From Escherichia phage 241, in the sequence record OR924452: 64,000 nt of DNA, one strand, 5' to 3'. The notes beneath the pieces were generated by a model, which was not told where the DNA came from, did no database searches, and saw only the letters and a list, made by a program, of their open reading frames with translations. Positions 1 through 64,000 of this stretch are shown one piece after another. A program made the position numbers and the translations under genes. How positions within the stretch are numbered: the first letter of the stretch is position 1; every line of letters begins with the position of its first letter.

Positions 1-726
1 GGTGATAGGACAGCCGTTGATCTTTTTCTTTCCGTGCTTGGTCACCCAGTCGTCACGGTTTGACAAGAATGCCGCGCCGTTGCGGTTGGACTCACTACCA
101 TCACGGTCACGCAACATGAACCCAGGGACGTCGATCTGATACATGTTGCCGAATACCATGTTCAGGGCTTCCAGGAAGTTCCAGGCGCTCAGGCGACCGA
201 AGTATTTCCACCCCATAGCCGTGTCCCATAGCTTAACGAATTGATCACTTTGCAGTTTAGTCTCCAACAACGGACGGAAAGCATCCATCTGAGTACGACC
301 AGCCAGCCAATCAATGTAGGACTGAACACACGGGATCATCTTCGATTTGCGATAGCGGCAATCTGTATCGAATCGCATACGATCGAAGTTCAGGTTATAC
401 CAATCACAGAATCGCTTGAACTCTTGTGGTGACTGAGGCGGTACAGGAAACTCACTATAAATCGTCCATGGGCCAATCCCATTATAACAACAGCCCCAAA
501 GGAACGCCATCCAGATCTTGCGCTCGATCTTCTCAAGCTGCGTAATGCCTTCAGTGACTTCAATCGCATAATCCATCAGACGAACTTGTTGGTTGTGTTC
601 TTCCGTATACGACAGCGCCTCCACCCATGCTTTGAGCAGATACATCCGATTCTCTGGCTTACGATAATCGATTGACAAATCAATTGGGTACTTCCATTCA
701 GCCGGAGGCGTATAACCTGTCGGCAT
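1..726 (-). CDS. Hypothetical protein, N-terminal 242 codons only; gene continues past the window start. Possibly a DNA-modification enzyme (speculative).
   Basis: Reverse-strand ATG at 724-726 opens a frame running to position 1 without a stop (translation begins MPTGYTPPAEWKYPIDL). Not in the ORF track because it is truncated. Confidence 0.5.
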   Translation of the reverse strand, partial: MPTGYTPPAEWKYPIDLSIDYRKPENRMYLLKAWVEALSYTEEHNQQVRLMDYAIEVTEGITQLEKIERKIWMAFLWGCCYNGIGPWTIYSEFPVPPQSPQEFKRFCDWYNLNFDRMRFDTDCRYRKSKMIPCVQSYIDWLAGRTQMDAFRPLLETKLQSDQFVKLWDTAMGWKYFGRLSAWNFLEALNMVFGNMYQIDVPGFMLRDRDGSESNRNGAAFLSNRDDWVTKHGKKKINGCPIT

Positions 727-727
727 T

Positions 728-1078
728 TTAGATAGATGCGTCATCCTTCACCTCGGCTTCGAGTTGGATATCTTCAGGGTTTAAAACGGGCTGGCCCAAA
801 GACCAAATTGGAAGGAACCGACGGTCATTGGATACTACCCAGATTTGCTTGGCGGTTTTCGTTTTTTCAGAAATATAATGCTGGGCATTAACCTGAGTCC
901 GTGCCAGCCCAATTTGCCGCCATGCACCGAAATCTTTAGAAGATGGATTGGTGTTCAGCTGGAATTGGGGAATGATTTTATTCTGTTCCGGATAATATCG
1001 GACAGCGTTAATCATATTGGCATCGCCACGATAGTCAACAGCAATAGCAATGGCATTGCGTGGAATAAGAATTTTCAT
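728..1078 (-). CDS. Hypothetical protein
   Basis: Track ORF 728..1102; internal ATG at 1078 is preceded by AAAGGA; tightly packed with neighbours on the same strand. Confidence 0.4.
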   Translation of the reverse strand: MKILIPRNAIAIAVDYRGDANMINAVRYYPEQNKIIPQFQLNTNPSSKDFGAWRQIGLARTQVNAQHYISEKTKTAKQIWVVSNDRRFLPIWSLGQPVLNPEDIQLEAEVKDDASI

Positions 1079-1079
1079 T

Positions 1080-1283
1080 TTAATTCCTTTTGAAACTTTC
1101 AATTATGTTGTAAACGAACGGCGTTAATAAAGCAACACCGCCCGAATAATATAACGCGTAAACATTCAATATTTCGGTTGAGTCTAATTCAACGATGCCC
1201 AAATATTTCATAACACCGACAAGCATAGCTGAAAAGCACATCACCAGACCGACGAACACAAAATATTTAGACATCTTTTTCAT
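1080..1283 (-). CDS. Small hydrophobic (membrane) protein
   Basis: 67-aa ORF with a hydrophobic core (FVFVGLVMCFSAMLVGV) filling the gap between two minus-strand genes. Confidence 0.35.
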   Translation of the reverse strand: MKKMSKYFVFVGLVMCFSAMLVGVMKYLGIVELDSTEILNVYALYYSGGVALLTPFVYNIIESFKRN

Positions 1284-1286
1284 TAT

Positions 1287-2201
1287 CTACACCTTACGCA
1301 TTAGCCCCAGAAGGGACACGGATGAGGTCTTTGGTTCTTCCTTGGCGACGGCCTTGTTTTTAGTTTTGGATGCCTTCTGCGGCTTCTCAGGCACTCTGTG
1401 AGCCAAAGGATCCTGACCGCCGACTTCACGCGTCATCGGATTGGTTTCGCAATAGCCGTAGAAATCTTTCGACATCAGATTGTTAGCGCGGCAAACTGTG
1501 CCAAGCTGATGATAGATAGCATTACCCACCACCCACAACGGGGCGTCGAACGGCAACATAGCCAATTCGCTATCATTCCCAGTCTTGAATTCTTGGGTGT
1601 TCGTAACCGTTTGGTGGTACAAAACGTCTTGCCCACTGTAATCATCCACGGCAACATTCCAGCCCAGCGCCAGCATTTCAGATTTCGACTTCTCGAACTC
1701 CTTGGAGTAAGATTCGTTGCGTGACCAGCCGGAATCCCCCGCTTCTTTACCAGAGCGTCCACGGATGCGGGCATCGTACTGATAGCGATCAGGATATGCA
1801 AAGTACAGCAGCGCCAAAGAATCAATCGGATAGTTCTTGAACATCCATTCAGGACGCCACTTGTCCGACAGCATCAGGGGTTCGCCCTCACACACCAGGG
1901 TATATCCCTGAGCCAGCCAACCCTTGACGAGGTCGCGAGCAATATCCCCAGAGCCTGTGGCAGCATGAATGGCGTCCATAGAGGTCCAAGACGCCAGGCC
2001 GGATTTATTGGACACTGTGTATTGGCCGACGAAGATTAACTTCAGCTCTTCAAATTTCAGGCCGAAGGGGCGCGTCTTATCCCCAACAGTGTACGACAAT
2101 TCAGTCGGCTTCAGCTTAGTGCGGAGCCACTCGATGAACTGTACGACACGAGTGCCTTTACCCGTGCCGCTGGTTCCTTTGATTACAATGATCTTTGCCA
2201 T
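1287..2201 (-). CDS. P-loop kinase; candidate nucleotide or DNA 5-hydroxymethyl-dU kinase (function inferred)
   Basis: N-terminal Walker A IVIKGTSGTGKGT; 304 aa; same-strand cluster with PLP enzyme and polymerase. Confidence 0.7.
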   Translation of the reverse strand: MAKIIVIKGTSGTGKGTRVVQFIEWLRTKLKPTELSYTVGDKTRPFGLKFEELKLIFVGQYTVSNKSGLASWTSMDAIHAATGSGDIARDLVKGWLAQGYTLVCEGEPLMLSDKWRPEWMFKNYPIDSLALLYFAYPDRYQYDARIRGRSGKEAGDSGWSRNESYSKEFEKSKSEMLALGWNVAVDDYSGQDVLYHQTVTNTQEFKTGNDSELAMLPFDAPLWVVGNAIYHQLGTVCRANNLMSKDFYGYCETNPMTREVGGQDPLAHRVPEKPQKASKTKNKAVAKEEPKTSSVSLLGLMRKV

Positions 2202-2506
2202 TATGCAGCATCCTCAATGCGCCAACTCACTCCACCCAACCAAGGTGCCCAAAACACGGCAACTTGCGGATGACCATTCTCAACAAACTTCACTTTATAC
2301 TGGTCATCAAAGTTATAGAAAATTTCGTCGTCATCAGGTGCCATACCGTTTTCGATCAGAACTCGTTTTAATTCCAACGCTGCGCCAACGGAAGTTGGTG
2401 GATTCTGATTACGGATGAAGTTGTTTACATGGATAATGATACCATCCATATCACTGTCACCGGAACGCTTGTCAGGGCTTTCTACAACTTTATTTTGTTC
2501 TTGCAC
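2201..2506 (-). CDS. Hypothetical protein
   Basis: 101-aa ORF, start overlaps the stop of the upstream gene (translational coupling). Confidence 0.45.
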   Translation of the reverse strand: MQEQNKVVESPDKRSGDSDMDGIIIHVNNFIRNQNPPTSVGAALELKRVLIENGMAPDDDEIFYNFDDQYKVKFVENGHPQVAVFWAPWLGGVSWRIEDAA

Positions 2507-2515
2507 GATGTGCTC

Positions 2516-3358
2516 CTATCGGACATATTGATAATGAGAAACCAGGCGATTCACCACTTCATCGAGGTTACGATTCAAGAAGTCAAAGTGGTTTTGGCCT
2601 TCTACATGCTTAATATAAAGCATATCCTCGCAATTCGAAAGATCCAGTTTTTCATAATTGCCCTGAGGGACGAAGATGACGAAGATGTTATTCAGGGCAC
2701 ACGGCTCAACATACTTCGGATTGTCGTCGATCAGGACATCGCCAGCAAGCAGATGCTTTTCATCCGTGCTCACGAACCCATTAATCAACGATTCAAAGTG
2801 ATGGTATATGAACTGACGCTTGCTGCGTTCGTGTTCCGGTTCGCATTTTGTAACTGCCACCATTTCCACTTGCTCAAACTTCTGAAGGAGAGCGGCCTTT
2901 AAATTCGTAAGGAATTCAACAGCCCCTGGCAGTGGTGACATTCTGGAATACAGATCAGGCATACGCCACCAATCCATCGGATCACGTCCTGTTGGCGAAT
3001 CCATCCACTGACCAGCAACGAATACACGGCGCGTTAACCAGGCCGGATGCGCGCGTTCACGCATGAGGATCGCCAGATCACCAGCGTGTGACATATAACA
3101 CTCTTTGGTGATTGGTTGAAATTCAGATGGGTAGTCGTGACATCCCATATTTTCCGCAGCGGCTTTAGAATTAGAAATATTGAACCATTCAACCCACGGC
3201 GATAGGGAATCAACCAGAGTCAAATCCACATCCACCAGAACGCGATATAACCCGCCAATTTTAGAACATGCGTCATACACACCAACGTGATTATTCATCA
3301 GATTTCTCCACATTGTCATAACCCGTTGCGGTGCATTGTTCTTCGGTGCAATCGGCAT
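2516..3358 (-). CDS. Hypothetical protein with HAD-like DxDxT motif (possible phosphatase/nucleotidase); start codon uncertain
   Basis: 280-aa ORF; motif VDVDLTLVD near the N-terminus resembles HAD motif I; alternative starts at about 3319 or 3313. Confidence 0.5.
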   Translation of the reverse strand: MPIAPKNNAPQRVMTMWRNLMNNHVGVYDACSKIGGLYRVLVDVDLTLVDSLSPWVEWFNISNSKAAAENMGCHDYPSEFQPITKECYMSHAGDLAILMRERAHPAWLTRRVFVAGQWMDSPTGRDPMDWWRMPDLYSRMSPLPGAVEFLTNLKAALLQKFEQVEMVAVTKCEPEHERSKRQFIYHHFESLINGFVSTDEKHLLAGDVLIDDNPKYVEPCALNNIFVIFVPQGNYEKLDLSNCEDMLYIKHVEGQNHFDFLNRNLDEVVNRLVSHYQYVR

Positions 3359-3635
3359 ACAGAACCACAGAAGATTCCTTCACGTAAGTGGTGCAGTGAT
3401 AGGTTTCATCTTCCTGGATGGAATCATCATAATTGCAAACAGTTTGCAACGGACCAGGAGTCGTGTTGTCCAAAGCTGCATGTGCCTTGATGGTGTCTTC
3501 CATCTTATTCACCGCTTGCTGATTGGTGAACGTCGGCGCATCGAGGTCAACAGTAGACGCAACGTCCAGAAGGGTAGAGCATGCAGTGGTAGAGAAAGCC
3601 AGAGCACACACCAGAAGAATCTTATTGAGTTTCAT
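3291..3635 (-). CDS. Secreted Cys-rich protein with signal peptide
   Basis: Internal start MKLNKILLVCALAFSTTACS is a signal-peptide-like N-terminus; six Cys in the mature part. Confidence 0.5.
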   Translation of the reverse strand: MKLNKILLVCALAFSTTACSTLLDVASTVDLDAPTFTNQQAVNKMEDTIKAHAALDNTTPGPLQTVCNYDDSIQEDETYHCTTYVKESSVVLYADCTEEQCTATGYDNVEKSDE

Positions 3636-3654
3636 AACAATACCTGTTGTCAAA

Positions 3655-3692
3655 GGGATAACAGGGGGAATTATATCCCCCTTTGTTTTATT
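3655..3692 (-). terminator. Hairpin with T-tract downstream of the polymerase gene
   Basis: GGGGGATATAATTCCCCC stem-loop followed by a T-rich tract when read on the minus strand. Confidence 0.4.
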
Positions 3693-3695
3693 GAA

Positions 3696-6692
3696 TCAAC
3701 CTTTCTTGCCCATCATGGACAACAGATTAACTCGACGTTTGTGAGACCAACCAACCACGTCTAGAATAGACTGAATCGGCTCTATGAAGGTCTTTTCAAA
3801 CGTGGTGTGGTAATCTACCCACTTATCCAGCCCCAACTCCGGAGGGAGGAAGTCAGGGAAGGCTATGCGGTCGTTCCCCACAGGGTTCCCAGGTTTCAGG
3901 TTAATGATTTTAACCTTATCGCCAGATTCTATCGGCGGGAGACCGAGGTCTTCATGCTTGTCTATCAGCTTGTTGTACATAATACAAGCCTTGGCAGCAA
4001 AGTGTGTGCCACTGATATAATTTCCGTTGCCGTCTAACCACTTCTCAATATCACTAACGCCAGAGGCTTGAGCAATATCATCCACGGTTAATTCCATATA
4101 TTCCTTCTTATAACCCGCGATCAATTCCTGAACTTCAGCCTCCGTCCCCAGAAGAACTTTCTCATAGCATTTAACCAGACGCTCACGACACCATTCCGGC
4201 GTTGTAGATTTACGCGCTTCCAGACCTTTGAATTTTATCTTTGGCTTCTCATACTTGATGCCTTCGCTATCGTATACCGCCATGCAATACATCTTCTTGG
4301 CTCGCCATACAGCAGACGATGCGATGACCTCACGTTCCCAGACCATGCGCTGCTCAAACCCGTTCATGGTATTACATAACAACTGCGCCCATTCGCTGGT
4401 TTTTGGCTGGTAATTCTCTTTGATCCATTGGTCAATGTTATCAACGAGTTTGTGATGGTCCTTTTCTTCAGGCCACAATTGCTTGACCAGGCGTTCAATG
4501 CAAATGTAGTTGGAGTCAGTATCACCCGCGATAACAAAATCCTGACCAGTAGTGCCGCAAAGTTTGTTCAGATAATCATCGGTGTGGCGTTTGTTCCATT
4601 TGTTGATCAGCTGGCCGGAAGTGGTGATTGCTTCAGCGATGTTGATGTTGAAGTATTCTTTAAACCAGACGTTGGAGATTGCGCCATAACCTGCGTTCAT
4701 CAAGATCTTCAGACCTTGTTGTAACGTGTCTTGAGCAACCCCCAGATCTTCCCACTTGTGCATGACTTCAGTCAGGTGATCAAGATCGATGTGCTTGTGT
4801 TCTTCATACCATTCAGGATCGTAGAAACGAGACTTCATGGCGGACTCAAGGTGGAAATCACCTTTAGACATTTCCTTACACCAACCAGCCCATTGCTCAT
4901 ACTTCAGGCCAGTTGCTTTCTCTCCTTTACGGTCAGCGTATATGCCTCGCATAATTTCGGAAAGGAAGGACATCTTCTCATTACTGAAGAACTGAACGTT
5001 CGGGGTAAACGAAACGTTATATCGGCGTAGTGTTTCAAAATGGAATTCGCCCAGCGCGACCAATTCATCAACAACTTGTATGCGTTCATCAATAGCACGC
5101 TGCAACTTGTCGTGAAGATTTTTGAGATGACGACGTTTATTCATCGGCGTTGTCATATCATTCATCGCTTTGGTCAATTCCTCACACATAGCCTCAATAA
5201 TATCACGGCGTGTGTGCTTATCAGAAACGATAGTCTCTGGACCAAGGTTGTATTGCTGTATGATGTGGGGATACAGGGAGTTTAAGTCCTCAGAGAAGAC
5301 CCAGAAATATATCCCTGGTGCAACCTCCATGACATATGCGCCTTCAAAATCTGTTGGTCCATCATAGACGCGCTGGATTTTCGGGACAATCCCCTTCTCA
5401 TAAAGACGATAATAGCACATCGCCAGCCACGGTGCTACAGTGCCGAGACCGTCTTCATAGTTGGATTTAGTGCGATAAGCCAATACAAACATCAGCTGTA
5501 TCAAACGCAGTTTTTGTTCTAAGCGCCACACCAGCTTGACGTCTTTGATACCATATCGCGTATGCTTGCAATAATCATTGAAATAAAGGTCATACAATGA
5601 TTTGCTTTCACTATAATCCAACTTCTTCTCACCGAGTTCACAATAAGCGATCCAGTCCAGTGAGTATTTTTCGCGGGTGGTGTAAGTGTGTTTCTTGTAC
5701 ACTTGCATGTAGTCCATCATTGGACAACCCACAAACTGATAAGACGTGACGTCGCCTTTACGGTCTTTGATGAAACGTTTCTTCAGTTTACCCCAAGGAC
5801 TGAGACGCTGGGCTTCGGATTCACCAAGAACCTGCGTAATTCGTTCAACCAAATAGGGACTATCGAACGTTTCAATGTTCCACCCCGTCCAACCGTCAAA
5901 TTGACGCTGCGACCAGTAGTTAAGGAATGAACGCAACAGATCCTGCTCGGTGACGAACTCCATATACTCAACCTGAAGCCCACCGATTTCAGGATCGTTC
6001 TCATCATACCTGAACTTCGCGCGATCCTTGGAACACGGCATGCCCCAGACATAGAATTTATTGGTATTCATATCTTGGAGCTGTATCAGCGTAATAGGGA
6101 ACGCCGCATTCATGTTCTGTGTGATTTTACCGTTACTGTCAATTATAGGGAATTGGTCAGTCACGTTGTTGGAAATAAAGGAACCAGGGAAATGCTCCCG
6201 AACGAAATCATGGTTGGCCAGTACTTGCTTATGGAAACGACGAACCCGCGCCTCGCTGCCTTTAAACGTGTGAGATTCAATCGTTGCGTGCGGGAATGGA
6301 CCTTTAGTCATTTCTCCGTCACGCCAACCAGCCGAGAACACTTCGATATCCACGTTGGCGATGTGGATATTTGAATAATCAGGTGTGATCATCCCAGGAA
6401 AACTATGGGCGATGAATTGATATGCATAATCCGTTTGTCCATACACCGCAGCCCCTTCGACCTCCTTGTACTCCTCAAGATAGTTGTCAGCGTCGCGCAT
6501 TGATGCAAACTTTTTAGACACCAACGGTTCGTTGAGGAGGCCAATCTTTTCAACTTTGGAATAATCAGCTGTGGGTAAATACAAGGTGGGTTCGAATTTC
6601 TTACGCAACATGCGGCGATTGCCGTTGTCGTCTGCGATACGAATCAGAAGGTCGTTACCCTGTCGGGCAACGTTCGTATAGAAAACAGTCAT
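3696..6692 (-). CDS. gp43: Family B DNA polymerase (T4 gp43-like)
   Basis: Exo I motif NVDIEVF, motif A LNSLYPHII, motif C VIAGDTDSNYI; start reset to the ATG at 6692 (MTVFYTNV) which has a GGAGA RBS; 999 aa. Confidence 0.93.
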   Translation of the reverse strand: MTVFYTNVARQGNDLLIRIADDNGNRRMLRKKFEPTLYLPTADYSKVEKIGLLNEPLVSKKFASMRDADNYLEEYKEVEGAAVYGQTDYAYQFIAHSFPGMITPDYSNIHIANVDIEVFSAGWRDGEMTKGPFPHATIESHTFKGSEARVRRFHKQVLANHDFVREHFPGSFISNNVTDQFPIIDSNGKITQNMNAAFPITLIQLQDMNTNKFYVWGMPCSKDRAKFRYDENDPEIGGLQVEYMEFVTEQDLLRSFLNYWSQRQFDGWTGWNIETFDSPYLVERITQVLGESEAQRLSPWGKLKKRFIKDRKGDVTSYQFVGCPMMDYMQVYKKHTYTTREKYSLDWIAYCELGEKKLDYSESKSLYDLYFNDYCKHTRYGIKDVKLVWRLEQKLRLIQLMFVLAYRTKSNYEDGLGTVAPWLAMCYYRLYEKGIVPKIQRVYDGPTDFEGAYVMEVAPGIYFWVFSEDLNSLYPHIIQQYNLGPETIVSDKHTRRDIIEAMCEELTKAMNDMTTPMNKRRHLKNLHDKLQRAIDERIQVVDELVALGEFHFETLRRYNVSFTPNVQFFSNEKMSFLSEIMRGIYADRKGEKATGLKYEQWAGWCKEMSKGDFHLESAMKSRFYDPEWYEEHKHIDLDHLTEVMHKWEDLGVAQDTLQQGLKILMNAGYGAISNVWFKEYFNINIAEAITTSGQLINKWNKRHTDDYLNKLCGTTGQDFVIAGDTDSNYICIERLVKQLWPEEKDHHKLVDNIDQWIKENYQPKTSEWAQLLCNTMNGFEQRMVWEREVIASSAVWRAKKMYCMAVYDSEGIKYEKPKIKFKGLEARKSTTPEWCRERLVKCYEKVLLGTEAEVQELIAGYKKEYMELTVDDIAQASGVSDIEKWLDGNGNYISGTHFAAKACIMYNKLIDKHEDLGLPPIESGDKVKIINLKPGNPVGNDRIAFPDFLPPELGLDKWVDYHTTFEKTFIEPIQSILDVVGWSHKRRVNLLSMMGKKG

Positions 6693-6771
6693 TGTTTGTC
6701 TCCGGTTAACCGTGCCGTCAGCACGTCCCCGTAATTTAACCGAGGAACGTTCAATGACCAAGGAGTTTAAA

Positions 6772-7344
6772 ATGGCAATCCCCTTTGTGAGCATGATTCC
6801 AGGGGCGCTAAAGCAACTCTGGAATCTTGGGACTGATTTGGTGCAATATAAGCGGGAAATTGTTCAGGCTAAACACGATGTTAAACTGGAGGCAATAAAG
6901 TCTTCTTCAGAATGGGAACTTTCTAAGATTACCGAAGTCGGCGGATCTTGGAAAGATGAATTCTGGACAATCGTTTTGGCTGTTCCCGCTATCCTTGTTA
7001 TGATCGCTCCGGTTGTGGAACTTCTAATGTTCCCCACCGAGTATCATAAAGGGGATTTCATCAAAGCAGTAATTGATGGTATGCAAGCCCTTGAAACAGC
7101 GCCTGATTGGTATACTGCTTCGCTATTGACAGCAATTAGTGCATCATTCGGTATCAAGGGGTACAACCATTACAAAAGCAATAGCCGGAAGGCGCAAGCT
7201 GTGGATGCTCTCAAACAGTTTGGGGTCAAAGTGGTTAACAAAGATCCCACTGTTGTTACTCAGTCGGGTTCTCCCGATCTTGAGTCTGCTCCCCCAGCTG
7301 GGTCTACTGCGACCTCTGGTGCGTGGCCTGATCTGAAGAAATAA
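6772..7344 (+). CDS. Membrane protein (single TM segment)
   Basis: AAGGAG RBS 6 nt before the ATG at 6772; hydrophobic segment FWTIVLAVPAILVMIAPVV; terminator follows. Confidence 0.5.
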   Translation: MAIPFVSMIPGALKQLWNLGTDLVQYKREIVQAKHDVKLEAIKSSSEWELSKITEVGGSWKDEFWTIVLAVPAILVMIAPVVELLMFPTEYHKGDFIKAVIDGMQALETAPDWYTASLLTAISASFGIKGYNHYKSNSRKAQAVDALKQFGVKVVNKDPTVVTQSGSPDLESAPPAGSTATSGAWPDLKK

Positions 7345-7348
7345 GTTC

Positions 7349-7376
7349 AAGGGGAGGAAACTCCCCTTTCTTTTGG
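7349..7376 (+). terminator. Rho-independent terminator
   Basis: GGGGAGGAAACTCCCC hairpin followed by TTTCTTTTGG. Confidence 0.7.
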
Positions 7377-7385
7377 TGTTAGGGA

Positions 7386-7598
7386 ATGAAAGTGGTAAAC
7401 AAGAGATTGCTCGTCACCCAAGGCGGGGCGACGATAGTACGTGGACGGATATATGAACAAACCAAGCTGGGTGATCATAAGACTCGTCTGACGGTTAAAG
7501 CACCCGACGGTGGTTGGCCAACAAAGGTGATTGTCCCAGACGGCCTCATAGAACGAGGGACGGCGACGTATAAGGGTGCAGAGTTCAAAATTTATTAA
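7386..7598 (+). CDS. Hypothetical protein
   Basis: 70-aa ORF between a terminator and a promoter. Confidence 0.4.
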   Translation: MKVVNKRLLVTQGGATIVRGRIYEQTKLGDHKTRLTVKAPDGGWPTKVIVPDGLIERGTATYKGAEFKIY

Positions 7599-7604
7599 AA
7601 TATT

Positions 7605-7644
7605 TATTGAATAAAGTTTACTTCTTCAATAACTGGCGTATACT
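7605..7644 (+). promoter_or_regulatory. Sigma70-like early promoter (TTTACT-16 nt-TATACT) with upstream TTATTGAATAA palindrome
   Basis: -35-like TTTACT 7617-7622, -10-like TATACT 7639-7644, 16-nt spacer; the same architecture recurs at 53223-53267. Confidence 0.55.
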
Positions 7645-7693
7645 TCTAATTGTAGTACGAACAAACAACAATCTGAAGAGAAGGAAATACATC

Positions 7694-8251
7694 ATGGCAA
7701 TCGAAATTATCGCTCAATCAAAATCAGGCAAGACTGTAATGTACGGCACTGAAGAAGGCCGCTGCATCATCAACTACGGCACTATCACTGGCGAGTCTCC
7801 AGAGAAAGGTGGTCGCTATCTGGTTGAGTACGGTTCACGCCTCCTGATGGTAAGCAAAGTCGATGGTCGTGAAATCATGATTCCTCGTAAAGAATACTTT
7901 GACTCACGCTCTGCCGCGATGACTTTCTTCCTCTTCCAGAAACGCCACGAACTCTTCGTTGAAGCGAAAGACGCAGGTCTGGACGACGCGACGGCTGAGC
8001 TGATTGCCGAAGGTAAAATGACTCTCGAAGCTGCTCTGGGAGACATGGATTGCGAAGCCGAAGCACATTATATTGAATATTCCGCATATCAGAACGAATG
8101 TGAAGATGATCCGGAAGACGACGGATTCGACCCTGACCTCCACGGCGGCGAAGACGATAACACCCCTTCCTTAGAAGTTCTGATGGCTGGCGGCCAGGCC
8201 GCTTGGGAATGGCAGAACGAGAAGAACGCCTGGCTGGATTCCCGTATCTAA
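7694..8251 (+). CDS. Hypothetical acidic protein
   Basis: AAGGAAA RBS before ATG 7694 (MAIEIIAQ); strongly acidic C-terminus; terminator at 8258-8283. Confidence 0.55.
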   Translation: MAIEIIAQSKSGKTVMYGTEEGRCIINYGTITGESPEKGGRYLVEYGSRLLMVSKVDGREIMIPRKEYFDSRSAAMTFFLFQKRHELFVEAKDAGLDDATAELIAEGKMTLEAALGDMDCEAEAHYIEYSAYQNECEDDPEDDGFDPDLHGGEDDNTPSLEVLMAGGQAAWEWQNEKNAWLDSRI

Positions 8252-8257
8252 TTGACT

Positions 8258-8283
8258 GAAGCCCCTTCGGGGGCTTACTTTGA
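8258..8283 (+). terminator. Rho-independent terminator (moderate)
   Basis: AAGCCCCTTCGGGGGCTT hairpin then T-rich tract. Confidence 0.5.
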
Positions 8284-8299
8284 ACTGAAGGACTATATC

Positions 8300-8452
8300 A
8301 TGATTTTAATCTTATGGTTTGTATTCACATTTCTGGCCATGGCCGACATCGGCAAATATCACGTTCTCCCAAGCGACCTGACCGTCCTACTATACGGCAT
8401 AGTTTCGTTTGTGCTGGGTTCCTTGCGCGCCCATATGAGGACTATATCATGA
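8300..8452 (+). CDS. Small membrane protein (50 aa)
   Basis: GAAGGACTATATCATG initiation region; hydrophobic MILILWFVFTFLAMA; stop overlaps the next start (ATGA). Confidence 0.4.
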   Translation: MILILWFVFTFLAMADIGKYHVLPSDLTVLLYGIVSFVLGSLRAHMRTIS

Positions 8453-8994
8453 GCAACCCAAAAACTCCTGTCCGTATCGCTGTTGAGCCTCTGCTGGTTG
8501 ATGCTGAGAATGCTGCTGAGCAGTACGCGAACAAAGTCATCAAGAACATAATGGACGATCTGGCCTCCAACGGCTGGGACGTCGAGAAGTGCGCTCCGTG
8601 GCCGTCTTCGGTTGGCGTCAAGTTTGGTGATCCAGATTACCAACGAATGAAATCAAAACACGCGCTCTACCGTTCTTTAACCCAGGCAGTGAATCCTTCT
8701 TACACACCTGGGAAGCCGGATATTGTCAAAGCTGATCCTGAGCGCCATGCTCTGTTTGTCAAGGAAGCACGTCGAAACGCCGCGATGCAGTATGAGTCTT
8801 TCATTTGTAAACTGGAAAACAAAATTGGTGGTCACAGCGCGGCTGTACTGAATGGTTCCCATGTATGGGGTTATTCAATCCTGACCGTGACTACACCAGA
8901 GGGTATCGAGCGCTGGAAGACTCAGACGATCATCAATGTGTCCAAGCTGGGCAAACTCTTTAACCAATATCCAACGAGGAAGGTGAAGGAGTAA
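8449..8994 (+). CDS. Hypothetical protein
   Basis: GAGGACTATATCATG initiation region (near-duplicate of the one at 8287); 181 aa; terminator at 9007-9035. Confidence 0.55.
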   Translation: MSNPKTPVRIAVEPLLVDAENAAEQYANKVIKNIMDDLASNGWDVEKCAPWPSSVGVKFGDPDYQRMKSKHALYRSLTQAVNPSYTPGKPDIVKADPERHALFVKEARRNAAMQYESFICKLENKIGGHSAAVLNGSHVWGYSILTVTTPEGIERWKTQTIINVSKLGKLFNQYPTRKVKE

Positions 8995-9006
8995 AATTAG
9001 AACAAC

Positions 9007-9035
9007 AAAGGGGCTTAATGCCCCTTTGTTTATTT
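9007..9035. terminator. Bidirectional terminator hairpin
   Basis: AAAGGGGCTTAATGCCCCTTTG with T-tracts on both sides, between convergent genes. Confidence 0.6.
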
Positions 9036-17011: not shown

Positions 17012-17158
17012 CTACACTGCCCACAGCAGTGCGGACGAACCTTCACTCAAAACCGGATGCGCCGAAGTGGGCAACTGTTTACCGGACTGATCGGGTAGAC
17101 CCAGGAGAGAGCAGGTAATCCCGATCAGGAGGATGAGGAGTAACATCATGTAAAACAT
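17012..17158 (-). CDS. Small hydrophobic peptide (48 aa), not in the ORF track
   Basis: Strong RBS GGGAGGG 6 nt before the ATG; translation MFYMMLLLILLIGITCSLLGLPDQSGKQLPTSAHPVLSEGSSALLWAV. Confidence 0.35.
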   Translation of the reverse strand: MFYMMLLLILLIGITCSLLGLPDQSGKQLPTSAHPVLSEGSSALLWAV

Positions 17159-17215
17159 AGTGTTCCCTCCCTTCCATGCAACTAACTTTACTGCATTTAT
17201 TTATTGAATAAAGCG

Positions 17216-17785
17216 TTATTTTATCAATTCTAACTTCACAACGCGGCGCAGAAGATAAACATATTCATTAGATGCTTCATGCGACATATAATGCGTAGAA
17301 GGGGTGGAATGGTTGTTCTGGGTTTCTTTTAACCCAACGCGTTCAGCCCAACCATTAATGGAGTTCCCATAAAACCCGATAATCGCGCCGAAATAAATGC
17401 GCTGGCTCTCTGGTTCTAAAATATAGTTGACAGTGAAACAGATGTCAGAACGAATAGATTCTAATTTTATACCGACCCGACCTTCAGAGAATTCGTTGCG
17501 AACATACAAATGACGAAAACGATCGCGTCGCGCTTGTGATGACTCTTCCAATTCTTGGCGAAGTGAGGATGTTGCATCGATATTAAATGAAAATGTCGGG
17601 TTTTGCAAATCGGTACGGGCTAACTCTAATGCTGATTCAACAACACGGCGGAAATTAATATTTTTGCCAGTCAGACGTTTCACTTCTTCTGTAATTGTTC
17701 CGAAAGGGATTTTTACAACACGTTCCCCTTCGTATTTTGCTAACAAAGGGATGATGTGTTTCATTATTGCTGTATTAATGTGCAT
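17216..17785 (-). CDS. Hypothetical protein
   Basis: 189-aa ORF flanked by AT-rich intergenic regions carrying the TTATTGAATAA motif. Confidence 0.55.
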   Translation of the reverse strand: MHINTAIMKHIIPLLAKYEGERVVKIPFGTITEEVKRLTGKNINFRRVVESALELARTDLQNPTFSFNIDATSSLRQELEESSQARRDRFRHLYVRNEFSEGRVGIKLESIRSDICFTVNYILEPESQRIYFGAIIGFYGNSINGWAERVGLKETQNNHSTPSTHYMSHEASNEYVYLLRRVVKLELIK

Positions 17786-17939
17786 TTCCTGAGCCTCGTC
17801 AAATTAATTAAATGTCCCCACTATTATATTGGGAATATGTTTATTGAATATAACTCCAAGAAAGGCCAATAAAATAATGACAGCGATTATTAATAGGTAA
17901 AAACTACTTTTCTACAACATCAAGAAACTGTATCTTAAC

Positions 17940-18090
17940 GCGGTGCCCTTCGAGTTGTGAGTGTTAACGAACAACGAGAAGCAGCCTCCATGGCTGCGGA
18001 ATGGGACTGCCTGTCAAGGCGGTGTTACGAGCGAGGGCGTCAGCCCCCTCGCGAGTATATTCGAATAAATTAACGCGCGAGAGCGTTTTG
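17940..18090. repeat. GC-rich CGAG-repeat noncoding element (copy A)
   Basis: Contains CGAGTTGTGAG, AACGAG and ACGAGCGA words shared with a second copy at about 59985-60050. Confidence 0.4.
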
Positions 18091-18101
18091 ATTCCCTTTG
18101 G

Positions 18102-18108
18102 CTAAATA
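18102..18108 (+). promoter_or_regulatory. Late-promoter-like CTAAATA motif upstream of gp6
   Basis: CTAAATATCTTCAA about 45 nt before the start codon; same core as the motifs before gp14, gp18, gp22 and the tailspike genes. Confidence 0.45.
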
Positions 18109-18148
18109 TCTTCAACACCATATTCAAACTCAGGTGATGGAGATTATC

Positions 18149-19930
18149 ATGGCCACGCAAACAGTTCCTTCACTCGACGTCAGAGCCTTTGAGTACATTA
18201 TCAAACAGCGAATGAAAGCTGATCCCACCTTTAAAGATTATGACTTTGAAGGTTCCGGTCTTAGTGCTATTATTCGTTTGTTGGCATCTGATGCGAACGC
18301 CATAGCCTTTATGCAGAACATGCTTAATGGTGAAGGCCATTTAAAAACAGCAAATCAACGTTCTAATGTTGGTTTGTCTGCTGCTTTTCTTTCTTATACC
18401 CCCGACAACTATCGGGCGGCATACATGTATGCCAACATCAAAGTAACGCCGTATGACGCCAGTACAGCTCCTAATGAGATCATTATGGACCGCCGTGTGA
18501 TGTTCGTTGGGGCGAAGGATGGGAGTTCCTACAACTTTACTGTTGAAAAACCCGTGTCTGCCACGTTGACAACAGACGGTTATTACATGTTCAACAACGT
18601 GAAACTGATTCAGGGTAACTGGTTGTACAAGACATATGATGTTGAAGGAAGCGCGATTTCGACTTATACGATACCTTCGGAAAATGTTGATATCAATCAT
18701 CTGGTCGTACAGGTACAGGAATCAGAGTCCTCTGATGTTTCAACGACATACCAGAGATACAACAGTCCGTTCGACCTGAATCAATATGCATATCTCTATT
18801 TTGTGGAATTAGGGATAGATGGCCTGTATGTGTTTGAGTTCGGAGATGGTTATCTGTCTCGCCGAGTAGAAGATGGCAACGTTATTTTCCTCCAGTATTT
18901 AGAAACTTCTGGTGCTGAAGGTAATGACATCACTAGTTTATCTTCCGCATCTTCGATAGGCGGGTTTAACCAGGTTGATATAGAATTGGTTTCCGAACGC
19001 AGTGCGGGTGGGGGAGATCCGGAATCTATTGAAGATACGAAGCGTCTGGCACCTTTGGCTTATCAGGCTGATGGCGCTGCCGTTACGGAAACCGATTACG
19101 GTGTTTTAACTGAACGCTTGTTTTCTAACGTCGCCCGTGCTAAATCATATGGCGGCGATACGCTTTCCCCTCCGGATTCTGGTTACGTTTATATCGCTGT
19201 GATACCATCTGTTGGAGAGACTCTTTCAGACGCAGAGAAGGCTGATATCGTTGCCGCGTTGGACAAATACAACGTTGGGTCCATCACCCCCAAAGTGGTA
19301 GATTCTGAGATCACATATATCCAAGTCGCCACGACTATATTTTGGGATCCGACTTCAACGGTTTATGTTGAAGAACAAATGAAAGTGGTGGTGGGCAATA
19401 GTATCACCAAATGGGGTGAAAACAATCTCGGTGGTTTTGATCAGTTATTCGACAAAGAGATATTGCAGGAAGCAATTACGAAAATGGAACGTTCCATTAA
19501 CTCAAATATCACGTCTGTCGGTTATAAACGTCATTTCAAACCTGATTATGGTGTGTTGGATAGCTTTACTTTCAGTTATGGGAGAAGCATTAAACCTGGT
19601 TCTGTGAAAATAACAGGGTTTAAACCGCTTCCGGCCGAAGTTGATTTCACTTATTATATGCGCGATGACAATGGCGATTTGAACATGTATAAAGTGAACA
19701 ACAACGACACCACTAAAGAATTTTTGGTTCAAAAGACTGGTGTTGTGGATTACGCCAACGGCGTCGTAGATCTTCAGCAGATTACGGTTTCAAACTATAA
19801 TACTGAAGGAGTAACGATCGTTGTGCTACCAGATGGCCTGAATCAGAATATACAGGCTTCACAAAACCAGGTATTCAAAATCGGTGATGTGGTTGTTACG
19901 CCAGAGGTGCGCTATGTCCAAAGATCTTAA
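18149..19930 (+). CDS. gp6: Baseplate wedge protein (T4 gp6-like)
   Basis: Conserved DYDFEGS segment and overall N-terminal similarity to T4 gp6; start reset from the track's TTG at 18098 to the ATG at 18149 with a GGAG RBS. Confidence 0.75.
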   Translation: MATQTVPSLDVRAFEYIIKQRMKADPTFKDYDFEGSGLSAIIRLLASDANAIAFMQNMLNGEGHLKTANQRSNVGLSAAFLSYTPDNYRAAYMYANIKVTPYDASTAPNEIIMDRRVMFVGAKDGSSYNFTVEKPVSATLTTDGYYMFNNVKLIQGNWLYKTYDVEGSAISTYTIPSENVDINHLVVQVQESESSDVSTTYQRYNSPFDLNQYAYLYFVELGIDGLYVFEFGDGYLSRRVEDGNVIFLQYLETSGAEGNDITSLSSASSIGGFNQVDIELVSERSAGGGDPESIEDTKRLAPLAYQADGAAVTETDYGVLTERLFSNVARAKSYGGDTLSPPDSGYVYIAVIPSVGETLSDAEKADIVAALDKYNVGSITPKVVDSEITYIQVATTIFWDPTSTVYVEEQMKVVVGNSITKWGENNLGGFDQLFDKEILQEAITKMERSINSNITSVGYKRHFKPDYGVLDSFTFSYGRSIKPGSVKITGFKPLPAEVDFTYYMRDDNGDLNMYKVNNNDTTKEFLVQKTGVVDYANGVVDLQQITVSNYNTEGVTIVVLPDGLNQNIQASQNQVFKIGDVVVTPEVRYVQRS

Positions 19931-20768
19931 TAATGGTCACAATGGGGTTAAGTATGAAACCCCGTTGTTTTACCAAAACGATTTTCCTCTGTTCATCGAG
20001 TTCATGGACACGTTCTTTAATTGGCTGTATCGGCAGCAGGGCTTCACTCAAGAAGAAATTTTGGCATATCTGGCAGACACTTCGAGTTGGATGAATCCTG
20101 AGAGTGAAGATTCTCCTGTTAAACAACTCATAGATTTAAAGGCCGACAAAACGCCAGGCTCTGAAGCCAAAGATTATTTGTCAGATAAATTTTTGGTCAG
20201 AACATTTGAGAACATGATGGCTCTTGATGCCGAGACGCTGCTAGACGCTGATGGAAGGCCGTTGCTTTCTATTGAAGACAAGAACAAGCAGATAGACGAC
20301 TGGTATAATGATTTTGGGTTTCAACGAACTGTCGATAAATCATTTCAAGAATTTGGACATTTTATCCCAGTCGGTTCGGATTCTTTATTGACGGCCACGG
20401 GCGATACGTTCTCTGTTTATATTGAAGGAACTAAACGAAGAACTCTGGATCATCCGCGTTGGCTGAAATTGTTGAAACACATCTATAAAATACGTGGAAC
20501 AAAGAAAGCGATTGAATTGTTCTTTTGGATATATTTCGGTTGTCCAGTCAGCGTCTATTTTACGAAAGAAGACATAGGCGGTCTGGACGGAAATTTTGAA
20601 TGTGACGGCACGACAGGGATGCGTGATGATTACTATTATGATGAATACACTTATGTTATAGGAGTCCCAGGCGACGTATCTGATTTTGAAGGTGTGTTTG
20701 AGCGCGTCTTCCGTCAGCATTTCCATCCTGCTGGATTTACTGTATTCCTAGAAAGCACAAGGAGCTAA
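19911..20768 (+). CDS. Putative baseplate/structural protein
   Basis: Overlaps the gp6 stop (coupled); sits inside the structural operon. Confidence 0.5.
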   Translation, partial: AMSKDLNNGHNGVKYETPLFYQNDFPLFIEFMDTFFNWLYRQQGFTQEEILAYLADTSSWMNPESEDSPVKQLIDLKADKTPGSEAKDYLSDKFLVRTFENMMALDAETLLDADGRPLLSIEDKNKQIDDWYNDFGFQRTVDKSFQEFGHFIPVGSDSLLTATGDTFSVYIEGTKRRTLDHPRWLKLLKHIYKIRGTKKAIELFFWIYFGCPVSVYFTKEDIGGLDGNFECDGTTGMRDDYYYDEYTYVIGVPGDVSDFEGVFERVFRQHFHPAGFTVFLESTRS

Positions 20769-20770
20769 AA

Positions 20771-21961
20771 ATGGCCGATTTCCTGAGTCAATATACAGGT
20801 CAGCAGATAGATCAGATATTGGGTTCTGTTGACGACAAAGTAAGTAAAAACGACGTCATTGATGATTTTGAAGTCAGTGACCCATTGTTTCCGCCTTCTG
20901 CTCGCCTGACTTATGAGTTGAAAAGGTCTGTGGATACGATTAATGACACTCTGACCAACAAAGTTATAAGAACGGATAGTGGTGAACAGACAATCAACGG
21001 TAAGAAGACATTTAATGCGCTGTTGGTTACTAACGGGGGAATCCAAGTCCCCACTGGGAAATCTGTTTCAATCGCGGACGAACCAACCAACTCAACAGAC
21101 GGTGTCAACCTGAGTATGTTGAGGAAACATGGTGTCAGTGAAGACACCGCGCCAGATGGGTCTGGTTTGGCTGGGGAATTATTGACTTCCGGATATTACA
21201 AATTCAAACTGGATTTTAACAGATTGGCTGCGTATACGGAATTAACTCTCCCAACATCAGTTCCCGTGCAAACAGATTCTGGAGTTCGCACATGGTCAAT
21301 GACTGCATTTTTTAATGCGTTATTTGCCGACAACCGTTTTAACGGTTATGTAACGACGACCACGTATGATGCCGACATGTTGAGTCTGGAGTCTCAGCTT
21401 AACAATATCAACACGACGTTGAACGGAAAAGTCAACACGTCAACTTACAACACAAAAATGGCTTCGTTGGATTTGAGTATATCCAACATTAACACATCTT
21501 TGAGCAACAAGGTTGAGGTCAGCACATATAATACGAAGATGACTTCCTTGGACGGCAGTATCAGTTCTCTCACGACTGGTAAGGTCGATGTATCAACGTA
21601 TAATGCCAAAATGACCACAATTGATAACAGTTTGGGGAACGCTGTTTATCGCACCAAAACAAACTTGTCATCACTGACGGTATCGGCTTCTGGAACAACA
21701 GCTCTGCCAGACTTTGATTTGGTGAAACTTTGCCAGATATTGGTAACAGCACAATGGGGTACAGGAGATGTCGTAGACACATATCGAGTCACCATAACTC
21801 GAGATGGGACGATTAAGTCTGAGCTGCTGATCCAGAAAAGTACGAGCGGAACTGTGACGTTTACGGGTTCTGTAGTTGGTGGGAAACTGAGGATTTCTGT
21901 TGTCAATGCCAATACGACAACACCTTGCTCAGTCGATTATTCTATTACAGCATCTTTCTAA
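20771..21961 (+). CDS. Fiber-like structural protein with internal tandem repeats
   Basis: Four imperfect 24-27-aa repeats (VSTYNTKMxSLDxSIS...) in the middle of the protein. Confidence 0.6.
   Translation: MADFLSQYTGQQIDQILGSVDDKVSKNDVIDDFEVSDPLFPPSARLTYELKRSVDTINDTLTNKVIRTDSGEQTINGKKTFNALLVTNGGIQVPTGKSVSIADEPTNSTDGVNLSMLRKHGVSEDTAPDGSGLAGELLTSGYYKFKLDFNRLAAYTELTLPTSVPVQTDSGVRTWSMTAFFNALFADNRFNGYVTTTTYDADMLSLESQLNNINTTLNGKVNTSTYNTKMASLDLSISNINTSLSNKVEVSTYNTKMTSLDGSISSLTTGKVDVSTYNAKMTTIDNSLGNAVYRTKTNLSSLTVSASGTTALPDFDLVKLCQILVTAQWGTGDVVDTYRVTITRDGTIKSELLIQKSTSGTVTFTGSVVGGKLRISVVNANTTTPCSVDYSITASF
21355..21650 (+). repeat. In-frame tandem repeats (about 75 nt unit, 4 copies) inside the fiber gene
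   Basis: Repeated STYN(T/A)KM codon blocks visible at DNA and protein level. Confidence 0.6.
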
Positions 21962-21963
21962 AA

Positions 21964-22003
21964 CTAAATACCCCTAGATGACATGAATACATTTAGGGGT
22001 ATT
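21964..22003 (+). promoter_or_regulatory. Late-promoter-like motif plus hairpin (CTAAATACCCCT ... AGGGGTATT) before the tailspike start codon
   Basis: CTAAATACCCCT at 21964-21975 pairs with AGGGGTATT at 21995-22003; ATG at 22008. Confidence 0.5.
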
Positions 22004-22007
22004 ACAA

Positions 22008-25000
22008 ATGGCCAACAAACCAACACAGCCTCTTTTCCCTTTGGGTTTAGAAACTTCGGAGTCTTCTAACATAAAAGGCTTCAACAACTCCGGCACCATA
22101 GAGCATTCCCCTGGTGCAATATTGACGTTCCCTGAAGATACTGATGTTGCGGGTCTTCCATCTTCTGTGCGTTACAATCCTGTTAGTGATGAATTCGAAG
22201 GTTATTACGAAAATGGCGGGTGGCTGTCTTTGGGCGGCGGTGGAATACGCTGGGAAACGCTCCCATACGCTCCCTCTAGCAATTTGTTAGAAGGGCGCGG
22301 CTATCTCATTAATAACTCCACTGGGACTTCTACGGTGGTTCTTCCTTCCCCTACGCGCGTTGGTGACTCGGTTACAATTTGTGATGCCTATGGTAAATTC
22401 GCGACGTACCCATTGACTGTATCTCCAGCGGGAAATAACCTGTACGGCTCCACCGAAGATATGACGATATCCACCGATAACGTGTCGGCGACTTTCACTT
22501 GGTCTGGTGCTGAGCAGGGTTGGGTTGTTACATCTGGTGTTGGCCTAGGTCAAGGTCGTGTGTACAGTCGAGAGATTTTCACTCAAATTTTAGCATCTGA
22601 TACAAATGAAGTGACTCTCAACATCCCTCCGACAATTGTGGACGTGTACACTGATGGGAAACGCCTTACAGAATCCAAATATTCTTTAAATGGAAACGTA
22701 ATCACTTTCGACCCTTCTTTACCTGCTGGCACTGAATTGCAGGTAATAGAATATACTCCGATTCAGTTAGGTACTGGCGGCGGGGGTTCGGGCGCTTCTG
22801 CAATCACCTGGATTTACAATGGCGGATCCGCTATCGGCGGCGAAACCGAAATAACGCTAGACATCGTTGTAGATGATGTTCCGGCTATTGATATAAACGG
22901 GTCTCGTCAGTACAAAAATCTTGGATTCACGTTCGACCCATTGACGAGTAAAATCACTCTGACGCAAGAACTGGAACCAGAAGATGAAGTTGTTGTGGTT
23001 ATAAATGGGACACCAAACATTTATAACCAGATCGATCGTTCTTTACAGGAAGTTGCTCGCGCCTACAATTTTACAAATGCTCAAGTTATTTTGAGCAACG
23101 ATTATACTTCTGCGCTGGATAATAAAGTCGTTATTTATGATACAACATCCCAACGTTCTTGGGGGATTCCATCTGGAATTCCAGCAGGTTCTACAGTGGT
23201 TTCCGTCAATGGGGATCAACTGAAATACAAAAATGGATCAACTGAAACCACTGTTACATTGGTGAGTGTACCAGGTAGTGCAGAGAAGTTGAAGAACGAT
23301 CTGGCGTCGAACTCTGGCGCGGGCATGTTGAAAACTTCTAGAGGTGATACCGTAGAAGAAGAATTGACTTTTATTAATCAGAATATGGTCGTTCAAATTT
23401 CAGATTTCGCGAGCCTTAGAACTTTAGTGCCAGCCACAGCGGGCATCCGAGTCAAATTGAAAGGTTATTATTCTGGTTCTGAAATTGGTGGCGGAGAATT
23501 CATTTCCGTCGCTGGTGATGCTGTTGATGATGCTGGGATGATTGCTCGAGTGTCAAGCAGCTTCTATTGGAAGAGAATTATCGACAAACATATTACTCCT
23601 GGTATGTATGGCATCAAAGGGAATCTTCCAGAAGATCCGGCAGTGAAACTGAACGCTATGTTTACGGCTGCGGCTGCGGCTAACGCTTATGTCTTACTGA
23701 ACGATGTCGATACTCTGGTCTGTAAAAGCCCTGTCGTGATCCCAGCACATTCATTAGTGTACGGCAACAAGCGGACCATATTGAAACGTGATGCATCGTT
23801 GTCATATGCTAATGATTTCTTGACAATTATGAATGATTCATATGTCAAGGGGATCTATGTTGATGGTAGCCGTTTAGATTCTCAGACTCCGCTAGAAGCA
23901 GTTTTGGTGCGCATCGCTGGGAATGTGACTATCCATAAGAGCGAGATCCGAAACAATGCTGGCTATGGCGTTGTTGGTAACGCAGTCCCTGGCATTCGTA
24001 TCACCAAGAACATTTTTTCCAACTTCGCCAAAGGTTGTGTGGCTATGTTTGGCGACGGAACGGCGACGAGTGATGATCTGCAAATTAATGATAACAGATT
24101 CTTTAACCTGGGCGCGGGAACCATTTATGTTGGCGGTTACTCAAACTTCCTTGTCGACAAAAACGTCGGAAGAGGCACTTACGTGGGTTCTCCAGGAAAC
24201 CGTCTGTATGTTGTGACCAATACCAACGGGACTATCACCCAAAGCGCTGGGCCAGATTTTGGGGCGCTGAAAACGGGTATGTTCTTTGTATTGCCTGGTG
24301 GTTCTGAACATATGATAACGGCAGTCAACAGCCTTACAAGTGTGACAGTAACCCCAGCGCCTCCGTCGAATGCAACGGTTCGTGCAATTGCTGGGACAGG
24401 GGATCTTCTGGGCATCCAATCATGCTCCTACGGCACCATCAGCCGTAACAACCTGACCGATTGTGTGACTTACGGAACTGGTGGAGGCACGATGGAGGGG
24501 AGCACTCTGGGGTGCAATTATGTCACTTGGGAAGACAACTTCATCCGCAACACAGGTAAGAACGGAATCAACGTCGGGCAATCAGGCGCTGGGGTCGCCA
24601 CGTGTTCAATCCTGAGGAACACTCTGATACAGGTTGGTAACGGCGGTCAGGGCGTCGGCCCAGCGTATCTTCTGCCTTGGTTCGATACGGTAGGTATTGC
24701 TCTGTATCAGGGAAATCCAGGTTATATGGCGAATATGGACGTCAGTGATAACAACGTCTCTACATGGTCTGGCGATCTGAATGACGGCGCTGCTTGGTTT
24801 GGTATGAGCGGTTGTACGGAAGCCACTGTGACTTGTACAGGCAACAAATCTTCTGGTTATTCCGACGGCTATGTTCGTGGAGATATATTAGAAGTCACGT
24901 TGACAGGTTATGGTACAGGGGCGGCTGCGACTTCATTCGTTAGTGATGGTGAGTCTATACAGATAACCGTTCAAACAGGTACTTCACCAACAGCTTCTCC

Positions 25001-25181
25001 TTATTTTTCAGTGCGGAAGGCGATCCGCACCCGCCATCAACCGATGATAACGGCGCAGATCGTCACCACAACTGGGAACATGTCTCATTGTTGGGGCATG
25101 CAATCTAGTACAGCAGGAAACTGGATGGTGGGACAGAATACAACTCCTTCAGGGGTCACGACGTATTACGCAAAAGGGTAA
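22008..25181 (+). CDS. Tailspike protein (long form, multi-domain N-terminus, beta-helix-like C-terminal region)
   Basis: 1057 aa; N-terminal region shares a module with the 747-aa tailspike (RSLQEVARAYNF... versus RSIQEIARSANV...); Gly/Asn-rich repetitive C-terminal region. Confidence 0.75.
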   Translation: MANKPTQPLFPLGLETSESSNIKGFNNSGTIEHSPGAILTFPEDTDVAGLPSSVRYNPVSDEFEGYYENGGWLSLGGGGIRWETLPYAPSSNLLEGRGYLINNSTGTSTVVLPSPTRVGDSVTICDAYGKFATYPLTVSPAGNNLYGSTEDMTISTDNVSATFTWSGAEQGWVVTSGVGLGQGRVYSREIFTQILASDTNEVTLNIPPTIVDVYTDGKRLTESKYSLNGNVITFDPSLPAGTELQVIEYTPIQLGTGGGGSGASAITWIYNGGSAIGGETEITLDIVVDDVPAIDINGSRQYKNLGFTFDPLTSKITLTQELEPEDEVVVVINGTPNIYNQIDRSLQEVARAYNFTNAQVILSNDYTSALDNKVVIYDTTSQRSWGIPSGIPAGSTVVSVNGDQLKYKNGSTETTVTLVSVPGSAEKLKNDLASNSGAGMLKTSRGDTVEEELTFINQNMVVQISDFASLRTLVPATAGIRVKLKGYYSGSEIGGGEFISVAGDAVDDAGMIARVSSSFYWKRIIDKHITPGMYGIKGNLPEDPAVKLNAMFTAAAAANAYVLLNDVDTLVCKSPVVIPAHSLVYGNKRTILKRDASLSYANDFLTIMNDSYVKGIYVDGSRLDSQTPLEAVLVRIAGNVTIHKSEIRNNAGYGVVGNAVPGIRITKNIFSNFAKGCVAMFGDGTATSDDLQINDNRFFNLGAGTIYVGGYSNFLVDKNVGRGTYVGSPGNRLYVVTNTNGTITQSAGPDFGALKTGMFFVLPGGSEHMITAVNSLTSVTVTPAPPSNATVRAIAGTGDLLGIQSCSYGTISRNNLTDCVTYGTGGGTMEGSTLGCNYVTWEDNFIRNTGKNGINVGQSGAGVATCSILRNTLIQVGNGGQGVGPAYLLPWFDTVGIALYQGNPGYMANMDVSDNNVSTWSGDLNDGAAWFGMSGCTEATVTCTGNKSSGYSDGYVRGDILEVTLTGYGTGAAATSFVSDGESIQITVQTGTSPTASPYFSVRKAIRTRHQPMITAQIVTTTGNMSHCWGMQSSTAGNWMVGQNTTPSGVTTYYAKG

Positions 25182-25190
25182 TATTGAATG

Positions 25191-25228
25191 CCTAAATACC
25201 CCATATTGGACATCCTTTATGGGGTATT
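25191..25228 (+). promoter_or_regulatory. Late-promoter-like motif plus hairpin (TAAATACCCCAT ... ATGGGGTATT)
   Basis: 10-bp perfect stem AATACCCCAT/ATGGGGTATT with a 14-nt loop, 3 nt before the ATG at 25232. Confidence 0.5.
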
Positions 25229-25231
25229 ATC

Positions 25232-27235
25232 ATGATTTCTCAATTCAATCAGCCACACGGCTCCACTTCAATATTTGTTAACAAACAATCTATCGCTCTG
25301 AATTTCGGTGTCACCAAAGACGAAGTTGTTTATTTCGCTGCTGGCATTGACCTTAGCGGATACAAAGTAATCTATGATGAATCGACTCAACGGGCTTATT
25401 CTCTTCCAGCTGGGATTGTTTCAGGAACTACTGCCATCAGTCTGGACGAAAAAGCCATTTTGACCCATTCGGCTGGCTCTGTTGATCTTGGAGAACTGGC
25501 TGTGCAACGCGGAGAGTTTGTTACTGTACCTGGTTCTTTTAATTTCGGCCATACCATTAATGTGAAAAATGAACTTCTTGTTCACGATGATGAAAAATAT
25601 CGATGGGATGGTTCTTTGCCAAAGGTAGTTGCCGCTGGTTCTACACCCGATAACTCAGGCGGTGTTGGCACAGGCGCGTGGGTTAGCGTTGGGGATGCGT
25701 CATTAAGGAATGAGTTAGCAAGTCCTTCAGGATCATCACTTTCAGGTCATTCAAATGGCCTTTCGGTAGCTGAAAACCTGAATAACCTCTTAGCAAAAGC
25801 ACAATTCATCACACCAGAGCAATTTTACAGCAATCATCCTGGTGAAACTGACTGGGCTGTGATGATTAACGAGGCATATTCCTATGCTCGCGATCATAAT
25901 AGTTCTGTGTTGCTTGCTAATGACTACCACACTGCGTCAACAATTGTTCACTTAGACGGTGTTACTGTTATTTGTACCGGGCGTATTATTGCATCGCCAA
26001 CAGGAACATATTCATACACCACCGCATTAGGTAATGAAGAGGAGGCTGCTTATGTAATTACTACTGAAAATGGTGTGTTTAACAATGCAAAATCTTCATC
26101 TCTTTACGGTCTAACATTGACATATACAGACAATAGAGAACCATCAGGATATACCGACCCTCACATACTAGCTAAAGGCGTTGTCATTACTGATACGGCT
26201 AATGTTTACATAAACAACCTGCAAACATTTGGGTTCTTAAATGGCGGTGTCGATGTTGGTGGAATTTCTGGTAATGGGTTTGAGATTGTAATAAATAAAT
26301 GTTTAGCCTGGATTTACGCATGGACGGATTCGGAGAAGATAGGATTCCGATGCAACGTTACAGACTCTACATTCTATGATGTCGTAACTGTAGCATATGG
26401 AATTGGAATTCATAATGTTAAAGGTGGTGGAAACGTCTATTTTAACGCGCACCCATGGGGGTATCCTTTAACCGCCGCTAATCTATACCCAAACAGACAG
26501 TGTAAAATTCAATTTCTGTTAACAGGGGGTGGCACAACTTTCTTCAGGCCGTATGCCGATACAATCACAAAATTAGACAGCAGTCAAAACGCTAGTCGGG
26601 CCAATGGTGGTGTTGGGTTTTACATCGACAACTGGAGAAATAAAATTATCGCAGCAGAGGTGGCGATACATAATGATGAGATTAGCACTGGAATGTCATT
26701 AGCTTACCTGGTAGGCGATGCCTCGCGTAATGAAATTGAATTCACAAACATAAACAACACATCGAAACTTGGGAATGAAAGAGTTTCATATGATTCAGGA
26801 TATCAAACCGCTTTATTTACAAACATTGTCAGAATTCCTGAGTATAACGCAGGTAATTTAAGCAACCTTACAGGAAGCATATCATTCAATGGTACAGGAG
26901 TTACTTCTTCTGGCACGTACAGTTTACGCAGAAGTGGTGAGTATATAGACATTCTTTTAACTATAGGAGTGACTTCAATATCAAGCCCATCCGGACCATT
27001 ATCAATCACGCTACCACGTGGTCTTGTGTGTAGATTTGGGCCATCAGCAGAGCCTGAGCAGACTTCGTGCTTTGGTAACATCAGTTCAATCAATATAGGT
27101 GTAATTGCAGTTCTAAACGGAAGCTCTATAGAGTTCTATTACAAGACAGCAAATGGGGCAAGGGTCCTTATTAATGCAGCTGGAGTATCAGTCGGGACTC
27201 TTGAGTTATTTTTAAGAGGTAAAATTTCGAATTAA
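25232..27235 (+). CDS. Tailspike protein (short N-terminal anchor type)
   Basis: 667 aa; first 160 aa are homologous to the N-terminus of the 826-aa tailspike; divergent C-terminal domain. Confidence 0.75.
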   Translation: MISQFNQPHGSTSIFVNKQSIALNFGVTKDEVVYFAAGIDLSGYKVIYDESTQRAYSLPAGIVSGTTAISLDEKAILTHSAGSVDLGELAVQRGEFVTVPGSFNFGHTINVKNELLVHDDEKYRWDGSLPKVVAAGSTPDNSGGVGTGAWVSVGDASLRNELASPSGSSLSGHSNGLSVAENLNNLLAKAQFITPEQFYSNHPGETDWAVMINEAYSYARDHNSSVLLANDYHTASTIVHLDGVTVICTGRIIASPTGTYSYTTALGNEEEAAYVITTENGVFNNAKSSSLYGLTLTYTDNREPSGYTDPHILAKGVVITDTANVYINNLQTFGFLNGGVDVGGISGNGFEIVINKCLAWIYAWTDSEKIGFRCNVTDSTFYDVVTVAYGIGIHNVKGGGNVYFNAHPWGYPLTAANLYPNRQCKIQFLLTGGGTTFFRPYADTITKLDSSQNASRANGGVGFYIDNWRNKIIAAEVAIHNDEISTGMSLAYLVGDASRNEIEFTNINNTSKLGNERVSYDSGYQTALFTNIVRIPEYNAGNLSNLTGSISFNGTGVTSSGTYSLRRSGEYIDILLTIGVTSISSPSGPLSITLPRGLVCRFGPSAEPEQTSCFGNISSINIGVIAVLNGSSIEFYYKTANGARVLINAAGVSVGTLELFLRGKISN

Positions 27236-27237
27236 AA

Positions 27238-27270
27238 TAACCCCGCTTCGGCGGGGTTTTGTTATTTTCT
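27238..27270 (+). terminator. Rho-independent terminator
   Basis: CCCCGCTTCGGCGGGG hairpin plus TTTTGTTATTTT. Confidence 0.8.
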
Positions 27271-27403
27271 CTTATCGTGGCATATAATTTGTTTATTCAA
27301 AGATTCTTCTAATTCAGGATGAAACCCATTTCATAAATTTTGTTGTGTAGACTATGTTAAGAGGAAGAGTATAAACATAGATAAACTCAACATATTGATA
27401 CTC

Positions 27404-27441
27404 ACTAAATACCCCATATTGGCAAATCCTTTATGGGGTAT
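27404..27441 (+). promoter_or_regulatory. Late-promoter-like motif plus hairpin (CTAAATACCCCAT ... ATGGGGTATT)
   Basis: Same element as at 25191; the track's start at 27433 lies inside the 3' arm of the hairpin. Confidence 0.5.
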
Positions 27442-27447
27442 TTTCAA

Positions 27448-29676
27448 ATGACCAGAAATGTAGAAGAATTATTCGGCGGCGTAGTCACAGCTCCCCACCA
27501 GATTCCTTTCACTTATAAATCAAGTGTCGGTGGAGAAACTTTCATTTCTCTACCTTTCTATCCTGTCACTGGTGTTGTCACAATTAACGGCGGCATGCAA
27601 GTTCCGTTAGACAACTTCGAGATAGACGGGAATACGTTAAACCTCGGGCGCGCATTGTCTAAAGATGACGTGGTTTATTGCCTGTTCGACAAAATCCTTT
27701 CACCAGAAGATACTTCTAAAGGCATTCGAATATACAAATTTCAAGCCGTGGGTGGGGAAACTGAATTCACGCCTGACTTTACTTCTTATGGTGTACAGTC
27801 TCTTTATATCGGTGGCGAGTACAAAACCCCAGATATAGAATATTCATACAACAGTACGACTGGGAAAGTTTCCCTACAAACTGCTCTGACTGCAGGGGTG
27901 TGGGTTGTTGCGGAGATGTCTGTTAAACAACCGAATATCAGTCCGGCGTTCGATCGCAGTATCCAAGAAATTGCCCGTTCGGCTAACGTAAAAGACTCTG
28001 AAGTCATTGTCAGCACTGATACCATATCTTTACTCGACGACAAGAAAGTTGTTTATGATTCAGCAGCGCAGGTTATTTATGGTTTACCAACTATTCCTGA
28101 TGGTTCAGTGATTTCTTCTGTATCTGATGGAAAATTGACTTATAATCCAGGTGATGTGCAGGTTGATCTGTTACCATTACCAGATTCTGCCCAGGCAGTT
28201 AAATTATTCTATTTGCAACCAAGTGGCGCAGAAAATATTAAAGTTTCCAGTGGCGACACAGTACAAGATATTCTGAATAATATCAATAAACACCGTGTTG
28301 TAAGCAGCATTTCAGAACTTTTGAATATATCTCCAACAGAAACGTCAGTTGTATTCGTGGCATCTTTCCATCCATCAACCAATTACGGGGGTGGATTCTT
28401 CCGTTGGGATCCGTCTGGAAACAAGGCAACCCACAATGGTGGTACGATTATTGATCCTGATAAAACGTTTCCGACTTGGGACAGCGCAGGTAAAACTTCT
28501 TGGTTTACCGCAAGCGGGACGGGTACTGGTGTTTGGCGTCGGCAAGACGTGATGGGTCATTACCGTGCTGAAGATTTCGGTGCACTCCCTTGGAACGTCG
28601 GGGACGCGCATGACAGTACCAAAGAATTCCAACAAGTGGCTAATGTGGCTTATCGGGGCGGTTGCTGGAGATGGACAGGTCGCCATCGCATTACGAGTTA
28701 TATCGATATCCCCAATAAACAGACTTTTGGTTCATACGCCCAAATGACTTCTGTTTATTCTGAATTATTCCAGCCTAGCAATTTCCAGGGGGTGCACGTT
28801 ATTTCTGATCCTTCTTTAGCGCGTTCTGTGCAAAATGCAGTCTTCTTTGATGCTGCGACCGGAGAAGCATTCCGTTGTGGGGAAGGTGCATCCCCGACCG
28901 ATTTTTTGGTGTACGGAAGAGGGTTTACAACTACTGGGATGGATTTGGCAACATCATTACCTTCGGCGGCGTCGTATTGTGACACCCAAGCATTCCGTCA
29001 TGGGAAGGCTATTAACGTGCGAAATGTTACTGTTGCGCTTATGAAGTACGCATTGGATTCTAATCCATGGGATGCCAGCAAAGGTGATTATTATTCCACA
29101 ACGGATCATATGACGATTTTGTATTGTTATTGCATTAGTCGTGTACCAACTGGCCAGGATATAACATTTAACACCAAGCATATCAATATGCGTGCATATG
29201 TAAACCAGATTGGCGATTATGGATTGGCAGTCCGAAATGTGGTGTTTATCGGTGGATCCATAGAAGGATATAACACTTCAACATTCTTACGATCCAGTAC
29301 TCAACTTTCTTTCAAAGGCACATATTTTGAAACGGGTGACACGTCATTCAATGGTACAGTATTCAGCCTTGTTGGTTGGTGTACTCTTAACTTTGAAGAA
29401 TGTCTTGTTTATTTGAACAACACCACAAACTTCGTGTCTTCTGGTGGTTCTGGGCAATCTGCTGGCGTCTTGGGTCTAACGATTAAATCTCAAGGTAACG
29501 TGTGGCGTAAAACTGACGCGGGGACAACCACAGTGTTTGCAGTTGACCCAGTCACTAATAAACAAGCCTTAGTTGGATCCGAAATATTGAATGCTGCGAG
29601 TGGGGCAACTATCGCATATTGGGCTGGTGCCGTCCCACCTGGCACATACACGGCTCCAATCAGTGTTGCATTTTAA
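27448..29676 (+). CDS. Tailspike protein (long form)
   Basis: Start moved to the ATG at 27448 (MTRNVEEL) by analogy with the 25232 gene; N-terminal modules shared with the 1057-aa tailspike. Confidence 0.7.
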   Translation: MTRNVEELFGGVVTAPHQIPFTYKSSVGGETFISLPFYPVTGVVTINGGMQVPLDNFEIDGNTLNLGRALSKDDVVYCLFDKILSPEDTSKGIRIYKFQAVGGETEFTPDFTSYGVQSLYIGGEYKTPDIEYSYNSTTGKVSLQTALTAGVWVVAEMSVKQPNISPAFDRSIQEIARSANVKDSEVIVSTDTISLLDDKKVVYDSAAQVIYGLPTIPDGSVISSVSDGKLTYNPGDVQVDLLPLPDSAQAVKLFYLQPSGAENIKVSSGDTVQDILNNINKHRVVSSISELLNISPTETSVVFVASFHPSTNYGGGFFRWDPSGNKATHNGGTIIDPDKTFPTWDSAGKTSWFTASGTGTGVWRRQDVMGHYRAEDFGALPWNVGDAHDSTKEFQQVANVAYRGGCWRWTGRHRITSYIDIPNKQTFGSYAQMTSVYSELFQPSNFQGVHVISDPSLARSVQNAVFFDAATGEAFRCGEGASPTDFLVYGRGFTTTGMDLATSLPSAASYCDTQAFRHGKAINVRNVTVALMKYALDSNPWDASKGDYYSTTDHMTILYCYCISRVPTGQDITFNTKHINMRAYVNQIGDYGLAVRNVVFIGGSIEGYNTSTFLRSSTQLSFKGTYFETGDTSFNGTVFSLVGWCTLNFEECLVYLNNTTNFVSSGGSGQSAGVLGLTIKSQGNVWRKTDAGTTTVFAVDPVTNKQALVGSEILNAASGATIAYWAGAVPPGTYTAPISVAF

Positions 29677-29679
29677 TTT

Positions 29680-29703
29680 CCCCCTCCTTCGGGAGGGTTT
29701 ATT
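29680..29703 (+). terminator. Rho-independent terminator
   Basis: CCCCCTCCTTCGGGAGGG hairpin plus TTTATT. Confidence 0.7.
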
Positions 29704-29723
29704 AGAAAAACAGGAGATTCATC

Positions 29724-32204
29724 ATGAATCCGCAATTTGCTCAACCGAAAGGTTCTACTTCAAAAGAAACGAACAAAGATAGCATCGCCCGTAAATTTGG
29801 GTGCAAAAAGTCGGAAGTCGTTTATGCCAAAGCGGGACAGTCTTTGTCTGGTTATAAAGTGATCTACGATAAGGTGTCTCAACGTGCCTACGCTCTCCCT
29901 TCTAACATTGGTGCTGTAACGGTCACCAGTTTAGTTGACGGCATCCTCACGCACTCTGGAGGCACTGTAGATTTGGGTGCGCTGGCGGTGTTGCGTGAGG
30001 AATACGTCATTCTGATAGAAAATTTCACTTCCGGATTTACGATTCGTGTCAAGAACGAAGTCGTGAGCGATGGAGTGAATTTATACCGCTGGGGTGGTGG
30101 TTTACCAAAGACTGTCAATGCTGGTGAAGATCTAGACTCCACTGGAGGGATTAGCGTGGGGGCGTGGATTAGCGCGGGCGTTGCTTCATTGAGGAACGAT
30201 CTTGCTGCTAATGATGGGTTTAAATTTATTGGGCAATGTCCAGATATAGCAACATTAAGGACAATTGAACCTGGCGTCAATGGTCAAAGAATTATATTAC
30301 GGCAACATACGGCTGGAACTGGTCTTGGCGGCGGTTCATTTAGGGCTGTAGTTGATGGCACCGGATATGAAGACGATAACGGAGTGGTTATTAAAACAAC
30401 TGGCGGTGCCGCCTGGCTACGCCTCAACGCAGATAGAGTTAATCCGTTTATGTTTGGGGCAACAGGTGGTGTGGACGACACTGTGGCTGTTCAGGCCAGC
30501 GTAGATAGTGGTCGAGCCACCGAACTAACTGCGCCATTCAACGTCACTTCCATTAAGCTGAAGAAAAAATCTGCAAGTATCTACGGGTCAGGTATGCACA
30601 TCTCAAGGCTAGTGCAAAAACCAGGGGTGGCTGGTGACTGTGTGGTTATTGAAGATACCTGCTCGCTTATTAAATTGGATAATTTCGGTATTTACGGAAC
30701 TGGTGCACAGCAAGATACTGCATTCACTGCGGGAACGCGTGGATTAGTTGTTCCAACCCCCACCGGACTTTCTACAAACTACCCATTTAACACATCAGCA
30801 GACCCACGAAGGGATTTGTGTATCAACAACGTGCATATTGCTGGGTTTGATGAGTATGGACTTAAAATCGAAAATGGAAACTTTTCAGTATCAACGACAA
30901 ACCTTCTTATTAACCACATTAATCAAGTTGGTGCGTATTGCGCAACAACAGACTGGACTTGGACAAATATCCAGATAAATACCTGTGGTAAGGAGTGTCT
31001 TGTCTTAGATGGCGCTGGCAACGCCCGTATTATTGGTGCTAAACTTATTTGGGCTAACTGGCAACCATATGCTGCTTCAGGTAGTTACCCTGGATTGAAG
31101 ATAAACAATTGTCAAAACATTACTATGAGTGCTACAGAGGTTCAGGACTGCGGTTCTGATGGCATAATCTTTAAAGACAGTTATTCTATTTCAATTTCAG
31201 GACTAAACACGAACAGAAACAGCATAAACAGCAACTACTCATATAACAACTGCGTATTTGATAGTTGCGACGTTACAATTGATGGGTTCGTTGGTCTTAA
31301 CTATTCTTCAAACTCAGGTTCGGGGATACCTTCCAGTGCCGCTAATTTTAGATTCCTGTCTTCAGATTGTACCGTAGTCGTAAACGGAAATGTAGAGTCA
31401 GAGTATCTCGGTATCTTGTTCCGTGGTGATAACAATATTATTCAGCCAACGAATTCAGACCTTAAAATAAATGGATTGATTAATTACGATAAAACAAGCA
31501 TTACATTTCAAAATGTAATGCCTTCATTCGATGGTGTTAGTACCACTCCTGTATTCGTTCCCGCCCCATCAATTATAGGCCAGGCAAACGGACTTCGTTT
31601 GTCACAAGGAAATAAAGACAAAATCAGGTATACAACATCCAGAGTTCCAGCTGGTGGCGTGTCACTATCTGCAATTCTAATACCAACAATAACTGGCGCT
31701 GAAACGTTTAATATTATTGTTCTGGGTACTGGATTTGGCTCTACCAACAATAGCCTCTACTTTCAGTTAAATGTCGACTCATCAGGAAATCAAAGCGTTG
31801 CATTACTTATCAGTGGCGATGGTCAAACACAAGTTCTTTCTGGGGTGATTCCGGATGAATTTAAGATACAAAGTGGAGTTCCGTACCATTTTGCATTGGG
31901 TGCTGCTCCTGGGAGATTCTGGTGGAGTATATTAAATATTCAAACAGGTTCACGTATAAGAAGGGCATTTAGACGTGATTACTTAAGCGCTCCATTTAAC
32001 AGCTTATTTGGTAATGATGTTTCTATAAATTTCTTCTCAGGTGAAGGTTCATCAGATGAAGCATGCTCTGGGATTGGGGCAAAAGTTTATGCTGGAGCAT
32101 TCAGTTCTGAATCTGATTATTGCGCAAGCAGATACTACAGTTTGTACAATCCTATAGACCCATCTAAAATGTTTAGCTATAGAACACTTGATGGCTCCAT
32201 ATAA
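29724..32204 (+). CDS. Tailspike protein (short N-terminal anchor type)
   Basis: 826 aa; AGGAG RBS; N-terminal 160 aa paralogous to the 667-aa tailspike; beta-helix-like repeats. Confidence 0.75.
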   Translation: MNPQFAQPKGSTSKETNKDSIARKFGCKKSEVVYAKAGQSLSGYKVIYDKVSQRAYALPSNIGAVTVTSLVDGILTHSGGTVDLGALAVLREEYVILIENFTSGFTIRVKNEVVSDGVNLYRWGGGLPKTVNAGEDLDSTGGISVGAWISAGVASLRNDLAANDGFKFIGQCPDIATLRTIEPGVNGQRIILRQHTAGTGLGGGSFRAVVDGTGYEDDNGVVIKTTGGAAWLRLNADRVNPFMFGATGGVDDTVAVQASVDSGRATELTAPFNVTSIKLKKKSASIYGSGMHISRLVQKPGVAGDCVVIEDTCSLIKLDNFGIYGTGAQQDTAFTAGTRGLVVPTPTGLSTNYPFNTSADPRRDLCINNVHIAGFDEYGLKIENGNFSVSTTNLLINHINQVGAYCATTDWTWTNIQINTCGKECLVLDGAGNARIIGAKLIWANWQPYAASGSYPGLKINNCQNITMSATEVQDCGSDGIIFKDSYSISISGLNTNRNSINSNYSYNNCVFDSCDVTIDGFVGLNYSSNSGSGIPSSAANFRFLSSDCTVVVNGNVESEYLGILFRGDNNIIQPTNSDLKINGLINYDKTSITFQNVMPSFDGVSTTPVFVPAPSIIGQANGLRLSQGNKDKIRYTTSRVPAGGVSLSAILIPTITGAETFNIIVLGTGFGSTNNSLYFQLNVDSSGNQSVALLISGDGQTQVLSGVIPDEFKIQSGVPYHFALGAAPGRFWWSILNIQTGSRIRRAFRRDYLSAPFNSLFGNDVSINFFSGEGSSDEACSGIGAKVYAGAFSSESDYCASRYYSLYNPIDPSKMFSYRTLDGSI

Positions 32205-32207
32205 CAA

Positions 32208-32236
32208 AAACCCCGCTTCAGCGGGGTTTTTATTTC
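32208..32236 (+). terminator. Rho-independent terminator
   Basis: CCCCGCTTCAGCGGGG hairpin plus TTTTTATTTCT. Confidence 0.8.
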
Positions 32237-32296
32237 TATCTGTCTGTTGGCTGTATACTAAATATCTCTATAAATGGCACTCGATGGAGCATCAAA

Positions 32297-35200
32297 ATGC
32301 AATCTACAAATCTAAACCGTCGCCCGTATTGGGACGACTGGAATCCTGGAAAACGGTTTTCACGGATTCTTTTTCGCCCGATGCCTATTAAAGTTCAGAC
32401 TCGTGAACTAAACCAGATGCAGACTATTCTGCAAGATCAGATTGAAAAGCTGGGAAACCATTTGTTCAAAGATGGATCTATGGTTATCCCTGGTGGTCTG
32501 ACGATTACCAACGCCGCTGTATCTATGAAATTCACTCTGGCTGGCGGTACTGAGTTTACTGATCTGGAAGGGATTACTGAACTTTATGTTCTGGGAAAAG
32601 ACAATAATGCCAAAGCGCGTGTGCTATCTCTTGAACGTGATCTGTCTGCTCCGGATACGATGTTGGCCATCCTTGAAATGACAGAAGTGGGTAATGCAGA
32701 TGGCTTCCACGTCAACGACAATCTGTATTTCCAAACCTATGACGTCAATGACAACTTCATTCGTATTGGTTATGGTATCGCAGCTGCGGTGACTGGTTCT
32801 ATCGTCGCTCGTATGACGAAGGGCGTTTACTTCATTCGTGGGATGTTCCTTGATGTTGATGACGCGACTCTCATCGTCGATAAAACTTCAAACACTTCTT
32901 CCCATCGCGTCGGGTTTAAAGTCACTGAAACCATCGTGACTGAATCTGAAGACGAATCCCTTTATTCAAACGCTCAGGGAACGATTAACTCCAAAGCCCC
33001 AGGCGCTCATCGTCTTCGAATAGATCTGGTCTTATCTCGATTTGATTATGATGCTGTGGTTGAAGACTTTGTTGAACTGGCCAAAGTTCGTGATGGTAAA
33101 ATCCAGTCTATGGTGACTCAGTCCACCTATAATATTCTGGAAGACACGTTGGCTCAACGGACGTATGAAACCAACGGCGATTACAACGTTTCAACGCATC
33201 AGATCGACATCCGCGAACACCTGAAAGTCAATAACAATGGTGGTGTATTCAATGCTGCTGATGGCGGCGACGAAAGTAAATTCGTGTCTGTAATGAAACC
33301 AGGTATTTCCTATGTTCGCGGTCGTCGTATCGAAAACGTCGGGGAAGAGTTGGTGATCGTTGACAAGGCACGGGATACCGATGTCCTGAATAACACGCCT
33401 GTCGCAGTTGCTACAGGGAATTATCTGGTCACCAAGAACTCCAAAGGTGTTCCAGTAATATCTCGCACTGTGCGATACAAGTTATTGAACGCATCTGGCG
33501 CTGCTCAAGCCACGGCGTTGTGTATATCCGCTGAACGCAATTCAACTGAATTCCGTCTGTACATGCGTGATTTGGTTGTGACTGGGGACGCGTCCACTAT
33601 CACCAAAGTGTCTTATGAAGAAAGTGGTATCACCATGTTCTCTGCTGAACTGGAATCCAACCAGTTTAACCAGAGTTCTATGGTAGACTTGATCTTCTCT
33701 CTTCCGGTCTTCGGTGTTAAAACATTAGCGCCAACAGGTTCCGTGGATATCAACTACACAGTCCTCAGAACTTATAAGGTGACGCTAGACAGCAGCGGTT
33801 CTGGTTCTATTTCAGCTCCGCTGGGATATAGTTTCTCTCCTGAATTTTCGTTGTATTCTTCTGCGAAATCCGATGGTTCAGAAGCGCAATTTGATATCTC
33901 TGGCTCTTTGTCACTGACTGGTTCTCCGGTGGGTTCGGCTTTGCAGATTTCCCTGGGTAGCGGTAATGCTAACCAGTCAATCAATTTGCTGGCACTGATG
34001 ATCCGCACTACGGCCACGATCAAAACGAAGACGATAACTGAAACCACAGAGTCTGTGACTTTTACTTCCCAAACCAGTAGACCTCTGGCAAATCACGACG
34101 GCTGGAAATTGGTATCTGTCAAAAATGATACTGGCGCGGACGTGACTTCGAGCTTCACCCTCGACGGTGGCCAACGCGATGCGGGATATTACAAGGCTAA
34201 TCTGTTATCCACCGCTGGAGCCATTTCAGGGACGTATACGGTGGTGTATCAATACTTCGCGCATAGTTCGGGGGATTTCTTCTCAGCGGATTCGTATACT
34301 TCAATGGATTACAAAGATATCCCGAATTATACATCCTCCACATCAGGGGCGGTGTATGGTTTGGCCGATAGCCTTGATTTCCGTCCGAAAATTACCAACG
34401 GGACATCCGACACTGATATGGTTCGCCCGAATACGGCTGTCATCCTGGACACAGAGTATTATTTGCCTCGTATCGACGCGATTTATCTGGCAGATAATGG
34501 CGTGTTTGGTGTAGCCCGTGGCATCAGTTCCAACAACCTGGCGTCCCCAGCAATACCTGCAAACTCCATGCGTTTGTATGAACTGTTGATTCCCCCATAC
34601 ACGCCGAATATCGATGATATACAAATTCGCACCATCGATAACCGTCGTTATACGATGCGTGATATCGGTAAACTGGAAACGCGTATTTCCAACGTTGAAT
34701 ACTACACCTCTCTGTCGCAGCTGGAATCTTCGGCGATGACACAACAGGTATTTGATCCAATCACGGGTAATCCGCGATTCAAAAACGGTATCGCCGCCGA
34801 TCCATTCAAAGACTTCCGTCTTATTGATGATCTGTCTGAAGATTGGATGGGATCTATCGATACGGAAAATGGACGTTTGCGTCCGTTTGTTCAACAGAAC
34901 GCCGTTGACATGACTCCAGTAGGCTGGAACAAAGTGATGGATGGTATGGTGGTTTGTAACTACACGCCTGAAATCTCCGTGAACCAAGAATACGCGACGA
35001 CGACGATCAACGTTAACCCGTATGCTGTATTCAACTGGGAAGGTTTCTTGAAGATTAACCCGACCACGGATTACTGGTTTGAAAACTACTATGTCGCCCC
35101 GCGTGTTATCAATGAAACGATCAACACTCGTGGTACTGTACAAGAAGGTTCGGTGTACGGGACGTGGCGTACTGTTTCTGTTTCTGATCGTGTTTGGGAG

Positions 35201-37135
35201 CCGCATGGCGCTGGTGGTGTGTGGTGGGGATACCGCTATCGCACGACTGTTTCTGCCCGTGATGTCACCACATACACATACACGGACAAAACAACCACGA
35301 CCATGACTGGCGAACAGATTGTGGAAACGCAGGTTATCCCATACATGCGCGAAATTGATATTTCTTTCGACGCTTCTGGGTTGCGACCTTTCACTCGCAT
35401 GTATGCATTCTTCTCAGGTCGTGATGTGAATCTGTATTGCAAGCCGAATGGTGGTAATTTTGGTGACCCAATCACCACTGATGCCAATGGCGCAGTCAAA
35501 GGCGTGTTCCGCGTTCCTCAGAACGATACGATCAAGTTCAACACAGGTGACAACGTGTTCCGCTTGACGGATAGCCCCGTTGACAGTAAATCTGCGGATG
35601 ATACGCTGACTAATGCTGAAATTGTTCACAAATCTTTCGGTAAGAAACAAGGGATTCAAAAGACCTTTGTCAATACTCGAGTTCTGGGTTATACCGCAAG
35701 CACCAGCACCGAAACCAGCACTTCTGAAGTTGTGGTCGACCAATGGCGTGATCCAATTGCCCAATCGTTTATGGTGGCAACTAAGATCGGTGGTGAATAT
35801 ATCGAAGGCGTGGAAGTATTCTTCTCCACCAAGTCACGTGATGTTCCGATCACCCTGGAAATTCGCGAGATGGAGAATGGCTTACCATCCCATACCGTCA
35901 TAACTCGTAAAACTTTGAACCCATCTGAGGTGACGATCTCTACAGACTCGTCTGGCGGTACGAAGTTCACCTTCGATTATCCGGTATACTTGCAAGCATC
36001 GACTGAGTTTGCTATTGTTCTGTTGGCGAATACTCAGGATTACAACGCGTATATCGCGGAAATGGGCAAGAAAAACCTTCTGTCCAACGAATATATCGCC
36101 AAACAACCGTATACAGGGGTGTTCTTCACTTCTTCAAACGGTTCTACATGGTCTCCCAACCAGATGGCAGATATGAAGTTCCGTGTTTATCGTTGTAACT
36201 TTGCTGCTGGTCAGAACGTTGTAACATTTGATCCGAAACTTGGACCGAAACAACGTCCGCTGGGGTTGAACACTCTCAACTGTGTGAGCGGGTCTTCTGT
36301 CGTGACCGTGTTTGCACCTGGTCATGGTTTGGTTGCTGGGAACAATGTCACTCTGTCTGAATTGACAGGCGGTTGTGGCTTTACTCCTGAACAACTTAAC
36401 AAAACGTTTACTGTGACAGATGCGAGCTATACTTCATTCAAGATTGACGTCGGTTCAGCAGCAGACAGCAACGGGCAAATCGGCGGGGATAATGCTTCGT
36501 TCTTGGGCAATTATCTGGTTGATATGTTCTATGCGAGTGTTACAAATTCAGCTCTGGAAGGTTCGATTCTGAAATTGGAATACCGTTATCGCGATGCCAC
36601 TTCAAATTCTATGTCTGATTGGGCTGAGTTTGAAACTGACACTGACGTGGCGTTGCCGACTGAAGGGATCTATCGTCAGGTTGGGGATTTCCAGATCCGA
36701 GCCACCATGACGCGCAGTGAAAACAACGTGTACACCGCTCCAATGATTGATGGCGATGACCTGAGCGTAATCTTCAACTCATACGGCGTGGATCCATTTG
36801 AAGATGTCTTCAAATATGTGACAAAAGACATCGGATTTGATAACCCATGTTCGACTGTGAAGTTGTTCTTTGGTGCAATGCTCCCATCTCAGTCTTCTAT
36901 GAAGGTGCAGGTGAAACTTCTTAGAGCAGGTCAGGAGATGGATAGTGTGGCTTGGGAAGATGTTACTCCAACGTCGCCTCTGGTCAACGACGGTTCTACA
37001 TTCTTTGAATATGAATACGACAAGACTGTGGCGAGCAATAACCCGTTTGTTGGCCTGAAAGTCCGAGCGCTTGTACGGGGGAACCGCGTTGCTCCTCCAT
37101 CATTCAAAGACTTCCGTCTTATTGCTCTGGCATAA
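32297..37135 (+). CDS. Giant virion structural protein (1612 aa), probably baseplate or tail associated
   Basis: Single uninterrupted 4.8-kb ORF in the structural operon, between the tailspikes and the neck genes. Confidence 0.8.
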   Translation: MQSTNLNRRPYWDDWNPGKRFSRILFRPMPIKVQTRELNQMQTILQDQIEKLGNHLFKDGSMVIPGGLTITNAAVSMKFTLAGGTEFTDLEGITELYVLGKDNNAKARVLSLERDLSAPDTMLAILEMTEVGNADGFHVNDNLYFQTYDVNDNFIRIGYGIAAAVTGSIVARMTKGVYFIRGMFLDVDDATLIVDKTSNTSSHRVGFKVTETIVTESEDESLYSNAQGTINSKAPGAHRLRIDLVLSRFDYDAVVEDFVELAKVRDGKIQSMVTQSTYNILEDTLAQRTYETNGDYNVSTHQIDIREHLKVNNNGGVFNAADGGDESKFVSVMKPGISYVRGRRIENVGEELVIVDKARDTDVLNNTPVAVATGNYLVTKNSKGVPVISRTVRYKLLNASGAAQATALCISAERNSTEFRLYMRDLVVTGDASTITKVSYEESGITMFSAELESNQFNQSSMVDLIFSLPVFGVKTLAPTGSVDINYTVLRTYKVTLDSSGSGSISAPLGYSFSPEFSLYSSAKSDGSEAQFDISGSLSLTGSPVGSALQISLGSGNANQSINLLALMIRTTATIKTKTITETTESVTFTSQTSRPLANHDGWKLVSVKNDTGADVTSSFTLDGGQRDAGYYKANLLSTAGAISGTYTVVYQYFAHSSGDFFSADSYTSMDYKDIPNYTSSTSGAVYGLADSLDFRPKITNGTSDTDMVRPNTAVILDTEYYLPRIDAIYLADNGVFGVARGISSNNLASPAIPANSMRLYELLIPPYTPNIDDIQIRTIDNRRYTMRDIGKLETRISNVEYYTSLSQLESSAMTQQVFDPITGNPRFKNGIAADPFKDFRLIDDLSEDWMGSIDTENGRLRPFVQQNAVDMTPVGWNKVMDGMVVCNYTPEISVNQEYATTTINVNPYAVFNWEGFLKINPTTDYWFENYYVAPRVINETINTRGTVQEGSVYGTWRTVSVSDRVWEPHGAGGVWWGYRYRTTVSARDVTTYTYTDKTTTTMTGEQIVETQVIPYMREIDISFDASGLRPFTRMYAFFSGRDVNLYCKPNGGNFGDPITTDANGAVKGVFRVPQNDTIKFNTGDNVFRLTDSPVDSKSADDTLTNAEIVHKSFGKKQGIQKTFVNTRVLGYTASTSTETSTSEVVVDQWRDPIAQSFMVATKIGGEYIEGVEVFFSTKSRDVPITLEIREMENGLPSHTVITRKTLNPSEVTISTDSSGGTKFTFDYPVYLQASTEFAIVLLANTQDYNAYIAEMGKKNLLSNEYIAKQPYTGVFFTSSNGSTWSPNQMADMKFRVYRCNFAAGQNVVTFDPKLGPKQRPLGLNTLNCVSGSSVVTVFAPGHGLVAGNNVTLSELTGGCGFTPEQLNKTFTVTDASYTSFKIDVGSAADSNGQIGGDNASFLGNYLVDMFYASVTNSALEGSILKLEYRYRDATSNSMSDWAEFETDTDVALPTEGIYRQVGDFQIRATMTRSENNVYTAPMIDGDDLSVIFNSYGVDPFEDVFKYVTKDIGFDNPCSTVKLFFGAMLPSQSSMKVQVKLLRAGQEMDSVAWEDVTPTSPLVNDGSTFFEYEYDKTVASNNPFVGLKVRALVRGNRVAPPSFKDFRLIALA

Positions 37136-37187
37136 ATAATGTTGAAAGGTGGGCGTAAAGCCCACCAAACCAATAGAGGATAAAGAT

Positions 37188-37436
37188 ATGCGTGGAATGA
37201 AAGTACAGGGGCACGCATCCATGTTGAGAAGCAGTTCTTGTCCAGGCGCGATCATTTGTACTGATCATGCTGCAGGTATGGCTGCATTGCAAGCCCGTCA
37301 ACGCAACGAAACCCGTGAAGCCACCATTGTTGAACAATCAAACCAGATATCGAATCTGGAGGCGACGATCAAAATGATGGCTGAAAAGTTGGGGATAGAA
37401 ATCCCCGAAGGAGGTCAGAATGGCGACGCAAGCTGA
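37188..37436 (+). CDS. Small coiled-coil protein (position equivalent to T4 wac)
   Basis: AGAGGA RBS before the ATG at 37188; heptad-like sequence. Confidence 0.4.
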   Translation: MRGMKVQGHASMLRSSSCPGAIICTDHAAGMAALQARQRNETREATIVEQSNQISNLEATIKMMAEKLGIEIPEGGQNGDAS

Positions 37437-37761
37437 AAGATCTGGGCTTGATATCCGTGGTATCTTGACTGCTGTCGTGGCTTCTGCATTGGTCTCGGCG
37501 GCGTCGTTCCTTTGGTTTATGGGTGGGATGGAAACACGCGTGAATGTATTGGAGCGAGATTCTAATAAAATGGATCAGGTCCTTCAAAAGGTGAATGACA
37601 TGAGTGAGCGCATGGCGATCATGAATACAGACCTCGCATATGTCAAACAAAATATGGCTGAGTTAAAACTCAATAGCAGCAGCCTATCAGACGATGTCCG
37701 CACATTGCGGATTACTGTATCTGATTTGCAGCAACGAGGGAATAACAATGGCCGTCAATAA
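37420..37761 (+). CDS. Small coiled-coil protein with N-terminal TM segment
   Basis: GGAGG RBS; hydrophobic ILTAVVASALVSAASFLWF then coiled-coil-like region. Confidence 0.45.
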   Translation: MATQAERSGLDIRGILTAVVASALVSAASFLWFMGGMETRVNVLERDSNKMDQVLQKVNDMSERMAIMNTDLAYVKQNMAELKLNSSSLSDDVRTLRITVSDLQQRGNNNGRQ

Positions 37762-38500
37762 AATTCGCGACAAGAAATCTTTTATGAACTATGTCTTGCG
37801 TAAATTGGGCGCTCCGGTCATCCAAATTAACCTTGACAGTTCACAAGTAGAAGATGCTGTTGATGATGCTCTACAGAAGTTTTGGGAATATCATCGCGAC
37901 GGTAGCCAAGATGCGTTCTTCCTGTACCAAGTTAAGCAAGAAGATATCGACAAGGGTTATATTGAATTCCCAGAAGATATTGACGATGTGATTGAAGTTA
38001 TCCCTGGACCTCCTATTGAGTCAATTGGAAACTGGGCAACTCCTCAATGGCAAATGGCCCAAGCCATGCTTGTACCAAAAGCGGCGCTTGTGTCTATTCG
38101 TCTCATTGATTACGTTTCCATGCAACAGCGCCTGTCTGATATCACAAGCGTCTTGAATGTTCGTCGTAATTTTGTGTACAAGAAGTTCCAGCGACGCCTT
38201 TACCCGCAATTTGCTGCCACCATTGATGAAACTCTGGCTTTCCGTTGTTATCAGAATATCGACCCCGAATCGGAAGAAAACGCTGAAGCATGGAATGACA
38301 TGTGGTTGAAAGCGTATGCGACTGCATTGGTTAAGCGCCGTTGGGCTGAGGTGCTTAAGAAGGCAAGAGGCATCCGTCTCCCAGGTGGTATCGAACTGGA
38401 TGGTGATAGTATGTTCAGTGAGGCCGAGACCGAGATAGAGCGGTTGGAGGAAGAATTGCGTACTGGTCAGCAATACCCTATCGATTTTATGATGGGATAA
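37748..38500 (+). CDS. gp13: Neck protein (T4 gp13-like)
   Basis: LRKLGAPVIQINLDSSQVEDAVDDALQKFWEYHRDG aligns with the T4 gp13 N-terminus; start at the ATG at 37748. Confidence 0.8.
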   Translation: MAVNKIRDKKSFMNYVLRKLGAPVIQINLDSSQVEDAVDDALQKFWEYHRDGSQDAFFLYQVKQEDIDKGYIEFPEDIDDVIEVIPGPPIESIGNWATPQWQMAQAMLVPKAALVSIRLIDYVSMQQRLSDITSVLNVRRNFVYKKFQRRLYPQFAATIDETLAFRCYQNIDPESEENAEAWNDMWLKAYATALVKRRWAEVLKKARGIRLPGGIELDGDSMFSEAETEIERLEEELRTGQQYPIDFMMG

Positions 38501-38503
38501 GAG

Positions 38504-38531
38504 AAGGCGGGTTATCCCGCCTTTCTTTTTA
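38504..38531. terminator. Terminator hairpin (probably bidirectional)
   Basis: GGCGGGTTATCCCGCC plus TTTCTTTTT; lies between convergent genes. Confidence 0.7.
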
Positions 38532-38741
38532 TAACTTGATGTCGCGGTCGGAAGGATTTGAATTTGCTAGAATATAACCATCAACCAAGTTCTTTTCATC
38601 CCACCATTCAATAAAATCATTTCCCTTTTCGTCTTTGATAAGACCCACAATGTTATATGAACCATCGGCGATTTTAGCGTCTACACAGATAATTCTCACA
38701 CGCCTTCCGTCACGAGTTTCTTTAATATCTTCAACCTTCAT
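38529..38741 (-). CDS. Hypothetical protein on the opposite strand
   Basis: 70-aa ORF convergent with gp13. Confidence 0.4.
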   Translation of the reverse strand: MKVEDIKETRDGRRVRIICVDAKIADGSYNIVGLIKDEKGNDFIEWWDEKNLVDGYILANSNPSDRDIKL

Positions 38742-38772
38742 TTATCAATTCCTCAAAAGAATTAATGATTGA

Positions 38773-38780
38773 CTAAATAC
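38773..38780 (+). promoter_or_regulatory. Late-promoter-like CTAAATAC motif upstream of gp14
   Basis: CTAAATACCTTCAAAATTGAG; near-identical downstream sequence to the motif before gp18. Confidence 0.45.
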
Positions 38781-38802
38781 CTTCAAAATTGAGGGTAAAG
38801 TC

Positions 38803-39444
38803 ATGGCTACTTCGAAATATTTCAATTATACAGCACACCAAGGTACTCAGAAATTAATTGACGACTTGGTGGTCGAGATGATACAACTACGTGGGATTGA
38901 CGTCAAGTATATTCCACGTTCCATCGTTGAAAAATACCCAATTTTAAACGAGGCTGAACATAAATTCGACCAGGCGTTCGATATCGAAGTATACATGCAA
39001 GATTACCAAGGCTTTAACACCCAAATGTGGGAGAAGTTTGGCGGTATTCAATTACAAGATGAAGTGACGTTCACCATTGCTCGTCGCCGTTTTTCAGAAG
39101 TGATTGGTAATGGGCCAGGACTTGAGCAGATGCCTCAAGAAGGTGATTTGATATACCTCCCAATGGCGAACAAGATATTCAAAGTGAATAACCCGAATAA
39201 CGACGAAGAATTTATGCAATTCGGTAAATGGTACACATATTCCTTACCGTGCACGTTGTTCCAATATGGTAATGAAGATTTTGATACTGGTGTATCTGAA
39301 ATTGACGACATCGATAAACGTTTACAAGATCTAGACGGCGATGGTGTCTACAAAGATGCCAGTCTACAGACAGATAACCAATTTGCGGACGAAATAGAGA
39401 AAGATCTTTCGCCCAATAAAATGAAGATAGACTTCGGGGAATAA
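38803..39444 (+). CDS. gp14: Neck protein (T4 gp14-like, by synteny)
   Basis: 213-aa ORF between the gp13-like and gp15-like genes. Confidence 0.6.
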   Translation: MATSKYFNYTAHQGTQKLIDDLVVEMIQLRGIDVKYIPRSIVEKYPILNEAEHKFDQAFDIEVYMQDYQGFNTQMWEKFGGIQLQDEVTFTIARRRFSEVIGNGPGLEQMPQEGDLIYLPMANKIFKVNNPNNDEEFMQFGKWYTYSLPCTLFQYGNEDFDTGVSEIDDIDKRLQDLDGDGVYKDASLQTDNQFADEIEKDLSPNKMKIDFGE

Positions 39445-39446
39445 TC

Positions 39447-40145
39447 ATGGCCAGACCATTTGAAAAATATTTCTACCATGAATCGTTGTTGAAATACATT
39501 CATGTCTTCAACGCTATCATGTCAGATTTAAAAGTCAAAACCGAACGTGGCTTGATGGAAATCCCGCTGCATATGGCTATTGGCCGTCGCAATGACCTCA
39601 ACAGGAACGTGCCAGCCAATATGCTGCCATTTGCGACTATGTCCTTCGGTCAATTTGAAATTAATAAACAAGTGACCAAGTCGTATCATAATCAGATATC
39701 GACTGCAACTGCGCGGTCCAAACAACGAATTCCGATCATTATAGATTTTGAATATAACATCAGAACGAAGAAACTGGTCGAAATGCTACAGGTGTTGGAA
39801 CAAATTTATTCTGTGTTCACTCCTTCTATTGATTGTCAGATAAAAGACAACGATACGTTATCTCAAGATCAAAACGTGAAGATTATGTTGACGTCCCATA
39901 CCATTTCCGATAACTGGGAAGGGGATGCCGCTGAATCACCCCATATAGATTGCACCTTTAATTTTCAATTACATGGGCACATTTATGGCGAAGATTATTG
40001 GGTCGATGACGGCTCTGGCGGTGGTGATCCGAACGTTATCAAAGAGATAATTATTGAAATGTCTAATGATTTGAACACGCCATGGTCGGAACTGCCTGAG
40101 TGGTTCCGAGTTGACAAAGATGGCATACATCATCCGGAGGATTGA
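39447..40145 (+). CDS. gp15: Tail sheath stabiliser / tail completion protein (T4 gp15-like, by synteny)
   Basis: 232-aa ORF coupled to its neighbours in T4 order. Confidence 0.6.
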   Translation: MARPFEKYFYHESLLKYIHVFNAIMSDLKVKTERGLMEIPLHMAIGRRNDLNRNVPANMLPFATMSFGQFEINKQVTKSYHNQISTATARSKQRIPIIIDFEYNIRTKKLVEMLQVLEQIYSVFTPSIDCQIKDNDTLSQDQNVKIMLTSHTISDNWEGDAAESPHIDCTFNFQLHGHIYGEDYWVDDGSGGGDPNVIKEIIIEMSNDLNTPWSELPEWFRVDKDGIHHPED

Positions 40146-40828
40146 TCATGAGCAATATGTCAGAAAGGTTACTTGCGACGCTAGACGCGGTGACTGCCAG
40201 AGATGAAGTTGGTAAGGAGGCGATGGAAGCCGTCTCTCCACGTCCAGGTATTGACTTCGATGAAAAAACGGGCGAGTGGTTTGGTGAACGCCCAGAAGGT
40301 TATCAGCCGATTCCAGAACCTCCATCATTGGAAGATATCGCGTCCAAAGAATCCAAGGTTCCGGAGTTTGCGGATACTGATGCCACAACAGATTACAAGC
40401 GAATACGCGATACGACATACGCCATGCAGGAAGCCACGATGTTCATGATGGGGCAAGCTGCTAAATTAGCTGCATCTACCGAAGCCCCAAGAGCGTTTTC
40501 TGTGTTTCGTGAATTGGGCGAACTCATGCGCGGCCTGAACAAAGACCTGATGGAAAACCAAAAAACCATCAAAGCTGTGACAGGGGATAAAGAACCGCCG
40601 ACTGATGACACAACCGTGGATGTTACCACTTCACCCGACGGGACCACAACAGTATCTGTTGGGAAGAAAGCGAGATCTTCGCGCGATTTATTGAAAACGA
40701 TCGAAGATGCACGCCGCCGCGCTGAAGAACGCGCTCAGGCAAAAGCCACCCAACAAACCGAAGATGAAATTATCGACGGTGAAACGGTTGACGTGAAGGA
40801 AAAAGACGATGGCGTATCAGAAGCGTGA
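40142..40828 (+). CDS. gp16: Terminase small subunit (T4 gp16-like)
   Basis: Position directly before the large terminase; central segment similar to T4 gp16. Confidence 0.65.
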   Translation: MIMSNMSERLLATLDAVTARDEVGKEAMEAVSPRPGIDFDEKTGEWFGERPEGYQPIPEPPSLEDIASKESKVPEFADTDATTDYKRIRDTTYAMQEATMFMMGQAAKLAASTEAPRAFSVFRELGELMRGLNKDLMENQKTIKAVTGDKEPPTDDTTVDVTTSPDGTTTVSVGKKARSSRDLLKTIEDARRRAEERAQAKATQQTEDEIIDGETVDVKEKDDGVSEA

Positions 40829-43019
40829 TATAGAATATGCTCCGATAAAAACGGGGTTTAAAATCGACGACGTGAAATTGCGTATGGACCAGACGTTCAT
40901 GCGCAAGCCTTCTGTGCGCGCTCCACGAGTCGAGTTGATGCTAACAGATGAACAAGAAGACGAATTTGTTGAATGTTCAATGGACGCACATTACTTCGCT
41001 GCCAATTACTACAAGATAACGACAATCGATAAAGGCTTTATCCTTTTCGATATGCATGATTATCAGAAACAATTATTTCACGATTTTCAAGATTATCGTT
41101 TCAATGCCGTTGTCCAGGCGCGTCAGTCCGGTAAATGCGTCCGTGGTGATACTCTTGTTTATGTCTATGATACAGTCAGTCAACAAGAGTTGCATCTCAC
41201 CATAGAAGAGCTTCACAAGCGCTTCGAAGGACCGAACCATGCTGTGCCACTGAATACCATTGGCAACCACAATAAGTTTGTAGACAGCCGTTTCGGGAAA
41301 CGATATTTTGTTGAGTCCGACACTGGCTGGGTTCCGGTTATTGCCGCTCATAAAACGAAAGAATACGCTGAATACGTGGTCAGGACTGAAACCGGACGCA
41401 CAATTCATGTCGCAGATGAGCACATGTTCTTCAATGAATATGGGCGCGAAGTATTTGCTAAAGACATGGAGGCCGGAGATGCCATAATGACCCAGGAGGG
41501 AATAGAATTCATCTCTGAGATCTGGGAGACTGGTGAGTACCACCACATGTATGACTTGCAAGTCAAGTCCAGCGATCAACGTTATTACACGAATGGGTTC
41601 CTCAGCCATAATACCACGGTCGTGGCTGCGTTTCTTCTTTGGTATGCGATGTTCCACTCAGACAAAGAAATCGCGGTACTGGCAAACAAAGAGAAACAAG
41701 CGATTGAAATTCTTGACCGTATCAGGAAGGCGTATCAGGACCTCCCATTCTTCCTTCAGCAGGGTTGTGAGAAGTTTGGTTCTACACTGATAGAGTTTGA
41801 GAACGGCTCTAAGATATATGCTTATGCAACGTCTTCGGACTCTATTCGTGGTCGTTCTGTATCTCTCTTGTACGTGGACGAAGTCGCGTTCATCGAAAAT
41901 GACTTTGAATTTTGGGAATCAACATTCCCAGCGATCGCATCTGCTGATACTTCACGTTGTATTCTTACCAGTACTCCGAAAGGCCAGCGAGGGTTGTTCT
42001 ATGATATCGTCACCAAAGCAGACCCGCGCCATCCACAATACAACGATTTCCATCTTACCGAAGTCCCTTGGTACAAGGTTCCGGCGTACACCAAAGACCC
42101 TGATTGGGAAACCAAACAACGCGCTCGTCTGGGGGATGCCCGTTTTGACCAGGAATTTGGAATCAAGTTCCGTGGTTCTGTAGGTTCATTGATACCAGCC
42201 AAATGCTTGGATAAAATGACATCCAAGTTATATCGAGAGCCTAATGAGTTCACCAAAATTTACAAGGAATATGACCCGCAACGCATCTACTTCGGGATTG
42301 CAGATACGGGGAAAGGTGTTGAAGGAGATTATTCGGTTCTGACAATTCTGGATATAACGGAATACCCGCATGTCATAGCGGCCAAGTACAGGAACAATAC
42401 AATACCTCCGATGATGTATGCATACACGATAGCTGATATGTGTACTGAATACGGGGAGTGTCCAGTCCTTGTAGAAACCAACAACGACGTTGGTGGACAG
42501 GTTATTACAATCTTGTATCAAGAAATTGAGTATCCAGAGATTATATTCACGTCGACGGATAACAAAGGGACAGGGAAACGGATTGGTGGTCGTAAACCAG
42601 AGCCAGGCATTAACACCAACAGGAAAGTGCGATCTATTGGTTGTGCTAACCTGAAAGCGCTTATTGAGAAAGAAATGTTGGTGATCGAAGACCAAGACAC
42701 GATAGATGAACTCAGCACATTCGTGTTCCGTGGTGCGCGTTATGAAGCAGATGATGGATGTCACGACGACTGCGTTATGCCGTTGGTATTATATTCTTGG
42801 GCAGTTAAACAAGAATGGTTCAGTGATCTGACTTCTACCAGTATTTCTCAAGACATGAGAAATAGAATGTCTTCGACTGAGTCACAACAAGTATTCCCAT
42901 TTGGTGGTTTAGTCGTGGGAGACACTCCATCTGGAACTGAGCATCTCCCTGGGTTCGGTGGTGTTCAAGTCTTCGACGAACGTTCAGGGATGACAATGGA
43001 CGAGTGGTTTAAGAATTGA
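40809..43019 (+). CDS. gp17: Terminase large subunit (T4 gp17-like), interrupted by a mini-intein in the Walker A P-loop
   Basis: Extein sequence ARQSGK then TTVVAAFLLWYA matches T4 gp17 SRQLGKTTVVAIFLAHF; 736 aa including a 159-aa insertion. Confidence 0.9.
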   Translation: MAYQKRDIEYAPIKTGFKIDDVKLRMDQTFMRKPSVRAPRVELMLTDEQEDEFVECSMDAHYFAANYYKITTIDKGFILFDMHDYQKQLFHDFQDYRFNAVVQARQSGKCVRGDTLVYVYDTVSQQELHLTIEELHKRFEGPNHAVPLNTIGNHNKFVDSRFGKRYFVESDTGWVPVIAAHKTKEYAEYVVRTETGRTIHVADEHMFFNEYGREVFAKDMEAGDAIMTQEGIEFISEIWETGEYHHMYDLQVKSSDQRYYTNGFLSHNTTVVAAFLLWYAMFHSDKEIAVLANKEKQAIEILDRIRKAYQDLPFFLQQGCEKFGSTLIEFENGSKIYAYATSSDSIRGRSVSLLYVDEVAFIENDFEFWESTFPAIASADTSRCILTSTPKGQRGLFYDIVTKADPRHPQYNDFHLTEVPWYKVPAYTKDPDWETKQRARLGDARFDQEFGIKFRGSVGSLIPAKCLDKMTSKLYREPNEFTKIYKEYDPQRIYFGIADTGKGVEGDYSVLTILDITEYPHVIAAKYRNNTIPPMMYAYTIADMCTEYGECPVLVETNNDVGGQVITILYQEIEYPEIIFTSTDNKGTGKRIGGRKPEPGINTNRKVRSIGCANLKALIEKEMLVIEDQDTIDELSTFVFRGARYEADDGCHDDCVMPLVLYSWAVKQEWFSDLTSTSISQDMRNRMSSTESQQVFPFGGLVVGDTPSGTEHLPGFGGVQVFDERSGMTMDEWFKN
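41136..41612 (+). mobile_element. Mini-intein (159 aa, Hint domain only) in the terminase ATPase P-loop
   Basis: Begins with Cys (CVRGDTLVYV), ends with His-Asn, next extein residue Thr; inserted between the Lys and Thr of the GK[T] Walker A motif; too short for a homing endonuclease domain. Confidence 0.8.
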
Positions 43020-43022
43020 TCA

Positions 43023-43030
43023 CTAAATAT
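43023..43030 (+). promoter_or_regulatory. Late-promoter-like CTAAATAT motif upstream of gp18
   Basis: CTAAATATCTTTCAAATTGAG, paralleling the gp14 upstream element. Confidence 0.45.
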
Positions 43031-43071
43031 CTTTCAAATTGAGCGAAACTCTACCGAGAAGGAATAACATT

Positions 43072-44967
43072 ATGGCAACTCAAAGCTTCAGCGTTGCGCC
43101 GTCCGTACAGTGGACTGAGCGTGATGCCACGCTTCAGACTTCTCCGTCCGTGGTTGTTCAGGGCGCGACAGTCGGCAAATTTCAATGGGGTGAAGTCGAA
43201 CTCCCAGTGCTGGTGACTGGTGGTGAGACGGGTTTGGTGAAGAAATTCTTCAAACCTAATGACAGCACTGCGACAGATTTCCTTGTGATTGCAGACTTTT
43301 TGTCTTACAGCTCTATGGCATGGGTGACTCGTGTTGTTGGTCCTCTGGCCAAGAACTCTGTCACCAAAGGCCAGACAGCCATCACGATCAAAAACAAGCT
43401 GGATTTTGAAACAGCAAGTCCGTCAGCGTCTATCACTTGGGCTGGTCGTTATCCAGGATCTCTGGGAAATGACATCGCCATCAATGTTTGTGACTCCGCT
43501 GGATTTCCGACCTGGGAATTCCGTAACAACTTTGCGTACGCACCTCAATCTGGTGAATTCCATGTTGTGGTTGTAGACAAAGTTGGGCGCATTACTGACT
43601 CTGCAGGCGCAGTCGGTCAGGTTGATCGTATATCTGTTTCTGGCACGGCAACTGCAGCTGGCACCATCAGTGTGGCAGGTGAAGATATTGCATATCTGGA
43701 TACTGATACTCCGGCCACTTTGGCGACCAAAATCGGCGCGGCGCTGACGGCGCTGACAGATGTTTATTCTTCTGTCGTTGTTAAGTCTAACACTGTCATC
43801 GTGACCCATAAAGCTATTGGTCCCCAGACAGTTACTGCTATTGTTCCAGATGATAAGGGGCTGACTGCAACCGCCGTGATTACCACTGTTGGCGCATCTG
43901 GTTCTATTATCGAAAAATACGAACTCATGCAGAACACACAGGGTTCCAAAAAGTCCGATGGCGCGAATGCGTACTTCAAAGATGTCATCAATGATACATC
44001 AAATTGGGTGTACACCTTCGCTACCGCTCTGGCCGCAGGTGTTGTTGAATTAGAAGGCGGCGTAGACGACTACAATATCAACCGTGTCGCGGCTATCCAA
44101 GTTCTGAACAACGCCGAAGCATATGATGCGAAGCCAGTATTTGCATACTGTGAAGAGTTGATTGAACAACAGGCATTAATCGACTTGTCTACCGAGCGAA
44201 AAGACACCGTTTCCTTCGTGTCGCCTTTGCGTGATACTGTGGTCGGCAACCGTGGCCGTGAGATGGACGATGTGGTCGCTTGGCGTGAAAGTCTGGTGCG
44301 CGACTCCTCCTATTTCTTCATGGACGACAACTGGGCATACGTGTACGATAAATACAACGATAAGATGCGCTGGATCCCTGCTTGCGGCGGTACAGCGGGT
44401 GTTTGGGCACGTAGTATTGAAATCGCGGGTATCTACAAATCTCCTGCGTTCCACAACCGTGGCAAATACAACAACTACAATCGAATGGCGTGGTCTGCGT
44501 CTTCCGATGAACGTGCCGTGTTGTACCGCAACCAGATTAACAGCATCGTGACCTTCTCCAATGAAGGTATCGTGTTGTATGGTGACAAAACTGGTCTGAC
44601 TCGTCCGTCTGCTTTCGATCGTATCAATGTTCGCGGTCTGTTTATTATGGCAGAACAGAACATCGCTGCAATCGCCAAATATTACCTTGGTGAGAACAAT
44701 GATGCGTTCACTCGCAGTCTGTTCAGCAACGCTGTTCGTCCTTATATTCGCCAGCTGGCAAATATGGGTGCGATCTACGATGGTAAAGTCAAGTGTGACG
44801 AAGATAACAACACTGCTGACGTCATCGCGGCAAATCAGATGGTCGCTGGTATCTGGCTGAAACCGGAATACAGCATCAATTGGGTGTATCTTGACTTTGC
44901 TGCAGTTCGTCCGGATATGGAGTTCTCTGAAATTGAATCCGGCGGCGGCATCGTTGCTGCTTCTTAA
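43072..44967 (+). CDS. gp18: Tail sheath protein (T4 gp18-like)
   Basis: GKFQWGEVELPV matches the T4 gp18 N-terminus; AAGGAA RBS; start at the ATG at 43072. Confidence 0.85.
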   Translation: MATQSFSVAPSVQWTERDATLQTSPSVVVQGATVGKFQWGEVELPVLVTGGETGLVKKFFKPNDSTATDFLVIADFLSYSSMAWVTRVVGPLAKNSVTKGQTAITIKNKLDFETASPSASITWAGRYPGSLGNDIAINVCDSAGFPTWEFRNNFAYAPQSGEFHVVVVDKVGRITDSAGAVGQVDRISVSGTATAAGTISVAGEDIAYLDTDTPATLATKIGAALTALTDVYSSVVVKSNTVIVTHKAIGPQTVTAIVPDDKGLTATAVITTVGASGSIIEKYELMQNTQGSKKSDGANAYFKDVINDTSNWVYTFATALAAGVVELEGGVDDYNINRVAAIQVLNNAEAYDAKPVFAYCEELIEQQALIDLSTERKDTVSFVSPLRDTVVGNRGREMDDVVAWRESLVRDSSYFFMDDNWAYVYDKYNDKMRWIPACGGTAGVWARSIEIAGIYKSPAFHNRGKYNNYNRMAWSASSDERAVLYRNQINSIVTFSNEGIVLYGDKTGLTRPSAFDRINVRGLFIMAEQNIAAIAKYYLGENNDAFTRSLFSNAVRPYIRQLANMGAIYDGKVKCDEDNNTADVIAANQMVAGIWLKPEYSINWVYLDFAAVRPDMEFSEIESGGGIVAAS

Positions 44968-44973
44968 AAGATC

Positions 44974-45000
44974 AACCCCGCTTCGGCGGGGTTTTCCTTT
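44974..45000 (+). terminator. Rho-independent terminator
   Basis: AACCCCGCTTCGGCGGGGTT hairpin plus TTTCCTTT. Confidence 0.8.
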
Positions 45001-45023
45001 ATCCCACATATTTGAGTTATTGA

Positions 45024-45482
45024 ATGATATACGCATACAAAATTGAAATGGTTTGTAATGGAAAGGTCTACATCGGTGTGACCAATGACCCACAACGAAG
45101 ATATGATCAGCATTTTGCGAATGCCTTTCATCATGGAGTCCAAAGTGAATTGTATGACGCCATGCGTAAGTATGGAACATCTGGATTTACTTTCGTTGTA
45201 ATTGCTCAGACCGATGAAGTCCATAAATGGGAATTAGAGAAGCAACTCATCGCTCAATATAATTCTTATGAGATGGGTTACAACATGAATAAAGGCGGTA
45301 ATGATGGAAGTCATATGCTGGGTAAAACTGCAGCAAAATTGACATCCACAGGTGAACACATTGGTCTTGTTTCTCTCATAGATCCCCGTTGGGAATTGTG
45401 TGAAATCGAACCTGTTTCAAGTAATGTTCACCATGGTTTCGATCTTTCTTCTATGAAGATTAAAAGATTGACGACTAATTAG
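45024..45482 (+). CDS. GIY-YIG homing endonuclease (Seg-like), free-standing
   Basis: N-terminal MIYAYKIEMVCNGKVYIGVTNDPQRRYDQH carries the GIY...YIG...R signature; inserted between the tail sheath and tail tube genes. Confidence 0.8.
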   Translation: MIYAYKIEMVCNGKVYIGVTNDPQRRYDQHFANAFHHGVQSELYDAMRKYGTSGFTFVVIAQTDEVHKWELEKQLIAQYNSYEMGYNMNKGGNDGSHMLGKTAAKLTSTGEHIGLVSLIDPRWELCEIEPVSSNVHHGFDLSSMKIKRLTTN

Positions 45483-45512
45483 AATTGTGTACTCTTATTT
45501 GGAGATATAAAA

Positions 45513-46046
45513 ATGGCGACAGTCAATGAGTTTCGCGCAGCCATGTCACGAGGGGGCGGCGTACAACGCCAACACCGCTGGCGTGTGACTGTAAACTTTC
45601 CTTCTTTTGTTGCTGGTTCCGACACAATTCGCGACGTGTCCTTGCTGGCTGTAACTACCAACACCCCGACAGGTCAGCTGGGTGAAATTCTGGTGCCCTG
45701 GGGTGGTCGTGAACTTCCATTCCCAGGCGACCGTCGTTTCGAAGCACTGCCTGTAACATTCATTAACGTTGTGAACAACGCGCCGTACAACGCATTTGAA
45801 GTGTGGCAGCAATTCATCAATGGTAGTGAAAACAACCGCGCCAGCGCGAATCCAGATGATTATTTCCGTGATATCATCATGGAGCTTCTGGATGCGAATG
45901 ACAATGTCACCAAGACATGGACTTTGCAGGGTGGCTGGCCTCAAAACCTCGGCCAATTGGAACTCGATATGTCTGCGATGGACTCTTATACACAGTTCAC
46001 CGTCGATCTGCGTTATTTCCAAGCCGTGTCAGACAAATCTTTATAA
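45513..46046 (+). CDS. gp19: Tail tube protein (T4 gp19-like)
   Basis: C-terminus GGWPQNLGQLELDMSAMDSYTQFTVDLRYFQ matches T4 gp19 GLWPTNVGELQLDWDSNNEIQTFEVTLALDYWE. Confidence 0.85.
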   Translation: MATVNEFRAAMSRGGGVQRQHRWRVTVNFPSFVAGSDTIRDVSLLAVTTNTPTGQLGEILVPWGGRELPFPGDRRFEALPVTFINVVNNAPYNAFEVWQQFINGSENNRASANPDDYFRDIIMELLDANDNVTKTWTLQGGWPQNLGQLELDMSAMDSYTQFTVDLRYFQAVSDKSL

Positions 46047-46113
46047 TGTCCTCGGTGCTGGGGGAATCATATTCCCCCTCACTAATTACAAGAAAATGTT
46101 GAGGACTTAGATC

Positions 46114-47796
46114 ATGGCTGGATACGGCAGAGGGTTCTTCGGTTTGTTTGGCGGCGGCGGTTTGGTGAACGCTAAAGTCGACACCGATAAGTTAGCCCAA
46201 AAACAAGATGAACGGTTGCTAACCAAAGCGACAGTTGTTGCTCTGGACGACGCTCAAGACGGTTCTATAATCCTTCAGGGTGGTGCGAACACCTACAACT
46301 ATGTTGGCGTTGAAAGTGAACTTCTCAGCGTTAAAACAGTTGTGGAAGAATATCAGTCCATGGCTCAACAGCCTGAAATTCGCAAAGCGGTGGACATTAT
46401 TGTCAATGATGTTGTCACCTGTGAGGAAGATGAAACTCCAGTGACAGTAAACCTTGACAAAGTTGAAGGGATATCTGATACTGTTAAAGAATCTATCACT
46501 GAATGCTTCAAAGAAGTTATGCACTTGATGGACTTTGACAATACGGCATATCAGAAGATCCGGAAATGGTATGTTGACGGTCGACAAGCATATCATGTCA
46601 TCGTTGATCCCACGAATAAAAAAGGCGGGATCAAGAAATTGGTTATGCTTGATTCTCGTTGCATTCGTCCTGTCTATATCGTTGAGAAGGCGATGCGTGA
46701 AGGTGGTATCGAAGCAATAGAATCTGTAACGCTGAAATATTATTACAACCCGAATTACAACCGGAACCAATTCACTGGTCAGTCAGGGACTTCTCAAAAC
46801 TTCCAGCCTTCACAACAAGAACTCGTATTCGATGACGAAAGCATTGTTTACATCGATAGTGGTGAAGAGCCATTGGCCAATGGTATTGTCCCAGGCCTTT
46901 TAAATCCTGCTATCCGTCCGTTGAACAACCTGGTTACGACTGAAGATGCGACTGTAATTTATGCCATCACTCGCGCCCCTGAGAAACGCGCATTCTATCT
47001 TGACGTCGGTACTCTCGGTAAGAAATCTGCTGAAGAATACATGACCATGATGATGGGTAAATTCAAAAACCGCAACGCATATGACCGCACCACTGGTAAG
47101 ATAACAGGTAATGCCCATCTTATGGGTATTGCAGAGGATTATTGGTTGCCGCGCCGCGAAGGTCAGAATGCTACAGAGATCGCGACTGTTGGTGGTGGGA
47201 ATCAATTGGGCGAAATGGATCACGTGAACTATTTCCGTGAAAAACTCTATGATGCTCTAATGATCCCTAAGAGCCGCCTCCAAGAGGAAGGATCTATTAA
47301 CATTGGGGGTTCTAACCTTGCGGAGATTACACAGGAAGAGCTGCGTTTCAGCAAGTTCTGTGCTGGGTTACGTCGTCGTTACTCCCATTTCTTTATGGAG
47401 TTTTTACGTCGCCAATTAATTTTGAAAGGCGTGACTGACGAAAAAGATTGGAATGAAAAAATCAAGCCGTTTATTAAGTTTGAATTCACTTCTGATAGCT
47501 ATATTCGTGAGCAACAAGAAAACGCCATATTAAATGATCGCCTGGCTTCTCTGAACACTGTTGAGCCTTTTGTTGGTTCTATATTCTCCATCGATTATGT
47601 CATGCGGAATGTTCTGCGTATGTCAGACGAAGAAGTTAAAGAACAACAGGCTAAGATCGCGGAAGAGAAGAAGAAAGGTCTCTATCCGAAGGTTCAAGCA
47701 GATGAAACTGGCAATTATAGTGGTTCAGATGTTAGTCCGTTGAAGTTTAAACCTGAGACTATCCCATTCTCCGGTTCAACAGACGATAGTATTTAA
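46114..47796 (+). CDS. gp20: Portal protein (T4 gp20-like)
   Basis: Segments RKWYVDGRQAYHVIVDP, IYAITRAPEKRAFYLDVGTL and EDYWLPRREGQNATEIATV align with T4 gp20. Confidence 0.9.
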   Translation: MAGYGRGFFGLFGGGGLVNAKVDTDKLAQKQDERLLTKATVVALDDAQDGSIILQGGANTYNYVGVESELLSVKTVVEEYQSMAQQPEIRKAVDIIVNDVVTCEEDETPVTVNLDKVEGISDTVKESITECFKEVMHLMDFDNTAYQKIRKWYVDGRQAYHVIVDPTNKKGGIKKLVMLDSRCIRPVYIVEKAMREGGIEAIESVTLKYYYNPNYNRNQFTGQSGTSQNFQPSQQELVFDDESIVYIDSGEEPLANGIVPGLLNPAIRPLNNLVTTEDATVIYAITRAPEKRAFYLDVGTLGKKSAEEYMTMMMGKFKNRNAYDRTTGKITGNAHLMGIAEDYWLPRREGQNATEIATVGGGNQLGEMDHVNYFREKLYDALMIPKSRLQEEGSINIGGSNLAEITQEELRFSKFCAGLRRRYSHFFMEFLRRQLILKGVTDEKDWNEKIKPFIKFEFTSDSYIREQQENAILNDRLASLNTVEPFVGSIFSIDYVMRNVLRMSDEEVKEQQAKIAEEKKKGLYPKVQADETGNYSGSDVSPLKFKPETIPFSGSTDDSI

Positions 47797-47837
47797 AGTT
47801 CAACTAAATATAGAAAATTAATTCGGAGATCAAAATC

Positions 47838-48008
47838 ATGAGCGCAATTGATATCGTTCGTGCAGTAATTGACGGTGACACTGAAACTGCTGTTGCAGAA
47901 TGCAACATGGAACTTGATGCACGTAGTCAAGAACTATTGAACCAAGGCACAGCATATGTTCTGGATTCTATCGCAGCCGATATGAATTCAAACAACAACG
48001 GCCAGTAA
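47838..48008 (+). CDS. gp67: Prohead core protein (T4 gp67-like, by synteny)
   Basis: 56-aa ORF (below the track's length cutoff) between the portal and gp68-like genes. Confidence 0.5.
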   Translation: MSAIDIVRAVIDGDTETAVAECNMELDARSQELLNQGTAYVLDSIAADMNSNNNGQ

Positions 48009-48016
48009 GGAGATGC

Positions 48017-48334
48017 ATGATGGAAATCACAGAGATCGCCACGTTCGCTGATTTCCTGGCCTCTCGTATGGACGAGCAGCGAGTCATCGATAAAGTGAAC
48101 GCTCGTGGTAAACGCCGCCGCCGCTTGAAATGTGCCCCTGGGTTCAAATTGTCGGCTGATGGTTCACGTTGTGAAGTTATGGACGCCAGCGAACGTCGTG
48201 TTCGCAAGATCGGCAACCGCAAAGCCCTCCGCTCTAAAAAGCGTATGGGAATGGGCTATCAACGTAAAATCGAGCGCCGCAAGAAAAAGGCTATGAAGTT
48301 CCGCAAAATGATGGGACTGAGTAAGAACAAGTAA
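48017..48334 (+). CDS. gp68: Prohead core protein (T4 gp68-like, by synteny)
   Basis: 105-aa basic protein; AAGGAG RBS. Confidence 0.55.
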   Translation: MMEITEIATFADFLASRMDEQRVIDKVNARGKRRRRLKCAPGFKLSADGSRCEVMDASERRVRKIGNRKALRSKKRMGMGYQRKIERRKKKAMKFRKMMGLSKNK

Positions 48335-48341
48335 GGAGTTT

Positions 48342-49010
48342 ATGATGAAACTGTTGCGTGAGATCACAGCGATAGGGAAGGATCTTCAAATCGGTGAGGC
48401 CACAACCTCAACTGGTGGGAAGGCCATGTTCATCGAAGGTCCGTTTGTGATGTGTAACCAAGTCAACCGTAACGGGCGTAACTATGATCTACAGAAAGTG
48501 GGTATTCCTGCTGTCGAAGCATACGACAAAGAGTATATCCAAGATCGTCGCGCAATCGGTGAAGTCACACATCCTGACTATCCTTTCCCTAATTTAGTGG
48601 AAGCTGCGCTCAAAACCGAATCCCTTCGCTGGGAAGGCACTAATGCCATCGGTCGGGCGAGAATTTTAAACACACCAAAAGGCCAAATCATTCGTGCATT
48701 GGCCGAAGCAGACTTCAATCTGGCCGTATCTACTCGTGGCCTGGGTGAGACTAAGTCGGTAAGCGGTTATGATGATGTTCAGCCTGGCTTTATGCTTACC
48801 GCCGTTGACGCAGTTGACCGTCCTTCTGGACAAGTTTGTTATGTTAAGGCTGTGAGTGAATCTGTTGAATGGCAGCTGGACGAGGCTTCGGGTATTTGGA
48901 TGCCTCGTGATGTTAAAGGGAAAGTTGTAGACCAGTTGGTGAAAGCCAATATCCAGGTTGAAGACGATTTCCTGCGCCGCCTTGATGCAGCATTGAATCA
49001 TCTGGGCTGA
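48342..49010 (+). CDS. gp21: Prohead protease (T4 gp21-like)
   Basis: FIEGPFVMCNQVNRNGRNYDL and GEVTHP align with T4 gp21. Confidence 0.85.
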   Translation: MMKLLREITAIGKDLQIGEATTSTGGKAMFIEGPFVMCNQVNRNGRNYDLQKVGIPAVEAYDKEYIQDRRAIGEVTHPDYPFPNLVEAALKTESLRWEGTNAIGRARILNTPKGQIIRALAEADFNLAVSTRGLGETKSVSGYDDVQPGFMLTAVDAVDRPSGQVCYVKAVSESVEWQLDEASGIWMPRDVKGKVVDQLVKANIQVEDDFLRRLDAALNHLG

Positions 49011-49056
49011 ATTTCAGCTCACTAAATACTGAAAAATCGTTCAGAAGGAAACTATC

Positions 49057-49896
49057 ATGAAACCTGAATTGCAAAATCTGTTTGAAGGCGTTAACGGCAT
49101 CAGCCCAGATTTCCTGGATAAAGTATCCAATTTGCTGGAATCGAAAGTTGAAGCGGCTCGTCTGAAAGCTATCCAAGAAACCGAAGCAGCTGGCAACGTC
49201 GAGCGCCTGAATCTGGTAGAATCTCACCAGAAAGAAATCGCCGACCTGAAAGAAAATTTCATTCTGCAATTGGCTGGGAAAGTTGACTCATTCCTCAACG
49301 CGGTGGTTGAAGAATGGGCTAACAAAAATGCCCCAGCTATTGACGCTCAGATCAAAACTGAAGCTGCTGAACGCTTCCTCACTGGTTTCTCCAACGTGCT
49401 GAAAGAAGCAGGTGTGAGTTTCGCTACTGACCCAGACGGTCAGATTGCCGCCCTCACCAGTCGCCTTGCTGAAGCAGAACAACGCGCCAACATGGCTAAT
49501 ACAGAGTTGAGCCAACTCAAAGAAAGCGAGACTAAACGCCAGCGCACCGACGTAATTGATCGCATTTGTGAAGGTATGGTTGACACCAAGAAAGACACTG
49601 TTGTCAACCTGCTGGAAGGTATTGAATTCCAGACCGAGTCTGAATTCGAATCGCGTGTTCGCACCTTCCGTAATCTGGTAGAAGGTAAAGATGACTTCTC
49701 TGACAAAGTCGGTAAAGACAATGAAAAGGGTAAGCCAGATGGCGACAAGGCTGAAAAAGACATCAAAGAAGGTAAGAAACAGAAAAAAGAAGGTGATGTT
49801 GTTGACGACGATAAAGACGACGACGACAGAGACGAAGTTGGCAAAGAAGTCAACGAAGCCGTCCGTCGCCAGATCAGCGCCATTCTGAACGGCTAA
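49057..49896 (+). CDS. gp22: Prohead scaffold protein (T4 gp22-like)
   Basis: Highly charged, coiled-coil-like 279-aa protein between the protease and major capsid genes; CTAAATACT motif upstream. Confidence 0.7.
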   Translation: MKPELQNLFEGVNGISPDFLDKVSNLLESKVEAARLKAIQETEAAGNVERLNLVESHQKEIADLKENFILQLAGKVDSFLNAVVEEWANKNAPAIDAQIKTEAAERFLTGFSNVLKEAGVSFATDPDGQIAALTSRLAEAEQRANMANTELSQLKESETKRQRTDVIDRICEGMVDTKKDTVVNLLEGIEFQTESEFESRVRTFRNLVEGKDDFSDKVGKDNEKGKPDGDKAEKDIKEGKKQKKEGDVVDDDKDDDDRDEVGKEVNEAVRRQISAILNG

Positions 49897-49908
49897 TTTT
49901 AGCAGCCA

Positions 49909-49935
49909 CAGCCCTCGAAAGGGGGCTTGATTTTG
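49909..49935 (+). terminator. Possible attenuating terminator before the capsid gene
   Basis: GCCCTCGAAAGGGGGC hairpin plus TTGATTTTG. Confidence 0.4.
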
Positions 49936-49987
49936 AACTACTAAGTAATTTCAACTTAACTGAATATCAATGTAAGGAACGAGCATC

Positions 49988-51310
49988 ATGACTAAGAAAC
50001 TTGTAACCGAAGAAATGCGCAAACAGTGGCTGCCAGTTCTCCAAAAAGAATCTGAAGCCATCCAACCTCTGTCTGCCGAAAACGTAACCATCCGTCTGAT
50101 GCAAAACCAGGCCGAGTGGAACGCTAAAAACCTGGGCGAATCCGACGCTCCTGGTTCTGTAAACAGCACTGTCGGTAAATGGCAGCCAGTCCTGATCGAC
50201 ATGGCAAAACGTCTGGCGCCGATCAACATCGCAATGGACTTCTTCGGCGTTCAGCCGCTGTCTGGTCCTGATGGTCAGATCTTCGCACTGCGTGCTCGCC
50301 AAGGCGTTGGTGACGGTTCTACTACCGCTCAGGCGCGTAAAGAACTGTTCATGAACGAAGCCGATTCCGGCTACTCTGGTGATGGCACTGTACAGGCTGG
50401 TGACCCGTCAGGCTTCAGTCAGGCTGAGATCGAAGGTTCCGGCTCTGTCGTGACCACTATCGGTAAAGGTATGCCGTCAACCGACGCGGAACTGCTGGGT
50501 ACTACCACCAATCCGTGGGCGCGTGTTGGTATCACCGTTCAGAAAGCGACCGTTACTGCCAAGTCTCGCGGCCTGTATGCTGATTACAGCCATGAACTGC
50601 GTCAGGATATGATGGCAATTCACGGCGAAGACGTGGACAATATCCTGTCTGACGTGATGGTAACTGAAATTCAGGCGGAAATGAACCGTGAATTCATCCG
50701 CACCATGAACTTCAGTGCTGTTCGTTTCAAAAAATTCGGCACCAACGGTGTTGTTGATATCGCGCAGGACATCTCCGGTCGTTGGGCGCTGGAAAAATGG
50801 AAATTCCTGACTTTCATGCTGGAAGTCGAAGCGAATGGTATCGGCGTTGACACCCGTCGTGGTAAAGGCAACCGTGTTCTGTGTTCTCCGAACGTGGCGT
50901 CTGCTCTGGCGATGTCCGGCATGCTGGACTATGCTCCGGTTCTGCAGGAAAACACCAAACTGGCTGTTGACCCGACTGGTCAGACCTTCGCGGGTGTTCT
51001 GTCCAACGGTATGCGCGTCTATGTTGACCCGTATGCTGTAGCAGAATATATCACCCTGGCGTACAAAGGCGCGACTGCGCTGGATGCTGGTATCTTCTTC
51101 GCACCGTATGTGCCGCTGGAAATGTACCGCACCCAGGGTGAAACCACCTTCGCTCCGCGTATGGCGTTCAAAACCCGTTACGGCATCTGTGCTAACCCGT
51201 TCGTTCAGATTCCGGCTAACCAAGACCCGCAGGTTTACGTGACTGCTGACGGTATTGCTCAAGACAGCAACCCATACTTCCGTAAAGGTCTCATCAAATC
51301 TCTGTTCTAA
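49988..51310 (+). CDS. gp23: Major capsid protein (T4 gp23-like)
   Basis: GVQPLSGPDGQIFALRARQG, YVDPYAVAEYITLAYKG and MAFKTRYGICANPF align with T4 gp23. Confidence 0.9.
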   Translation: MTKKLVTEEMRKQWLPVLQKESEAIQPLSAENVTIRLMQNQAEWNAKNLGESDAPGSVNSTVGKWQPVLIDMAKRLAPINIAMDFFGVQPLSGPDGQIFALRARQGVGDGSTTAQARKELFMNEADSGYSGDGTVQAGDPSGFSQAEIEGSGSVVTTIGKGMPSTDAELLGTTTNPWARVGITVQKATVTAKSRGLYADYSHELRQDMMAIHGEDVDNILSDVMVTEIQAEMNREFIRTMNFSAVRFKKFGTNGVVDIAQDISGRWALEKWKFLTFMLEVEANGIGVDTRRGKGNRVLCSPNVASALAMSGMLDYAPVLQENTKLAVDPTGQTFAGVLSNGMRVYVDPYAVAEYITLAYKGATALDAGIFFAPYVPLEMYRTQGETTFAPRMAFKTRYGICANPFVQIPANQDPQVYVTADGIAQDSNPYFRKGLIKSLF

Positions 51311-51330
51311 TCAACAGGTTTTGATAAACA

Positions 51331-51358
51331 AACCCCGCCATGTGCGGGGTTTTTCTTT
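51331..51358 (+). terminator. Rho-independent terminator
   Basis: CCCCGCCATGTGCGGGG hairpin plus TTTTTCTTT. Confidence 0.8.
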
Positions 51359-51406
51359 ATAGGGATATGTAAGATAATAAAGCCTCATTTATCAAAGGAG
51401 GTTAAA

Positions 51407-51643
51407 ATGTCTCATCAATTATCCGGCGGTGCCATCGATACTCTATTCGTTCTTTTCTGGTTTGGACCTCGTGAAGCTGGGGAAATACCTGCTAAATCTG
51501 GAGAAGCCGAATTGGCATCCCTGGGGTTTTGTAAACGAGTTGATGTTAAAAACGTACCAAAAGGTCGAGATACACATCTGTGTGTACTCACCGAGGAAGG
51601 TTACAAATACGCATATCTGAAATATGTTTCTCAAAATACGTGA
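51407..51643 (+). CDS. Hypothetical small protein
   Basis: 78-aa ORF with AGGAGG RBS. Confidence 0.5.
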   Translation: MSHQLSGGAIDTLFVLFWFGPREAGEIPAKSGEAELASLGFCKRVDVKNVPKGRDTHLCVLTEEGYKYAYLKYVSQNT

Positions 51644-51730
51644 TTGTTTATCGTAACGATTTAATACGCGAATAGTTCAATAACAATTCCTGTTGTACGA
51701 TATAACTTTCTTACAACAGGAGTATCAGTC

Positions 51731-52045
51731 ATGACAACCCGAAATATTACCTCTGAACAATCCGTGTCACAAATCCTCATTAATTCCCGCACCCAAAAAG
51801 AACGTCTTTTTGACATCCTCACTAATGTGATCAATATTCGTCGACAATTAGATGGTGAATTTCCCGAATCTGATTCTGAAGAAAAATCAACATACAATCC
51901 AGGTCTTGTTGGTGCTATCCTTAACATACAAGGAGAGCAGGACGATATCATCGATAGAATCAATGCCCACATGGACGTCATCCATACTAAACTGGGAACG
52001 TTTTATCACCCAAATTGTGAAGACGAGTCTAAAGATAATTGTTAA
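51731..52045 (+). CDS. Hypothetical protein
   Basis: 104-aa ORF with AGGAG RBS. Confidence 0.5.
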   Translation: MTTRNITSEQSVSQILINSRTQKERLFDILTNVINIRRQLDGEFPESDSEEKSTYNPGLVGAILNIQGEQDDIIDRINAHMDVIHTKLGTFYHPNCEDESKDNC

Positions 52046-52106
52046 TGTTTTCAATAAATGGGTAATGAACCATCATTACCCAACTTTCACAATAGGAATA
52101 CAACTC

Positions 52107-52301
52107 ATGGCAAAAGAAACTCTTAACAATGAAAACTCCAACTTTGCAGAATGGCATACCGAATTAGAGCGCGTTGCCCGTTCTCAACATGGTTCTGCCG
52201 CTGATGCAGATGCTTGGCGTGAAGATTATGAATCTGGCAAAACTCCACGTCAGGCTTGGGAAGACGAATGGGGGTGGGATGATGCCGACTCTAATCCGTA
52301 A
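52107..52301 (+). CDS. Hypothetical small acidic protein
   Basis: Internal ATG (MAKETLNN) with AGGAAT RBS inside track ORF 51852..52301. Confidence 0.35.
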   Translation: MAKETLNNENSNFAEWHTELERVARSQHGSAADADAWREDYESGKTPRQAWEDEWGWDDADSNP

Positions 52302-52512
52302 GATATATCTGGATAAGAACTATTTGGAATCTAAAATCGAAATTTTCACGGCTCAAAAAATATTTGAAGACGGTGAAACGAGATATTATCTGAAGCCAGA
52401 TCTTTATCTACCAGGAAGTAATTTGAATTGCGACATAACCCAAATGGACGGCACGATCATTCGTTGGGAGTTGGCAAGTCAAGAAGACTCATGCAACCAT
52501 TTATCACTTTGA
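52279..52512 (+). CDS. Hypothetical small protein
   Basis: ATG-ATG start overlapping the end of the previous gene; 77 aa. Confidence 0.35.
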   Translation: MMPTLIRKIYLDKNYLESKIEIFTAQKIFEDGETRYYLKPDLYLPGSNLNCDITQMDGTIIRWELASQEDSCNHLSL

Positions 52513-52527
52513 AGAGAGAACTACATC

Positions 52528-52968
52528 ATGTCAAAAGGAAAATACATATTCATCAGCCCCGCCACGAAAGAGTTCTTCATCTCCGACGTGAAAGATCGTG
52601 TTGAGAAGTTCCGCTACATGCGCAGCTATGGTTTGCCATCTGGTGATATTGATTATCAGTCACTGGACAATGATCGCCAGGATCTGATTGATGACGGCTG
52701 GCGTTTAGTCCCCTCCCCTCAGTACATCCACATCAAGCTGTACTACATGAAGGACAGCGGGAAGTATTATTCTGAAGGCGAACTTGTCCTCAATCGCGGC
52801 GAGGCCGAGGCCGAACCTGCTAAGAACTGGATGATGGCAATGGATCAAATCCGTGGACTGCTAGATTCCGGCAATCTGCCTGGCCTGATCAAGGGTTCTA
52901 AATTCGACGTGTTCGTTACTGGCCAGGGTCATCCTGGTGGTTATCCGCATTTGTTCCGTATTAACTGA
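52528..52968 (+). CDS. Hypothetical protein
   Basis: 146-aa ORF with GAGAGA RBS-like sequence. Confidence 0.5.
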   Translation: MSKGKYIFISPATKEFFISDVKDRVEKFRYMRSYGLPSGDIDYQSLDNDRQDLIDDGWRLVPSPQYIHIKLYYMKDSGKYYSEGELVLNRGEAEAEPAKNWMMAMDQIRGLLDSGNLPGLIKGSKFDVFVTGQGHPGGYPHLFRIN

Positions 52969-52976
52969 GGTCCGAT

Positions 52977-53213
52977 ATGAGAATCAAAAAGATTGGAGCA
53001 AGCCCGTTGACGGGCACTATCTTCCAAGGTACATTGAATACCAAAACCAGTATGTGGGTAGGTGAGAAGACCGACGTGACTAACGACTGTGTAGCGGCTA
53101 CGGCTGAACACATGCGCCACATCAAGAAAGACTACTGCTTCCCTACTAAAGACGGCAAGTTCCTGGTGCTGAGCGCTGAGGTTCACGACACTCTTCCTGA
53201 TCGCTTCAAATAA
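52977..53213 (+). CDS. Hypothetical small protein
   Basis: 78-aa ORF closely following the previous gene. Confidence 0.45.
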   Translation: MRIKKIGASPLTGTIFQGTLNTKTSMWVGEKTDVTNDCVAATAEHMRHIKKDYCFPTKDGKFLVLSAEVHDTLPDRFK

Positions 53214-53222
53214 ATTTAAAAT

Positions 53223-53267
53223 TTATTCAATAAACGGGGTTTACTTCTTCAATAAACCCCGTATACT
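53223..53267 (+). promoter_or_regulatory. Sigma70-like early promoter (TTTACT-16 nt-TATACT) with upstream TTATTCAATAA palindrome
   Basis: -35-like TTTACT 53240-53245 and -10-like TATACT 53262-53267; near-identical to the 7605-7644 element. Confidence 0.55.
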
Positions 53268-53316
53268 TCATTCCATAAGCAGCACAACACTGACTCTGAA
53301 ATGAAGGAACTACATC

Positions 53317-53781
53317 ATGACAACCGTAAAAATCTCCGTCTGGGCATTCAACAATTTCACCAAATTTGACGCGTTTGTTAAAAACGCTCTGGGCATCACC
53401 AACATAGAATCTTTCACTTCTTATGACCGCGAAGATCAGGTCAAAATGCTTCGTCCTGAAATCGACCTTGACGCAATGCTGAACGCCATCAAGAATCACG
53501 ATGACAATCTGGCTGAATTCGAAAACCTCCGCACCTCTATCTTCAAAAAGAATGGCGGCATCCGTAAGCTGAGCAACAAAACCATCAAATATGTCACCGA
53601 AGGGTTCTTTGTGGTGTTCGACTTCATAGAAACCAAGCCGAACGAACTTCGTAAAGATTTAGACGGCAACGTTATCACCCTGAAAATGTTTGGCGAAGCC
53701 AAGGCCGATATGATGCGTGATGGCCTGTGTGATGAGACATTCACATACGACGAATATTGCGATCAGTGCCAAGATCTGTAA
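53317..53781 (+). CDS. Hypothetical protein
   Basis: 154-aa ORF with AAGGAA RBS downstream of the promoter. Confidence 0.5.
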   Translation: MTTVKISVWAFNNFTKFDAFVKNALGITNIESFTSYDREDQVKMLRPEIDLDAMLNAIKNHDDNLAEFENLRTSIFKKNGGIRKLSNKTIKYVTEGFFVVFDFIETKPNELRKDLDGNVITLKMFGEAKADMMRDGLCDETFTYDEYCDQCQDL

Positions 53782-53849
53782 TTTGTTCTAAACCATTTGA
53801 ACGGGTATGTTAAAATCATACCCAACCCCTACAAATAGAGGACTATAAC

Positions 53850-54167
53850 ATGGCTTGTAAAACACCAGAAATGAAATTAGTTGTTTCTTCAAAGGGGCGT
53901 CGCAGCCGCAGTCGAAATCTCATCACCCGTTTAGATATTCTACGTCAAAAATATCAAGCCCACAGCGTATTCACACGCATCCGTAACGCATTAAAGGAAG
54001 GGCGAACCGAGTTGGAGCTATATCGTCCAAACGGTTCGACTCGTGCGTATCAGACCACCGACGGCTTGCTGGAACTGATCCGCCTGAGTGGGATGACAAT
54101 CGAACCCCGCTCGTCAGGGACTCCCCTGTGCTCCCTTTATGTCATCGGCAATCTTGGGGCGCTGTGA
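53850..54167 (+). CDS. Hypothetical basic protein
   Basis: 105-aa ORF with GAGGA RBS; Arg/Lys-rich N-terminus. Confidence 0.45.
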   Translation: MACKTPEMKLVVSSKGRRSRSRNLITRLDILRQKYQAHSVFTRIRNALKEGRTELELYRPNGSTRAYQTTDGLLELIRLSGMTIEPRSSGTPLCSLYVIGNLGAL

Positions 54168-54172
54168 GTTCT

Positions 54173-54595
54173 ATGAAGAAATATGTCGTGCTCATTACAG
54201 GTTCCCGCTCAATAACCGAGCGGGATAAAATCTTCGCCAAACTGGATGAACTGTTAGATCCCCACGAGATCGAAACTTTTATAGAAGGTGAAGCGGTTGG
54301 TGTGGACTTGATATCTCGTGATTGGTGTGAAATCAATTATGTCCATGTTACGCCAATGGGGATCCCTAAGGATTATCACACGATATATGGGAAAGGCGCA
54401 GGAAACCAACGTAACAAAGATATGTTAGACAAAGCTACAACCCTGGCCAAACAAAAAGGTCTTGAGGTCTTTGGAATTGCGTTATGGGATGGTTCGTCTA
54501 CTGGGACGCAAGACATGATTACCCGCATGAAAAAAGCAGGAGTCAATGTCAATATCACTCTCATGGGCAAACCCAAAACCAAACGATTGTTATAA
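54173..54595 (+). CDS. Hypothetical protein; weak resemblance to DUF2493/SLOG-type Rossmann proteins
   Basis: N-terminal KKYVVLITGSRS, a Rossmann-like glycine motif (weak). Confidence 0.5.
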   Translation: MKKYVVLITGSRSITERDKIFAKLDELLDPHEIETFIEGEAVGVDLISRDWCEINYVHVTPMGIPKDYHTIYGKGAGNQRNKDMLDKATTLAKQKGLEVFGIALWDGSSTGTQDMITRMKKAGVNVNITLMGKPKTKRLL

Positions 54596-54617
54596 ATATG
54601 TTTGCCTTCACACCCAT

Positions 54618-54800
54618 ATGGAGTTAGCTATGCTGCAATTAATTTTGATTCTTTGCGTCGCTTTTACCATGTACTTTCTGGCGCGAATCAGTTATATCAC
54701 ACTAAATGATCTGAAAAATACACCACGCGAACCTAAATTTATATTTCTAAAGAAATACACCAAAAAGTTCTGCGAGAATTTTATCTATCATCTTCCATGA
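54618..54800 (+). CDS. Small membrane protein
   Basis: Hydrophobic MELAMLQLILILCVAFTMYF. Confidence 0.35.
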   Translation: MELAMLQLILILCVAFTMYFLARISYITLNDLKNTPREPKFIFLKKYTKKFCENFIYHLP

Positions 54801-54802
54801 TT

Positions 54803-54829
54803 ATAAATACCCCCAAAATTGGGGGTATT
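54803..54829 (+). promoter_or_regulatory. Late-promoter-like TATAAATACCCCC plus hairpin (AATACCCCC ... GGGGGTATT)
   Basis: Contains the T4 late-promoter core TATAAATA; 9-bp stem with a 6-nt loop, 2 nt before the ATG at 54832. Confidence 0.5.
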
Positions 54830-54831
54830 TT

Positions 54832-55560
54832 ATGAACGCACAAATCTACGATGTCCTTTCCTCTGGTAACGCATTTAGCAACCCGCTTCCGTCCCTCTCC
54901 GGTCCCTCACAGGATTTAATCACCAGTGGTAGTACCAATATACCATTGATAACTGCCAACGCGACTCCGGAAATGCAGTTGGCTATGTCAGCAGGTGGAT
55001 TAACACCAGATAAACTTACAGCAGCCACAAACATGTATAGCTCTGCCAACACGGGGATAACGACACTGAACACATATGGCGACCAGAGCATAAATGAAGC
55101 GTATTCAAGAATTGGGACTTCCGTTTCATATAAATCAGGTTTGAAAAGTATATCACGGGAACCAAACAATTGTGACCTGATCAACAAAGCATTCGGTGTT
55201 GTTCAGGATCTAGGCCGCCAATGGTTAAACGCTATGGAAGGCGCTCTCCAGACTGTGACTAACAAGATATCGGAATTGTATGACATGATTATGGAAGGTG
55301 CCTCAGAAGGTATGGCAAAACTACAGCAATTGGCTGCTGAAGTAACAGGACATATCAATGAGGCAATAACCGCCGTCAATGGAGTTATAAACGATATCAC
55401 CGATGGGATAGCTGCAGAACTTGCTCATATTGAAAGTATGATCAAAGAATGTCTAAACTTCTCTTTTGCGAATGTTCTTGGAGAATGGGCCAAAGATCTC
55501 TGTGCTGGAGGCGTTATTGATAAAATAGGGACTCCAGAATTAAAAGAGTCCCTGAAATAA
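54832..55560 (+). CDS. Hypothetical protein
   Basis: 242-aa ORF directly after the promoter-hairpin element. Confidence 0.55.
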   Translation: MNAQIYDVLSSGNAFSNPLPSLSGPSQDLITSGSTNIPLITANATPEMQLAMSAGGLTPDKLTAATNMYSSANTGITTLNTYGDQSINEAYSRIGTSVSYKSGLKSISREPNNCDLINKAFGVVQDLGRQWLNAMEGALQTVTNKISELYDMIMEGASEGMAKLQQLAAEVTGHINEAITAVNGVINDITDGIAAELAHIESMIKECLNFSFANVLGEWAKDLCAGGVIDKIGTPELKESLK

Positions 55561-56181
55561 TCAATGTCTAGCGGGGAGAACTCCCACTGGTTCGATACCT
55601 TCCATCACCAGGGAGTTCACCCCAACATCACTCATTCGAATCCATACTTTACCGCCTGGTCTTATTTCATAGATGTTCATTTCATTACCCACAGCAGATC
55701 CATTAACGAAAACACCCTGAGTGGCAATTCGGATCGGAGATTTGGTGTTATTAACTATCTGAAATGATATTGCAACGTCTCTGGTGATTTCTACGTCCCT
55801 TGCTTGAGTATTCCTTCTAAGTTTGTCAAAGAAAGAAGGATTGAAAGTCGCTATGATGCTATTATTCTGAGAGTAATAAATACTTGCGGATAGATATGGG
55901 ATCTTTCCTTCGTCACCTTTCCTCAATAGGGGAATCGTGGTTTTCCAGTATGGTCTCAGTGACTGGTTGTTATCATCAAAACAACCAACAGCTTGAAGAG
56001 TCTGGAAGTTCTGAAAATCAGATACTACTTGATTCAGAATATTTTTATTGCATTTATCAATGTCGGCTGAGATGTTAACAGGTATGGTTCTGATTTCAGG
56101 ATCCCAGAGGTCGGTTACAGAAATGACGGACGTGACAAAGATACGGCAACTTGTGAGTGCAAGCACCATTATCATCGTCAT
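55561..56181 (-). CDS. Lipoprotein (candidate superinfection-exclusion or envelope protein), antisense to neighbouring genes
   Basis: Signal peptide with lipobox MIMVLALTSC; about 200 aa mature protein; only minus-strand gene in this block. Confidence 0.5.
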   Translation of the reverse strand: MTMIMVLALTSCRIFVTSVISVTDLWDPEIRTIPVNISADIDKCNKNILNQVVSDFQNFQTLQAVGCFDDNNQSLRPYWKTTIPLLRKGDEGKIPYLSASIYYSQNNSIIATFNPSFFDKLRRNTQARDVEITRDVAISFQIVNNTKSPIRIATQGVFVNGSAVGNEMNIYEIRPGGKVWIRMSDVGVNSLVMEGIEPVGVLPARH

Positions 56182-56244
56182 GATCCATTTTCTGAATCCG
56201 CGTATCAGGAACACTAAAACGTTCTCCACAGCAAAGGTGCTAAC

Positions 56245-56742
56245 ATGACAGGTGTACAATTCAAAAACGAAAATCCTAATTTCGCGGCTTCCGATAAATG
56301 GCGCTTAACTATCGGAGACCTGATATTGCTTACTCGTTCAATACATGACTTCAGTATTCCTGGAGTGTATTCTGAAGGTATCGAGGGACCATCCCCTGGC
56401 GATGTGCTCAACTCCATACCTTCAGAACGTCTCACGTATGACCCCATCGTATTTACGTTCGTTATCGATGAGAGTTGGTACAACTGGGAACAGATTTACA
56501 ATTGGATTGCGTCTAATGCTGGATCTGATTTAGCTGTCAGCCGCGACATCACCATCGACCTTCTTGATAACATGAATCGACCTGTTGGTCTACAATTGTT
56601 GTTGGAAGAAGCCCGTCCCACAGCTTTGGATAACGTATTGGTGGATGTGGATGCTGCGGTTCCCCAACTGGTCACGACTGTCACGTTCAAATATTTGAAA
56701 CTGACTCCGACTCGCGTCACCCGCGAAATTGATAAACAATAA
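56245..56742 (+). CDS. Hypothetical protein
   Basis: 165-aa ORF with AAAGGTG RBS. Confidence 0.5.
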   Translation: MTGVQFKNENPNFAASDKWRLTIGDLILLTRSIHDFSIPGVYSEGIEGPSPGDVLNSIPSERLTYDPIVFTFVIDESWYNWEQIYNWIASNAGSDLAVSRDITIDLLDNMNRPVGLQLLLEEARPTALDNVLVDVDAAVPQLVTTVTFKYLKLTPTRVTREIDKQ

Positions 56743-56780
56743 GTTATAATACAGAGAGTTGAAACAGCAGGGAATAAATC

Positions 56781-57236
56781 ATGAGCGAAACAAAACTTGA
56801 AACGATGAAAACCGAAGATATAATGGCAGAATTGGAACCTCTTATTTCGGTAAATCCTGAAGACATGAACTTAGACCAAATGTCATTGAAAATTGGTCGT
56901 TCGTGGATGACTGTGCAACGCCATTATATTCGTGAAGGAAGATATCTGGAGTATCTAACTGGCAAATTCCGCCAAATAGATCTCTATTTACGCCGATTTT
57001 ATGCAGGGGAATTGCCGCCCAACGTTTATGTTGAACGCCCATTAAAAGTTCGACCCCTGAAATCTGATATAGACGTATGGGTAAAAGCAGATGATGATTA
57101 TATCGAATTGTCTAGCATGCTTCAAGAGCAGAAAGCCAAAGTCAAGTTCATCGAAAGTTGCTTAGATCGTTTGAACAAACTCGGATATGAAGTGAAGAAT
57201 GCTATTGATTGGCGAAAATATTTGGATGGGATGTAA
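56781..57236 (+). CDS. Hypothetical protein
   Basis: 151-aa ORF with AGGGAA RBS. Confidence 0.5.
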   Translation: MSETKLETMKTEDIMAELEPLISVNPEDMNLDQMSLKIGRSWMTVQRHYIREGRYLEYLTGKFRQIDLYLRRFYAGELPPNVYVERPLKVRPLKSDIDVWVKADDDYIELSSMLQEQKAKVKFIESCLDRLNKLGYEVKNAIDWRKYLDGM

Positions 57237-57982
57237 TGGTTTCTCTACAGGCTTTGCGCAAACTTAATGACTTTGAAAATCGTCATCATACATTTCAGCA
57301 ATATTCCTTGCCGTTTAAGGAACTGACTTGCGTAACTACCGAAAATGGTCGTCACTATGTTTCTCCCACTGGAGTCAAACTAACTTCAGTGACGACCATG
57401 TTAGGGCGTACTGGTGACCACACATGGTTAGAAGCCTGGCGGGACAAGTTGGGGCATGAAGCTGCTGATATAGAAACACATCGTTGCGCAGACCGTGGGG
57501 AAAAACTTCATTTGGCTTGTGAGTTGTATCTCAAAAACAGACCAATGAAGGAAGTTCTGGAAGCTGCAGGGGAATACGTGTTTATGTTCAAACAGGTTTT
57601 CCCCTACCTTAACAAAATGAGCAAGATATATGCACAAGAGATTCCATTATATAGCGAAGTCCTGGGTCTTGCTGGTCGTGTTGACCTTATCGGGGTTTAC
57701 GAAGGAATTCCAAGCATAATCGATTTCAAAACATCCAACACCCTGAAAACTCGGAGCATGATAGAAGATTACAGCATTCAACTATGCCTGTACTCAGTCA
57801 TGTTTCAACAGATGTTTAATGTTAAGATCGAACGTTTGGTCAATATTATATCTAATGAAAATTCTCTTGTCCCGACTATAATCGAATTTAATCGAAAAGA
57901 CGTTATTTCTAAAATGTTTGATCGTGTTCGCCTGTATCATAAAATGGATAAAGAACAGAACGGGATCTGGGCGGATCGCTAA
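57236..57982 (+). CDS. PD-(D/E)XK family nuclease (RecB / lambda-exonuclease-like)
   Basis: Motifs GRVDLIGV and IIDFKTS fit the D...(D/E)xK catalytic core; start overlaps the previous stop (TAATG). Confidence 0.55.
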   Translation: MVSLQALRKLNDFENRHHTFQQYSLPFKELTCVTTENGRHYVSPTGVKLTSVTTMLGRTGDHTWLEAWRDKLGHEAADIETHRCADRGEKLHLACELYLKNRPMKEVLEAAGEYVFMFKQVFPYLNKMSKIYAQEIPLYSEVLGLAGRVDLIGVYEGIPSIIDFKTSNTLKTRSMIEDYSIQLCLYSVMFQQMFNVKIERLVNIISNENSLVPTIIEFNRKDVISKMFDRVRLYHKMDKEQNGIWADR

Positions 57983-57985
57983 ATA
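57979..57985 (+). promoter_or_regulatory. Late-promoter-like CTAAATA motif upstream of uvsW
   Basis: GCTAAATACTCCAT about 25 nt before the start codon. Confidence 0.4.
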
Positions 57986-58010
57986 CTCCATAATATTGGG
58001 GGAATTAGTG

Positions 58011-59516
58011 ATGTCAGAAATTCAAATAATCAAAGTTAACGAAGTGCGCATGCGAATCTTGGCGGAGGACTATATCCGCGAAGAACTCAATGATTACTTC
58101 AAATTTGAAGATCCTAATTTCCAACCGAATCCCTTCAGTAAATGGGATGGCGTGGTACGCTTGTTCACAAAGAGTTCTGGTCTTATAGACATCGGTCTGT
58201 TGTTTGAGGTGTTTAAGTTCTGTAAGATGAATGGTTACACCATCAAATTAGATCCCGCCTTAAAATATATCCAAGATATACCAGACGAAGAGATACATAC
58301 ATTTATCAATTCCCTGAACGCTGTTTACCGTGATGAAAACAAGCAATACCAAATCGCAACAGTGCGGGACTATCAATTCGACTCAGTGGCCACAGCAATA
58401 CGCCAATCCAGATGCGTGCTAGAAGCGGCTACGAGCGCGGGTAAATCGTTTATTTTGTACATCATGGCGCGTTACTACAGGCAACGCAGAGAGGCACTGG
58501 AAAGCAATCTCAAGACGTTGATCGTTGTACCTTCCATTCACTTGGTGACTCAGTTGTATGACAACTTTGAGGAATACAGCCATGGCACAAATTGGAATAC
58601 CATGATGAATGTCCAGATGATATGTGAAGGCGCAACAAAGGACATATTCAAGCCCATAGTCATTTCTACATGGCAGGGTATTCAGAATCAGCCCAAAGAA
58701 TGGTTCCATCAATTTGGGGATATTGTTGTCGACGAAGTACACACATCTAAATCTGAAAAGCTATCTTATATCCTGAACAACTGCATTAATGCTGACCAAA
58801 GATTGGGAGTAACCGGAACCCTCGCGAATACAAAGGTTGCAGGGTTGCAGGTCGTTGCCCATTTTGGAGCATACCATAAAATTATTACAGCACGTGATTT
58901 AATAAATCTTGGTTATGCCACAGATATCCATGTCAACATGATTGAAGTCATACATCCCATGGCGGATTGTATAGAAATGCATGGTGCTGAGTATCAAAAG
59001 GAAATAGAATTCCTCATAGCGAATGAACGTCGAAACGAGTTAATAGCCAGAATGGCATTGTCTTTGAAAGGTAACGTGGCCGTTATGTTCGAACGCATTG
59101 ACGCCCATATGATGATTGTTTATGAAATGCTTTCAGCCGTTAAGAAAAACGTATTTGTCATTAACGGCGAAGTTAAGACAGAAGTTCGTAAACAAATTCA
59201 GGCAGCGATGGAAGAGGGTGAAGATATAACACTGCTGGCATCTTATGGGACCATGCAACAGGGAGTGTCGATCAAAAAACTTCATCATTTGATATTGGCA
59301 CACCCGAGTAAATCCTATATCCGTGTCATACAGACTTTAGGGCGTCTCATGCGCCAGCACTCTTCAAAGGATGTCGCCAAGATCTGGGATTTAGTAGACA
59401 ACTTGCGTTACAATGGATTCTCGTACAACCATGCTCTCAGACATTCGCATGAGAGATATAAATTTTATCTTATGGAGCGACACCCTGTACAAATGAAGAA
59501 AGTGTCGCTCCAGTAA
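58011..59516 (+). CDS. uvsW: UvsW-like SF2 DNA helicase
   Basis: Walker A TSAGKS, DExH box VVDEVH, and C-terminal NLHHLILAHP matching T4 UvsW; start at the ATG at 58011 with GGGGGAA RBS. Confidence 0.85.
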   Translation: MSEIQIIKVNEVRMRILAEDYIREELNDYFKFEDPNFQPNPFSKWDGVVRLFTKSSGLIDIGLLFEVFKFCKMNGYTIKLDPALKYIQDIPDEEIHTFINSLNAVYRDENKQYQIATVRDYQFDSVATAIRQSRCVLEAATSAGKSFILYIMARYYRQRREALESNLKTLIVVPSIHLVTQLYDNFEEYSHGTNWNTMMNVQMICEGATKDIFKPIVISTWQGIQNQPKEWFHQFGDIVVDEVHTSKSEKLSYILNNCINADQRLGVTGTLANTKVAGLQVVAHFGAYHKIITARDLINLGYATDIHVNMIEVIHPMADCIEMHGAEYQKEIEFLIANERRNELIARMALSLKGNVAVMFERIDAHMMIVYEMLSAVKKNVFVINGEVKTEVRKQIQAAMEEGEDITLLASYGTMQQGVSIKKLHHLILAHPSKSYIRVIQTLGRLMRQHSSKDVAKIWDLVDNLRYNGFSYNHALRHSHERYKFYLMERHPVQMKKVSLQ

Positions 59517-59517
59517 T

Positions 59518-59862
59518 TCATTTGTCTTGGTTCACATAGGCGGGGGTCGCCTCGCCTTCTTTGTCAGAACCGAATAAACAACCCATCGTGCTGATGCATT
59601 GTTGTAGAACTTCTGGATCCAGAATCTGACACAACAGTTGTTCATTACATTCCAGCAATGGGACAACTTTCACTTCCCGCGCCTGTCCTTGTTGAATAAT
59701 GCCGACATATAGACCTTTGGTGTCTGGCAGTAACGGGATCACCATCATTGGTGTCACAACAAACTTAGAAGTGCAATAGAGGCTGTGTAGGTAAACACCT
59801 TTCAATGCCGGACATGCTTCTTGTTCTTCCCCCACTGCATATAAACCCACGAATTGTTTCAT
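59518..59862 (-). CDS. Hypothetical Cys-containing protein
   Basis: 114-aa ORF convergent with uvsW. Confidence 0.45.
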   Translation of the reverse strand: MKQFVGLYAVGEEQEACPALKGVYLHSLYCTSKFVVTPMMVIPLLPDTKGLYVGIIQQGQAREVKVVPLLECNEQLLCQILDPEVLQQCISTMGCLFGSDKEGEATPAYVNQDK

Positions 59863-59979
59863 ATATTACTCTCTTGTTAGTAAACATGACTACATAATAA
59901 TTTCATGCTGTGTTTAGACCAAATAAATTATTTTGCTAGTTGAATAAAAATCGCTTTCTTGTTGAACAAACCGTGCGTA

Positions 59980-60060
59980 ATATACGAGTTGTGAGCTTTG
60001 CGAGCAACGAGTATTATCACGAGCGAAGCGAGTAGACTAATAAAGAAAGGTTTATTAAAA
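59980..60060. repeat. CGAG-repeat noncoding element (copy B) in the divergent region before gp45
   Basis: ACGAGTTGTGAG, CAACGAG and CACGAGCGAAGCGAG words shared with the element at 17940-18090. Confidence 0.4.
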
Positions 60061-60197
60061 CAGAATACTATAAATGCCGTCAGGCATTTATTTATCGCGC
60101 GTAGGGCATTTTAACACTTGTTCTATAACTGCAAACACGCGATACTAATTTGCGTCAAACATGACTTGAACCCCACTATATTTTGAGGATATAAACA

Positions 60198-60866
60198 ATG
60201 CAAGAGATCACTCTCTCTGAACGTACTTTACAACTGCTGGCCAACTTTGAAACCATTTGCCCTTCTATCGTTCTGGCACCTGGTAAAAAGCTGCGCACTG
60301 TTAACGACTCCAGCACCGTCATCGCTATCGCTGACATCGACGAAGACTTCCCGTTTGAATTCCCTATTTTGGATCTGACCAAACTTCTGGCCATTCAGCG
60401 TCTGCCTAGTTTCAAAGGCGGTAAAATCGAAATGTCGGAAGATCATATTTTACTGAAAGGTGAAAACTCGCAGCTGCAATTCTGGCGCTCAGCAAAAGAA
60501 TTGACTGTCGTTCCTGCCGACAGCATTGATCTCCCGTCCGTTGAATTCGAAGCGACGGTCACTCCTGAAAAAATGAAAGAGCTGACCCGCGCCTGTTCTA
60601 CTCTGGGACACAAAACTGTTCGTCTGGTTGCCAGCGGCGGTAAAACCCGTCTGGTCGGTACGACTACGACTATCGATAATTCCAACGATTACACCGTTGA
60701 ATTGGGTGAAACTGCTCTGGCTGATTTCGCTATGCCTGTCGACGTTGTTAACCTGAAAATGATCGAAGGCAACTATGTGATCCGCGCCTGTGCTGAAATG
60801 CAGCTTGTTAACTTCCAGTCGGCTGACGGCACCATCAACTACTACGTTGGCATGCAGCTGGATTAA
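60198..60866 (+). CDS. gp45: Sliding clamp (T4 gp45-like)
   Basis: LLANFETICPSIVL and NLKMIEGNYVI align with T4 gp45; 222 aa. Confidence 0.85.
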   Translation: MQEITLSERTLQLLANFETICPSIVLAPGKKLRTVNDSSTVIAIADIDEDFPFEFPILDLTKLLAIQRLPSFKGGKIEMSEDHILLKGENSQLQFWRSAKELTVVPADSIDLPSVEFEATVTPEKMKELTRACSTLGHKTVRLVASGGKTRLVGTTTTIDNSNDYTVELGETALADFAMPVDVVNLKMIEGNYVIRACAEMQLVNFQSADGTINYYVGMQLD

Positions 60867-60946
60867 TCAATATCGCTTCGGCGCTTTATTATCGGTGGCG
60901 GGGTTATTATCCCGCCCTTTGAAATGTTTTATCTAAAGAGGCTGCA

Positions 60947-61936
60947 ATGTCCAACATTACTATCGTTACAGACCAATACGCGTGGGAAAACAAATATCGT
61001 CCTGATAATTTAGATGAGATCGTTCTCCCCTCAGACGTCCGTGCCAAGATCCATGGTTATGTTACCTCTGGCAACGGAAACATCCCCTCTATGCTGTTCT
61101 ACTCCCCTCAGCCTGGTACGGGTAAAACTACTTCTGCTCTGGCCGTGTGCAATGAAATCGGTTGTGTGAAACCTCTGATGATCAACGCATCGCTTGACAA
61201 CAGCATTGATGTGATTCGCGATCGTGTTATTCAATATGCTACTGGCGTCAGCGTTTTCGGTGGTCGGAAAGTCGTCATCCTCGACGAAGTTGAGCGTCTT
61301 TCTATGGCGGCTCAGGAATCATTGAAAGGTATCGTGGAAAAGGTTTCCAAGAACTGCTCGTTTATCCTGACCACCAACGCCAAACAGCGTGTCAATGAGC
61401 CTCTGCGTTCTCGTTGCCGTGAAATTGATTTCATCTGGTCCGAAAAAGAAGCCGACGAAGTTAAACTTCAATTTATGCGTCGTTGTGCCGCTATCCTGAC
61501 AGAAGAAGGCATTCCATACGAAGCTGGTGTTATTGCGTCGATTGTCAAGTCGTATTTCCCCGACAACCGTAAGATTATGGGCACCCTTCAGGATAATGCC
61601 ACCACGTTTGGTAAAATCGATGAACGTGCTTTAGCTCAGGTGAAAGCGGGTGAATTCCAGGCGCTGGTCGATTTCTTAAAGGCCAATGATTGGGCTGGTA
61701 TGAAGCAATGGGTGACCGACAACCAAAACTACATTACAGAGGACTTCTACTCTCGGTTTTTCCATTTCTGTGTCCCACAGAACAAAGAGAAGACTCCTTT
61801 GATTCAGAACGAATCTATCCCAGATTTGGTCTGCGTTTGTGGTCAGTCACAGATTGAACATCGTTCAGTTGGAGACGTCTGGTTACACGGCGTTTACTTC
61901 CTGACCAACGTCATGCTCAACATCAAGTGGAAGTGA
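60947..61936 (+). CDS. gp44: Clamp loader large subunit (T4 gp44-like AAA+ ATPase)
   Basis: Walker A PQPGTGKTT, Walker B ILDEVERL, SRC motif RSRC. Confidence 0.9.
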   Translation: MSNITIVTDQYAWENKYRPDNLDEIVLPSDVRAKIHGYVTSGNGNIPSMLFYSPQPGTGKTTSALAVCNEIGCVKPLMINASLDNSIDVIRDRVIQYATGVSVFGGRKVVILDEVERLSMAAQESLKGIVEKVSKNCSFILTTNAKQRVNEPLRSRCREIDFIWSEKEADEVKLQFMRRCAAILTEEGIPYEAGVIASIVKSYFPDNRKIMGTLQDNATTFGKIDERALAQVKAGEFQALVDFLKANDWAGMKQWVTDNQNYITEDFYSRFFHFCVPQNKEKTPLIQNESIPDLVCVCGQSQIEHRSVGDVWLHGVYFLTNVMLNIKWK

Positions 61937-61940
61937 TATT

Positions 61941-62363
61941 ATGGCCGCTCCGTCACTGTTCGATTACCTGGGTGCTCTGAACAGCACCAAAGAGAATCTG
62001 TTGTTGACCGAAGACCCCGAAATCAGAAAGGCATTTGATCCTTTCATGACTCGGCGCGGCCTTGCCCAGAGTAAAGACACGTTGGTGGTTGCAGAACGAA
62101 TGAACCACTTTCATGCCATTACTCCTTGGATGCAATGGAACCTTGCGTTTCATAGCATTCCGGCGAAACGCCGTTATGGCAAATGGTCTAAGAAAGGAGC
62201 CATGGACCCTGATGTAAAATTGATTTCTGAGTATTACTACATCAGTCCTGAAAAGGCTTCTGAGTATGTTCGATTCCTGCCGAAAGAAGTCCTGGCTGAA
62301 ATCAAGGCGAAGGTCGAACGTTCCAACAGCAACGAAAAAGCTAAACCGCGCAAGGCTAAGTAA
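61941..62363 (+). CDS. gp62: Clamp loader small subunit (T4 gp62-like, by synteny)
   Basis: 140-aa ORF coupled to the gp44 stop, in the T4-conserved 45-44-62-regA order. Confidence 0.65.
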   Translation: MAAPSLFDYLGALNSTKENLLLTEDPEIRKAFDPFMTRRGLAQSKDTLVVAERMNHFHAITPWMQWNLAFHSIPAKRRYGKWSKKGAMDPDVKLISEYYYISPEKASEYVRFLPKEVLAEIKAKVERSNSNEKAKPRKAK

Positions 62364-62392
62364 TTCAAATTATTGTTAAAGGGGTACGAGTC

Positions 62393-62857
62393 ATGGCGCG
62401 TAATACGCTGGACATCTTGAAACTTTCAGCTGTTAACGATGAGGCCAGCATCGTTGATTGTATGGTTGAAGTTCAATTGAACCAAGATAAACCAGGAATT
62501 TTCCTGGGTATCAAGGAAACGCTGAGCCGCATCGGGGTGAACACTCGTCAAGAGCCGAATACCCTGTACCAAACATGTCATATTCTGCATAAATTTGGCA
62601 GATATCACATCGTGCACTTCAAGCATCTTTTCATGCTGGATGGGCATTACAACGGCTTTACGCGTGAAGATGTCCTGCGTATGAATCGGATTATTCGGCT
62701 TTTGGAGCAGTGGAATATGGTTAAAATACTGCATCCGGAACAGATTACCGAAGTTGCTGATATGTCTCGAATCAAAGTTGTAAAACATGACCAAGTTTCT
62801 GATTGGAAACTGGTTCCAAAATATACCATCCGCCCGAGTCGGGCGAAAAGCGAATAA
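62393..62857 (+). CDS. regA: Translational repressor RegA
   Basis: LYQTCHILHKFGRYHIVHFKHLFMLDG and WKLVPKYTI align with T4 RegA. Confidence 0.85.
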   Translation: MARNTLDILKLSAVNDEASIVDCMVEVQLNQDKPGIFLGIKETLSRIGVNTRQEPNTLYQTCHILHKFGRYHIVHFKHLFMLDGHYNGFTREDVLRMNRIIRLLEQWNMVKILHPEQITEVADMSRIKVVKHDQVSDWKLVPKYTIRPSRAKSE

Positions 62858-62873
62858 CTGGAGTCGCTATATT

Positions 62874-64000: not shown

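Follow-up and report, generated by a model that had tools for sequence, protein, structure and literature searches.

The DNA polymerase gene of Escherichia phage 241 (record OR924452) very probably encodes an ordinary Vi01-like Kuttervirus replicative polymerase, in a genome whose replication genes are split into blocks, and the enzyme carries two lineage-specific peripheral insertions. The window, that is, the whole stretch of 64,000 nucleotides analysed here, contains this gene at 3696..6692 on the minus strand; Pfam matches, homology and fold assigned its 998-aa product to family B, T4 gp43 type, and no evidence contradicting this identification was found. The gene, its length, the extra residues and its genomic position are already known, being standard for the phage family and present in public records. 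The discovery value is low, since the gene and its position match Vi01 and hundreds of sequenced relatives.

The polymerase is encoded by a single open frame that is not split. In its longest reading this frame extends from 6794 to 3696 on the minus strand, but the start was set at the ATG at 6692 because of a ribosome-binding site and the alignment of the N-terminus. A Shine-Dalgarno sequence GGAG, read from the sequence (6700..6703, minus strand), lies 8 nt 5' of this ATG, where the Matapan phage record likewise annotates a ribosome-binding site, and the N-terminus MTVFYTNV pairs with MKEFYLTV of RB69. The same start is annotated in related records. The alternative 1,032-aa frame from the ATG at 6794 was rejected: it overlaps a divergent gene (6754-7344) and has no homologue support. 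The 999 aa given in the original prediction is the number of codons including the stop, while the predicted excess of about 100 aa over T4 gp43 was correct.

The protein matched Pfam families PF03104 (E 1.3e-15) and PF00136 (E 2.9e-14), and RB69 gp43 was matched by sequence search with E 2.7e-114. Its AF2 model (pLDDT 91.6, pTM 0.86) has the five-domain fold with N-terminal, exonuclease, palm, fingers and thumb domains. The top 50 matches in a PDB fold search with this model were all RB69 gp43 (E down to 9.5e-67), with TM values of 0.81-0.90 when normalised by target length. At about 26-30% identity, RB69 and T4 gp43 (PDB 1IG9, 1IH7, 9EA3 and others) share with the window polymerase the domain order and fold, the Exo I-III and A/B/C motifs, the long T4-type fingertip and an aligned C-terminal tail.

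The 3'-5' exonuclease motifs, polymerase motifs A, B and C and the KKxY motif form a complete set, which bears out the original prediction that all catalytic motifs are intact. Exo I reads NVDIEVF (D115, E117; 6336..6356, minus strand; coordinates checked) and is invariant among 89 homologues. Exo II comprises N272 and F276-D277, Exo III comprises Y380 and D384, and the key residues of Exo I-III are invariant in the 89-sequence alignment, except for the nearly invariant N272. Alignment placed motif A, SEDLNSLYPH (D469, Y474; core D469-LNSLYP), at 5265..5294, motif B, GLKILMNAGYGAI (K662, N666, Y669, G670; core K662-ILMN-AGYG), at 4677..4715, and motif C, IAGDTDSN (D724, D726), at 4509..4532, all on the minus strand; the KKxY motif is represented by K800-M-Y802. 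The product is therefore a family-B enzyme of the T4 gp43 type, in which the active sites for both proofreading and polymerisation are complete. Its C-terminal tail KRRVNLLSMMGKKG (3699..3740, minus strand) aligns with those of T4 and RB69, ...VNLLSMMGKKG being paired with ...ASLFDMFDF of RB69 and ...ASLDFLFG of T4, and what is known of these two phages suggests that it may bind the clamp. Judging by homology, the polymerase probably acts together with gp45 as its clamp and gp44/62 as its clamp loader, whose genes lie about 53 kb away.

The genes for the sliding clamp gp45 (60198..60866; phrog_223, E 4.8e-65), the large (gp44; 60947..61936; phrog_168, E 3.3e-108) and small (gp62; 61941..62363; phrog_225, E 3.3e-42) clamp loader subunits and the translational repressor regA (62393..62857; phrog_242, E 4.2e-53) are located on the plus strand, intact and in the T4 order. 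In the T4-type cluster, 45-44-62-regA-43, gene 43 lies directly 3' of regA on the same strand; this arrangement was verified in the T4 and RB69 records and is absent from the window, in which gene 43 is about 53 kb off on the other strand. The slot after regA is occupied instead by a gene for a 287-aa MazG-like NTP pyrophosphohydrolase (62874..63737, plus strand; phrog_2144, E 2.2e-132; start codon checked), which has the same annotation in many relatives. It had been described as an unrelated ORF of 288 aa; it is indeed not a polymerase, but neither is it anonymous, since it encodes a MazG-like pyrophosphatase that is conserved. The start of the polymerase gene is 53.5 kb from gp45 and 55.7 kb from regA, on the opposite strand, matching the predicted distance of about 56 kb. 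The distance between gene 43 and regA is 0.1-8.5 kb in T4, RB69, cyanophage P-HM1, P0044 and 15 of 23 metagenomic loci with short polymerases.

The window represents a Vi01-like Kuttervirus of the family Ackermannviridae. The polymerase is identical in amino acid sequence (100%) to that of Salmonella phage Vi01; at the nucleotide level, identity to Vi01 is 99.4% for the polymerase gene and 99.0% for the clamp cluster, both with 100% coverage. Identity of the polymerase gene to Vi01, Sa157lw and others is 99.4-99.5%, and 246 phage records match it at the nucleotide level, 232 of them covering at least 80% of the query. The Vi01 polymerase (Vi01_190, YP_004327561.1) and its Kuttervirus orthologues (CBA120 orf237, PhiSH19, Matapan gp21) have the same length (998 aa), neighbours and clamp distance, with no difference of substance from the window polymerase. 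The first 8.3 kb or so of the window, a segment that takes in the polymerase gene, is collinear with the Matapan annotation, and beyond this point the coordinates are shifted by about 210 bp. The family-typical order was found: polymerase, tRNAs, baseplate, several tailspikes, and then UvsY-exonuclease-helicase-45-44-62-regA-MazG, the end of the window carrying the genes expected from the Kuttervirus order. Gene order is conserved among Vi01-like phages, and that of the window agrees with the published core-gene list (PMC10892097).

The placement of the polymerase gene, treated as an oddity in the original prediction, is the norm for this lineage. The polymerase and clamp genes, on opposite strands of the same record, are separated by 52.9 kb in Vi01, 53.3 kb in Matapan, 53.6 kb in AR2819, 55.0 kb in Magnus (Taipeivirus), 53.0 kb in AV101 (Agtrevirus) and about 51-52 kb in LIMEstone1, so that a spacing of 51-55 kb with opposite orientation is common to Kuttervirus, Taipeivirus, Agtrevirus and Limestonevirus. 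A table published in 2011 for PhiSH19 already listed a 998-aa polymerase at 145.4 kb and regA-62-44-45 at 89.9-92.6 kb (PMC3220722). The synteny comparison suggested at the outset extended the unlinked clamp genes to a relative with about 50% identity, Vibrio phage D506 (polymerase 49.6% identical in amino acid sequence): no clamp genes were found within 20 kb on either side of its polymerase gene, and the neighbourhood is the same (polymerase / 'guanylate kinase' / thymidylate synthase).

The genes surrounding the polymerase include those for hypermodification of 5-hmdU characteristic of Kuttervirus. Downstream, all on the minus strand, are genes for an NT5C-type 5'(3')-deoxyribonucleotidase (2516..3298; PF06941, E 5.8e-8), annotated likewise in Matapan, Magnus and LIMEstone1, for 5-hmdU DNA kinase 2 (HMUD2; 1287..2201; PF18747, E 2e-168), 1.5 kb from the polymerase, and for an amino acid:DNA transferase (ADDT; 1..744; PF18724, E 2.9e-50), which is cut by the window edge. 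A PLP-dependent enzyme of the hypermodification pathway (10013..11206, minus strand) is encoded 3.3 kb upstream; its Pfam PALP match is weak (E 2e-7, below the gathering score), and the assignment also follows the Matapan annotation. By ORF number, HMUD2, ADDT and the PLP enzyme correspond to ViI gp243, gp247 and gp226, respectively (PMC5889632). In ViI-like phages, including Vibrio phage 1.255.O, about 40% of T is replaced by 5-NeOmdU, and the hypermodification genes are located near the polymerase gene (PMC5889632), a linkage recorded in the literature in 2018. In Ackermannviridae, the T4-like replication genes are split into blocks: the 45-44-62-regA block remains whole, followed by the MazG-like pyrophosphatase gene, and gene 43 is at the head of a separate, conserved block of opposite orientation for nucleotide metabolism and hypermodification (NT5C, HMUD2 and ADDT, with the PLP enzyme upstream).

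The window polymerase (998 aa) is longer than T4 gp43 (898 aa) and RB69 gp43 (903 aa). Indels were placed using HMMER and MAFFT alignments; the BLASTP alignment with T4, which scrambles the N-terminal half, was set aside. Pairwise alignment with T4 and RB69, proposed earlier as a check, showed that the additional 100 or so residues are not small indels spread uniformly. The prediction of an insertion domain held in that the extra length is concentrated, but it falls at two sites, after Exo I and after motif A, and does not form one domain. RB69 and T4 gp43 lack both insertions, and about 21 residues found only in T4/RB69 are absent from the window polymerase, which offsets part of the extra length. 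Insertion 1 (residues 121-193; 6114..6332, minus strand) adds 9/10 and 57 aa relative to RB69 and T4 in the alignment and is located in the exonuclease domain, where it follows the Exo I strand and precedes the next one of the fold; the AF2 model shows a beta-hairpin (122-129), a helix (147-167) and a long coil, with pLDDT of 80-93. The module containing insertion 2 (residues 492-559; 5016..5219, minus strand) adds 46 aa relative to both, aligned at 513-558, and is located in the palm, between motif A and the beta-hairpin preceding the fingers. It is modelled as a helical hairpin (492-511, 517-532) with two short helices, and a model of the module by itself is likewise confident (pLDDT 90.8). 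Since the PDB contained no fold match to this model better than E 0.9, insertion 2 is probably a generic helical hairpin. Neither of the two insertions matched a Pfam domain or a PDB fold. A likeness of insertion 2 to natural gp43 split sites was considered and dropped, as the splits lie in the fingertip (PMC3061061).

Homologues with both insertions in the database are 961-1035 aa long. They include the polymerases of the Vibrio Ackermann-like phages D506, K489, VAP7, YC and 207E48.1 and of the metagenomic P0029-P0037, which are 39-50% identical to the window polymerase and have an insertion 1 shorter by about 16 aa, as they lack the segment VTDQFPIIDSNGKITQ. The insertions are the least conserved segments of the enzyme: their identity is 53% and 59% versus 70-82% for the core among enterobacterial relatives, and 26% and 37% versus 41-59% in comparison with Vibrio-type relatives. 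Both remain in frame in homologues with as little as about 40% identity, which argues against their being dispensable. The extra residues very probably represent two lineage-specific peripheral elaborations of an RB69-like fold, with a hairpin, helix and coil directly behind the strand of Exo I and a small helical module after motif A. They probably predate the split between the enterobacterial branch and the Vibrio branch, and the catalytic core evolves more slowly than they do. Most likely they are structural decorations or protein-contact surfaces and not new catalytic domains.

Other explanations of these features were considered. One of them, of negligible probability, is that gene 43 became detached from regA only recently, or only through misassembly, in this genome alone. 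Nothing but the contrast with T4 speaks for it, and the conserved spacing refutes it, as the layout recurs across four genera in genomes sequenced independently and in the 2011 table. It is also highly improbable that the extra segments are in-frame remnants of inteins or of intron/homing-endonuclease ORFs. Mobile elements are known to target gene 43: homing endonucleases carried by introns interrupt it in LIMEstone1, Ds16CZ and PH4, and the splits in gp43 genes of T4 type lie at the fingertip (PMC3061061). However, a Pfam scan of both segments with a cutoff as loose as E 5 produced sub-threshold noise only, with no intein, HNH, GIY-YIG or LAGLIDADG signal. The segments are short (about 46-68 aa), confidently folded as part of the enzyme and conserved in distant homologues, and their sites do not coincide with the intron positions of LIMEstone1. 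In the intron-carrying relatives the polymerase is split into several ORFs, unlike that of the window.

A link to thymidine hypermodification is unlikely, but less so than the former two. The insertions would be adaptations to it, docking 5-hmdU DNA kinases and amino-acid:DNA transferases at nascent DNA or tuning the enzyme for 5-hmdUTP or 5-NeOmdU templates, and, as part of the same doubtful proposal, the move of gene 43 to a place among the hypermodification genes would reflect such coupling. In its favour, HMUD2 and ADDT are encoded directly downstream of the polymerase in all nine sampled loci with both insertions, down to 41-42% identity and including the metagenomic P0029 and P0035. Among short-polymerase loci whose upstream flank spans 8 kb or more, just one in 23 has any hypermodification match. 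According to tblastn, HMUD2 is 1.0-2.2 kb downstream in these nine long-polymerase loci, and none of them has clamp genes in the flanks; the neighbourhoods of D506, P0029 and P0035, when read, likewise contained the polymerase-HMUD2-ADDT block, and clamp genes were absent from the flanks covered. This sample consisted of GenBank phages and three metagenomic contigs, and an IMG/VR scan yielded one long-polymerase locus among 80. Moreover, T is modified on DNA 'coincident with or immediately after' replication, and the modification genes lie near the polymerase gene (PMC5889632). On the other hand, the proposal is weakened because all cases with both insertions form one clade, so that co-occurrence is fully confounded with phylogeny, and the insertions are the fastest-evolving segments of the polymerase. 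T4 copes with glucosyl-hmC DNA using a polymerase without such insertions.

The preferred reading remains an ordinary Vi01-like Kuttervirus enzyme. Phages of the gp43 type commonly, though not always, have genes 43 and regA side by side as in T4, and the extra length of the Kuttervirus polymerase is located at two defined sites distinct from the known fingertip hotspot of gp43. The polymerase-HMUD2-ADDT linkage extends to relatives with 40% identity. If the insertions did couple the polymerase to the hypermodification enzymes, such coupling would account for the departure of gene 43 from the clamp cluster and for its place at the head of the polymerase-HMUD2-ADDT block in every sampled long-polymerase lineage, and would provide a mechanistic account of DNA modification 'coincident with replication'.

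The window is part of a Kuttervirus genome (Ackermannviridae, Cvivirinae). Its gene 43 (3696-6692, minus strand), encoding a T4 gp43-type family-B DNA polymerase, matched 246 phage records at the nucleotide level, with 99.4%-99.5% identity to Salmonella phage Vi01, Escherichia phage Sa157lw, and others; at the protein level, it does not differ from the Vi01 polymerase (100% identity). The gene lies within an open reading frame extending from 6794 to 3696. Since the ATG at 6692 has GGAG 8 nt 5' of it, opens a protein (MTVFYTNV) aligning with RB69 gp43 from residue 1, and is the annotated start in related phage records, the polymerase comprises 998 aa (999 codons including the stop), versus 898 aa in T4 and 903 aa in RB69. 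The excess of about 100 aa over T4 gp43 suggested by the original prediction was thus confirmed. An in-frame ATG at 6794 would yield 1,032 aa; this start was rejected, as the additional 34 codons (6693-6794, minus strand) run into a divergent gene (6754-7344) and lack homologue support; it is a pitfall of ORF calling and not a genuine N-terminal extension. Terminator-like G+C-rich palindromic hairpins are located directly past the polymerase stop codon (3663-3682) and after the divergent gene (7349-7368); the latter carries a terminator annotation in Matapan.

Pfam matches to DNA_pol_B_exo1 and DNA_pol_B were found, and every catalytic motif is present, as had been predicted, and invariant in the family alignment of 89 sequences: Exo I (D115/E117), Exo II (F276-D277), Exo III (Y380/D384), motif A (D469..Y474), motif B (K662/N666/G670), and motif C (D724/D726). 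In some Ackermannviridae intron-borne homing endonucleases (I-LimII, I-LimIII) split the gene into two or three ORFs, first close to motif A and then close to the fingertip; the gene in the window is uninterrupted, unlike those of LIMEstone1 (locus L010, 3799-8841), Ds16CZ, PH4, and Vibrio 1.255.O.

In the polymerase 5' UTR, a small hairpin, ACGTGCTGACGGCACGG (6710-6726, minus strand), precedes the GGAG Shine-Dalgarno sequence by about 7 nt. It resembles the gp43 translational operator of T4 and RB69, a hairpin beside the Shine-Dalgarno sequence. In Taipeivirus Magnus, Agtrevirus AV101, and LIMEstone1, only one loop base of the hairpin differs, while the flanking bases vary; no alignment of it was obtained in Vibrio phage D506, and the folding z-score of the entire leader was only -2.1. 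In LIMEstone1, a putative late promoter is annotated just upstream.

The additional length had been attributed to a probable insertion domain. It is indeed concentrated, but at two sites rather than one. HMMER aligned the polymerase with RB69 gp43 in three collinear blocks separated by two unaligned gaps, and indel bookkeeping on a MAFFT alignment that included T4, RB69, and twelve homologues assigned the window-specific residues to 121-129/130 (+9/10), 137-193 (+57), and 513-558 (+46). The remaining differences were a few 3-residue blocks and about 21 residues found only in T4 and RB69, giving a net excess of 95 residues over RB69 and 100 over T4. The AlphaFold2 model (pLDDT 91.6, pTM 0.86) had RB69 gp43 as all of its top 50 PDB fold matches (TM 0.81-0.90, normalised by target length). 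In this model, insertion 1 (residues 121-193) separates the Exo I strand (111-118) from the next core strand (200-207) and consists of a beta-hairpin (122-129), a 21-residue helix (147-167), and a long coil. Placed between the post-motif-A helix and a beta-hairpin (560-570) leading to the fingers, insertion 2 (residues 492-559) comprises a helical hairpin (492-511, 517-532) and two short helices. On its own, insertion 2 still models confidently (pLDDT 90.8); comparison with PDB folds gave nothing better than E 0.9, and no Pfam family scored above threshold. PMC3061061, citing Petrov et al., describes the fingertip as the hotspot of gp43 length variation and gene splitting. The two insertion sites differ from this hotspot, and in the alignment the fingertip resembles those of T4 and RB69.

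Both insertions were present in every homologue of 961-1,035 aa (long polymerases), namely those of enterobacterial Ackermannviridae, Vibrio phages (46%-50% identity), and metagenomic proteins (39%-42%), and neither was found in relatives of 830-918 aa (short polymerases). They are the least conserved regions of the whole protein: within enterobacterial relatives, identity is 53% for insertion 1, 59% for insertion 2, and 70%-82% for the core domains, and against Vibrio-type relatives the values are 26%, 37%, and 41%-59%. This pattern fits elaborations that are probably peripheral and under weaker constraint. A 910-aa polymerase (P0038, contig L014) lacks insertion 1 and has a partial insertion 2. 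On this contig, which stops directly after the polymerase gene, a helicase, UvsY, and a PD-(D/E)XK exonuclease precede the polymerase, whereas in the window UvsY (56781-57236), the exonuclease (57209-57982), and the helicase (57918-59516), all identified by PHROG profiles on the plus strand, lie just upstream of gp45. This hints at an intermediate gene order.

PHROG profiles placed gp45 (60198-60866), gp44 (60947-61936), gp62 (61941-62363), and regA (62393-62857) on the plus strand, far from the polymerase and opposite to it, as originally described. In T4 and RB69 the order 45-44-62-regA-43 was verified; in the window, the slot occupied by gene 43 in T4 holds a different gene, identified by PHROG profile as a MazG-like NTP pyrophosphohydrolase (287 aa; 62874-63737, plus strand; start checked), for which a Pfam search gave no match. 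A MazG-like gene after regA is conserved in Kuttervirus, Taipeivirus, Limestonevirus, and Agtrevirus.

This arrangement had been considered notable, but it is usual for the lineage. The clamp cluster (60198-62857) is 99.0%-99.2% identical to those of Vi01 and Matapan, and the distance between polymerase and clamp cluster, measured within single records, was 52.9 kb in Vi01, 53.3 kb in Matapan, 53.6 kb in AR2819, 55.0 kb in Magnus, 53.0 kb in AV101 (across record ends), and about 51-52 kb in LIMEstone1 (Limestonevirus), with opposite strands in all. No clamp gene was found within 20 kb on either side of the polymerase of D506 (only 49.6% identical), where the order is baseplate wedge, tRNAs, polymerase, "guanylate kinase," thymidylate synthase, UvsX, helicase, rIIA, and rIIB. 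Vi01-like phages keep their gene order, and the published list (NTP pyrophosphohydrolase, RegA, clamp genes, ..., PLP enzyme, DNA polymerase) follows the same order as the window (PMC10892097). The 2011 PhiSH19 table (PMC3220722) already placed a polymerase of 998 aa at 145.4 kb and listed regA-62-44-45 at 89.9-92.6 kb. The polymerase and its position were described correctly and are known and family-typical.

Downstream of gene 43, the same strand encodes DUF7292, an NT5C-type deoxyribonucleotidase, DUF7254, 5-hmdU DNA kinase 2 (HMUD2; Pfam E 2e-168), and an amino-acid:DNA transferase (ADDT; E 2.9e-50); a PLP-dependent enzyme is encoded 3.3 kb upstream. Matched by ORF number, HMUD2, ADDT, and the PLP enzyme are gp243, gp247, and gp226 of Salmonella phage ViI, respectively, with which, together with gp67 and gp160, 5-NeOmdU synthesis was reconstituted (PMC5889632). 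The HMUD2 gene (1287-2201, minus strand) has orthologues labelled "guanylate kinase" in Vi01, D506, and the PMC10892097 table; this public label is misleading. According to Lee et al. (PMC5889632), hypermodification genes and the DNA polymerase gene of a phage are often close together. In a tblastn survey of all fetched polymerase loci, HMUD2 was found 1.0-2.2 kb downstream in 9/9 long-polymerase loci, including metagenomic P0029 and P0035, and clamp genes in the flanks of none of the nine. The upstream flank measured at least 8 kb in 23 short-polymerase loci; in 15 of these, regA or clamp-loader genes lay within 10 kb, and one had a hypermodification match. The latter is a T4-like contig (L047, IMGVR_UViG_3300007618_000003), on which 44-62-regA precede gene 43 by 6.4-7.7 kb and an ADDT-like match lies 7.1 kb downstream. 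Short-polymerase layouts vary (45-44-62-regA-(6.3 kb)-43 in P0044, 43-45-44-62-regA in P0066, and 45-44-...-62-regA-(2.1 kb)-43-uvsX-41 in cyanophage P-HM1), so the T4 adjacency is common rather than universal.

In the long-polymerase clade, loss of the T4 adjacency coincides with linkage to hypermodification genes. Because all these cases form one clade, function and shared ancestry are inseparable in this coincidence. We regard a role of the two clade-specific insertions in thymidine hypermodification as very improbable; most likely they are structural or protein-contact elaborations. The T4 gp43 controls its own translation and is not known to be a RegA target; adjacency of 43 and regA would therefore not be functionally required. 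The genome encodes a complete gp43-type proofreading polymerase, whose C-terminal tail aligns with those of T4 and RB69, and conserved clamp and loader genes elsewhere. The polymerase would be the replicative enzyme, partnered with gp45 and gp44/62, and would incorporate 5-hmdUTP from the phage pathway. The MazG-like enzyme encoded beside regA may help shape the dNTP pool, and it possibly clears dTTP/dUTP for the hmdU pathway.

Follow-up and report, generated by a model that had tools for sequence, protein, structure and literature searches.

The window analysed here, a 64,000-nt stretch of Escherichia phage 241 (OR924452), comes from a Kuttervirus (Vi01-like, Ackermannviridae) and is 98–99% identical to several sequenced phages. 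Two intergenic regions on its plus strand carry the features under study. The first, here called P1 (7599..7693, 95 bp), comprises the entire region from the stop of the gene at 7386–7598 to the ATG of the gene at 7694–8251. The second, P2 (53214..53316, 103 bp), likewise extends from the stop of the gene at 52977–53213 to the ATG of the gene at 53317–53781. The gene predicted to be driven by P1 (7694..8251, +) encodes 185 aa with an acidic C-terminus and belongs to phrog_4823, to which no function is assigned; a Pfam search with the product gave no match. The predicted P2-driven gene (53317..53781, +) encodes 154 aa and had no significant Pfam match either.

A sequence-only reading of the window had described two look-alike sigma70-like promoters at 7605–7644 and 53223–53267, each with a box upstream. 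Both are present, the P1 box starting one base further to the left, at 7604. In P1 this upstream box, TTATTGAATAA, lies at 7604..7614 (+), at about −48 to −38. Its core TTATTGAA at 7604–7611 is TTCAATAA on the minus strand and was retained in the versions of P1 found in Klebsiella, Erwinia and Serratia phages. After 2 nt the −35 hexamer TTTACT follows at 7617..7622 (+), which is of the T4 early type (TTTACW). A further copy of the 8-mer, TTCAATAA on the plus strand at 7625..7632, is located in the spacer 6 bp 5' of the −10 and forms an inverted repeat with the upstream core, 21 bp from start to start. The −10 hexamer TATACT occupies 7639..7644 (+) after a spacer of 16 nt, and transcription is predicted to start at about 7651. 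At the 3' end lies a conserved translation start region, CTGAAGAGAAGGAAATACATCATG (7673..7696, +), with the Shine-Dalgarno sequence AAGGA at 7681–7685 and the ATG at 7694–7696; Erwinia phage Bue1 and further cassettes have the same motif. The boxes of P1 can pair, and the resulting hairpin is weak (−4.6 kcal/mol, z = −0.9) and no better than in shuffled sequences.

P2 is built in the same way. Its upstream box TTATTCAATAA at 53223..53233 (+) is reverse-complementary to the P1 box and has its TTCAATAA core on the plus strand (53226–53233); 6 nt separate the box from the −35, compared with 2 nt in P1. The −35 TTTACT was found at 53240..53245 (+), the spacer box TTCAATAA at 53248..53255 (+), again 6 bp 5' of the −10 and 22 bp start to start from the upstream copy, and the −10 TATACT at 53262..53267 (+) after a 16-nt spacer, giving a predicted start at about 53274. 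Sequence comparison placed the conserved translation start region, CTGAAATGAAGGAACTACATCATG, at 53296..53319 (+). Relative to P1, P2 has an additional GGGG/CCCC stem, formed by ACGGGGTTTA (53234–53243) and TAAACCCCGT (53253–53262). The spacer box and part of the −35 lie within this stem-loop (53234..53262, +), which is stable (−14 kcal/mol, z = −5.5, 0/200 shuffles as stable). No T-run was detected downstream of it, the next sequence being ATACTTCATTCC. A third copy of the cassette, P3, has a hairpin of −13.6 kcal/mol.

The element TTTACT-16 nt-TATACT, claimed to be common to both promoters, was read directly in P1 and P2, and these are its only two sites in the 64,000 nt. The early promoter consensus of T4 and of the PST PeSLs is TTTACW-N17-TAYWAT (PMC2839356, PMC4122927). 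The −35 of P1 and P2 fits TTTACW, and TATACT fits TAYWAT at 5/6 positions, with C at position 5 and a spacer of 16 bp against about 17; the paralogous cassettes have spacers of 16–17 bp and TATAAT or TATTAT as −10. A TGn extended −10 is absent from P1 and P2, where CG precedes the −10. The 40 nt upstream of the −35 contain 82% A+T in P1 and 75% in P2. TTTACT combined with a −10 at N16–17 was enriched in the phages Mooltan (9 sites, p = 1.5e-8), Bue1 (6 sites, p = 1.2e-7) and LIMEstone1 (7 sites, p = 1.7e-8); no enrichment was detected in these three genomes for TTGACA with a −10 at the same distance. In a generic sigma70 scan P1 and P2 scored 9/12, level with many chance sites, so that such a scan alone cannot establish the promoters.

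The orthologue of P2 in Dickeya phage LIMEstone1 is annotated as 'putative early promoter', with the −35 (as GTTTAC) entered as minus_35_signal and the −10 as minus_10_signal, and the promoters listed for phage AG3 include one of the P1 type; calling these promoters is therefore nothing new in itself. The idea of a duplicated early sigma70-type promoter was thus backed in silico by the match to the T4/PST early consensus, the enrichment in three genera and the annotated orthologues, while we infer the word 'early'. Host sigma70 RNA polymerase is predicted to read P1 and P2 early. A 2012 paper by Adriaenssens and colleagues in Arch Virol reportedly mentions 'conserved regulatory sequences', and part of the findings may hence already be described. 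A literature search found no transcriptome, promoter-mapping, in vitro transcription or footprint study of Ackermannviridae phages. In the genome paper on phage CBA120, early promoters were not identifiable and MotA and AsiA were absent (Kutter et al. 2011).

The similarity between P1 and P2 is longer than first noted, amounting to 77% over about 115 bp. It spans the AT-rich leader, the −10 with the TC that follows, and the translation start region CTGAA..GAAGGAA.TACATCATG. P3 is 68–73% identical to P1 and P2. P1 and P2 have the exact 16-mer TTTACTTCTTCAATAA in common, and the number of near-matches observed was reached by 0 shuffles. Kuttervirus genomes contain three near-identical copies of the cassette and at least five more diverged ones, and by BLAST about three cassette places per genome were found in about 280 phage records, essentially all of them Ackermannviridae. 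Chance as the origin of the pattern was ruled out by the shuffles and by its replication in three genera.

The cassettes are conserved where their surroundings are not. In 18 related contigs P1 was nearly invariant, whereas the flanking coding DNA diverged. The gene downstream of P1 has been replaced or deleted among the related contigs (L013, L014/L023, L022), so that four different situations exist downstream of one cassette. The P2 cassette is 98.3% identical to its copy in LIMEstone1, compared with 73% in the upstream and 61% in the downstream coding sequence, and a different protein is encoded 3' of the cassette in that phage.

We also followed the box through the genome. A motif search, as had been suggested for the box, here run for the 11-mer with up to one mismatch, gave 16 matches with palindromic sites tallied on both strands, against 2.2 expected, and none of 100 shuffles reached 16. 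The core TTCAATAA was enriched 7–9 fold in intergenic DNA; in Mooltan and Bue1, 58–70% of its exact copies are intergenic, where the intergenic share of the genome is 7.5–8%. The distance from TTCAATAA to a −10-like hexamer peaked at N11–13 (10/43, 12/43 and 5/27 boxes; p = 5e-10, 1e-12 and 3e-4), solely in the TTCAATAA orientation. Altogether 37 sites in three genera have the box 11–13 bp 5' of a near-consensus −10 and lack a −35. Conservation at these sites is limited to the −10 and the box, with the box consensus t.TTCAATAA. The distance from the box to the foot of a neighbouring hairpin varies from 1 to 6 nt, whereas that to the −10 is constant at 12±1. We call these box-at-minus-30 sites. 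The genes that follow them are non-structural, and late genes have CTAAATA instead.

Several of them lie in the window. The box had also been noticed near 17201–17211 and 17841–17851, and both are there, the former as an exact match and the latter with one mismatch (TTATTGAATAT). They had been described as being without the same promoter, which we refine: both boxes are on the minus strand, 5' of minus-strand genes, and the one at 17841 is part of a perfect TTCAATAA-N12-TATAAT on that strand, whereas the one at 17201 has a weak −10 only. The predicted promoter at 17823..17848 (−) consists of TTCAATAA at 17848–17841, N12 and TATAAT at 17828–17823, is located upstream of the gene at 17785–17216 with the ATG about 37 nt past the −10, and has no significant hairpin (z = −0.3). 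At 17185..17208 (−) the box (17208–17201) is followed at N10 by the weak −10 candidate TAAAGT, 5' of a gene starting at 17150, and is doubtful as a promoter. In the tRNA region a predicted promoter at 14470..14495 (−) has TTCAATAA, N12 and TATGAT, and the orthologous site in LIMEstone1 (129786+) is identical. Another predicted one, at 3670..3695 (−) just 3' of the DNA polymerase gene, combines TTCAATAA, N12 and TATAAT, with the −10 inside the loop of a GGGGGA/TCCCCC hairpin; it has orthologues in LIMEstone1, AG3 (Porf237) and Bue1, in the last with a different stem sequence. On the plus strand we found two candidates. The one at 51676..51701 (TTCAATAA, N12, TACGAT) has its −10 in a hairpin loop, and the 3' arm of this hairpin overlaps the Shine-Dalgarno sequence of the gene at 51731. 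The one at 63750..63774 has a box with one mismatch, TTCATTAA, followed by N11 and TATAAT, and lies within a terminator hairpin (−15.8 kcal/mol).

The boxes of P1 and P2 are arranged differently. Besides the spacer copy, promoters of this type have a second copy, usually inverted, 4–7 bp upstream of the −35, so that the −35 lies between two boxes spaced by about two turns of the helix. Among the TTTACT promoters of three genera the copies were 20–23 bp apart in 12/15 pairs and 32 bp apart in the other 3/15. The arrangement is also present in Serratia phage Kevin, and some TTTACT promoters lack one or both boxes. On neither strand did we find a −10 hexamer 12 bp 3' of the boxes of P1 and P2, be they upstream or spacer copies. 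These copies are thus not box-at-minus-30 promoters, and the possibility that they serve as divergent or second promoters was rejected on the same grounds.

We concluded that TTCAATAA is a family-wide 8-base promoter signal which also marks a second, so far undescribed promoter class, and that this class is probably read by a phage factor. P1 and P2 would be copies of a compact, highly conserved regulatory cassette of Vi01-like phages (Ackermannviridae), placed 5' of small accessory genes; we assign a probability of roughly 0.6 to this explanation as a whole, that is to the cassette, the box signal and the proposed factor jointly. The cassette would consist of an AT-rich leader, a T4-type early promoter for host sigma70 RNA polymerase (TTTACT, a spacer of 16–17 bp, TATAMT), often a G/C stem-loop that may attenuate incoming transcription, and a leader of about 45 nt ending in the conserved ribosome-binding region. 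A phage-specified DNA-binding factor would recognise the box and activate the box-at-minus-30 promoters, about 15–20 per genome, at which a single oriented box 12±1 bp from a near-consensus −10 would take the place of the −35. The same factor would modulate the early cassettes and, in the simplest case, turn them off. That one family-wide Ackermannviridae factor replaces the contact between sigma70 and the −35 at some 15–20 'middle-type' promoters and, once made, switches off the cassettes of the P1/P2 type is a tentative proposal, less probable than not in our judgement. If true, it would be a counterpart of sigma appropriation that is independent of MotA and AsiA, and would answer the question of Kutter et al. 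(2011) on the timing of prereplicative genes in Vi01-like phages.

In searching for such a factor we compared T4 MotA and AsiA with two genomes by tblastn and obtained only E ≥ 0.09, a weak test in view of the query sequences used. Pfam, PHROG and PDB sequence searches with the cassette-driven and neighbouring small proteins were uninformative except for an HU/IHF homologue and for phrog_639, a small 'transcriptional regulator' PHROG; we could link neither to the box. The 8-mer TTCAATAA is specific and could be used as bait for the missing regulator.

The sequence-only reading had offered an UP element or the site of a regulator as the function of the box. The box is real, and of the two options we favour the second, a site for a specific factor or a promoter element, since the fixed distance of 12±1 bp in one orientation is unlike the UP elements contacted by alpha-CTD. 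An UP element at a strong early promoter, with the spacer copy carried along by recombinational homogenisation, would agree with the position of the box at about −48 to −38 within a leader of 75–82% A+T, with the AT-rich or UP regions 5' of the −35 in T4 early promoters and PeSLs, and with a hand count of about 9/15 specified positions in the P1 leader against the UP consensus. Such an element would however not account for a central G/C that is conserved across genera, nor for the occurrence of the box in either orientation. The identical 8-mer persists in the spacer across genera despite different adjacent spacer bases (TCT or AAG), the lone 8-mer is found 12±1 bp from the −10 in one orientation at the 37 sites, and in P3 the upstream copy was kept although an inserted hairpin shifted it 10 bp further away. 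We therefore regard the UP element as unlikely. The box could also be the site of a conserved host nucleoid or regulatory protein such as H-NS, IHF, Fis or ArgR, exploited by the phage, given that the phages infect several Enterobacterales which share these proteins. TTCAATAAAT resembles TCGATAAATT, which we take to be the high-affinity motif of H-NS. Compared by eye, the box fits none of the consensus sequences of IHF (WATCAANNNNTTR), the ARG box and Fis well; moreover, known host activators do not act from a site centred near −28 when a −35 is lacking, and a phage would gain little by conserving silencer sites on its own promoters. A host protein is accordingly highly improbable in our view.

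The stem-loops raise the question whether boxes and stems act at the level of RNA or termination, as terminator or attenuator hairpins for read-through transcripts. In that case TTCAATAA would be the A-rich shoulder of terminators that work in both directions, and the −10 hexamers in the loops would be incidental. P2, P3 and many box sites do have stable hairpins, several with T-runs, the stem-loops of PeSLs are proven terminators in RB49 and phi1, and even the P1 boxes pair, if weakly. Against this stand the P1 hairpin, which does not exceed its shuffles, the P2 stem, which no T-run follows, and several box-N12-TATAAT sites without a significant hairpin, among them 17848–17823. The variable distance from box to hairpin compared with the fixed one from box to hexamer, and loop hexamers that are near-consensus TATAAT rather than arbitrary AT-rich sequence, also argue against this reading, and termination as the role of the box seems improbable to us. 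Recombination deserves more weight. The cassette might mainly be a recombination substrate or mobile regulatory cassette, its sequence including the box being preserved by frequent exchange among copies and among phages and not by a regulatory function of the box. It lies exactly at the breakpoints of gene replacement and deletion, it is 98% identical between genera with about 60–73% in the flanks, and PeSL-mediated shuffling with mini-circles provides a precedent; recombination or gene conversion could keep paralogous cassettes near-identical instead of selection on every base. This accounts for the conservation of whole cassettes but leaves unexplained why isolated TTCAATAA copies keep a constant spacing to a −10 in otherwise unrelated contexts, and as the main explanation we find recombination rather unlikely. 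It is compatible with the promoter-signal reading, as the two are not exclusive.

The closest likeness is to the PeSLs of T4-like phages (Arbiol et al. 2010, PMC2839356; Comeau et al. 2014, PMC4122927), for which terminating stem-loops (RB49/phi1), shuffling and mini-circles have been described. On the sequence level both are conserved non-coding units of about 100 bp that reach from a stop codon to the downstream ATG and occur in many copies per genome. Both contain an AT-rich leader, a sigma70-type early promoter and a Shine-Dalgarno sequence with ATG at the 3' end, and both are found beside small genes without assigned function at breakpoints of indels or replacements. The poly-G...poly-C stem-loop of PeSLs, variable in position, recurs in P2, where it covers the −35, and in P3, where it lies further upstream. 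The cassette marks points of gene swapping between relatives, as PeSLs do. PeSLs are however known from the T4-like Straboviridae and the present cassettes from Ackermannviridae, and PeSLs have not been described with the 8-mer TTCAATAA/TTATTGAA flanking the −35. Lacking a stable stem-loop, P1 falls short of a full PeSL.

The box-at-minus-30 sites resemble the middle promoters of T4, in which a MotA box 12±1 bp from the −10 is used in sigma appropriation by MotA and AsiA (Hinton 2010, PMC2988021). They share an oriented box of 8–9 bp, the distance of 12±1 bp to a sigma70 −10, the lack of a −35 and a location 5' of replication, nucleotide-metabolism, tRNA and small non-structural genes, and like the 'PmSL' variant of phage nt-1 they are often combined with a stem-loop. 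They differ in that the box is TTCAATAA and not the MotA box (a/t)(a/t)(a/t)TGCTT(t/c)A, and in that no MotA/AsiA homologue was detected. P1 and P2 themselves, with the box 6 and not 12 bp from the −10 and a proper −35, are not middle-type promoters. With T4 early promoters they have in common TTTAC(T/A) preceded by G (GTTTAC), TATAMT, the AT-rich upstream region and the expected role of immediate capture of host RNA polymerase; they differ by the absence of a TGn extended −10, by the spacer of 16 bp and by the conserved spacer and upstream sequences, which are specific to the Ackermannviridae. Homologues of Alt and ModA are absent from the phage (Kutter et al. 2011).

Two short repeats flanking the −35 at a helical-repeat distance also recall, as an analogy only, other phage regulators. 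The site of the activator CII of lambda at PRE straddles the −35, and TF1 of SPO1 is a phage regulator of the HU family. Ackermannviridae encode an HU/IHF homologue, and their DNA presumably contains partly hypermodified thymidine derived from hydroxymethyl-dU; like SPO1, they would combine hmU-type DNA with a phage HU protein. The sites have no sequence similarity, and the HU homologue has no link to the box.

Kuttervirus and the other Vi01-like phages have found wide use in biocontrol and in diagnostics, with Salmonella, E. coli O157, Klebsiella and Dickeya as targets. From our analysis a map of promoters emerges that can be tested and has three classes: TTTACT-N16/17-TATAMT cassettes, TTCAATAA-N12-TATAAT promoters and CTAAATA late promoters. 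The cassette joins terminator, promoter and ribosome-binding site in a compact and portable form; it may drive gene shuffling in Ackermannviridae and could become a genetic part for engineering Vi01-like phages.

The conserved leader matched no RNA family, a search of the whole window against Rfam returning three tRNAs only. A scan of IMG/VR for the exact 16-mer gave at least 120 loci; the bare 16-mer is too short to be specific there, and loci were filtered for the box, the 16-mer and the −10 together. Among the matches listed, 10 loci passed this filter, one of them (L149) by chance, and the other 9 were true cassettes.

Two nearly identical sigma70-like promoters, sharing TTTACT-16 nt-TATACT and an upstream box, had been claimed by the sequence-only reading, and inspection of the sequence confirmed both. 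In P1 (plus strand, cassette approx. 7599-7693) the upstream box TTATTGAATAA was located at 7604-7614, the -35 element TTTACT at 7617-7622 and, after a 16-nt spacer, the -10 element TATACT at 7639-7644, followed by an ATG at 7694. The look-alike P2 (plus strand, approx. 53214-53316) carried the box in its complement form (TTATTCAATAA, 53223-53233), TTTACT at 53240-53245, a 16-nt spacer, TATACT at 53262-53267 and an ATG at 53317. These were the sole occurrences of TTTACT-N16-TATACT within the window. An exact 16-mer, TTTACTTCTTCAATAA, is common to both, and the similarity takes in the translation start region CTGAA..GAAGGAA.TACATCATG. The genes around P1 are hypothetical and form a small plus-strand cluster adjoining the DNA polymerase gene; P2 lies among a series of small hypothetical genes 3' of the major capsid gene. 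Kuttervirus phages (Vi01-like, Ackermannviridae), e.g. the Salmonella phages Mooltan, Marshall and vB_SenM-AKM_ssTn, matched the window at 98-99% identity.

A generic sigma70 scan matched P1 and P2 at just 9/12 positions each. Support for the promoters comes from elsewhere. TTTACT and TATAMT, 16-17 bp apart, correspond to the early-promoter consensus TTTACW-N17-TAYWAT of the T4/PST promoter-early stem-loop (PeSL) cassettes. The comparison covered Mooltan (Kuttervirus) and Bue1 (Nezavisimistyvirus, Erwinia host) as complete genomes, together with 150 of the 152 kb of LIMEstone1 (Limestonevirus, Dickeya host). A -10-like hexamer followed TTTACT at N16-17 far above other distances, at 9, 6 and 7 sites, respectively (p = 1.5e-8 to 1.2e-7). 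For the canonical TTGACA none of the three genomes showed a comparable coupling, and TTGACA-N16-18-TATAAT was not enriched across their pieces (L003-L006, L028-L031, L033-L035); apart from late promoters, only those of the TTTACT and TTCAATAA types appear to be in use. Relatives already carry annotations of P1/P2-type promoters as putative early ones: the LIMEstone1 RefSeq record labels the P2 orthologue so (-35 GTTTAC, -10 TATACT), and a promoter of the P1 type is given in the AG3 paper as Porf138, TTttacttcttcaataactcacgTATAAT. Consensus match, spacing statistics and these annotations together make the promoter call credible, though not new. It stays a prediction, since a literature search turned up no mapped transcripts from any phage of the family. 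The authors of the CBA120 paper (Kutter et al. 2011) state that they were unable to identify early promoters and that Alt, ModA, MotA and AsiA are missing. Three of the five 'putative middle promoters' annotated in LIMEstone1 (NC_019925; 27794-27818, 55428-55450 and 61690-61712) were TTTACT-N17-TAnnnT promoters, the annotation being registered on a CTT triplet taken for the MotA-box centre.

Both promoters lie in conserved cassettes. The P1 interval was nearly unchanged in 18 related contigs; the coding DNA on either side accumulates changes. The gene that follows is a 185-aa gene in the window, a divergent 175-aa allele in contigs L014 and L023 and an unrelated 74-aa gene in L013; in L022 the first two cluster genes are deleted and the third follows directly. 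The P2 cassettes of the window and LIMEstone1 were 98.3% identical, the upstream coding DNA 73%, and the gene 3' of the cassette encodes a different protein in the two phages. By BLAST, approx. three copies per genome were found in approx. 280 records, essentially all Ackermannviridae. The stable P2 stem-loop ACGGGGTTTA/TAAACCCCGT (-14 kcal/mol, z = -5.5) takes in part of the -35 and spacer, and in the third copy (Mooltan 96294) a terminator hairpin stands directly 5' of the -35; no stable hairpin was found on folding P1. PeSLs of T4-like phages (PMC2839356, PMC4122927) comprise approx. 100 conserved bp, adjoin ORFans and mediate modular shuffling. Judged by sequence, the P1 and P2 cassettes match them point by point: AT-rich leader, sigma70 early promoter, terminal Shine-Dalgarno and ATG, and a poly-G/poly-C stem-loop in variable position, present in P2 and Mooltan 96294 and lacking in P1.

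A motif search showed that the 11-mer box is overrepresented in the window, with 16 matches at no more than one mismatch versus 2.2 expected. The supposed 11-bp palindrome was kept just in part; conservation centres on an 8-mer core, TTCAATAA (complement TTATTGAA). Exact boxes were intergenic in 25 of 43 cases in Mooltan (intergenic share of the DNA 7.9%), 31/44 in Bue1 (7.5%), 14/27 in LIMEstone1 (7.4%) and 9/17 in the window (10%). The distance to the next -10-like hexamer showed two peaks, one at N6-7 (P1/P2 type) and a larger one at N11-13. The latter, limited to the TTCAATAA orientation, comprised 10/43 boxes in Mooltan, 12/43 in Bue1 and 5/27 in LIMEstone1 (Poisson p 5e-10, 1e-12 and 3e-4).

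Within TTTACT promoters of the three genera, a spacer box starts 7-9 bp after the -35 start and ends 6-7 bp before the -10, and a further box, in most cases inverted, is found 4-7 bp 5' of the -35. Start-to-start distances were 20-23 bp in 12 of 15 pairs and 32 bp in the three with an inserted hairpin, i.e. approx. two or three helical turns; Serratia phage Kevin has the same arrangement. The box had been proposed to be an UP element or a regulator site. A contribution of the AT-rich leader through alpha-CTD binding is possible, but a plain UP element is argued against by the conserved central G/C, the use of either orientation and the reuse of the identical 8-mer at other promoter positions. 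The regulator site is the reading suggested by geometry.

At the 37 N11-13 sites of the three genomes, box and TATaaT were the sole conserved parts, and no -35 was found at 16-18 bp. These sites precede non-structural genes: the post-polymerase gene, the tRNA region, denV, nrdA and many small ORFs. Their -10 often lies inside the loop of a terminator-like hairpin. The box-to-hairpin distance varies (1-6 nt) whereas the box-to-hexamer distance is fixed at 12+/-1, which argues for a promoter and against a terminator shoulder. Orthologous sites are kept between genera; the post-polymerase-gene site (window 3695-3670) recurs in LIMEstone1, AG3 and Bue1, with a different stem sequence in Bue1. The two further boxes of the sequence-only reading do exist, 17201-17211 as an exact copy and 17841-17851 with one mismatch, and both belong to this kind on the minus strand. 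Gene 17785-17216 starts 37 nt after a perfect TTCAATAA-N12-TATAAT at the latter; the former has a weak -10 only. In geometry the N11-13 sites equal the T4 MotA box, which stands in for the -35 at 12+/-1 bp from an excellent -10 downstream of it (Hinton 2010), but the sequence differs, and no MotA/AsiA was detectable for these phages. Between three minus-strand tRNA genes (13072-13144, 13502-13582, 14595-14667) lies TTCAATAA-N12-TATGAT (14495-14470), which could drive the downstream ones. In the hairpin CCTGTTGTA...TACAACAGG at 51676-51733, the loop contains a -10-like hexamer and the 3' arm overlaps the gene 51731 Shine-Dalgarno; the ribosome site could be masked in read-through transcripts and exposed in loop-started ones. 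Such masking resembles that at T4 genes e and soc.

Judging by their T4-type consensus, P1 and P2 would be fired at once by host sigma70 polymerase, and by analogy to PeSLs the stem-loops would shield the cassette against upstream transcription. The geometry suggests that a phage-specified factor reading TTCAATAA may activate the promoters with the box near -30 and, when bound at both flanks of the -35, may modulate the early cassettes, probably as a repressor. The cassette-driven gene products gave no informative match in a search for this factor. An HU/IHF homologue is found family-wide (Mooltan_111, L004:36331-36609; Bue1, L029:29113-29385; PF00216, E = 1e-29). Because of the analogy to SPO1 TF1 it is a speculative candidate; thymidine is partly hypermodified in the phages with this homologue, which recalls TF1. 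The sequence evidence is solid and replicated in three genera, and the cassette and box predictions are directly testable; the factor is so far putative. A literature search found no earlier account of PeSL-like cassettes among Ackermannviridae, of the TTCAATAA signal or of the second class of promoters based on it. Conserved regulatory sequences are reportedly mentioned in the abstract of the 2012 'Viunalikevirus' paper, which leaves priority uncertain.

Late genes carry another signal, CTAAATA(C/T)C, approx. 30-45 nt 5' of the ATG (Mooltan, L003-L006), in the window e.g. 5' of tailspike genes near 25210-25228 and 27424-27442. It is probably the gp55-type late promoter of the family, T4 using TATAAATA instead. 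Where it stands 5' of the tailspike genes, a conserved leader hairpin, ACCCCAT...ATGGGGT, comes after it. A family of terminator hairpins that are almost identical, AACCCCGC(TTCG)GCGGGGTTTT, was found at 27224-27265, 32194-32235, 44959-45000 and 51317-51358. An exact 24-nt direct repeat, CATTCAAAGACTTCCGTCTTATTG, occurs at 34803-34826 and, 2.3 kb apart, at 37101-37124, the second copy directly 5' of a small gene (Mooltan_048).

Follow-up and report, generated by a model that had tools for sequence, protein, structure and literature searches.

A conserved RNA fold across a small open reading frame for a predicted membrane peptide in Kuttervirus and related phages

Introduction

Kuttervirus and its relatives, the ViI-like phages, are in wide use against Salmonella and E. 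coli O157. A gene-free region of 2 kb by the tRNAs of these phages has stood as an unexplained oddity since 2011 (PMC3184105). The window analysed here, a stretch of 64,000 nucleotides from Escherichia phage 241 (accession no. OR924452), is of the Kuttervirus genus (Ackermannviridae). A short open reading frame (ORF) in this window lies among a baseplate wedge gene, a 189-aa gene without known function, structured RNAs and tRNAs; the neighbouring gene desert is 2.3 kb long and holds other conserved structured RNAs. An earlier note, made from the letters of the window, had singled out this ORF as an unannotated 48-aa hydrophobic peptide with a strong ribosome-binding site, and had likened it to small lysis or envelope peptides. 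The locus raises the question of whether so short a frame is maintained for its peptide, for its RNA or for both.

Annotation and relatives of the ORF

The 48-codon ORF occupies 17012–17158 on the (-) strand, as do all features of the locus described below; it starts with ATG and encodes the 48-aa peptide MFYMMLLLILLIGITCSLLGLPDQSGKQLPTSAHPVLSEGSSALLWAV. The stretch 16850–17300 is 100% identical to Salmonella phage Marshall, and a 361-nt stretch, 16900–17260, is identical in Marshall, PS5 and Matapan. The description of the ORF as unannotated is true of Marshall and PS5, where it was left without an entry, but not of Matapan (Matapan_045), Vi01 (Vi01_178), CBA120 (orf219) or Ag3 (orf00219), in which the same ORF is annotated as a hypothetical CDS. 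The peptide matches PHROG 8415 over its full length (residues 1–48, E = 2.5e-33), and is thus a member of a family of hypothetical proteins from ViI-like phages (Vi01_178, CBA120 orf219) that has no assigned function. The ORF family is, in this sense, already known from the databases as a hypothetical protein.

A tblastn search found the ORF in 199 phage records, and DNA homology reaches the Klebsiella and Serratia Taipeivirus phages at about 75% identity. The frame is open across all relatives; its conservation in related phages was the point on which the earlier note had made its proposal depend. A search of 5.8 billion proteins returned 18 clusters, all of this phage group. In a profile search of 1.84 billion representatives no remote protein relatives were found; the matches were seven clusters of the family itself and one weak stretch within a 579-aa protein. 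No Pfam family matched the peptide, the peptide of an alternative frame or the 189-aa neighbour at E ≤ 10, and neither Pfam at that threshold nor the 1.84 billion representatives gave a profile match between the peptide and the Hok/Gef, Ldr, Ibs, TisB or holin families. DNA pattern scans did not find the locus in bacterial genome collections; wider scans of the same kind gave many chance matches in viral contigs and two new members in metagenomes.

Relatives for comparison were taken from Kuttervirus, Agtrevirus, Taipeivirus, Limestonevirus, CRW-SP2 and Yersinia phage CAU_YEP3, from IMG/VR contigs and from the contigs coding for the most divergent peptides. Two metagenome contigs were added through a DNA pattern that is independent of an intact ORF. 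The alignment (A2) contains 27 distinct relatives, drawn from three genera and from metagenomes. The searched literature yielded no study of Ackermannviridae by transcriptomics or ribosome profiling and none of their ncRNAs, and no expression data on the ORF were found in the CBA120 genome paper or a Vi01-like virion-proteomics paper. Mass spectrometry of Vi01-like virions does not bear on a non-structural peptide.

Ribosome-binding site and predicted peptide

A Shine-Dalgarno (SD) sequence, GGGAGGG at 17165–17171, lies 6 nt upstream of the ATG and is nearly invariant, which bears out the strong ribosome-binding site of the earlier note. The arrangement of GGAGG, 4–9 nt, ATG and at least 40 open codons occurs seven times in the window against 1.6 expected, and the remaining six matches all fall within long ORFs (at least 77 aa), which we take to be genes.

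Residues 1–21 have an average Kyte-Doolittle hydropathy of 2.44, and a single transmembrane segment is predicted at residues 4–20. By size and hydrophobicity the predicted peptide falls in the range of type I toxins (fewer than 60 aa with a predicted transmembrane helix). The hydrophobic N-terminus noticed earlier is therefore present, and its hydrophobicity is maintained by selection across the relatives (see below). It is not, however, the signal-like sequence that had been proposed: no K or R precedes the hydrophobic core, so that a positively charged n-region is lacking, no signal-peptidase motif was found in the N-terminus, and a lipobox Cys is not conserved, position 16 varying between C, F, Y, L and R across relatives. 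By the absence of these three features, the segment would anchor the peptide in the membrane and is not a signal peptide. The tail of the peptide has a mean hydropathy of -0.12, with three Pro and five Ser in 27 residues.

An alternative frame that starts at ATG 17177 (MEGRE...) was rejected as a coding frame. It has no ribosome-binding site, its ATG is missing in two relatives (L030 and L033) and its stops differ between close relatives.

A conserved RNA fold across the ORF

A covariance model (R1) built on the 27 distinct relatives matches 248 nt of the window, 16970–17217, a cassette that takes in an AT-rich element, the ribosome-binding site, the ORF, the fold and most of a promoter-like site. 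R1 gives a single match per genome, of 299 bits in the window and 187–305 bits in relatives. No paralogues of the cassette were found with R1, and Limestonevirus has a stub only. No family of Rfam 15 matches 16970–17217, either at gathering thresholds or at E ≤ 1.

The fold is about 190 nt long and extends from the ribosome-binding site to just beyond the stop codon. RNAalifold predicts 62 pairs, 16 of which have compensatory double changes. Standard pairs occupy 98.5% of cells in the predicted structure as against 42–48% in slid controls, in which the 3' partners were moved by 1–3 columns; pairs with double changes number 16 as against 2–6, and the covariation score is 0.199 as against 0.03–0.05. 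None of 500 shuffles matched any of the observed fold measures. The folding energy of the single sequence is not significant (z-score = -0.82).

The start codon lies in hairpin H3 (17142–17164; AAC..UAUGU-UUU-ACAUG..GUU), in which a UA to AU double change occurs in five sequences, in Taipeivirus. Helix H4 closes the fold. Its 5' arm is the pyrimidine tract UCCUCAUCCUC at 17129–17139, which encodes Leu and Ile at codons 7–10 and pairs with 16996–17005; its 3' arm at the latter position is the purine tract GGGGAGAGGA, directly after the stop codon. H4 is nearly invariant, with 99.6% of cells paired and only wobble-preserving changes. In the most divergent relative (L084), both arms of H4 have changed and the helix is stronger, at -17.5 kcal/mol for its own pair of arms, compared with -13.3 kcal/mol for the mismatched combination of the 5' arm of the window and the 3' arm of that relative.

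Hairpin H5 (17089–17126; GAUCGGG/CCCGAUC) covers codons 11–24 in the transmembrane-coding part. Its arms, 17126–17120 with 17095–17089, are 100% paired. Double changes arose in them three times independently (GAUCGGC/GCCGAUC, GAUAGGG/CCCUAUC, CAUCGGG/CCCGAUG), in one case at the cost of an Asp-to-Tyr replacement in the peptide. The short hairpin H6 (17059–17072) lies in the variable middle of the ORF and has two pairs with double changes. The last 12 codons, the stop codon and 3 nt more are covered by H7, H8 and H9 (17009–17048), which are an outer helix, a UUCG mini-hairpin and a terminal hairpin respectively. Nine pairs in this group have double changes, and in H9 the arms GCACUGC/GCAGUGU have become GCAGGA/UCCUGU. 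In the most divergent relative, H6 is replaced by GGAAG-UUCG-CUUCC, and H7 and H9 are rewritten yet still paired, so that every arm is kept with a new sequence.

The AT-rich element, GCTTTATTCAATAAA...AGTAAAGT at 17185–17214, is conserved between the stop codon of the 189-aa gene and the ribosome-binding site, and is possibly a promoter or an operator. The hairpin predicted there (H1) is probably not a real helix, with no double changes and no covariation. As a sigma-70 promoter the region is poor; one of the 27 sequences passes the criteria.

Pairing of the start site and of the invariant tracts

Thermodynamic ensembles computed for ten relatives give the AUG an unpaired probability of 0.00–0.20, so that it is predicted to be sequestered; the corresponding values for the SD are 0.14–0.51, with an average of about 0.36 over all bases. 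The SD may pair with CCUC of codons 7–8 or with CUUUUC downstream of the stop codon. The helices that would sequester it (H2, or SD with codons 7–8) are invariant and hence without support from covariation. A compact fold that is predicted to occlude the start and has long-range 5'–3' pairing, as in type I toxin mRNAs, was found, its long-range helix H4 being backed by one compensatory lineage.

Four tracts of the cassette are invariant, namely the SD, codons 7–11, the sequence CUCUCCU in the loop of H5 (17103–17109) and the purine tract after the stop codon. CUCUCCU is a possible alternative partner of the purine tract, in a pseudoknot; seven of the eight pairs between them are of standard type in 26 or more of the 27 sequences, and no covariation is seen in any. 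Two arrangements of the four tracts are mutually exclusive and both fit all sequences. In the first, codons 7–10 pair with the purine tract and the SD with CUUUUC, while in the second the SD pairs with codons 7–8 and CUCUCCU forms the pseudoknot with the purine tract. The most divergent relative alone discriminates between the two, favouring the pairing of codons 7–10 with the purine tract. A conformational switch between the two pairings is possible.

Constraint on nucleotides, frame and hydrophobicity

Nei-Gojobori counts over ten genome pairs (pN/pS and pS) gave a pN/pS of 1.15 for the small ORF in frame 0, with 0.91 and 1.01 in the off-frames and a pS of 0.19. For codons 1–21 the values were 0.84 in frame 0 and 0.78 and 1.36 off-frame (pS 0.21), and for codons 22–41 they were 1.55 in frame 0 and 1.01 and 0.76 off-frame (pS 0.18). 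In the adjacent 189-aa gene, the same pairs gave 0.37 in frame 0 versus 1.17 and 1.48 off-frame, with a pS of 0.72. The small ORF has hardly any change at its synonymous sites, and pN/pS carries no signal of constraint on its amino acids, frame 0 being no better than the off-frames. Per genome pair, the cassette is 70–96% identical where the adjacent gene is 53–69% identical, and in the 27-sequence alignment the non-coding flanks of the cassette are conserved as well as the ORF. As judged from the alignment, the main constraint on the ORF region is conserved RNA secondary structure across the whole ORF.

A 1-nt deletion at codon 42 shifts the frame of the peptide tail in 9 of the 27 sequences, from Taipeivirus, CRW-SP2 and some metagenomic relatives, and the two groups read GSSALLWAV and SPQDFGSCCSRGEDFSN; H9 is retained in both. 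The Pro/Ser-rich tail of the earlier note thus exists in the window but is not a conserved protein feature; since the frame shifts while H9 is kept, it is an RNA feature read in one frame.

With pN/pS at about 1, the evidence for a peptide rests on tests of frame, stops and hydrophobicity. The indels in codons 1–41 are -3, -3 and -6, all three of them multiples of three, whereas the alignment outside these codons has 14 indel events, of 1, 2 or 4 nt, none of which is such a multiple (Fisher p = 0.0015). Two further relatives have 1-nt insertions, only past the stop codon. Stops come and go in frames +1 and +2 among close relatives and never occur in frame 0. When the 109 substitution events were randomly re-placed at positions bearing the same consensus base, all ORFs stayed open in 52 of 5000 trials (p ~ 0.01). 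The ATG and the SD are present in every sequence at fixed spacing, despite indels of 1–4 nt immediately upstream.

In codons 4–20, one of 33 substitution events led to a polar or charged residue, compared with 6.7 expected (p = 0.0002); one relative has an Arg within the transmembrane segment. In the unpaired, hypervariable codons 14–17, 12 of 13 codon variants are membrane-compatible (binomial p about 0.015). The RNA constraint is a partial confounder of the tests on frame, stops and hydrophobicity, since the U at second codon positions falls in paired tracts. Taken together, these sequence tests argue that ribosomes read frame 0 and that selection favours a hydrophobic segment at the N-terminus.

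Genomic context and search for a partner RNA

The adjacent 189-aa gene is conserved (PHROG 3788). A PDB sequence search with its product gave only spurious matches to designed proteins, and a single-sequence AlphaFold model of it was unusable (pLDDT 36). Directly 3' of the cassette is a promoter-like site, TTTTCA-17-TATAGT at 16966–16994 on the (-) strand, from which the first RNA of the island probably starts. The pattern TTTTCA-16/17-TAnnnT is retained in 27 of 29 relatives, with a variable -10. Homology with most Kutterviruses ends at 16965, just 3' of this site. The sequence TATTCAATAAA was considered as a promoter box and rejected; it is over-represented, but in mixed contexts (promoter spacers, and gene ends before terminators).

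The earlier note had placed the ORF at the edge of the RNA island, and the cassette does adjoin the island, from which it is separable. Yersinia phage CAU_YEP3 keeps the cassette, while the tRNAs and most of the island are absent. Limestonevirus has a portion of the island together with the upstream AT-rich element, the sole part of the cassette also found there; the rest of the cassette is absent and the slot is filled by a different, Cys-rich ORF of 52 aa. Since each occurs without the other, the cassette is a discrete unit at the edge of the island and not integral to it. The neighbouring blocks of the island are also conserved, with compensatory pairs.

A sigma-70-like promoter on the opposite strand was found neither in the window nor conserved among relatives, in a scan that phage-specific promoters would escape. 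No repeat complementary to the cassette occurs within 14500–18100. The best RNA duplex between the cassette and the island, at -39.8 kcal/mol compared with a shuffled mean of -41.2, indicates no partner RNA. With no antitoxin RNA found, the cassette is not put forward as belonging to a type I toxin-antitoxin system.

Discussion

The explanation to which we lean, at about even confidence, is that the element is a small structured mRNA that encodes a single-pass membrane peptide and whose fold restricts initiation. The self-contained cassette of about 200–250 nt would give a small, highly structured mRNA, either as the 3' part of the transcript of the 189-aa gene or as a unit of its own, and its ORF, of 47–63 codons among relatives, would be translated into a peptide that inserts in the membrane. 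The start codon would be held in H3 and the SD partly paired; H4 would link codons 7–10 to the purine tract after the stop codon, with the arms H5, H6 and H7–H9 inside the coding sequence. Such a fold would limit ribosome loading and probably stabilise the RNA, so that the peptide would be made at a low level or only once the fold opens, and we infer that it would then act on the host membrane. Relevance at the protein level would be confined to the N-terminal transmembrane segment, the remaining ORF being constrained as RNA.

A further step would make the element a true dual-function phage RNA, in which the fold has a job of its own beside the membrane peptide and the invariant tracts form a translation-coupled switch between two conformations. 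We regard this as possible though doubtful.

Somewhat less probable, and in our judgement unlikely, is a regulatory ORF of the leader type, for which translation itself would matter and not the peptide. A traversing ribosome would melt H3–H9, free or occupy the purine tract and so switch the exclusive pairings, thereby controlling what becomes of the transcript or its read-through into the RNA island. Such a role would account for a frame that is kept while its amino acid sequence is not, for four invariant purine or pyrimidine tracts with two exclusive pairings compatible with all sequences, for a stop codon immediately before the arm of the closing helix and for a cassette directly upstream of the island. 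It does not explain why the hydrophobicity of residues 4–20 is kept far beyond chance. The cassette also survives the loss of most of the island and the tRNAs, the island survives without the cassette, and a conserved promoter-like site stands between them. The locus has neither a regulatory codon run nor a canonical terminator hairpin, and in the frame-shifted lineages the stop codon lies 27–42 nt further downstream with the element still kept.

It is also conceivable, though decidedly improbable, that the cassette is a pure non-coding RNA, the first structured RNA of the island, and that the ORF, the apparent ribosome-binding site and the hydrophobicity are by-products of helix strands. Strands rich in purines or pyrimidines could yield such a frame, as CUC CUC AUC CUC CUG reads as Leu and Ile. 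Strong covariation, a pN/pS of about 1, frozen synonymous sites and a tail that can shift frame all fit a purely structural RNA, as do the second open frame (MEGRE..., ATG 17177; 32–63 codons) and the conserved, compensating blocks of the neighbouring island. An RNA of this kind would not be expected to confine indels in the ORF to multiples of three (p = 0.0015) or to lack in-frame stops (p ~ 0.01) while off-frame stops are freely gained and lost, nor to hold ATG and SD invariably at fixed spacing downstream of 1–4-nt indels. The hydrophobicity kept in codons 4–20 (p = 0.0002) and the membrane-compatible variants of the unpaired codons 14–17 likewise speak against this reading.

A role in lysis or in the envelope (as a holin, an antiholin or a spanin-like peptide), the comparison offered in the earlier note, is suggested by the small size, by the single N-terminal transmembrane segment and by a 2011 report in which the holin of ViI-like phages was unidentified (PMC3184105), but is very improbable. 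It finds no support in the surroundings of the ORF (baseplate wedge, 189-aa gene, structured RNAs and tRNAs), as no endolysin or lysis gene adjoins it. The nearly uncharged tail lacks a charged C-terminal domain and is unconserved at the protein level, and the Cys varies and hence gives no lipobox. Pfam has no match at E ≤ 10, and the dual-start look of M1/M4/M5 is absent in Taipeivirus (MTIIA).

Comparison with known systems

Bacterial type I toxins and dual-function sRNAs provide known examples of such an architecture. Type I toxin mRNAs (hok, ldr, tisB, ibs, zorO and aapA1) encode a peptide of fewer than 60 aa with one hydrophobic helix; they are short, with a compact conserved fold, a long-range helix between the 5' part and the 3' end and an occluded start site, and they show conservation at the RNA level within the coding sequence. 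By analogy, the element resembles a type I toxin mRNA or a dual-function sRNA. With the former it shares a small hydrophobic peptide, a compact fold, a 5'–3' helix and a predicted hidden start. Unlike type I toxin-antitoxin systems, it has no detected antitoxin RNA, whether antisense or partly complementary, and lies in a strictly lytic phage family rather than in bacterial genomes. It also matches none of the Pfam toxin families in sequence, and the likeness is one seen in sequence alone.

The dual-function sRNAs, such as S. aureus RNAIII (delta-hemolysin), SgrS/SgrT and B. subtilis SR1/SR1P, are similar in that a structured RNA of about 200 nt carries a short ORF and that selection acts on both fold and ORF. 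They differ in that the ORF takes up about 75% of the RNA here; moreover, the cassette may be merely the 3' part of a longer mRNA, and no base-pairing target is known for it. The lambda S holin mRNA, with its sdi stem-loop, is likewise a message for a phage membrane protein with the start region in a hairpin. Unlike lambda S, the cassette has no lysis genes by it and no conserved dual start, its structure runs through the whole ORF, and its peptide has one predicted transmembrane segment instead of three.

To our knowledge, a start-hiding fold over a membrane-peptide ORF has not been described before for this phage family. As far as Rfam and the searched literature go, the fold over the ORF, the selection on frame but not on residues and the frame-shifting tail are undescribed, and for PHROG 8415 the RNA structure and the frame-shifted tails appear so as well.

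The small ORF at the edge of the island is thus neither junk nor an ordinary gene. For annotation, a caution follows, in that the amino acid conservation of PHROG 8415 largely mirrors RNA structure. In a group of phages of practical use, the locus is a compact and testable instance of RNA and protein constraints that overlap, and it gives access to the adjacent conserved structured RNAs. If the element does prove to be a dual-function RNA, it would be the first to be characterised among the structured RNAs specific to Ackermannviridae, which surpass the flanking protein genes in conservation and have no match in Rfam.

A conserved structured-RNA island

Downstream (3') of the ORF cassette, which comprises a ribosome-binding site, a 48-codon ORF and an RNA fold supported by covariation, the minus strand carries an ORF-free RNA island of about 2.3 kb (window 14668-16965). 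This region without genes was already remarked on in the CBA120 paper of 2011 and left unexplained (PMC3184105). The island is a mosaic. Its blocks are 71-99% identical in nucleotide sequence among Kuttervirus, Agtrevirus and Taipeivirus, in part also in Limestonevirus, a level of conservation above that of the adjacent protein gene. RNAalifold, applied to six minus-strand blocks, found compensatory pairs in five: 16770-16570 (4 pairs), 16515-16195 (12), 16100-15955 (11), 15620-15365 (14) and 15262-14890 (26). Block 16975-16760 gave none, but its alignment held only six sequences. No Rfam family matched the island (window 14668-16965).

The island holds two tRNA-like elements that neither the Rfam tRNA model nor ARAGORN detected. 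The first, of about 125 nt (window 15955-16100, minus strand; 11 compensatory pairs), has the acceptor GCCGTT/AACGGC followed by T-CCA, and its T-arm is GGGTTCGACTCCC. The second (window about 16515-16610) reads GGCGAGG...GTGTGGTTCGATTCCACAC...CCTCGCC-A. The island also contains five long inverted repeats (window 14780-14894, 15094-15187, 15561-15694, 15841-15973 and 16377-16459), with arms of 21-26 nt, complementarity of 86-100% and spacing of 39-92 nt, which look like the long hairpins of structured RNAs.

A repeated palindrome-core motif

The palindrome TTTATTCAATAAA has the core TATTCAATAAA, and this core motif is found 16 times in the window with at most one mismatch, against 2.3 expected (7603-7615, 17200-17212, 17840-17850, 53222-53234 and 12 other sites). 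Its contexts are mixed: some sites lie within promoter-like GTTTAC-17-TATACT sequences, others past gene ends and ahead of terminator hairpins, and it is also found upstream of the 189-aa gene, the conserved neighbour upstream of the ORF cassette. TATTCAATAAA may serve this phage family as an operator or promoter element.

Variation around the cassette and possible exchange of island RNAs

Among close relatives the tRNA sets vary, with Ile/Tyr/Met in the window versus Ser/Asn/Trp/Met in Marshall. Between the tRNA genes of the window lie two minus-strand ORFs, one of 144 aa (13827-14261; PHROG 5018, unknown function) and one of 74 aa (14274-14498) that matches part of PHROG 3684; Marshall and CBA120 have instead, at the corresponding place, an HNH homing endonuclease overlapping tRNA-Met. 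In Yersinia phage CAU_YEP3 (PQ863687, L020) a loss corresponding to about window 12850-16760 has removed every tRNA gene and the greater part of the RNA island; the ORF cassette and about 260 nt 3' of it are retained (L020 2985-3462). In Limestonevirus the cassette slot is occupied instead by an unrelated, unannotated 52-aa ORF (Dickeya phage LIMEstone1, L006 3261-3419, minus strand). This ORF has the ribosome-binding site AAGAGGA, and its sequence, CPTCGRRDNDGGPMCMKTFC, is rich in Cys and resembles a zinc ribbon. Some relatives, not including the window, carry an extra gene of 82-92 aa between island blocks, a few hundred bases 3' of the cassette (L034 3311-3589, L037 2868-3116, L038 1331-1579, L005 2842-3093 and L024 2365-2616).

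Directly 3' of the ORF cassette is a minus-strand promoter-like site, TTTTCA-17-TATAGT (window 16966-16994), which is kept in 27 of 29 relatives with the -10 variants TATAGT, TAAAGT, TAGAGT and TATCAT. Immediately 3' of this site is a recombination (mosaic) breakpoint. The conserved promoter-like site and the adjacent breakpoint together suggest that the island RNAs are exchangeable cassettes with promoters of their own.

Follow-up and report, generated by a model that had tools for sequence, protein, structure and literature searches.

What kind of element occupies the two divergent intergenic regions of a Kuttervirus genome that are crowded with the tetranucleotide CGAG? The DNA analyzed here, referred to as the window, is a stretch of 64,000 nucleotides from Escherichia phage 241 (sequence record OR924452) and represents a segment of a Vi01-like genome of the Ackermannviridae, 99.8% identical to Salmonella phage Marshall. 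The first region (locus A, positions 17786–18148) is bordered by a minus-strand ORF and by the baseplate gene gp6, the second (locus B, 59863–60197) by a minus-strand ORF and by the sliding-clamp gene gp45, the names of both genes being transferred from the annotation of relatives; the divergent neighbor genes fall into PHROG families without an assigned function, and a Pfam domain search of them returned nothing. A preliminary description of the sequence had pointed to two copies of a noncoding element upstream of gp6 and gp45, and had proposed iterons or a transcription-factor site, with the middle-mode regulation of T4 gene 45 as a possible analogy.

CGAG-rich repeats at loci A and B

The accumulation of CGAG at both loci is real. 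Six occurrences are found in 17929–18078 and five in 59928–60077, with 0.29 expected per 150 nt (Poisson tails per segment of 6e-7 and 1.3e-5, respectively). These are the two most CGAG-dense 150-nt segments of the window, the next one holding three, and the same two segments rank at the top of the whole 156-kb Marshall genome, where the next highest count is four. In dinucleotide shuffles of the window, six CGAG were reached in 0 of 40 and five in 3 of 40. The 11-mer CGAGTTGTGAG and the words AACGAG and ACGAGCGA named in the preliminary description are indeed common to both loci, the 11-mer occurring exactly at 17951–17961 and 59985–59995 with no further exact copy within the window. Taken alone, this 11-mer is within chance (1.16 matches expected with at most one mismatch; two or more in 35 of 100 shuffles) and was rejected as stand-alone evidence, since such a pair of 11-mers is expected by chance. 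The best local alignment between the two intergenic regions extends it to a 28-nt block, CGAGTTGTGAG-N5/6-CGA(A/G)CAACGAG, the score of which (29) compares with 20.3 ± 2.7 in shuffles and was reached in 5 of 300. The spacing of the CGAG words is irregular (24, 53, 4, 20 and 26 nt at locus A; 16, 7, 12 and 9 nt at locus B); a test for iterons, which would be direct repeats of a unit of about 17–22 bp at regular, helically phased intervals, revealed no direct-repeat family at either locus, the words being instead the antiparallel arms of helices.

A third cassette and conservation in the Ackermannviridae

The two copies upstream of gp6 and gp45 stand as described, as repeated noncoding elements that look functional, but the inventory was incomplete: a third, related copy (locus C) lies outside the window, upstream of gp5, on the minus strand of the Marshall genome (KF669653, about 111300–111460), with a hairpin followed by UAUAAUAUU. 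Exactly three cassettes are present per 156-kb genome, at 25.8, 68.0 and 111.4 kb. The similarity is far from being restricted to two loci of one phage, loci A and B being conserved in more than 270 phage records from at least five genera. Cassettes A, B and C are kept across Ackermannviridae genera as distant as Miltonvirus, and in every case gp6, gp45 and gp5 are the genes that follow; the proteins of the genera compared are merely 55–74% identical, yet the same three gene positions are occupied. In Miltonvirus KNP4, the three most CGAG-rich segments genome-wide are again those upstream of gp6, gp45 and gp5. Between genera, the core of cassette A is 84–93% identical, compared with 75–80% for the adjacent gp6 coding sequence and 63–69% for the intergenic DNA on its left side. 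The comparative sample comprised about 30 sequences, out of more than 270 Ackermannviridae genomes.

The three cassettes are assembled from shared modules: A consists of M1, a pseudoknot domain (H1–H2) and M2, B of M1 and M2, and C of the pseudoknot domain and M2, so that the number of CGAG/CGAG loops is three in A, three in B and one in C. Genome scans with the corresponding models recovered exactly A and B for R1 and exactly A and C for R2 (H1–H2 domain), and in IMG/VR each pattern gave two matches per Ackermannviridae genome. Within one genome, a 49-nt stretch is 94% identical between A and C, which are diverged elsewhere, and this points to gene conversion between cassettes. Further IMG/VR matches, on three short GC-rich contigs, were discarded as chance hits in unrelated sequence, so that no occurrence beyond the Ackermannviridae is retained. 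When a bacterial homologue was sought, none of 5,426 E. coli genomes gave a match, and among 185,579 species genomes the exact M1 pattern was hit four times, each time in an unrelated taxon, with about nine hits expected by chance according to our estimate; mimicry of the host and homology to a host sequence were rejected on these grounds. A Vibrio phage whose gp45 is 36% identical leaves no room for a cassette, and we found no mention of the cassettes in the literature.

Organization of the cassettes in the window

Cassette A, all features of which lie on the plus strand, begins with the promoter-like motif M0 (17893–17936), composed of an A-tract GGTAAAAAC, a box CTTTTCTA (17907–17914), a 16-nt spacer and the −10-like hexamer TATCTT (17931–17936). 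The M1 hairpin (17948–17981), CUUC-GA-GUUGU-GA-GU[GUUA]AC-GA-ACAAC-GA-GAAG, contains two tandem G·A internal loops of the CGAG/CGAG type, is present in the minimum-free-energy fold and scores 61 bits (E = 2e-16) with the covariance model R1. Its last pair has G17981 in common with H1, a hairpin GCAGCC[UCCAU]GGCUGC (17981–17997) whose loop residues 17988–17991 pair with AUGG at 18001–18004, H1 and its pseudoknot together spanning 17981–18005. Hairpin H2, ACUGCCU[GUCA]AGGCGGU (18006–18023), has seven pairs that are 100% paired in the alignment. M2 (18026–18057), UACGAGC...GCGAGUA, carries one tandem G·A loop and is also part of the minimum-free-energy fold; in Kuttervirus an additional stem, GAGGGC[GUCA]GCCCCCUC, lengthens it, and in other genera its arms are joined by GAA, GUA or 12 nt. 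Sequence and folding further suggest a weak terminator-like hairpin, AACGC[GCGAGA]GCGUU, followed by UUGAUU (18072–18093), which overlaps the shared CGCGCGAG motif (M4). Because this hairpin is not conserved beyond Kuttervirus, the 3′ end of the putative RNA at locus A is uncertain. The late-promoter-like motif of gp6, CTAAATA (18102–18108), lies between the cassette and the gp6 ATG (18149) and is kept in all genera. Motifs of this type, (A)CTAAATA or ATAAATA, are found 30–45 nt ahead of the ATG of most late genes, and ACTAAATA occurs seven times in the window, always on the plus strand, with 1.9 occurrences expected; the counterparts after the other cassettes are ATAAATA (gp5) and TATAAATG (gp45).

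At locus B, M0 (59940–59983, plus strand) comprises the A-tract TAAAAAT, a box CTTTCTTG (59954–59961), a 16-nt spacer that holds the invariant palindrome TTGTTGAACAA, and the −10-like hexamer TAATAT (59978–59983); layout and spacing are retained in Miltonvirus KNP4. The M1 hairpin (59982–60014, plus strand), AUAC-GA-GUUGU-GA-GC[UUU]GC-GA-GCAAC-GA-GUAU, is indicated by the minimum-free-energy fold, by R1 (50.9 bits) and by the pair counts. Its outer helix is perfect in Kuttervirus and reads AUUC...GAAU in KNP4, one outer pair being changed on both sides. The 5′ arm of M1 shares two nucleotides with the −10-like hexamer, and a transcript starting about 7 nt downstream of M0 would therefore lose the outer helix of M1. 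M2 is here a mini-hairpin, ACGAGC[GAA]GCGAGU (60019–60033, plus strand), with one tandem G·A loop, weak by itself (−1.7 kcal/mol) and replaced in Aglimvirinae by AUGAGC[GAA]GCGAAU, where C-G is turned into U-A. The linker after M2 is variable and includes, on sequence and folding grounds, a predicted A/U-only hairpin UAAUAAA[GAAAGG]UUUAUUA (60038–60057, plus strand), triplicated in phage A221. A hairpin with the appearance of a terminator in both directions, AUAAAUGCC[GUCA]GGCAUUUAU (60070–60091), also contains TATAAATG; it is kept in Kuttervirus and Aglimvirinae (loop GAA) and not conserved in Klebsiella/Serratia phages. The sigma-70-like element TTGTTC-17-GATACT (60118–60146, plus strand), located between the cassette and the gp45 ATG (60198) in a block conserved in all genera, is a candidate for the own promoter of gp45; KNP4 has TTGCAT-17-TATAAT at this position.

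The promoter-like motif M0

The layout of M0, an A-tract, a YTTTYCTW box, 16 nt and TAnnnT, is common to all three cassettes in all genera, and in each cassette M0 comes first and a predicted promoter of the downstream gene comes after. A weight matrix built on M0 scores 33 bits at A, 27.5 at C and 23.8 at B, compared with a best value of 16.4 elsewhere in the genome and a maximum of 13.6 in a shuffled genome. We also considered M0 as a general promoter class of the phage and abandoned this idea, a loose regular expression giving a few other intergenic matches and the full motif being found in the three cassettes only. A plain sigma-70 scan does not call M0, the −35 of which is poor. We nevertheless infer from layout and position that M0 may be a promoter, from which the cassettes would be transcribed. 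An independent small-RNA gene would have a promoter of its own and an intrinsic terminator to delimit a short transcript. A clear hairpin with a U-rich tail follows at locus B only, in Kuttervirus and Aglimvirinae, the one at locus A being weak. A search of the literature for a Kuttervirus transcriptome found none.

The analogy with T4 middle mode does not hold. A MotA box, (a/t)(a/t)(a/t)TGCTTtA, is centred at −30 and lies 11–13 bp from a TAnnnT −10 element. No such box is present at T4 spacing in the cassettes, where YTTTYCTW stands 16 nt from TAnnnT; GCTT occurs at locus B only, at least 19 nt from the hexamer. Kutter et al. (2011; PMC3184105) described ViI-like phages as having neither MotA nor AsiA, the CBA120 genome paper (PMC3184105) could identify no early or middle signals, and the annotation of Marshall lists neither of the two proteins.

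Predicted fold and covariation

The repeated word can pair with itself: 5′-CGAG-3′ opposite a second, antiparallel 5′-CGAG-3′ gives C-G, G·A, A·G and G-C. The minimum-free-energy folds of A and B contain M1 with two such 2×2 loops (z = −3.4 and −2.8, respectively), and the antisense strands fold worse (−48.4 vs. −60.8 kcal/mol for the sense strand at A, −22.3 vs. −29.5 at B; antisense z = −1.95 and −1.35). All 11 Watson-Crick or G·U pairs of M1 are kept in eight distinct variants (100% paired), four of the 11 being compensatory, i.e., changed on both sides, a score that was reached in 0 of 500 shuffles. For H1, the pseudoknot and H2 together, 96% of the positions are paired and five of 17 pairs are compensatory, including one of the pseudoknot. 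Comparison of copies A and C shows two H1 pairs in which both partners have changed; the covarying pair of the pseudoknot, a helix that is 100% paired, is A-U in eight sequences and C-G in five; in H2 one pair runs through U-A, U·G and C-G and another goes from C-G to U-A. M2, thermodynamically marginal on its own, is 98% paired with two of four pairs compensatory. Slid controls gave 7–66% paired positions. The number of independent compensatory events behind these counts is small, given the relatedness of the sequences and the exchange between A and C.

The changes affect the CGAG words themselves, CGAG turning into UGAG together with CGAG into CGAA on the other side of the helix, and the helices are rich in G·U pairs and in U-A/U·G/C-G series. 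The two halves of M2 are 3–4 nt apart in most copies, 12 nt in P46FS4, and separated by an 18-nt stem extension in Kuttervirus A, a difference that does not matter to a hairpin but would matter to a half-site on duplex DNA. In KNP4, the M1 hairpins are built from different helices (7–8 bp between the loops) with the loop architecture unchanged. That the sense strand folds is supported by the compensatory changes, by G·U intermediates and by insertions within hairpins, and the invariance of the G·A loops within covarying helices indicates selection on the loops themselves. Tandem G·A and G·T pairs are also known in folded single-stranded DNA, and for this reason covariation by itself is no proof of RNA; we regard RNA as the probable form of the folded molecule.

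As stated in the preliminary description, no plausible ORF is encoded. The sole ATG-started frame common to copies A and C, MA(A/L)EWDCLSRRCYE..., starts within a hairpin loop, has no Shine-Dalgarno sequence and is broken by indels of 2 and 7 nt; its start is lost in relatives, being CTG in Klebsiella/Serratia phages, where the pseudoknot partner changes in a compensatory manner. We also considered whether the H1 loop (CCUCCAU) could pair with the ribosome-binding site of gp6 (AUGGAG) and dropped this idea, the changes in Klebsiella phages being non-compensatory.

Search for known RNA families

At the gathering threshold, Rfam identifies three tRNAs in the window and nothing else, and up to E = 10 nothing overlaps the cassettes at six loci that represent A, B and C in four genera. 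A circularly permuted 5S rRNA mimic (H2 resembling helix I) was rejected, with an alignment score of 14 vs. 15.3 ± 2.3 in shuffles, as was a hammerhead-like core in M2 of Aglimvirinae (CUGAUGAGCGAAGCGAAU), which is not conserved, other genera having ACGAG. The loops are not kink-turns either, in which a three-nucleotide bulge precedes tandem sheared G·A pairs: here the G·A pairs are in symmetric 2×2 loops with Watson-Crick pairs on both sides and no bulge. The fold, with helices around self-pairing CGAG and a covarying pseudoknot, is unusual and has no Rfam family, making it a candidate for a new RNA family and an entry point to transcription timing or replication initiation.

Possible functions of the cassettes

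The explanation that we favor, and consider probable, is that cassettes A, B and C constitute a new, Ackermannviridae-specific family of small structured RNAs. A dedicated M0 would direct the transcription of 55–150 nt, the sense strand of which would fold into hairpins built on self-pairing CGAG with sheared G·A pairs, two such loops in M1 and one in M2, with the pseudoknotted H1–H2 domain added at loci A and C. The folded molecule would be RNA transcribed toward the downstream gene, either as a separate small transcript or as an upstream leader, ending before the gene's own promoter or reading into it, and the simplest reading of the repeated, two-fold symmetric tandem-G·A loops is that a single protein, or else RNA polymerase, would bind to each of them. 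As a rough division within this RNA reading, a trans-acting or protein-binding small RNA is a tentative choice, whereas a put-like RNA acting in cis on the transcribing polymerase and a primer or origin RNA appear, each to a similar degree, somewhat less likely.

Among the other explanations, iterons or operators, i.e., an array of double-stranded DNA sites for an initiator or a transcription factor as initially proposed, could account for the five to six occurrences of short words within some 100 bp of intergenic DNA between divergent genes, for the palindrome TTGTTGAACAA that is invariant within M0 of locus B and for the very high sequence conservation. We hold this to be very improbable, given that the words form antiparallel arms at irregular distances, which are not the same in A as in B, that those of M2 are mostly 9–10 bp apart and 24 bp apart in Kuttervirus A, where the inserted DNA is itself a stem, that words change in a compensatory manner across the predicted helices, that Miltonvirus has the same loop architecture with other helix sequences, and that the two strands are not equivalent. 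Equally improbable in our view is that the cassettes are regulatory units spread by recombination, with hairpins acting as terminators, stabilizers or recombination substrates and with no specific function of CGAG. The 94% identity of A and C over 49 nt next to diverged sequence and the modular make-up, together with an M1 apex at locus B of Aglimvirinae that resembles the apex at locus A, would fit such a history; against it, there are only three copies, always at the same three genes in genera with 55–74% identical proteins, fixed positions that imply stable inheritance rather than spread, and the G·A loops stay constant within helices that covary.

An unlikely alternative, though less so than the two above, is that the cassettes are replication origins similar to oriF and oriG of T4. 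The M0 transcript would then stay in place as an R-loop and prime leading-strand synthesis, hairpins on the RNA and/or the displaced sense DNA would stabilize the R-loop or recruit the helicase loader, and the A/T-rich stretch found after M2 in every copy would be the unwinding element. Exactly three cassettes per genome, each with a promoter-like motif specific to cassettes, would suit this role, and the phage has T4-type replication genes, among them UvsW, helicase loader, primase and RNase H, one cassette being located near uvsY, uvsW and gene 45. A purine-rich sense strand favors RNA-DNA hybrids, and in the core of B this strand has 63% A+G, with G twice as frequent as C; folding of displaced DNA would also remove, only in part, the conflict with the transcription start at locus B. 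Locus A coincides with the global minimum of the cumulative GC skew, a position confounded by gene orientation because the latter switches at the same place, and neither B nor C lies at an extreme of the skew. T4 origins need a MotA-dependent middle promoter and an easily unwound element, and are not known to have a conserved folded domain or a conserved RNA fold; here, the DNA directly downstream of M0 at A is 56% G+C, and a covarying pseudoknot with numerous G·U pairs would rather be expected of an RNA that acts as RNA. The resemblance to oriF (uvsY), oriG (gene 34) and the oriE iterons lies in the T4-type replication genes, the promoter-like motif followed by noncoding DNA and the small number of copies; unlike the T4 origins, the phages are reported to be devoid of MotA/AsiA (PMC3184105), and the repeats are helix arms, not iterons.

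About as unlikely is a put-like element acting in cis, in which nascent M1–M2 would bind its own RNA polymerase and confer resistance to later hairpins or terminators, so that transcription from M0 enters the gp45, gp6 and gp5 operons without waiting for, or relying on, the promoters of these operons. Put-type RNAs suppress downstream terminators without a factor, through the beta′ zinc-binding domain. The putL and putR elements of HK022 are a pair of related RNAs, each about 70 nt long with two stem-loops and non-canonical pairs, located downstream of an early promoter and active without a protein factor, and putL has a −10-like pause element (PMC9378689). Similarly, several related copies are present per genome here, and locus B has two stem-loops with non-canonical pairs (M1 and M2, 52 nt) right after a promoter-like motif, an overlapping −10-like hexamer and a terminator-like hairpin next; moreover, antitermination has been proposed for ViI-like phages, which have no known middle-mode regulators (PMC3184105). 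Unlike the put RNAs, the sequences have no similarity to known antiterminator RNAs, neither directly nor through Rfam, stem I of put has a triplex and not CGAG/CGAG loops, and A and C carry extra or different modules including the pseudoknot domain. In addition, each of the three downstream genes has a predicted promoter of its own following the cassette, two of the three are late baseplate genes for which early read-through is of no obvious use, and the terminator-like hairpin is not conserved in every genus. A more speculative and unlikely proposal is that the cassettes are the missing control points of Ackermannviridae development, with a tandem-G·A RNA, made from the dedicated promoter, either kept as an R-loop (origins and gp45 clamp loading, the latter next to the late-type promoter motifs after each cassette) or riding on RNA polymerase, as a substitute for MotA/AsiA.

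Comparison with other systems and significance

The Ackermannviridae, widely used as biocontrol or therapy candidates against Salmonella, E. coli O157, Klebsiella and Dickeya, have three delimited, family-wide noncoding cassettes at gp6, gp45 and gp5 with a defined, testable predicted fold. If the structures merely stabilize or terminate transcripts, their interest would be modest. In T4-type phages, regulatory cassettes made of a promoter and a stem-loop occur in large numbers and move from one position to another; the present cassettes resemble them in being intergenic, repeated combinations of a promoter or promoter-like motif with hairpin modules that exchange sequence, and differ in that only three copies exist, whose syntenic positions do not change from genus to genus, and in that their non-canonical loops are conserved and accompanied by a pseudoknot. 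As with CsrB/RsmZ, paralogous small noncoding RNAs (predicted ones in our case) would present one short motif several times in hairpins, a likeness in logic only, the motif being a CGAG/CGAG internal loop and not a GGA hairpin loop. Tandem 5′-GA-3′ loops closed by C-G or U-A form sheared pairs (PMC5900564). The duplex r(GGCGAGCC)2 has the identical 4-nt self-pairing motif with a tandem 5′-GA-3′ closed by C-G, which becomes U-A-closed in Aglimvirinae; whereas (5′-CGAG-3′)2 is a structural building block rather than a functional family, each cassette here has one to three copies of it, in genomic surroundings that are conserved.

Genomic setting and a third copy of the cassette

Both CGAG-rich segments match Vi01-like phages (Kuttervirus, Ackermannviridae): Salmonella phage Marshall (KF669653) shares 99.8% identity with positions 17000–19000 of the window, and for positions 59400–60900 the identity with Marshall, Vi01 and others is 98.9–99.5%. 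According to the records of these relatives, the gene to the right of the first segment (locus A; ATG at 18149) encodes the baseplate wedge protein gp6 and the one to the right of the second (locus B; ATG at 60198) the sliding clamp gp45. The two intergenic regions (17786–18148 and 59863–60197) are divergent, their left neighbours being minus-strand ORFs of 189 and 114 aa, respectively, that encode proteins of unknown function. Loci A and B are the two most CGAG-dense windows both of the 64-kb window and of the whole Marshall genome; the repetition of the word noticed in the preliminary description is beyond chance, with 6 (A) and 5 (B) occurrences per 150 nt vs. 0.29 expected, and 6 per 150 nt was reached in no shuffled window. 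The shared 11-mer is indeed present at 17951 and 59985, but chance alone suffices to account for one repeated word of that length. Both loci align over a 28-nt block, CGAGTTGTGAG-N5/6-CGA(A/G)CAACGAG, equalled in score by 5 of 300 shuffles, and remain collinear beyond it (ACGAGC, GCGAGTA, AATAAA).

With locus A as the query, BLAST on the Marshall genome revealed that 49 nt (window 17984–18032) recur with 94% identity at Marshall 111350–111398, minus strand. This third cassette (locus C; KF669653 111300–111460, minus strand, corresponding to 11300–11460 of locus L004) lies outside the window, in an unannotated 510-nt gap upstream of the gene for the baseplate hub and lysozyme, gp5, and has the tail ACGAGC...GCGAGTAG...AATAAAG in common with locus B. 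It has on its 5' side a terminator and the sequence TGnTATAAY, which resembles an extended –10 promoter. The repetition is real, and of greater interest than could be seen in the preliminary description.

Predicted fold of the CGAG words

When 5'-CGAG-3' faces 5'-CGAG-3', the pairs C-G, G·A, A·G and G-C result, which is how the tandem sheared G·A motif of r(GGCGAGCC)2 is built (PMC5900564 and reference cited therein). Read as self-pairing, the words fall into hairpins. The long hairpin M1 is found at 17948–17981 in locus A (CUUC-GA-GUUGU-GA-GU[GUUA]AC-GA-ACAAC-GA-GAAG) and at 59982–60014 in locus B (AUAC-GA-GUUGU-GA-GC[UUU]GC-GA-GCAAC-GA-GUAU), with a common plan of 4 bp, G·A loop, 5 bp, G·A loop, 2 bp and terminal loop, the outer and inner pairs differing between A and B. 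It is followed by the mini-hairpin M2, ACGAGC[loop]GCGAGU, and the minimum free energy folds (ViennaRNA) reproduce both hairpins exactly (z = –3.4 for A, –2.8 for B). Loci A and C contain a further domain, placed before M2 and after M1 (or the 5' end) and composed of hairpin H1 (GCAGCC[UCCAU]GGCUGC), a pseudoknot of its loop with the following AUGG, and hairpin H2 (ACUGCCU[GUCA]AGGCGGU). The sequence CCUCGC in the 5' leader of locus C could pair alternatively with the CGAG words of M2.

Covariation and choice of strand

Among eight distinct variants of M1, standard pairs occupy 88 of 88 pair cells (22–66% paired in slid controls); 4 of the 11 pairs are changed on both sides and one alternates between U-A and U·G. 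Locus A reads UGAG...CGAA in Agtrevirus and Limestonevirus vs. CGAG...CGAG in Kuttervirus, so that two CGAG words are only seemingly lost, through one compensatory change from C-G to U-A. M2 shows 98% pairing, and compensatory changes affect 2 of its 4 pairs; its loop varies (GAA, GUA, UUCA, AAC, AUA, 12 nt), and locus A of Kuttervirus has an 18-nt stem extension. The H1/pseudoknot/H2 domain (13 distinct sequences) is 96% paired with compensatory changes in 5 of 17 pairs, including a pseudoknot pair that is A-U in eight sequences and C-G in five; H2 pairs include a U-A/U·G/C-G series. The number of independent compensatory events is small, since the sequences are related and loci A and C exchange sequence.

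At all three loci the folded strand is the sense strand of the downstream gene. The antisense strand folds worse because the many G·U pairs of the helices would become A·C on it, and the G·A loops C·U. Strand sense, pseudoknot and hairpin insertion argue for RNA as the likely folded molecule, although the fold may instead form on single-stranded sense DNA.

Distribution and modular architecture

The preliminary description had made its case dependent on conservation, and intergenic regions A, B and C were indeed found in 270–280 phage records (Kuttervirus, Agtrevirus, Limestonevirus, Taipeivirus and Serratia phages), the distant ones at 73–83% identity. About 60 loci taken from IMG/VR and GenBank were aligned. 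The locus A block from AAACTACTTTTCTA to GGCGGT is 84–93% identical between genera, compared with 75–80% for the adjoining gp6 coding sequence and 63–69% for the left intergenic DNA. Covariance models of M1 and of H1-H2 match the Marshall genome at A and B only and at A and C only, respectively, which reveals a modular architecture: A consists of M1, pseudoknot domain and M2, B of M1 and M2, and C of pseudoknot domain and M2. Each Ackermannviridae genome in IMG/VR has two matches to the M1 pattern and two to the H1 pattern, with no credible match outside this family; E. coli genomes gave no match, and 185,579 species genomes matches at chance level only. No Rfam family matches the cassettes, and neither a mention of their sequences nor a Kuttervirus transcriptome was found in the searchable literature.

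In the Miltonvirus KNP4, whose gp45, gp6 and gp5 are 55, 65 and 74% identical to their counterparts, the three most CGAG-dense windows genome-wide are those upstream of gp6, gp45 and gp5. Its M1 hairpins have other helix sequences and 7–8 bp between the G·A loops with unchanged loop architecture, and the H1-H2 domain is absent. M1 and M2, the hairpins with tandem G·A loops, thus constitute the universal core, and the three positions are ancestral. The cassettes are an undescribed Ackermannviridae-wide structured element, of predicted fold, built on self-pairing CGAG words.

Promoter-like motifs and 3' hairpins

Every cassette is preceded by a promoter-like motif, M0 (A-tract, box YTTTYCTW, 16 nt, TAnnnT), with weight matrix scores of 33 (A), 27.5 (C) and 23.8 (B) bits; as scores elsewhere are at most 16.4, M0 is part of the cassette and no general promoter type. 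The downstream gene's own candidate promoter lies 3' of each cassette. Upstream regions of most late structural genes of Marshall have (A)CTAAATA or ATAAATA in common, 30–45 nt before the ATG. The motif is a strong late-promoter candidate (gp55 type) for the phage family; the 2011 CBA120 paper (PMC3184105) stated that this promoter had not been identified. Such a motif stands between cassette and ATG at gp6 (18102–18108) and gp5, which would mean that the late mRNAs of these two genes lack the folded element in their 5' leaders; gp45 has a conserved sigma-70-like TTGTTC-17-GATACT (TTGCAT-17-TATAAT in KNP4). Seven copies of ACTAAATA are present in the window (21963, 27404, 32257, 38772, 43022, 47803, 49021), all on the + strand, vs. 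1.9 expected. Terminator-like hairpins follow the element at locus B (60070–60091; Kuttervirus, Aglimvirinae) and, in weak form, at locus A (18072–18093); at locus C a conserved, covarying hairpin is followed by UAUAAUAUU.

At locus B the 5' arm of M1 shares 2 nt with the –10-like hexamer, the first CGAG coming directly after, and a start about 7 nt past the hexamer would leave the inner half of M1 only. The outer helix is nevertheless perfect, and changed on both sides in KNP4. Possibly the start of the RNA lies further upstream, the hexamer serves as a –10-like pause element within a longer RNA, as the one in putL does (PMC9378689), or the fold forms on DNA.

Possible function

We consider it reasonably probable that the three paralogous cassettes encode a small structured RNA or an upstream leader under a dedicated promoter, with the G·A loops as recognition sites. 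The promoter of each cassette would give rise to this RNA or leader, and the repeated symmetric tandem-G·A loops would be recognized by a protein or RNA polymerase. The cumulative GC skew of the 156-kb Marshall genome has its global minimum at 24–26 kb (window ~16100–18100), that is at locus A, and its maximum near 133 kb, both coinciding with gene-orientation switches. The minimum at locus A would fit replication origins like oriF and oriG of T4, with R-loops or RNA priming, but it is confounded with gene orientation, and we regard such origins as unlikely, to the same degree as a put-like cis-acting antiterminator. Far less probable still is the array of protein sites on duplex DNA proposed initially: the words are not iterons but self-pairing parts of the predicted hairpins. 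We give equally little credit to promoter-hairpin cassettes spread by recombination, their loops having no specific function. The CGAG-hairpin reading leads to sharp, cheaply testable predictions on what the element may do.

Other repeats and records

Five long inverted repeats (14780/14873, 15094/15162, 15561/15674, 15841/15950, 16377/16438; arms of 21–26 nt, 86–100% complementary, 39–92 nt apart) lie in a ~2.4-kb stretch adjoining the tRNA cluster (window 14780–16460). The stretch has no Rfam family and its Marshall counterpart (23091–25089) no annotated gene; the repeats may represent additional structured RNAs or tRNA genes in decay. Between late genes, at 27224–27265, 32194–32235, 44959–45000 and 51317–51358, lie intrinsic-terminator hairpins that form one family and are nearly identical (CCCCGC-TTCG/TTCA-GCGGGG, then a T run). 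In Escherichia phage A221 (L068, ~470–560) the 19-nt unit TTATTATCTTTAATAAAGG, single in relatives, is present three times in tandem within the A/U-rich linker that follows M2 at locus B. Kuttervirus sequence (49-nt cassette segment 94%, gp45 99% identity) also appears under the names of Enterococcus phage Efm 3-10 (OR844944/OR844942) and Pseudomonas phage Pa-sanjiao (MN871475), in records that probably either carry the wrong label or are mixed assemblies. Finally, the 24-nt sequence CATTCAAAGACTTCCGTCTTATTG forms an exact direct repeat at 34803–34826 and 37101–37124, 2.3 kb apart, and in Marshall is located just upstream of an ATAAATA motif before gene 43.
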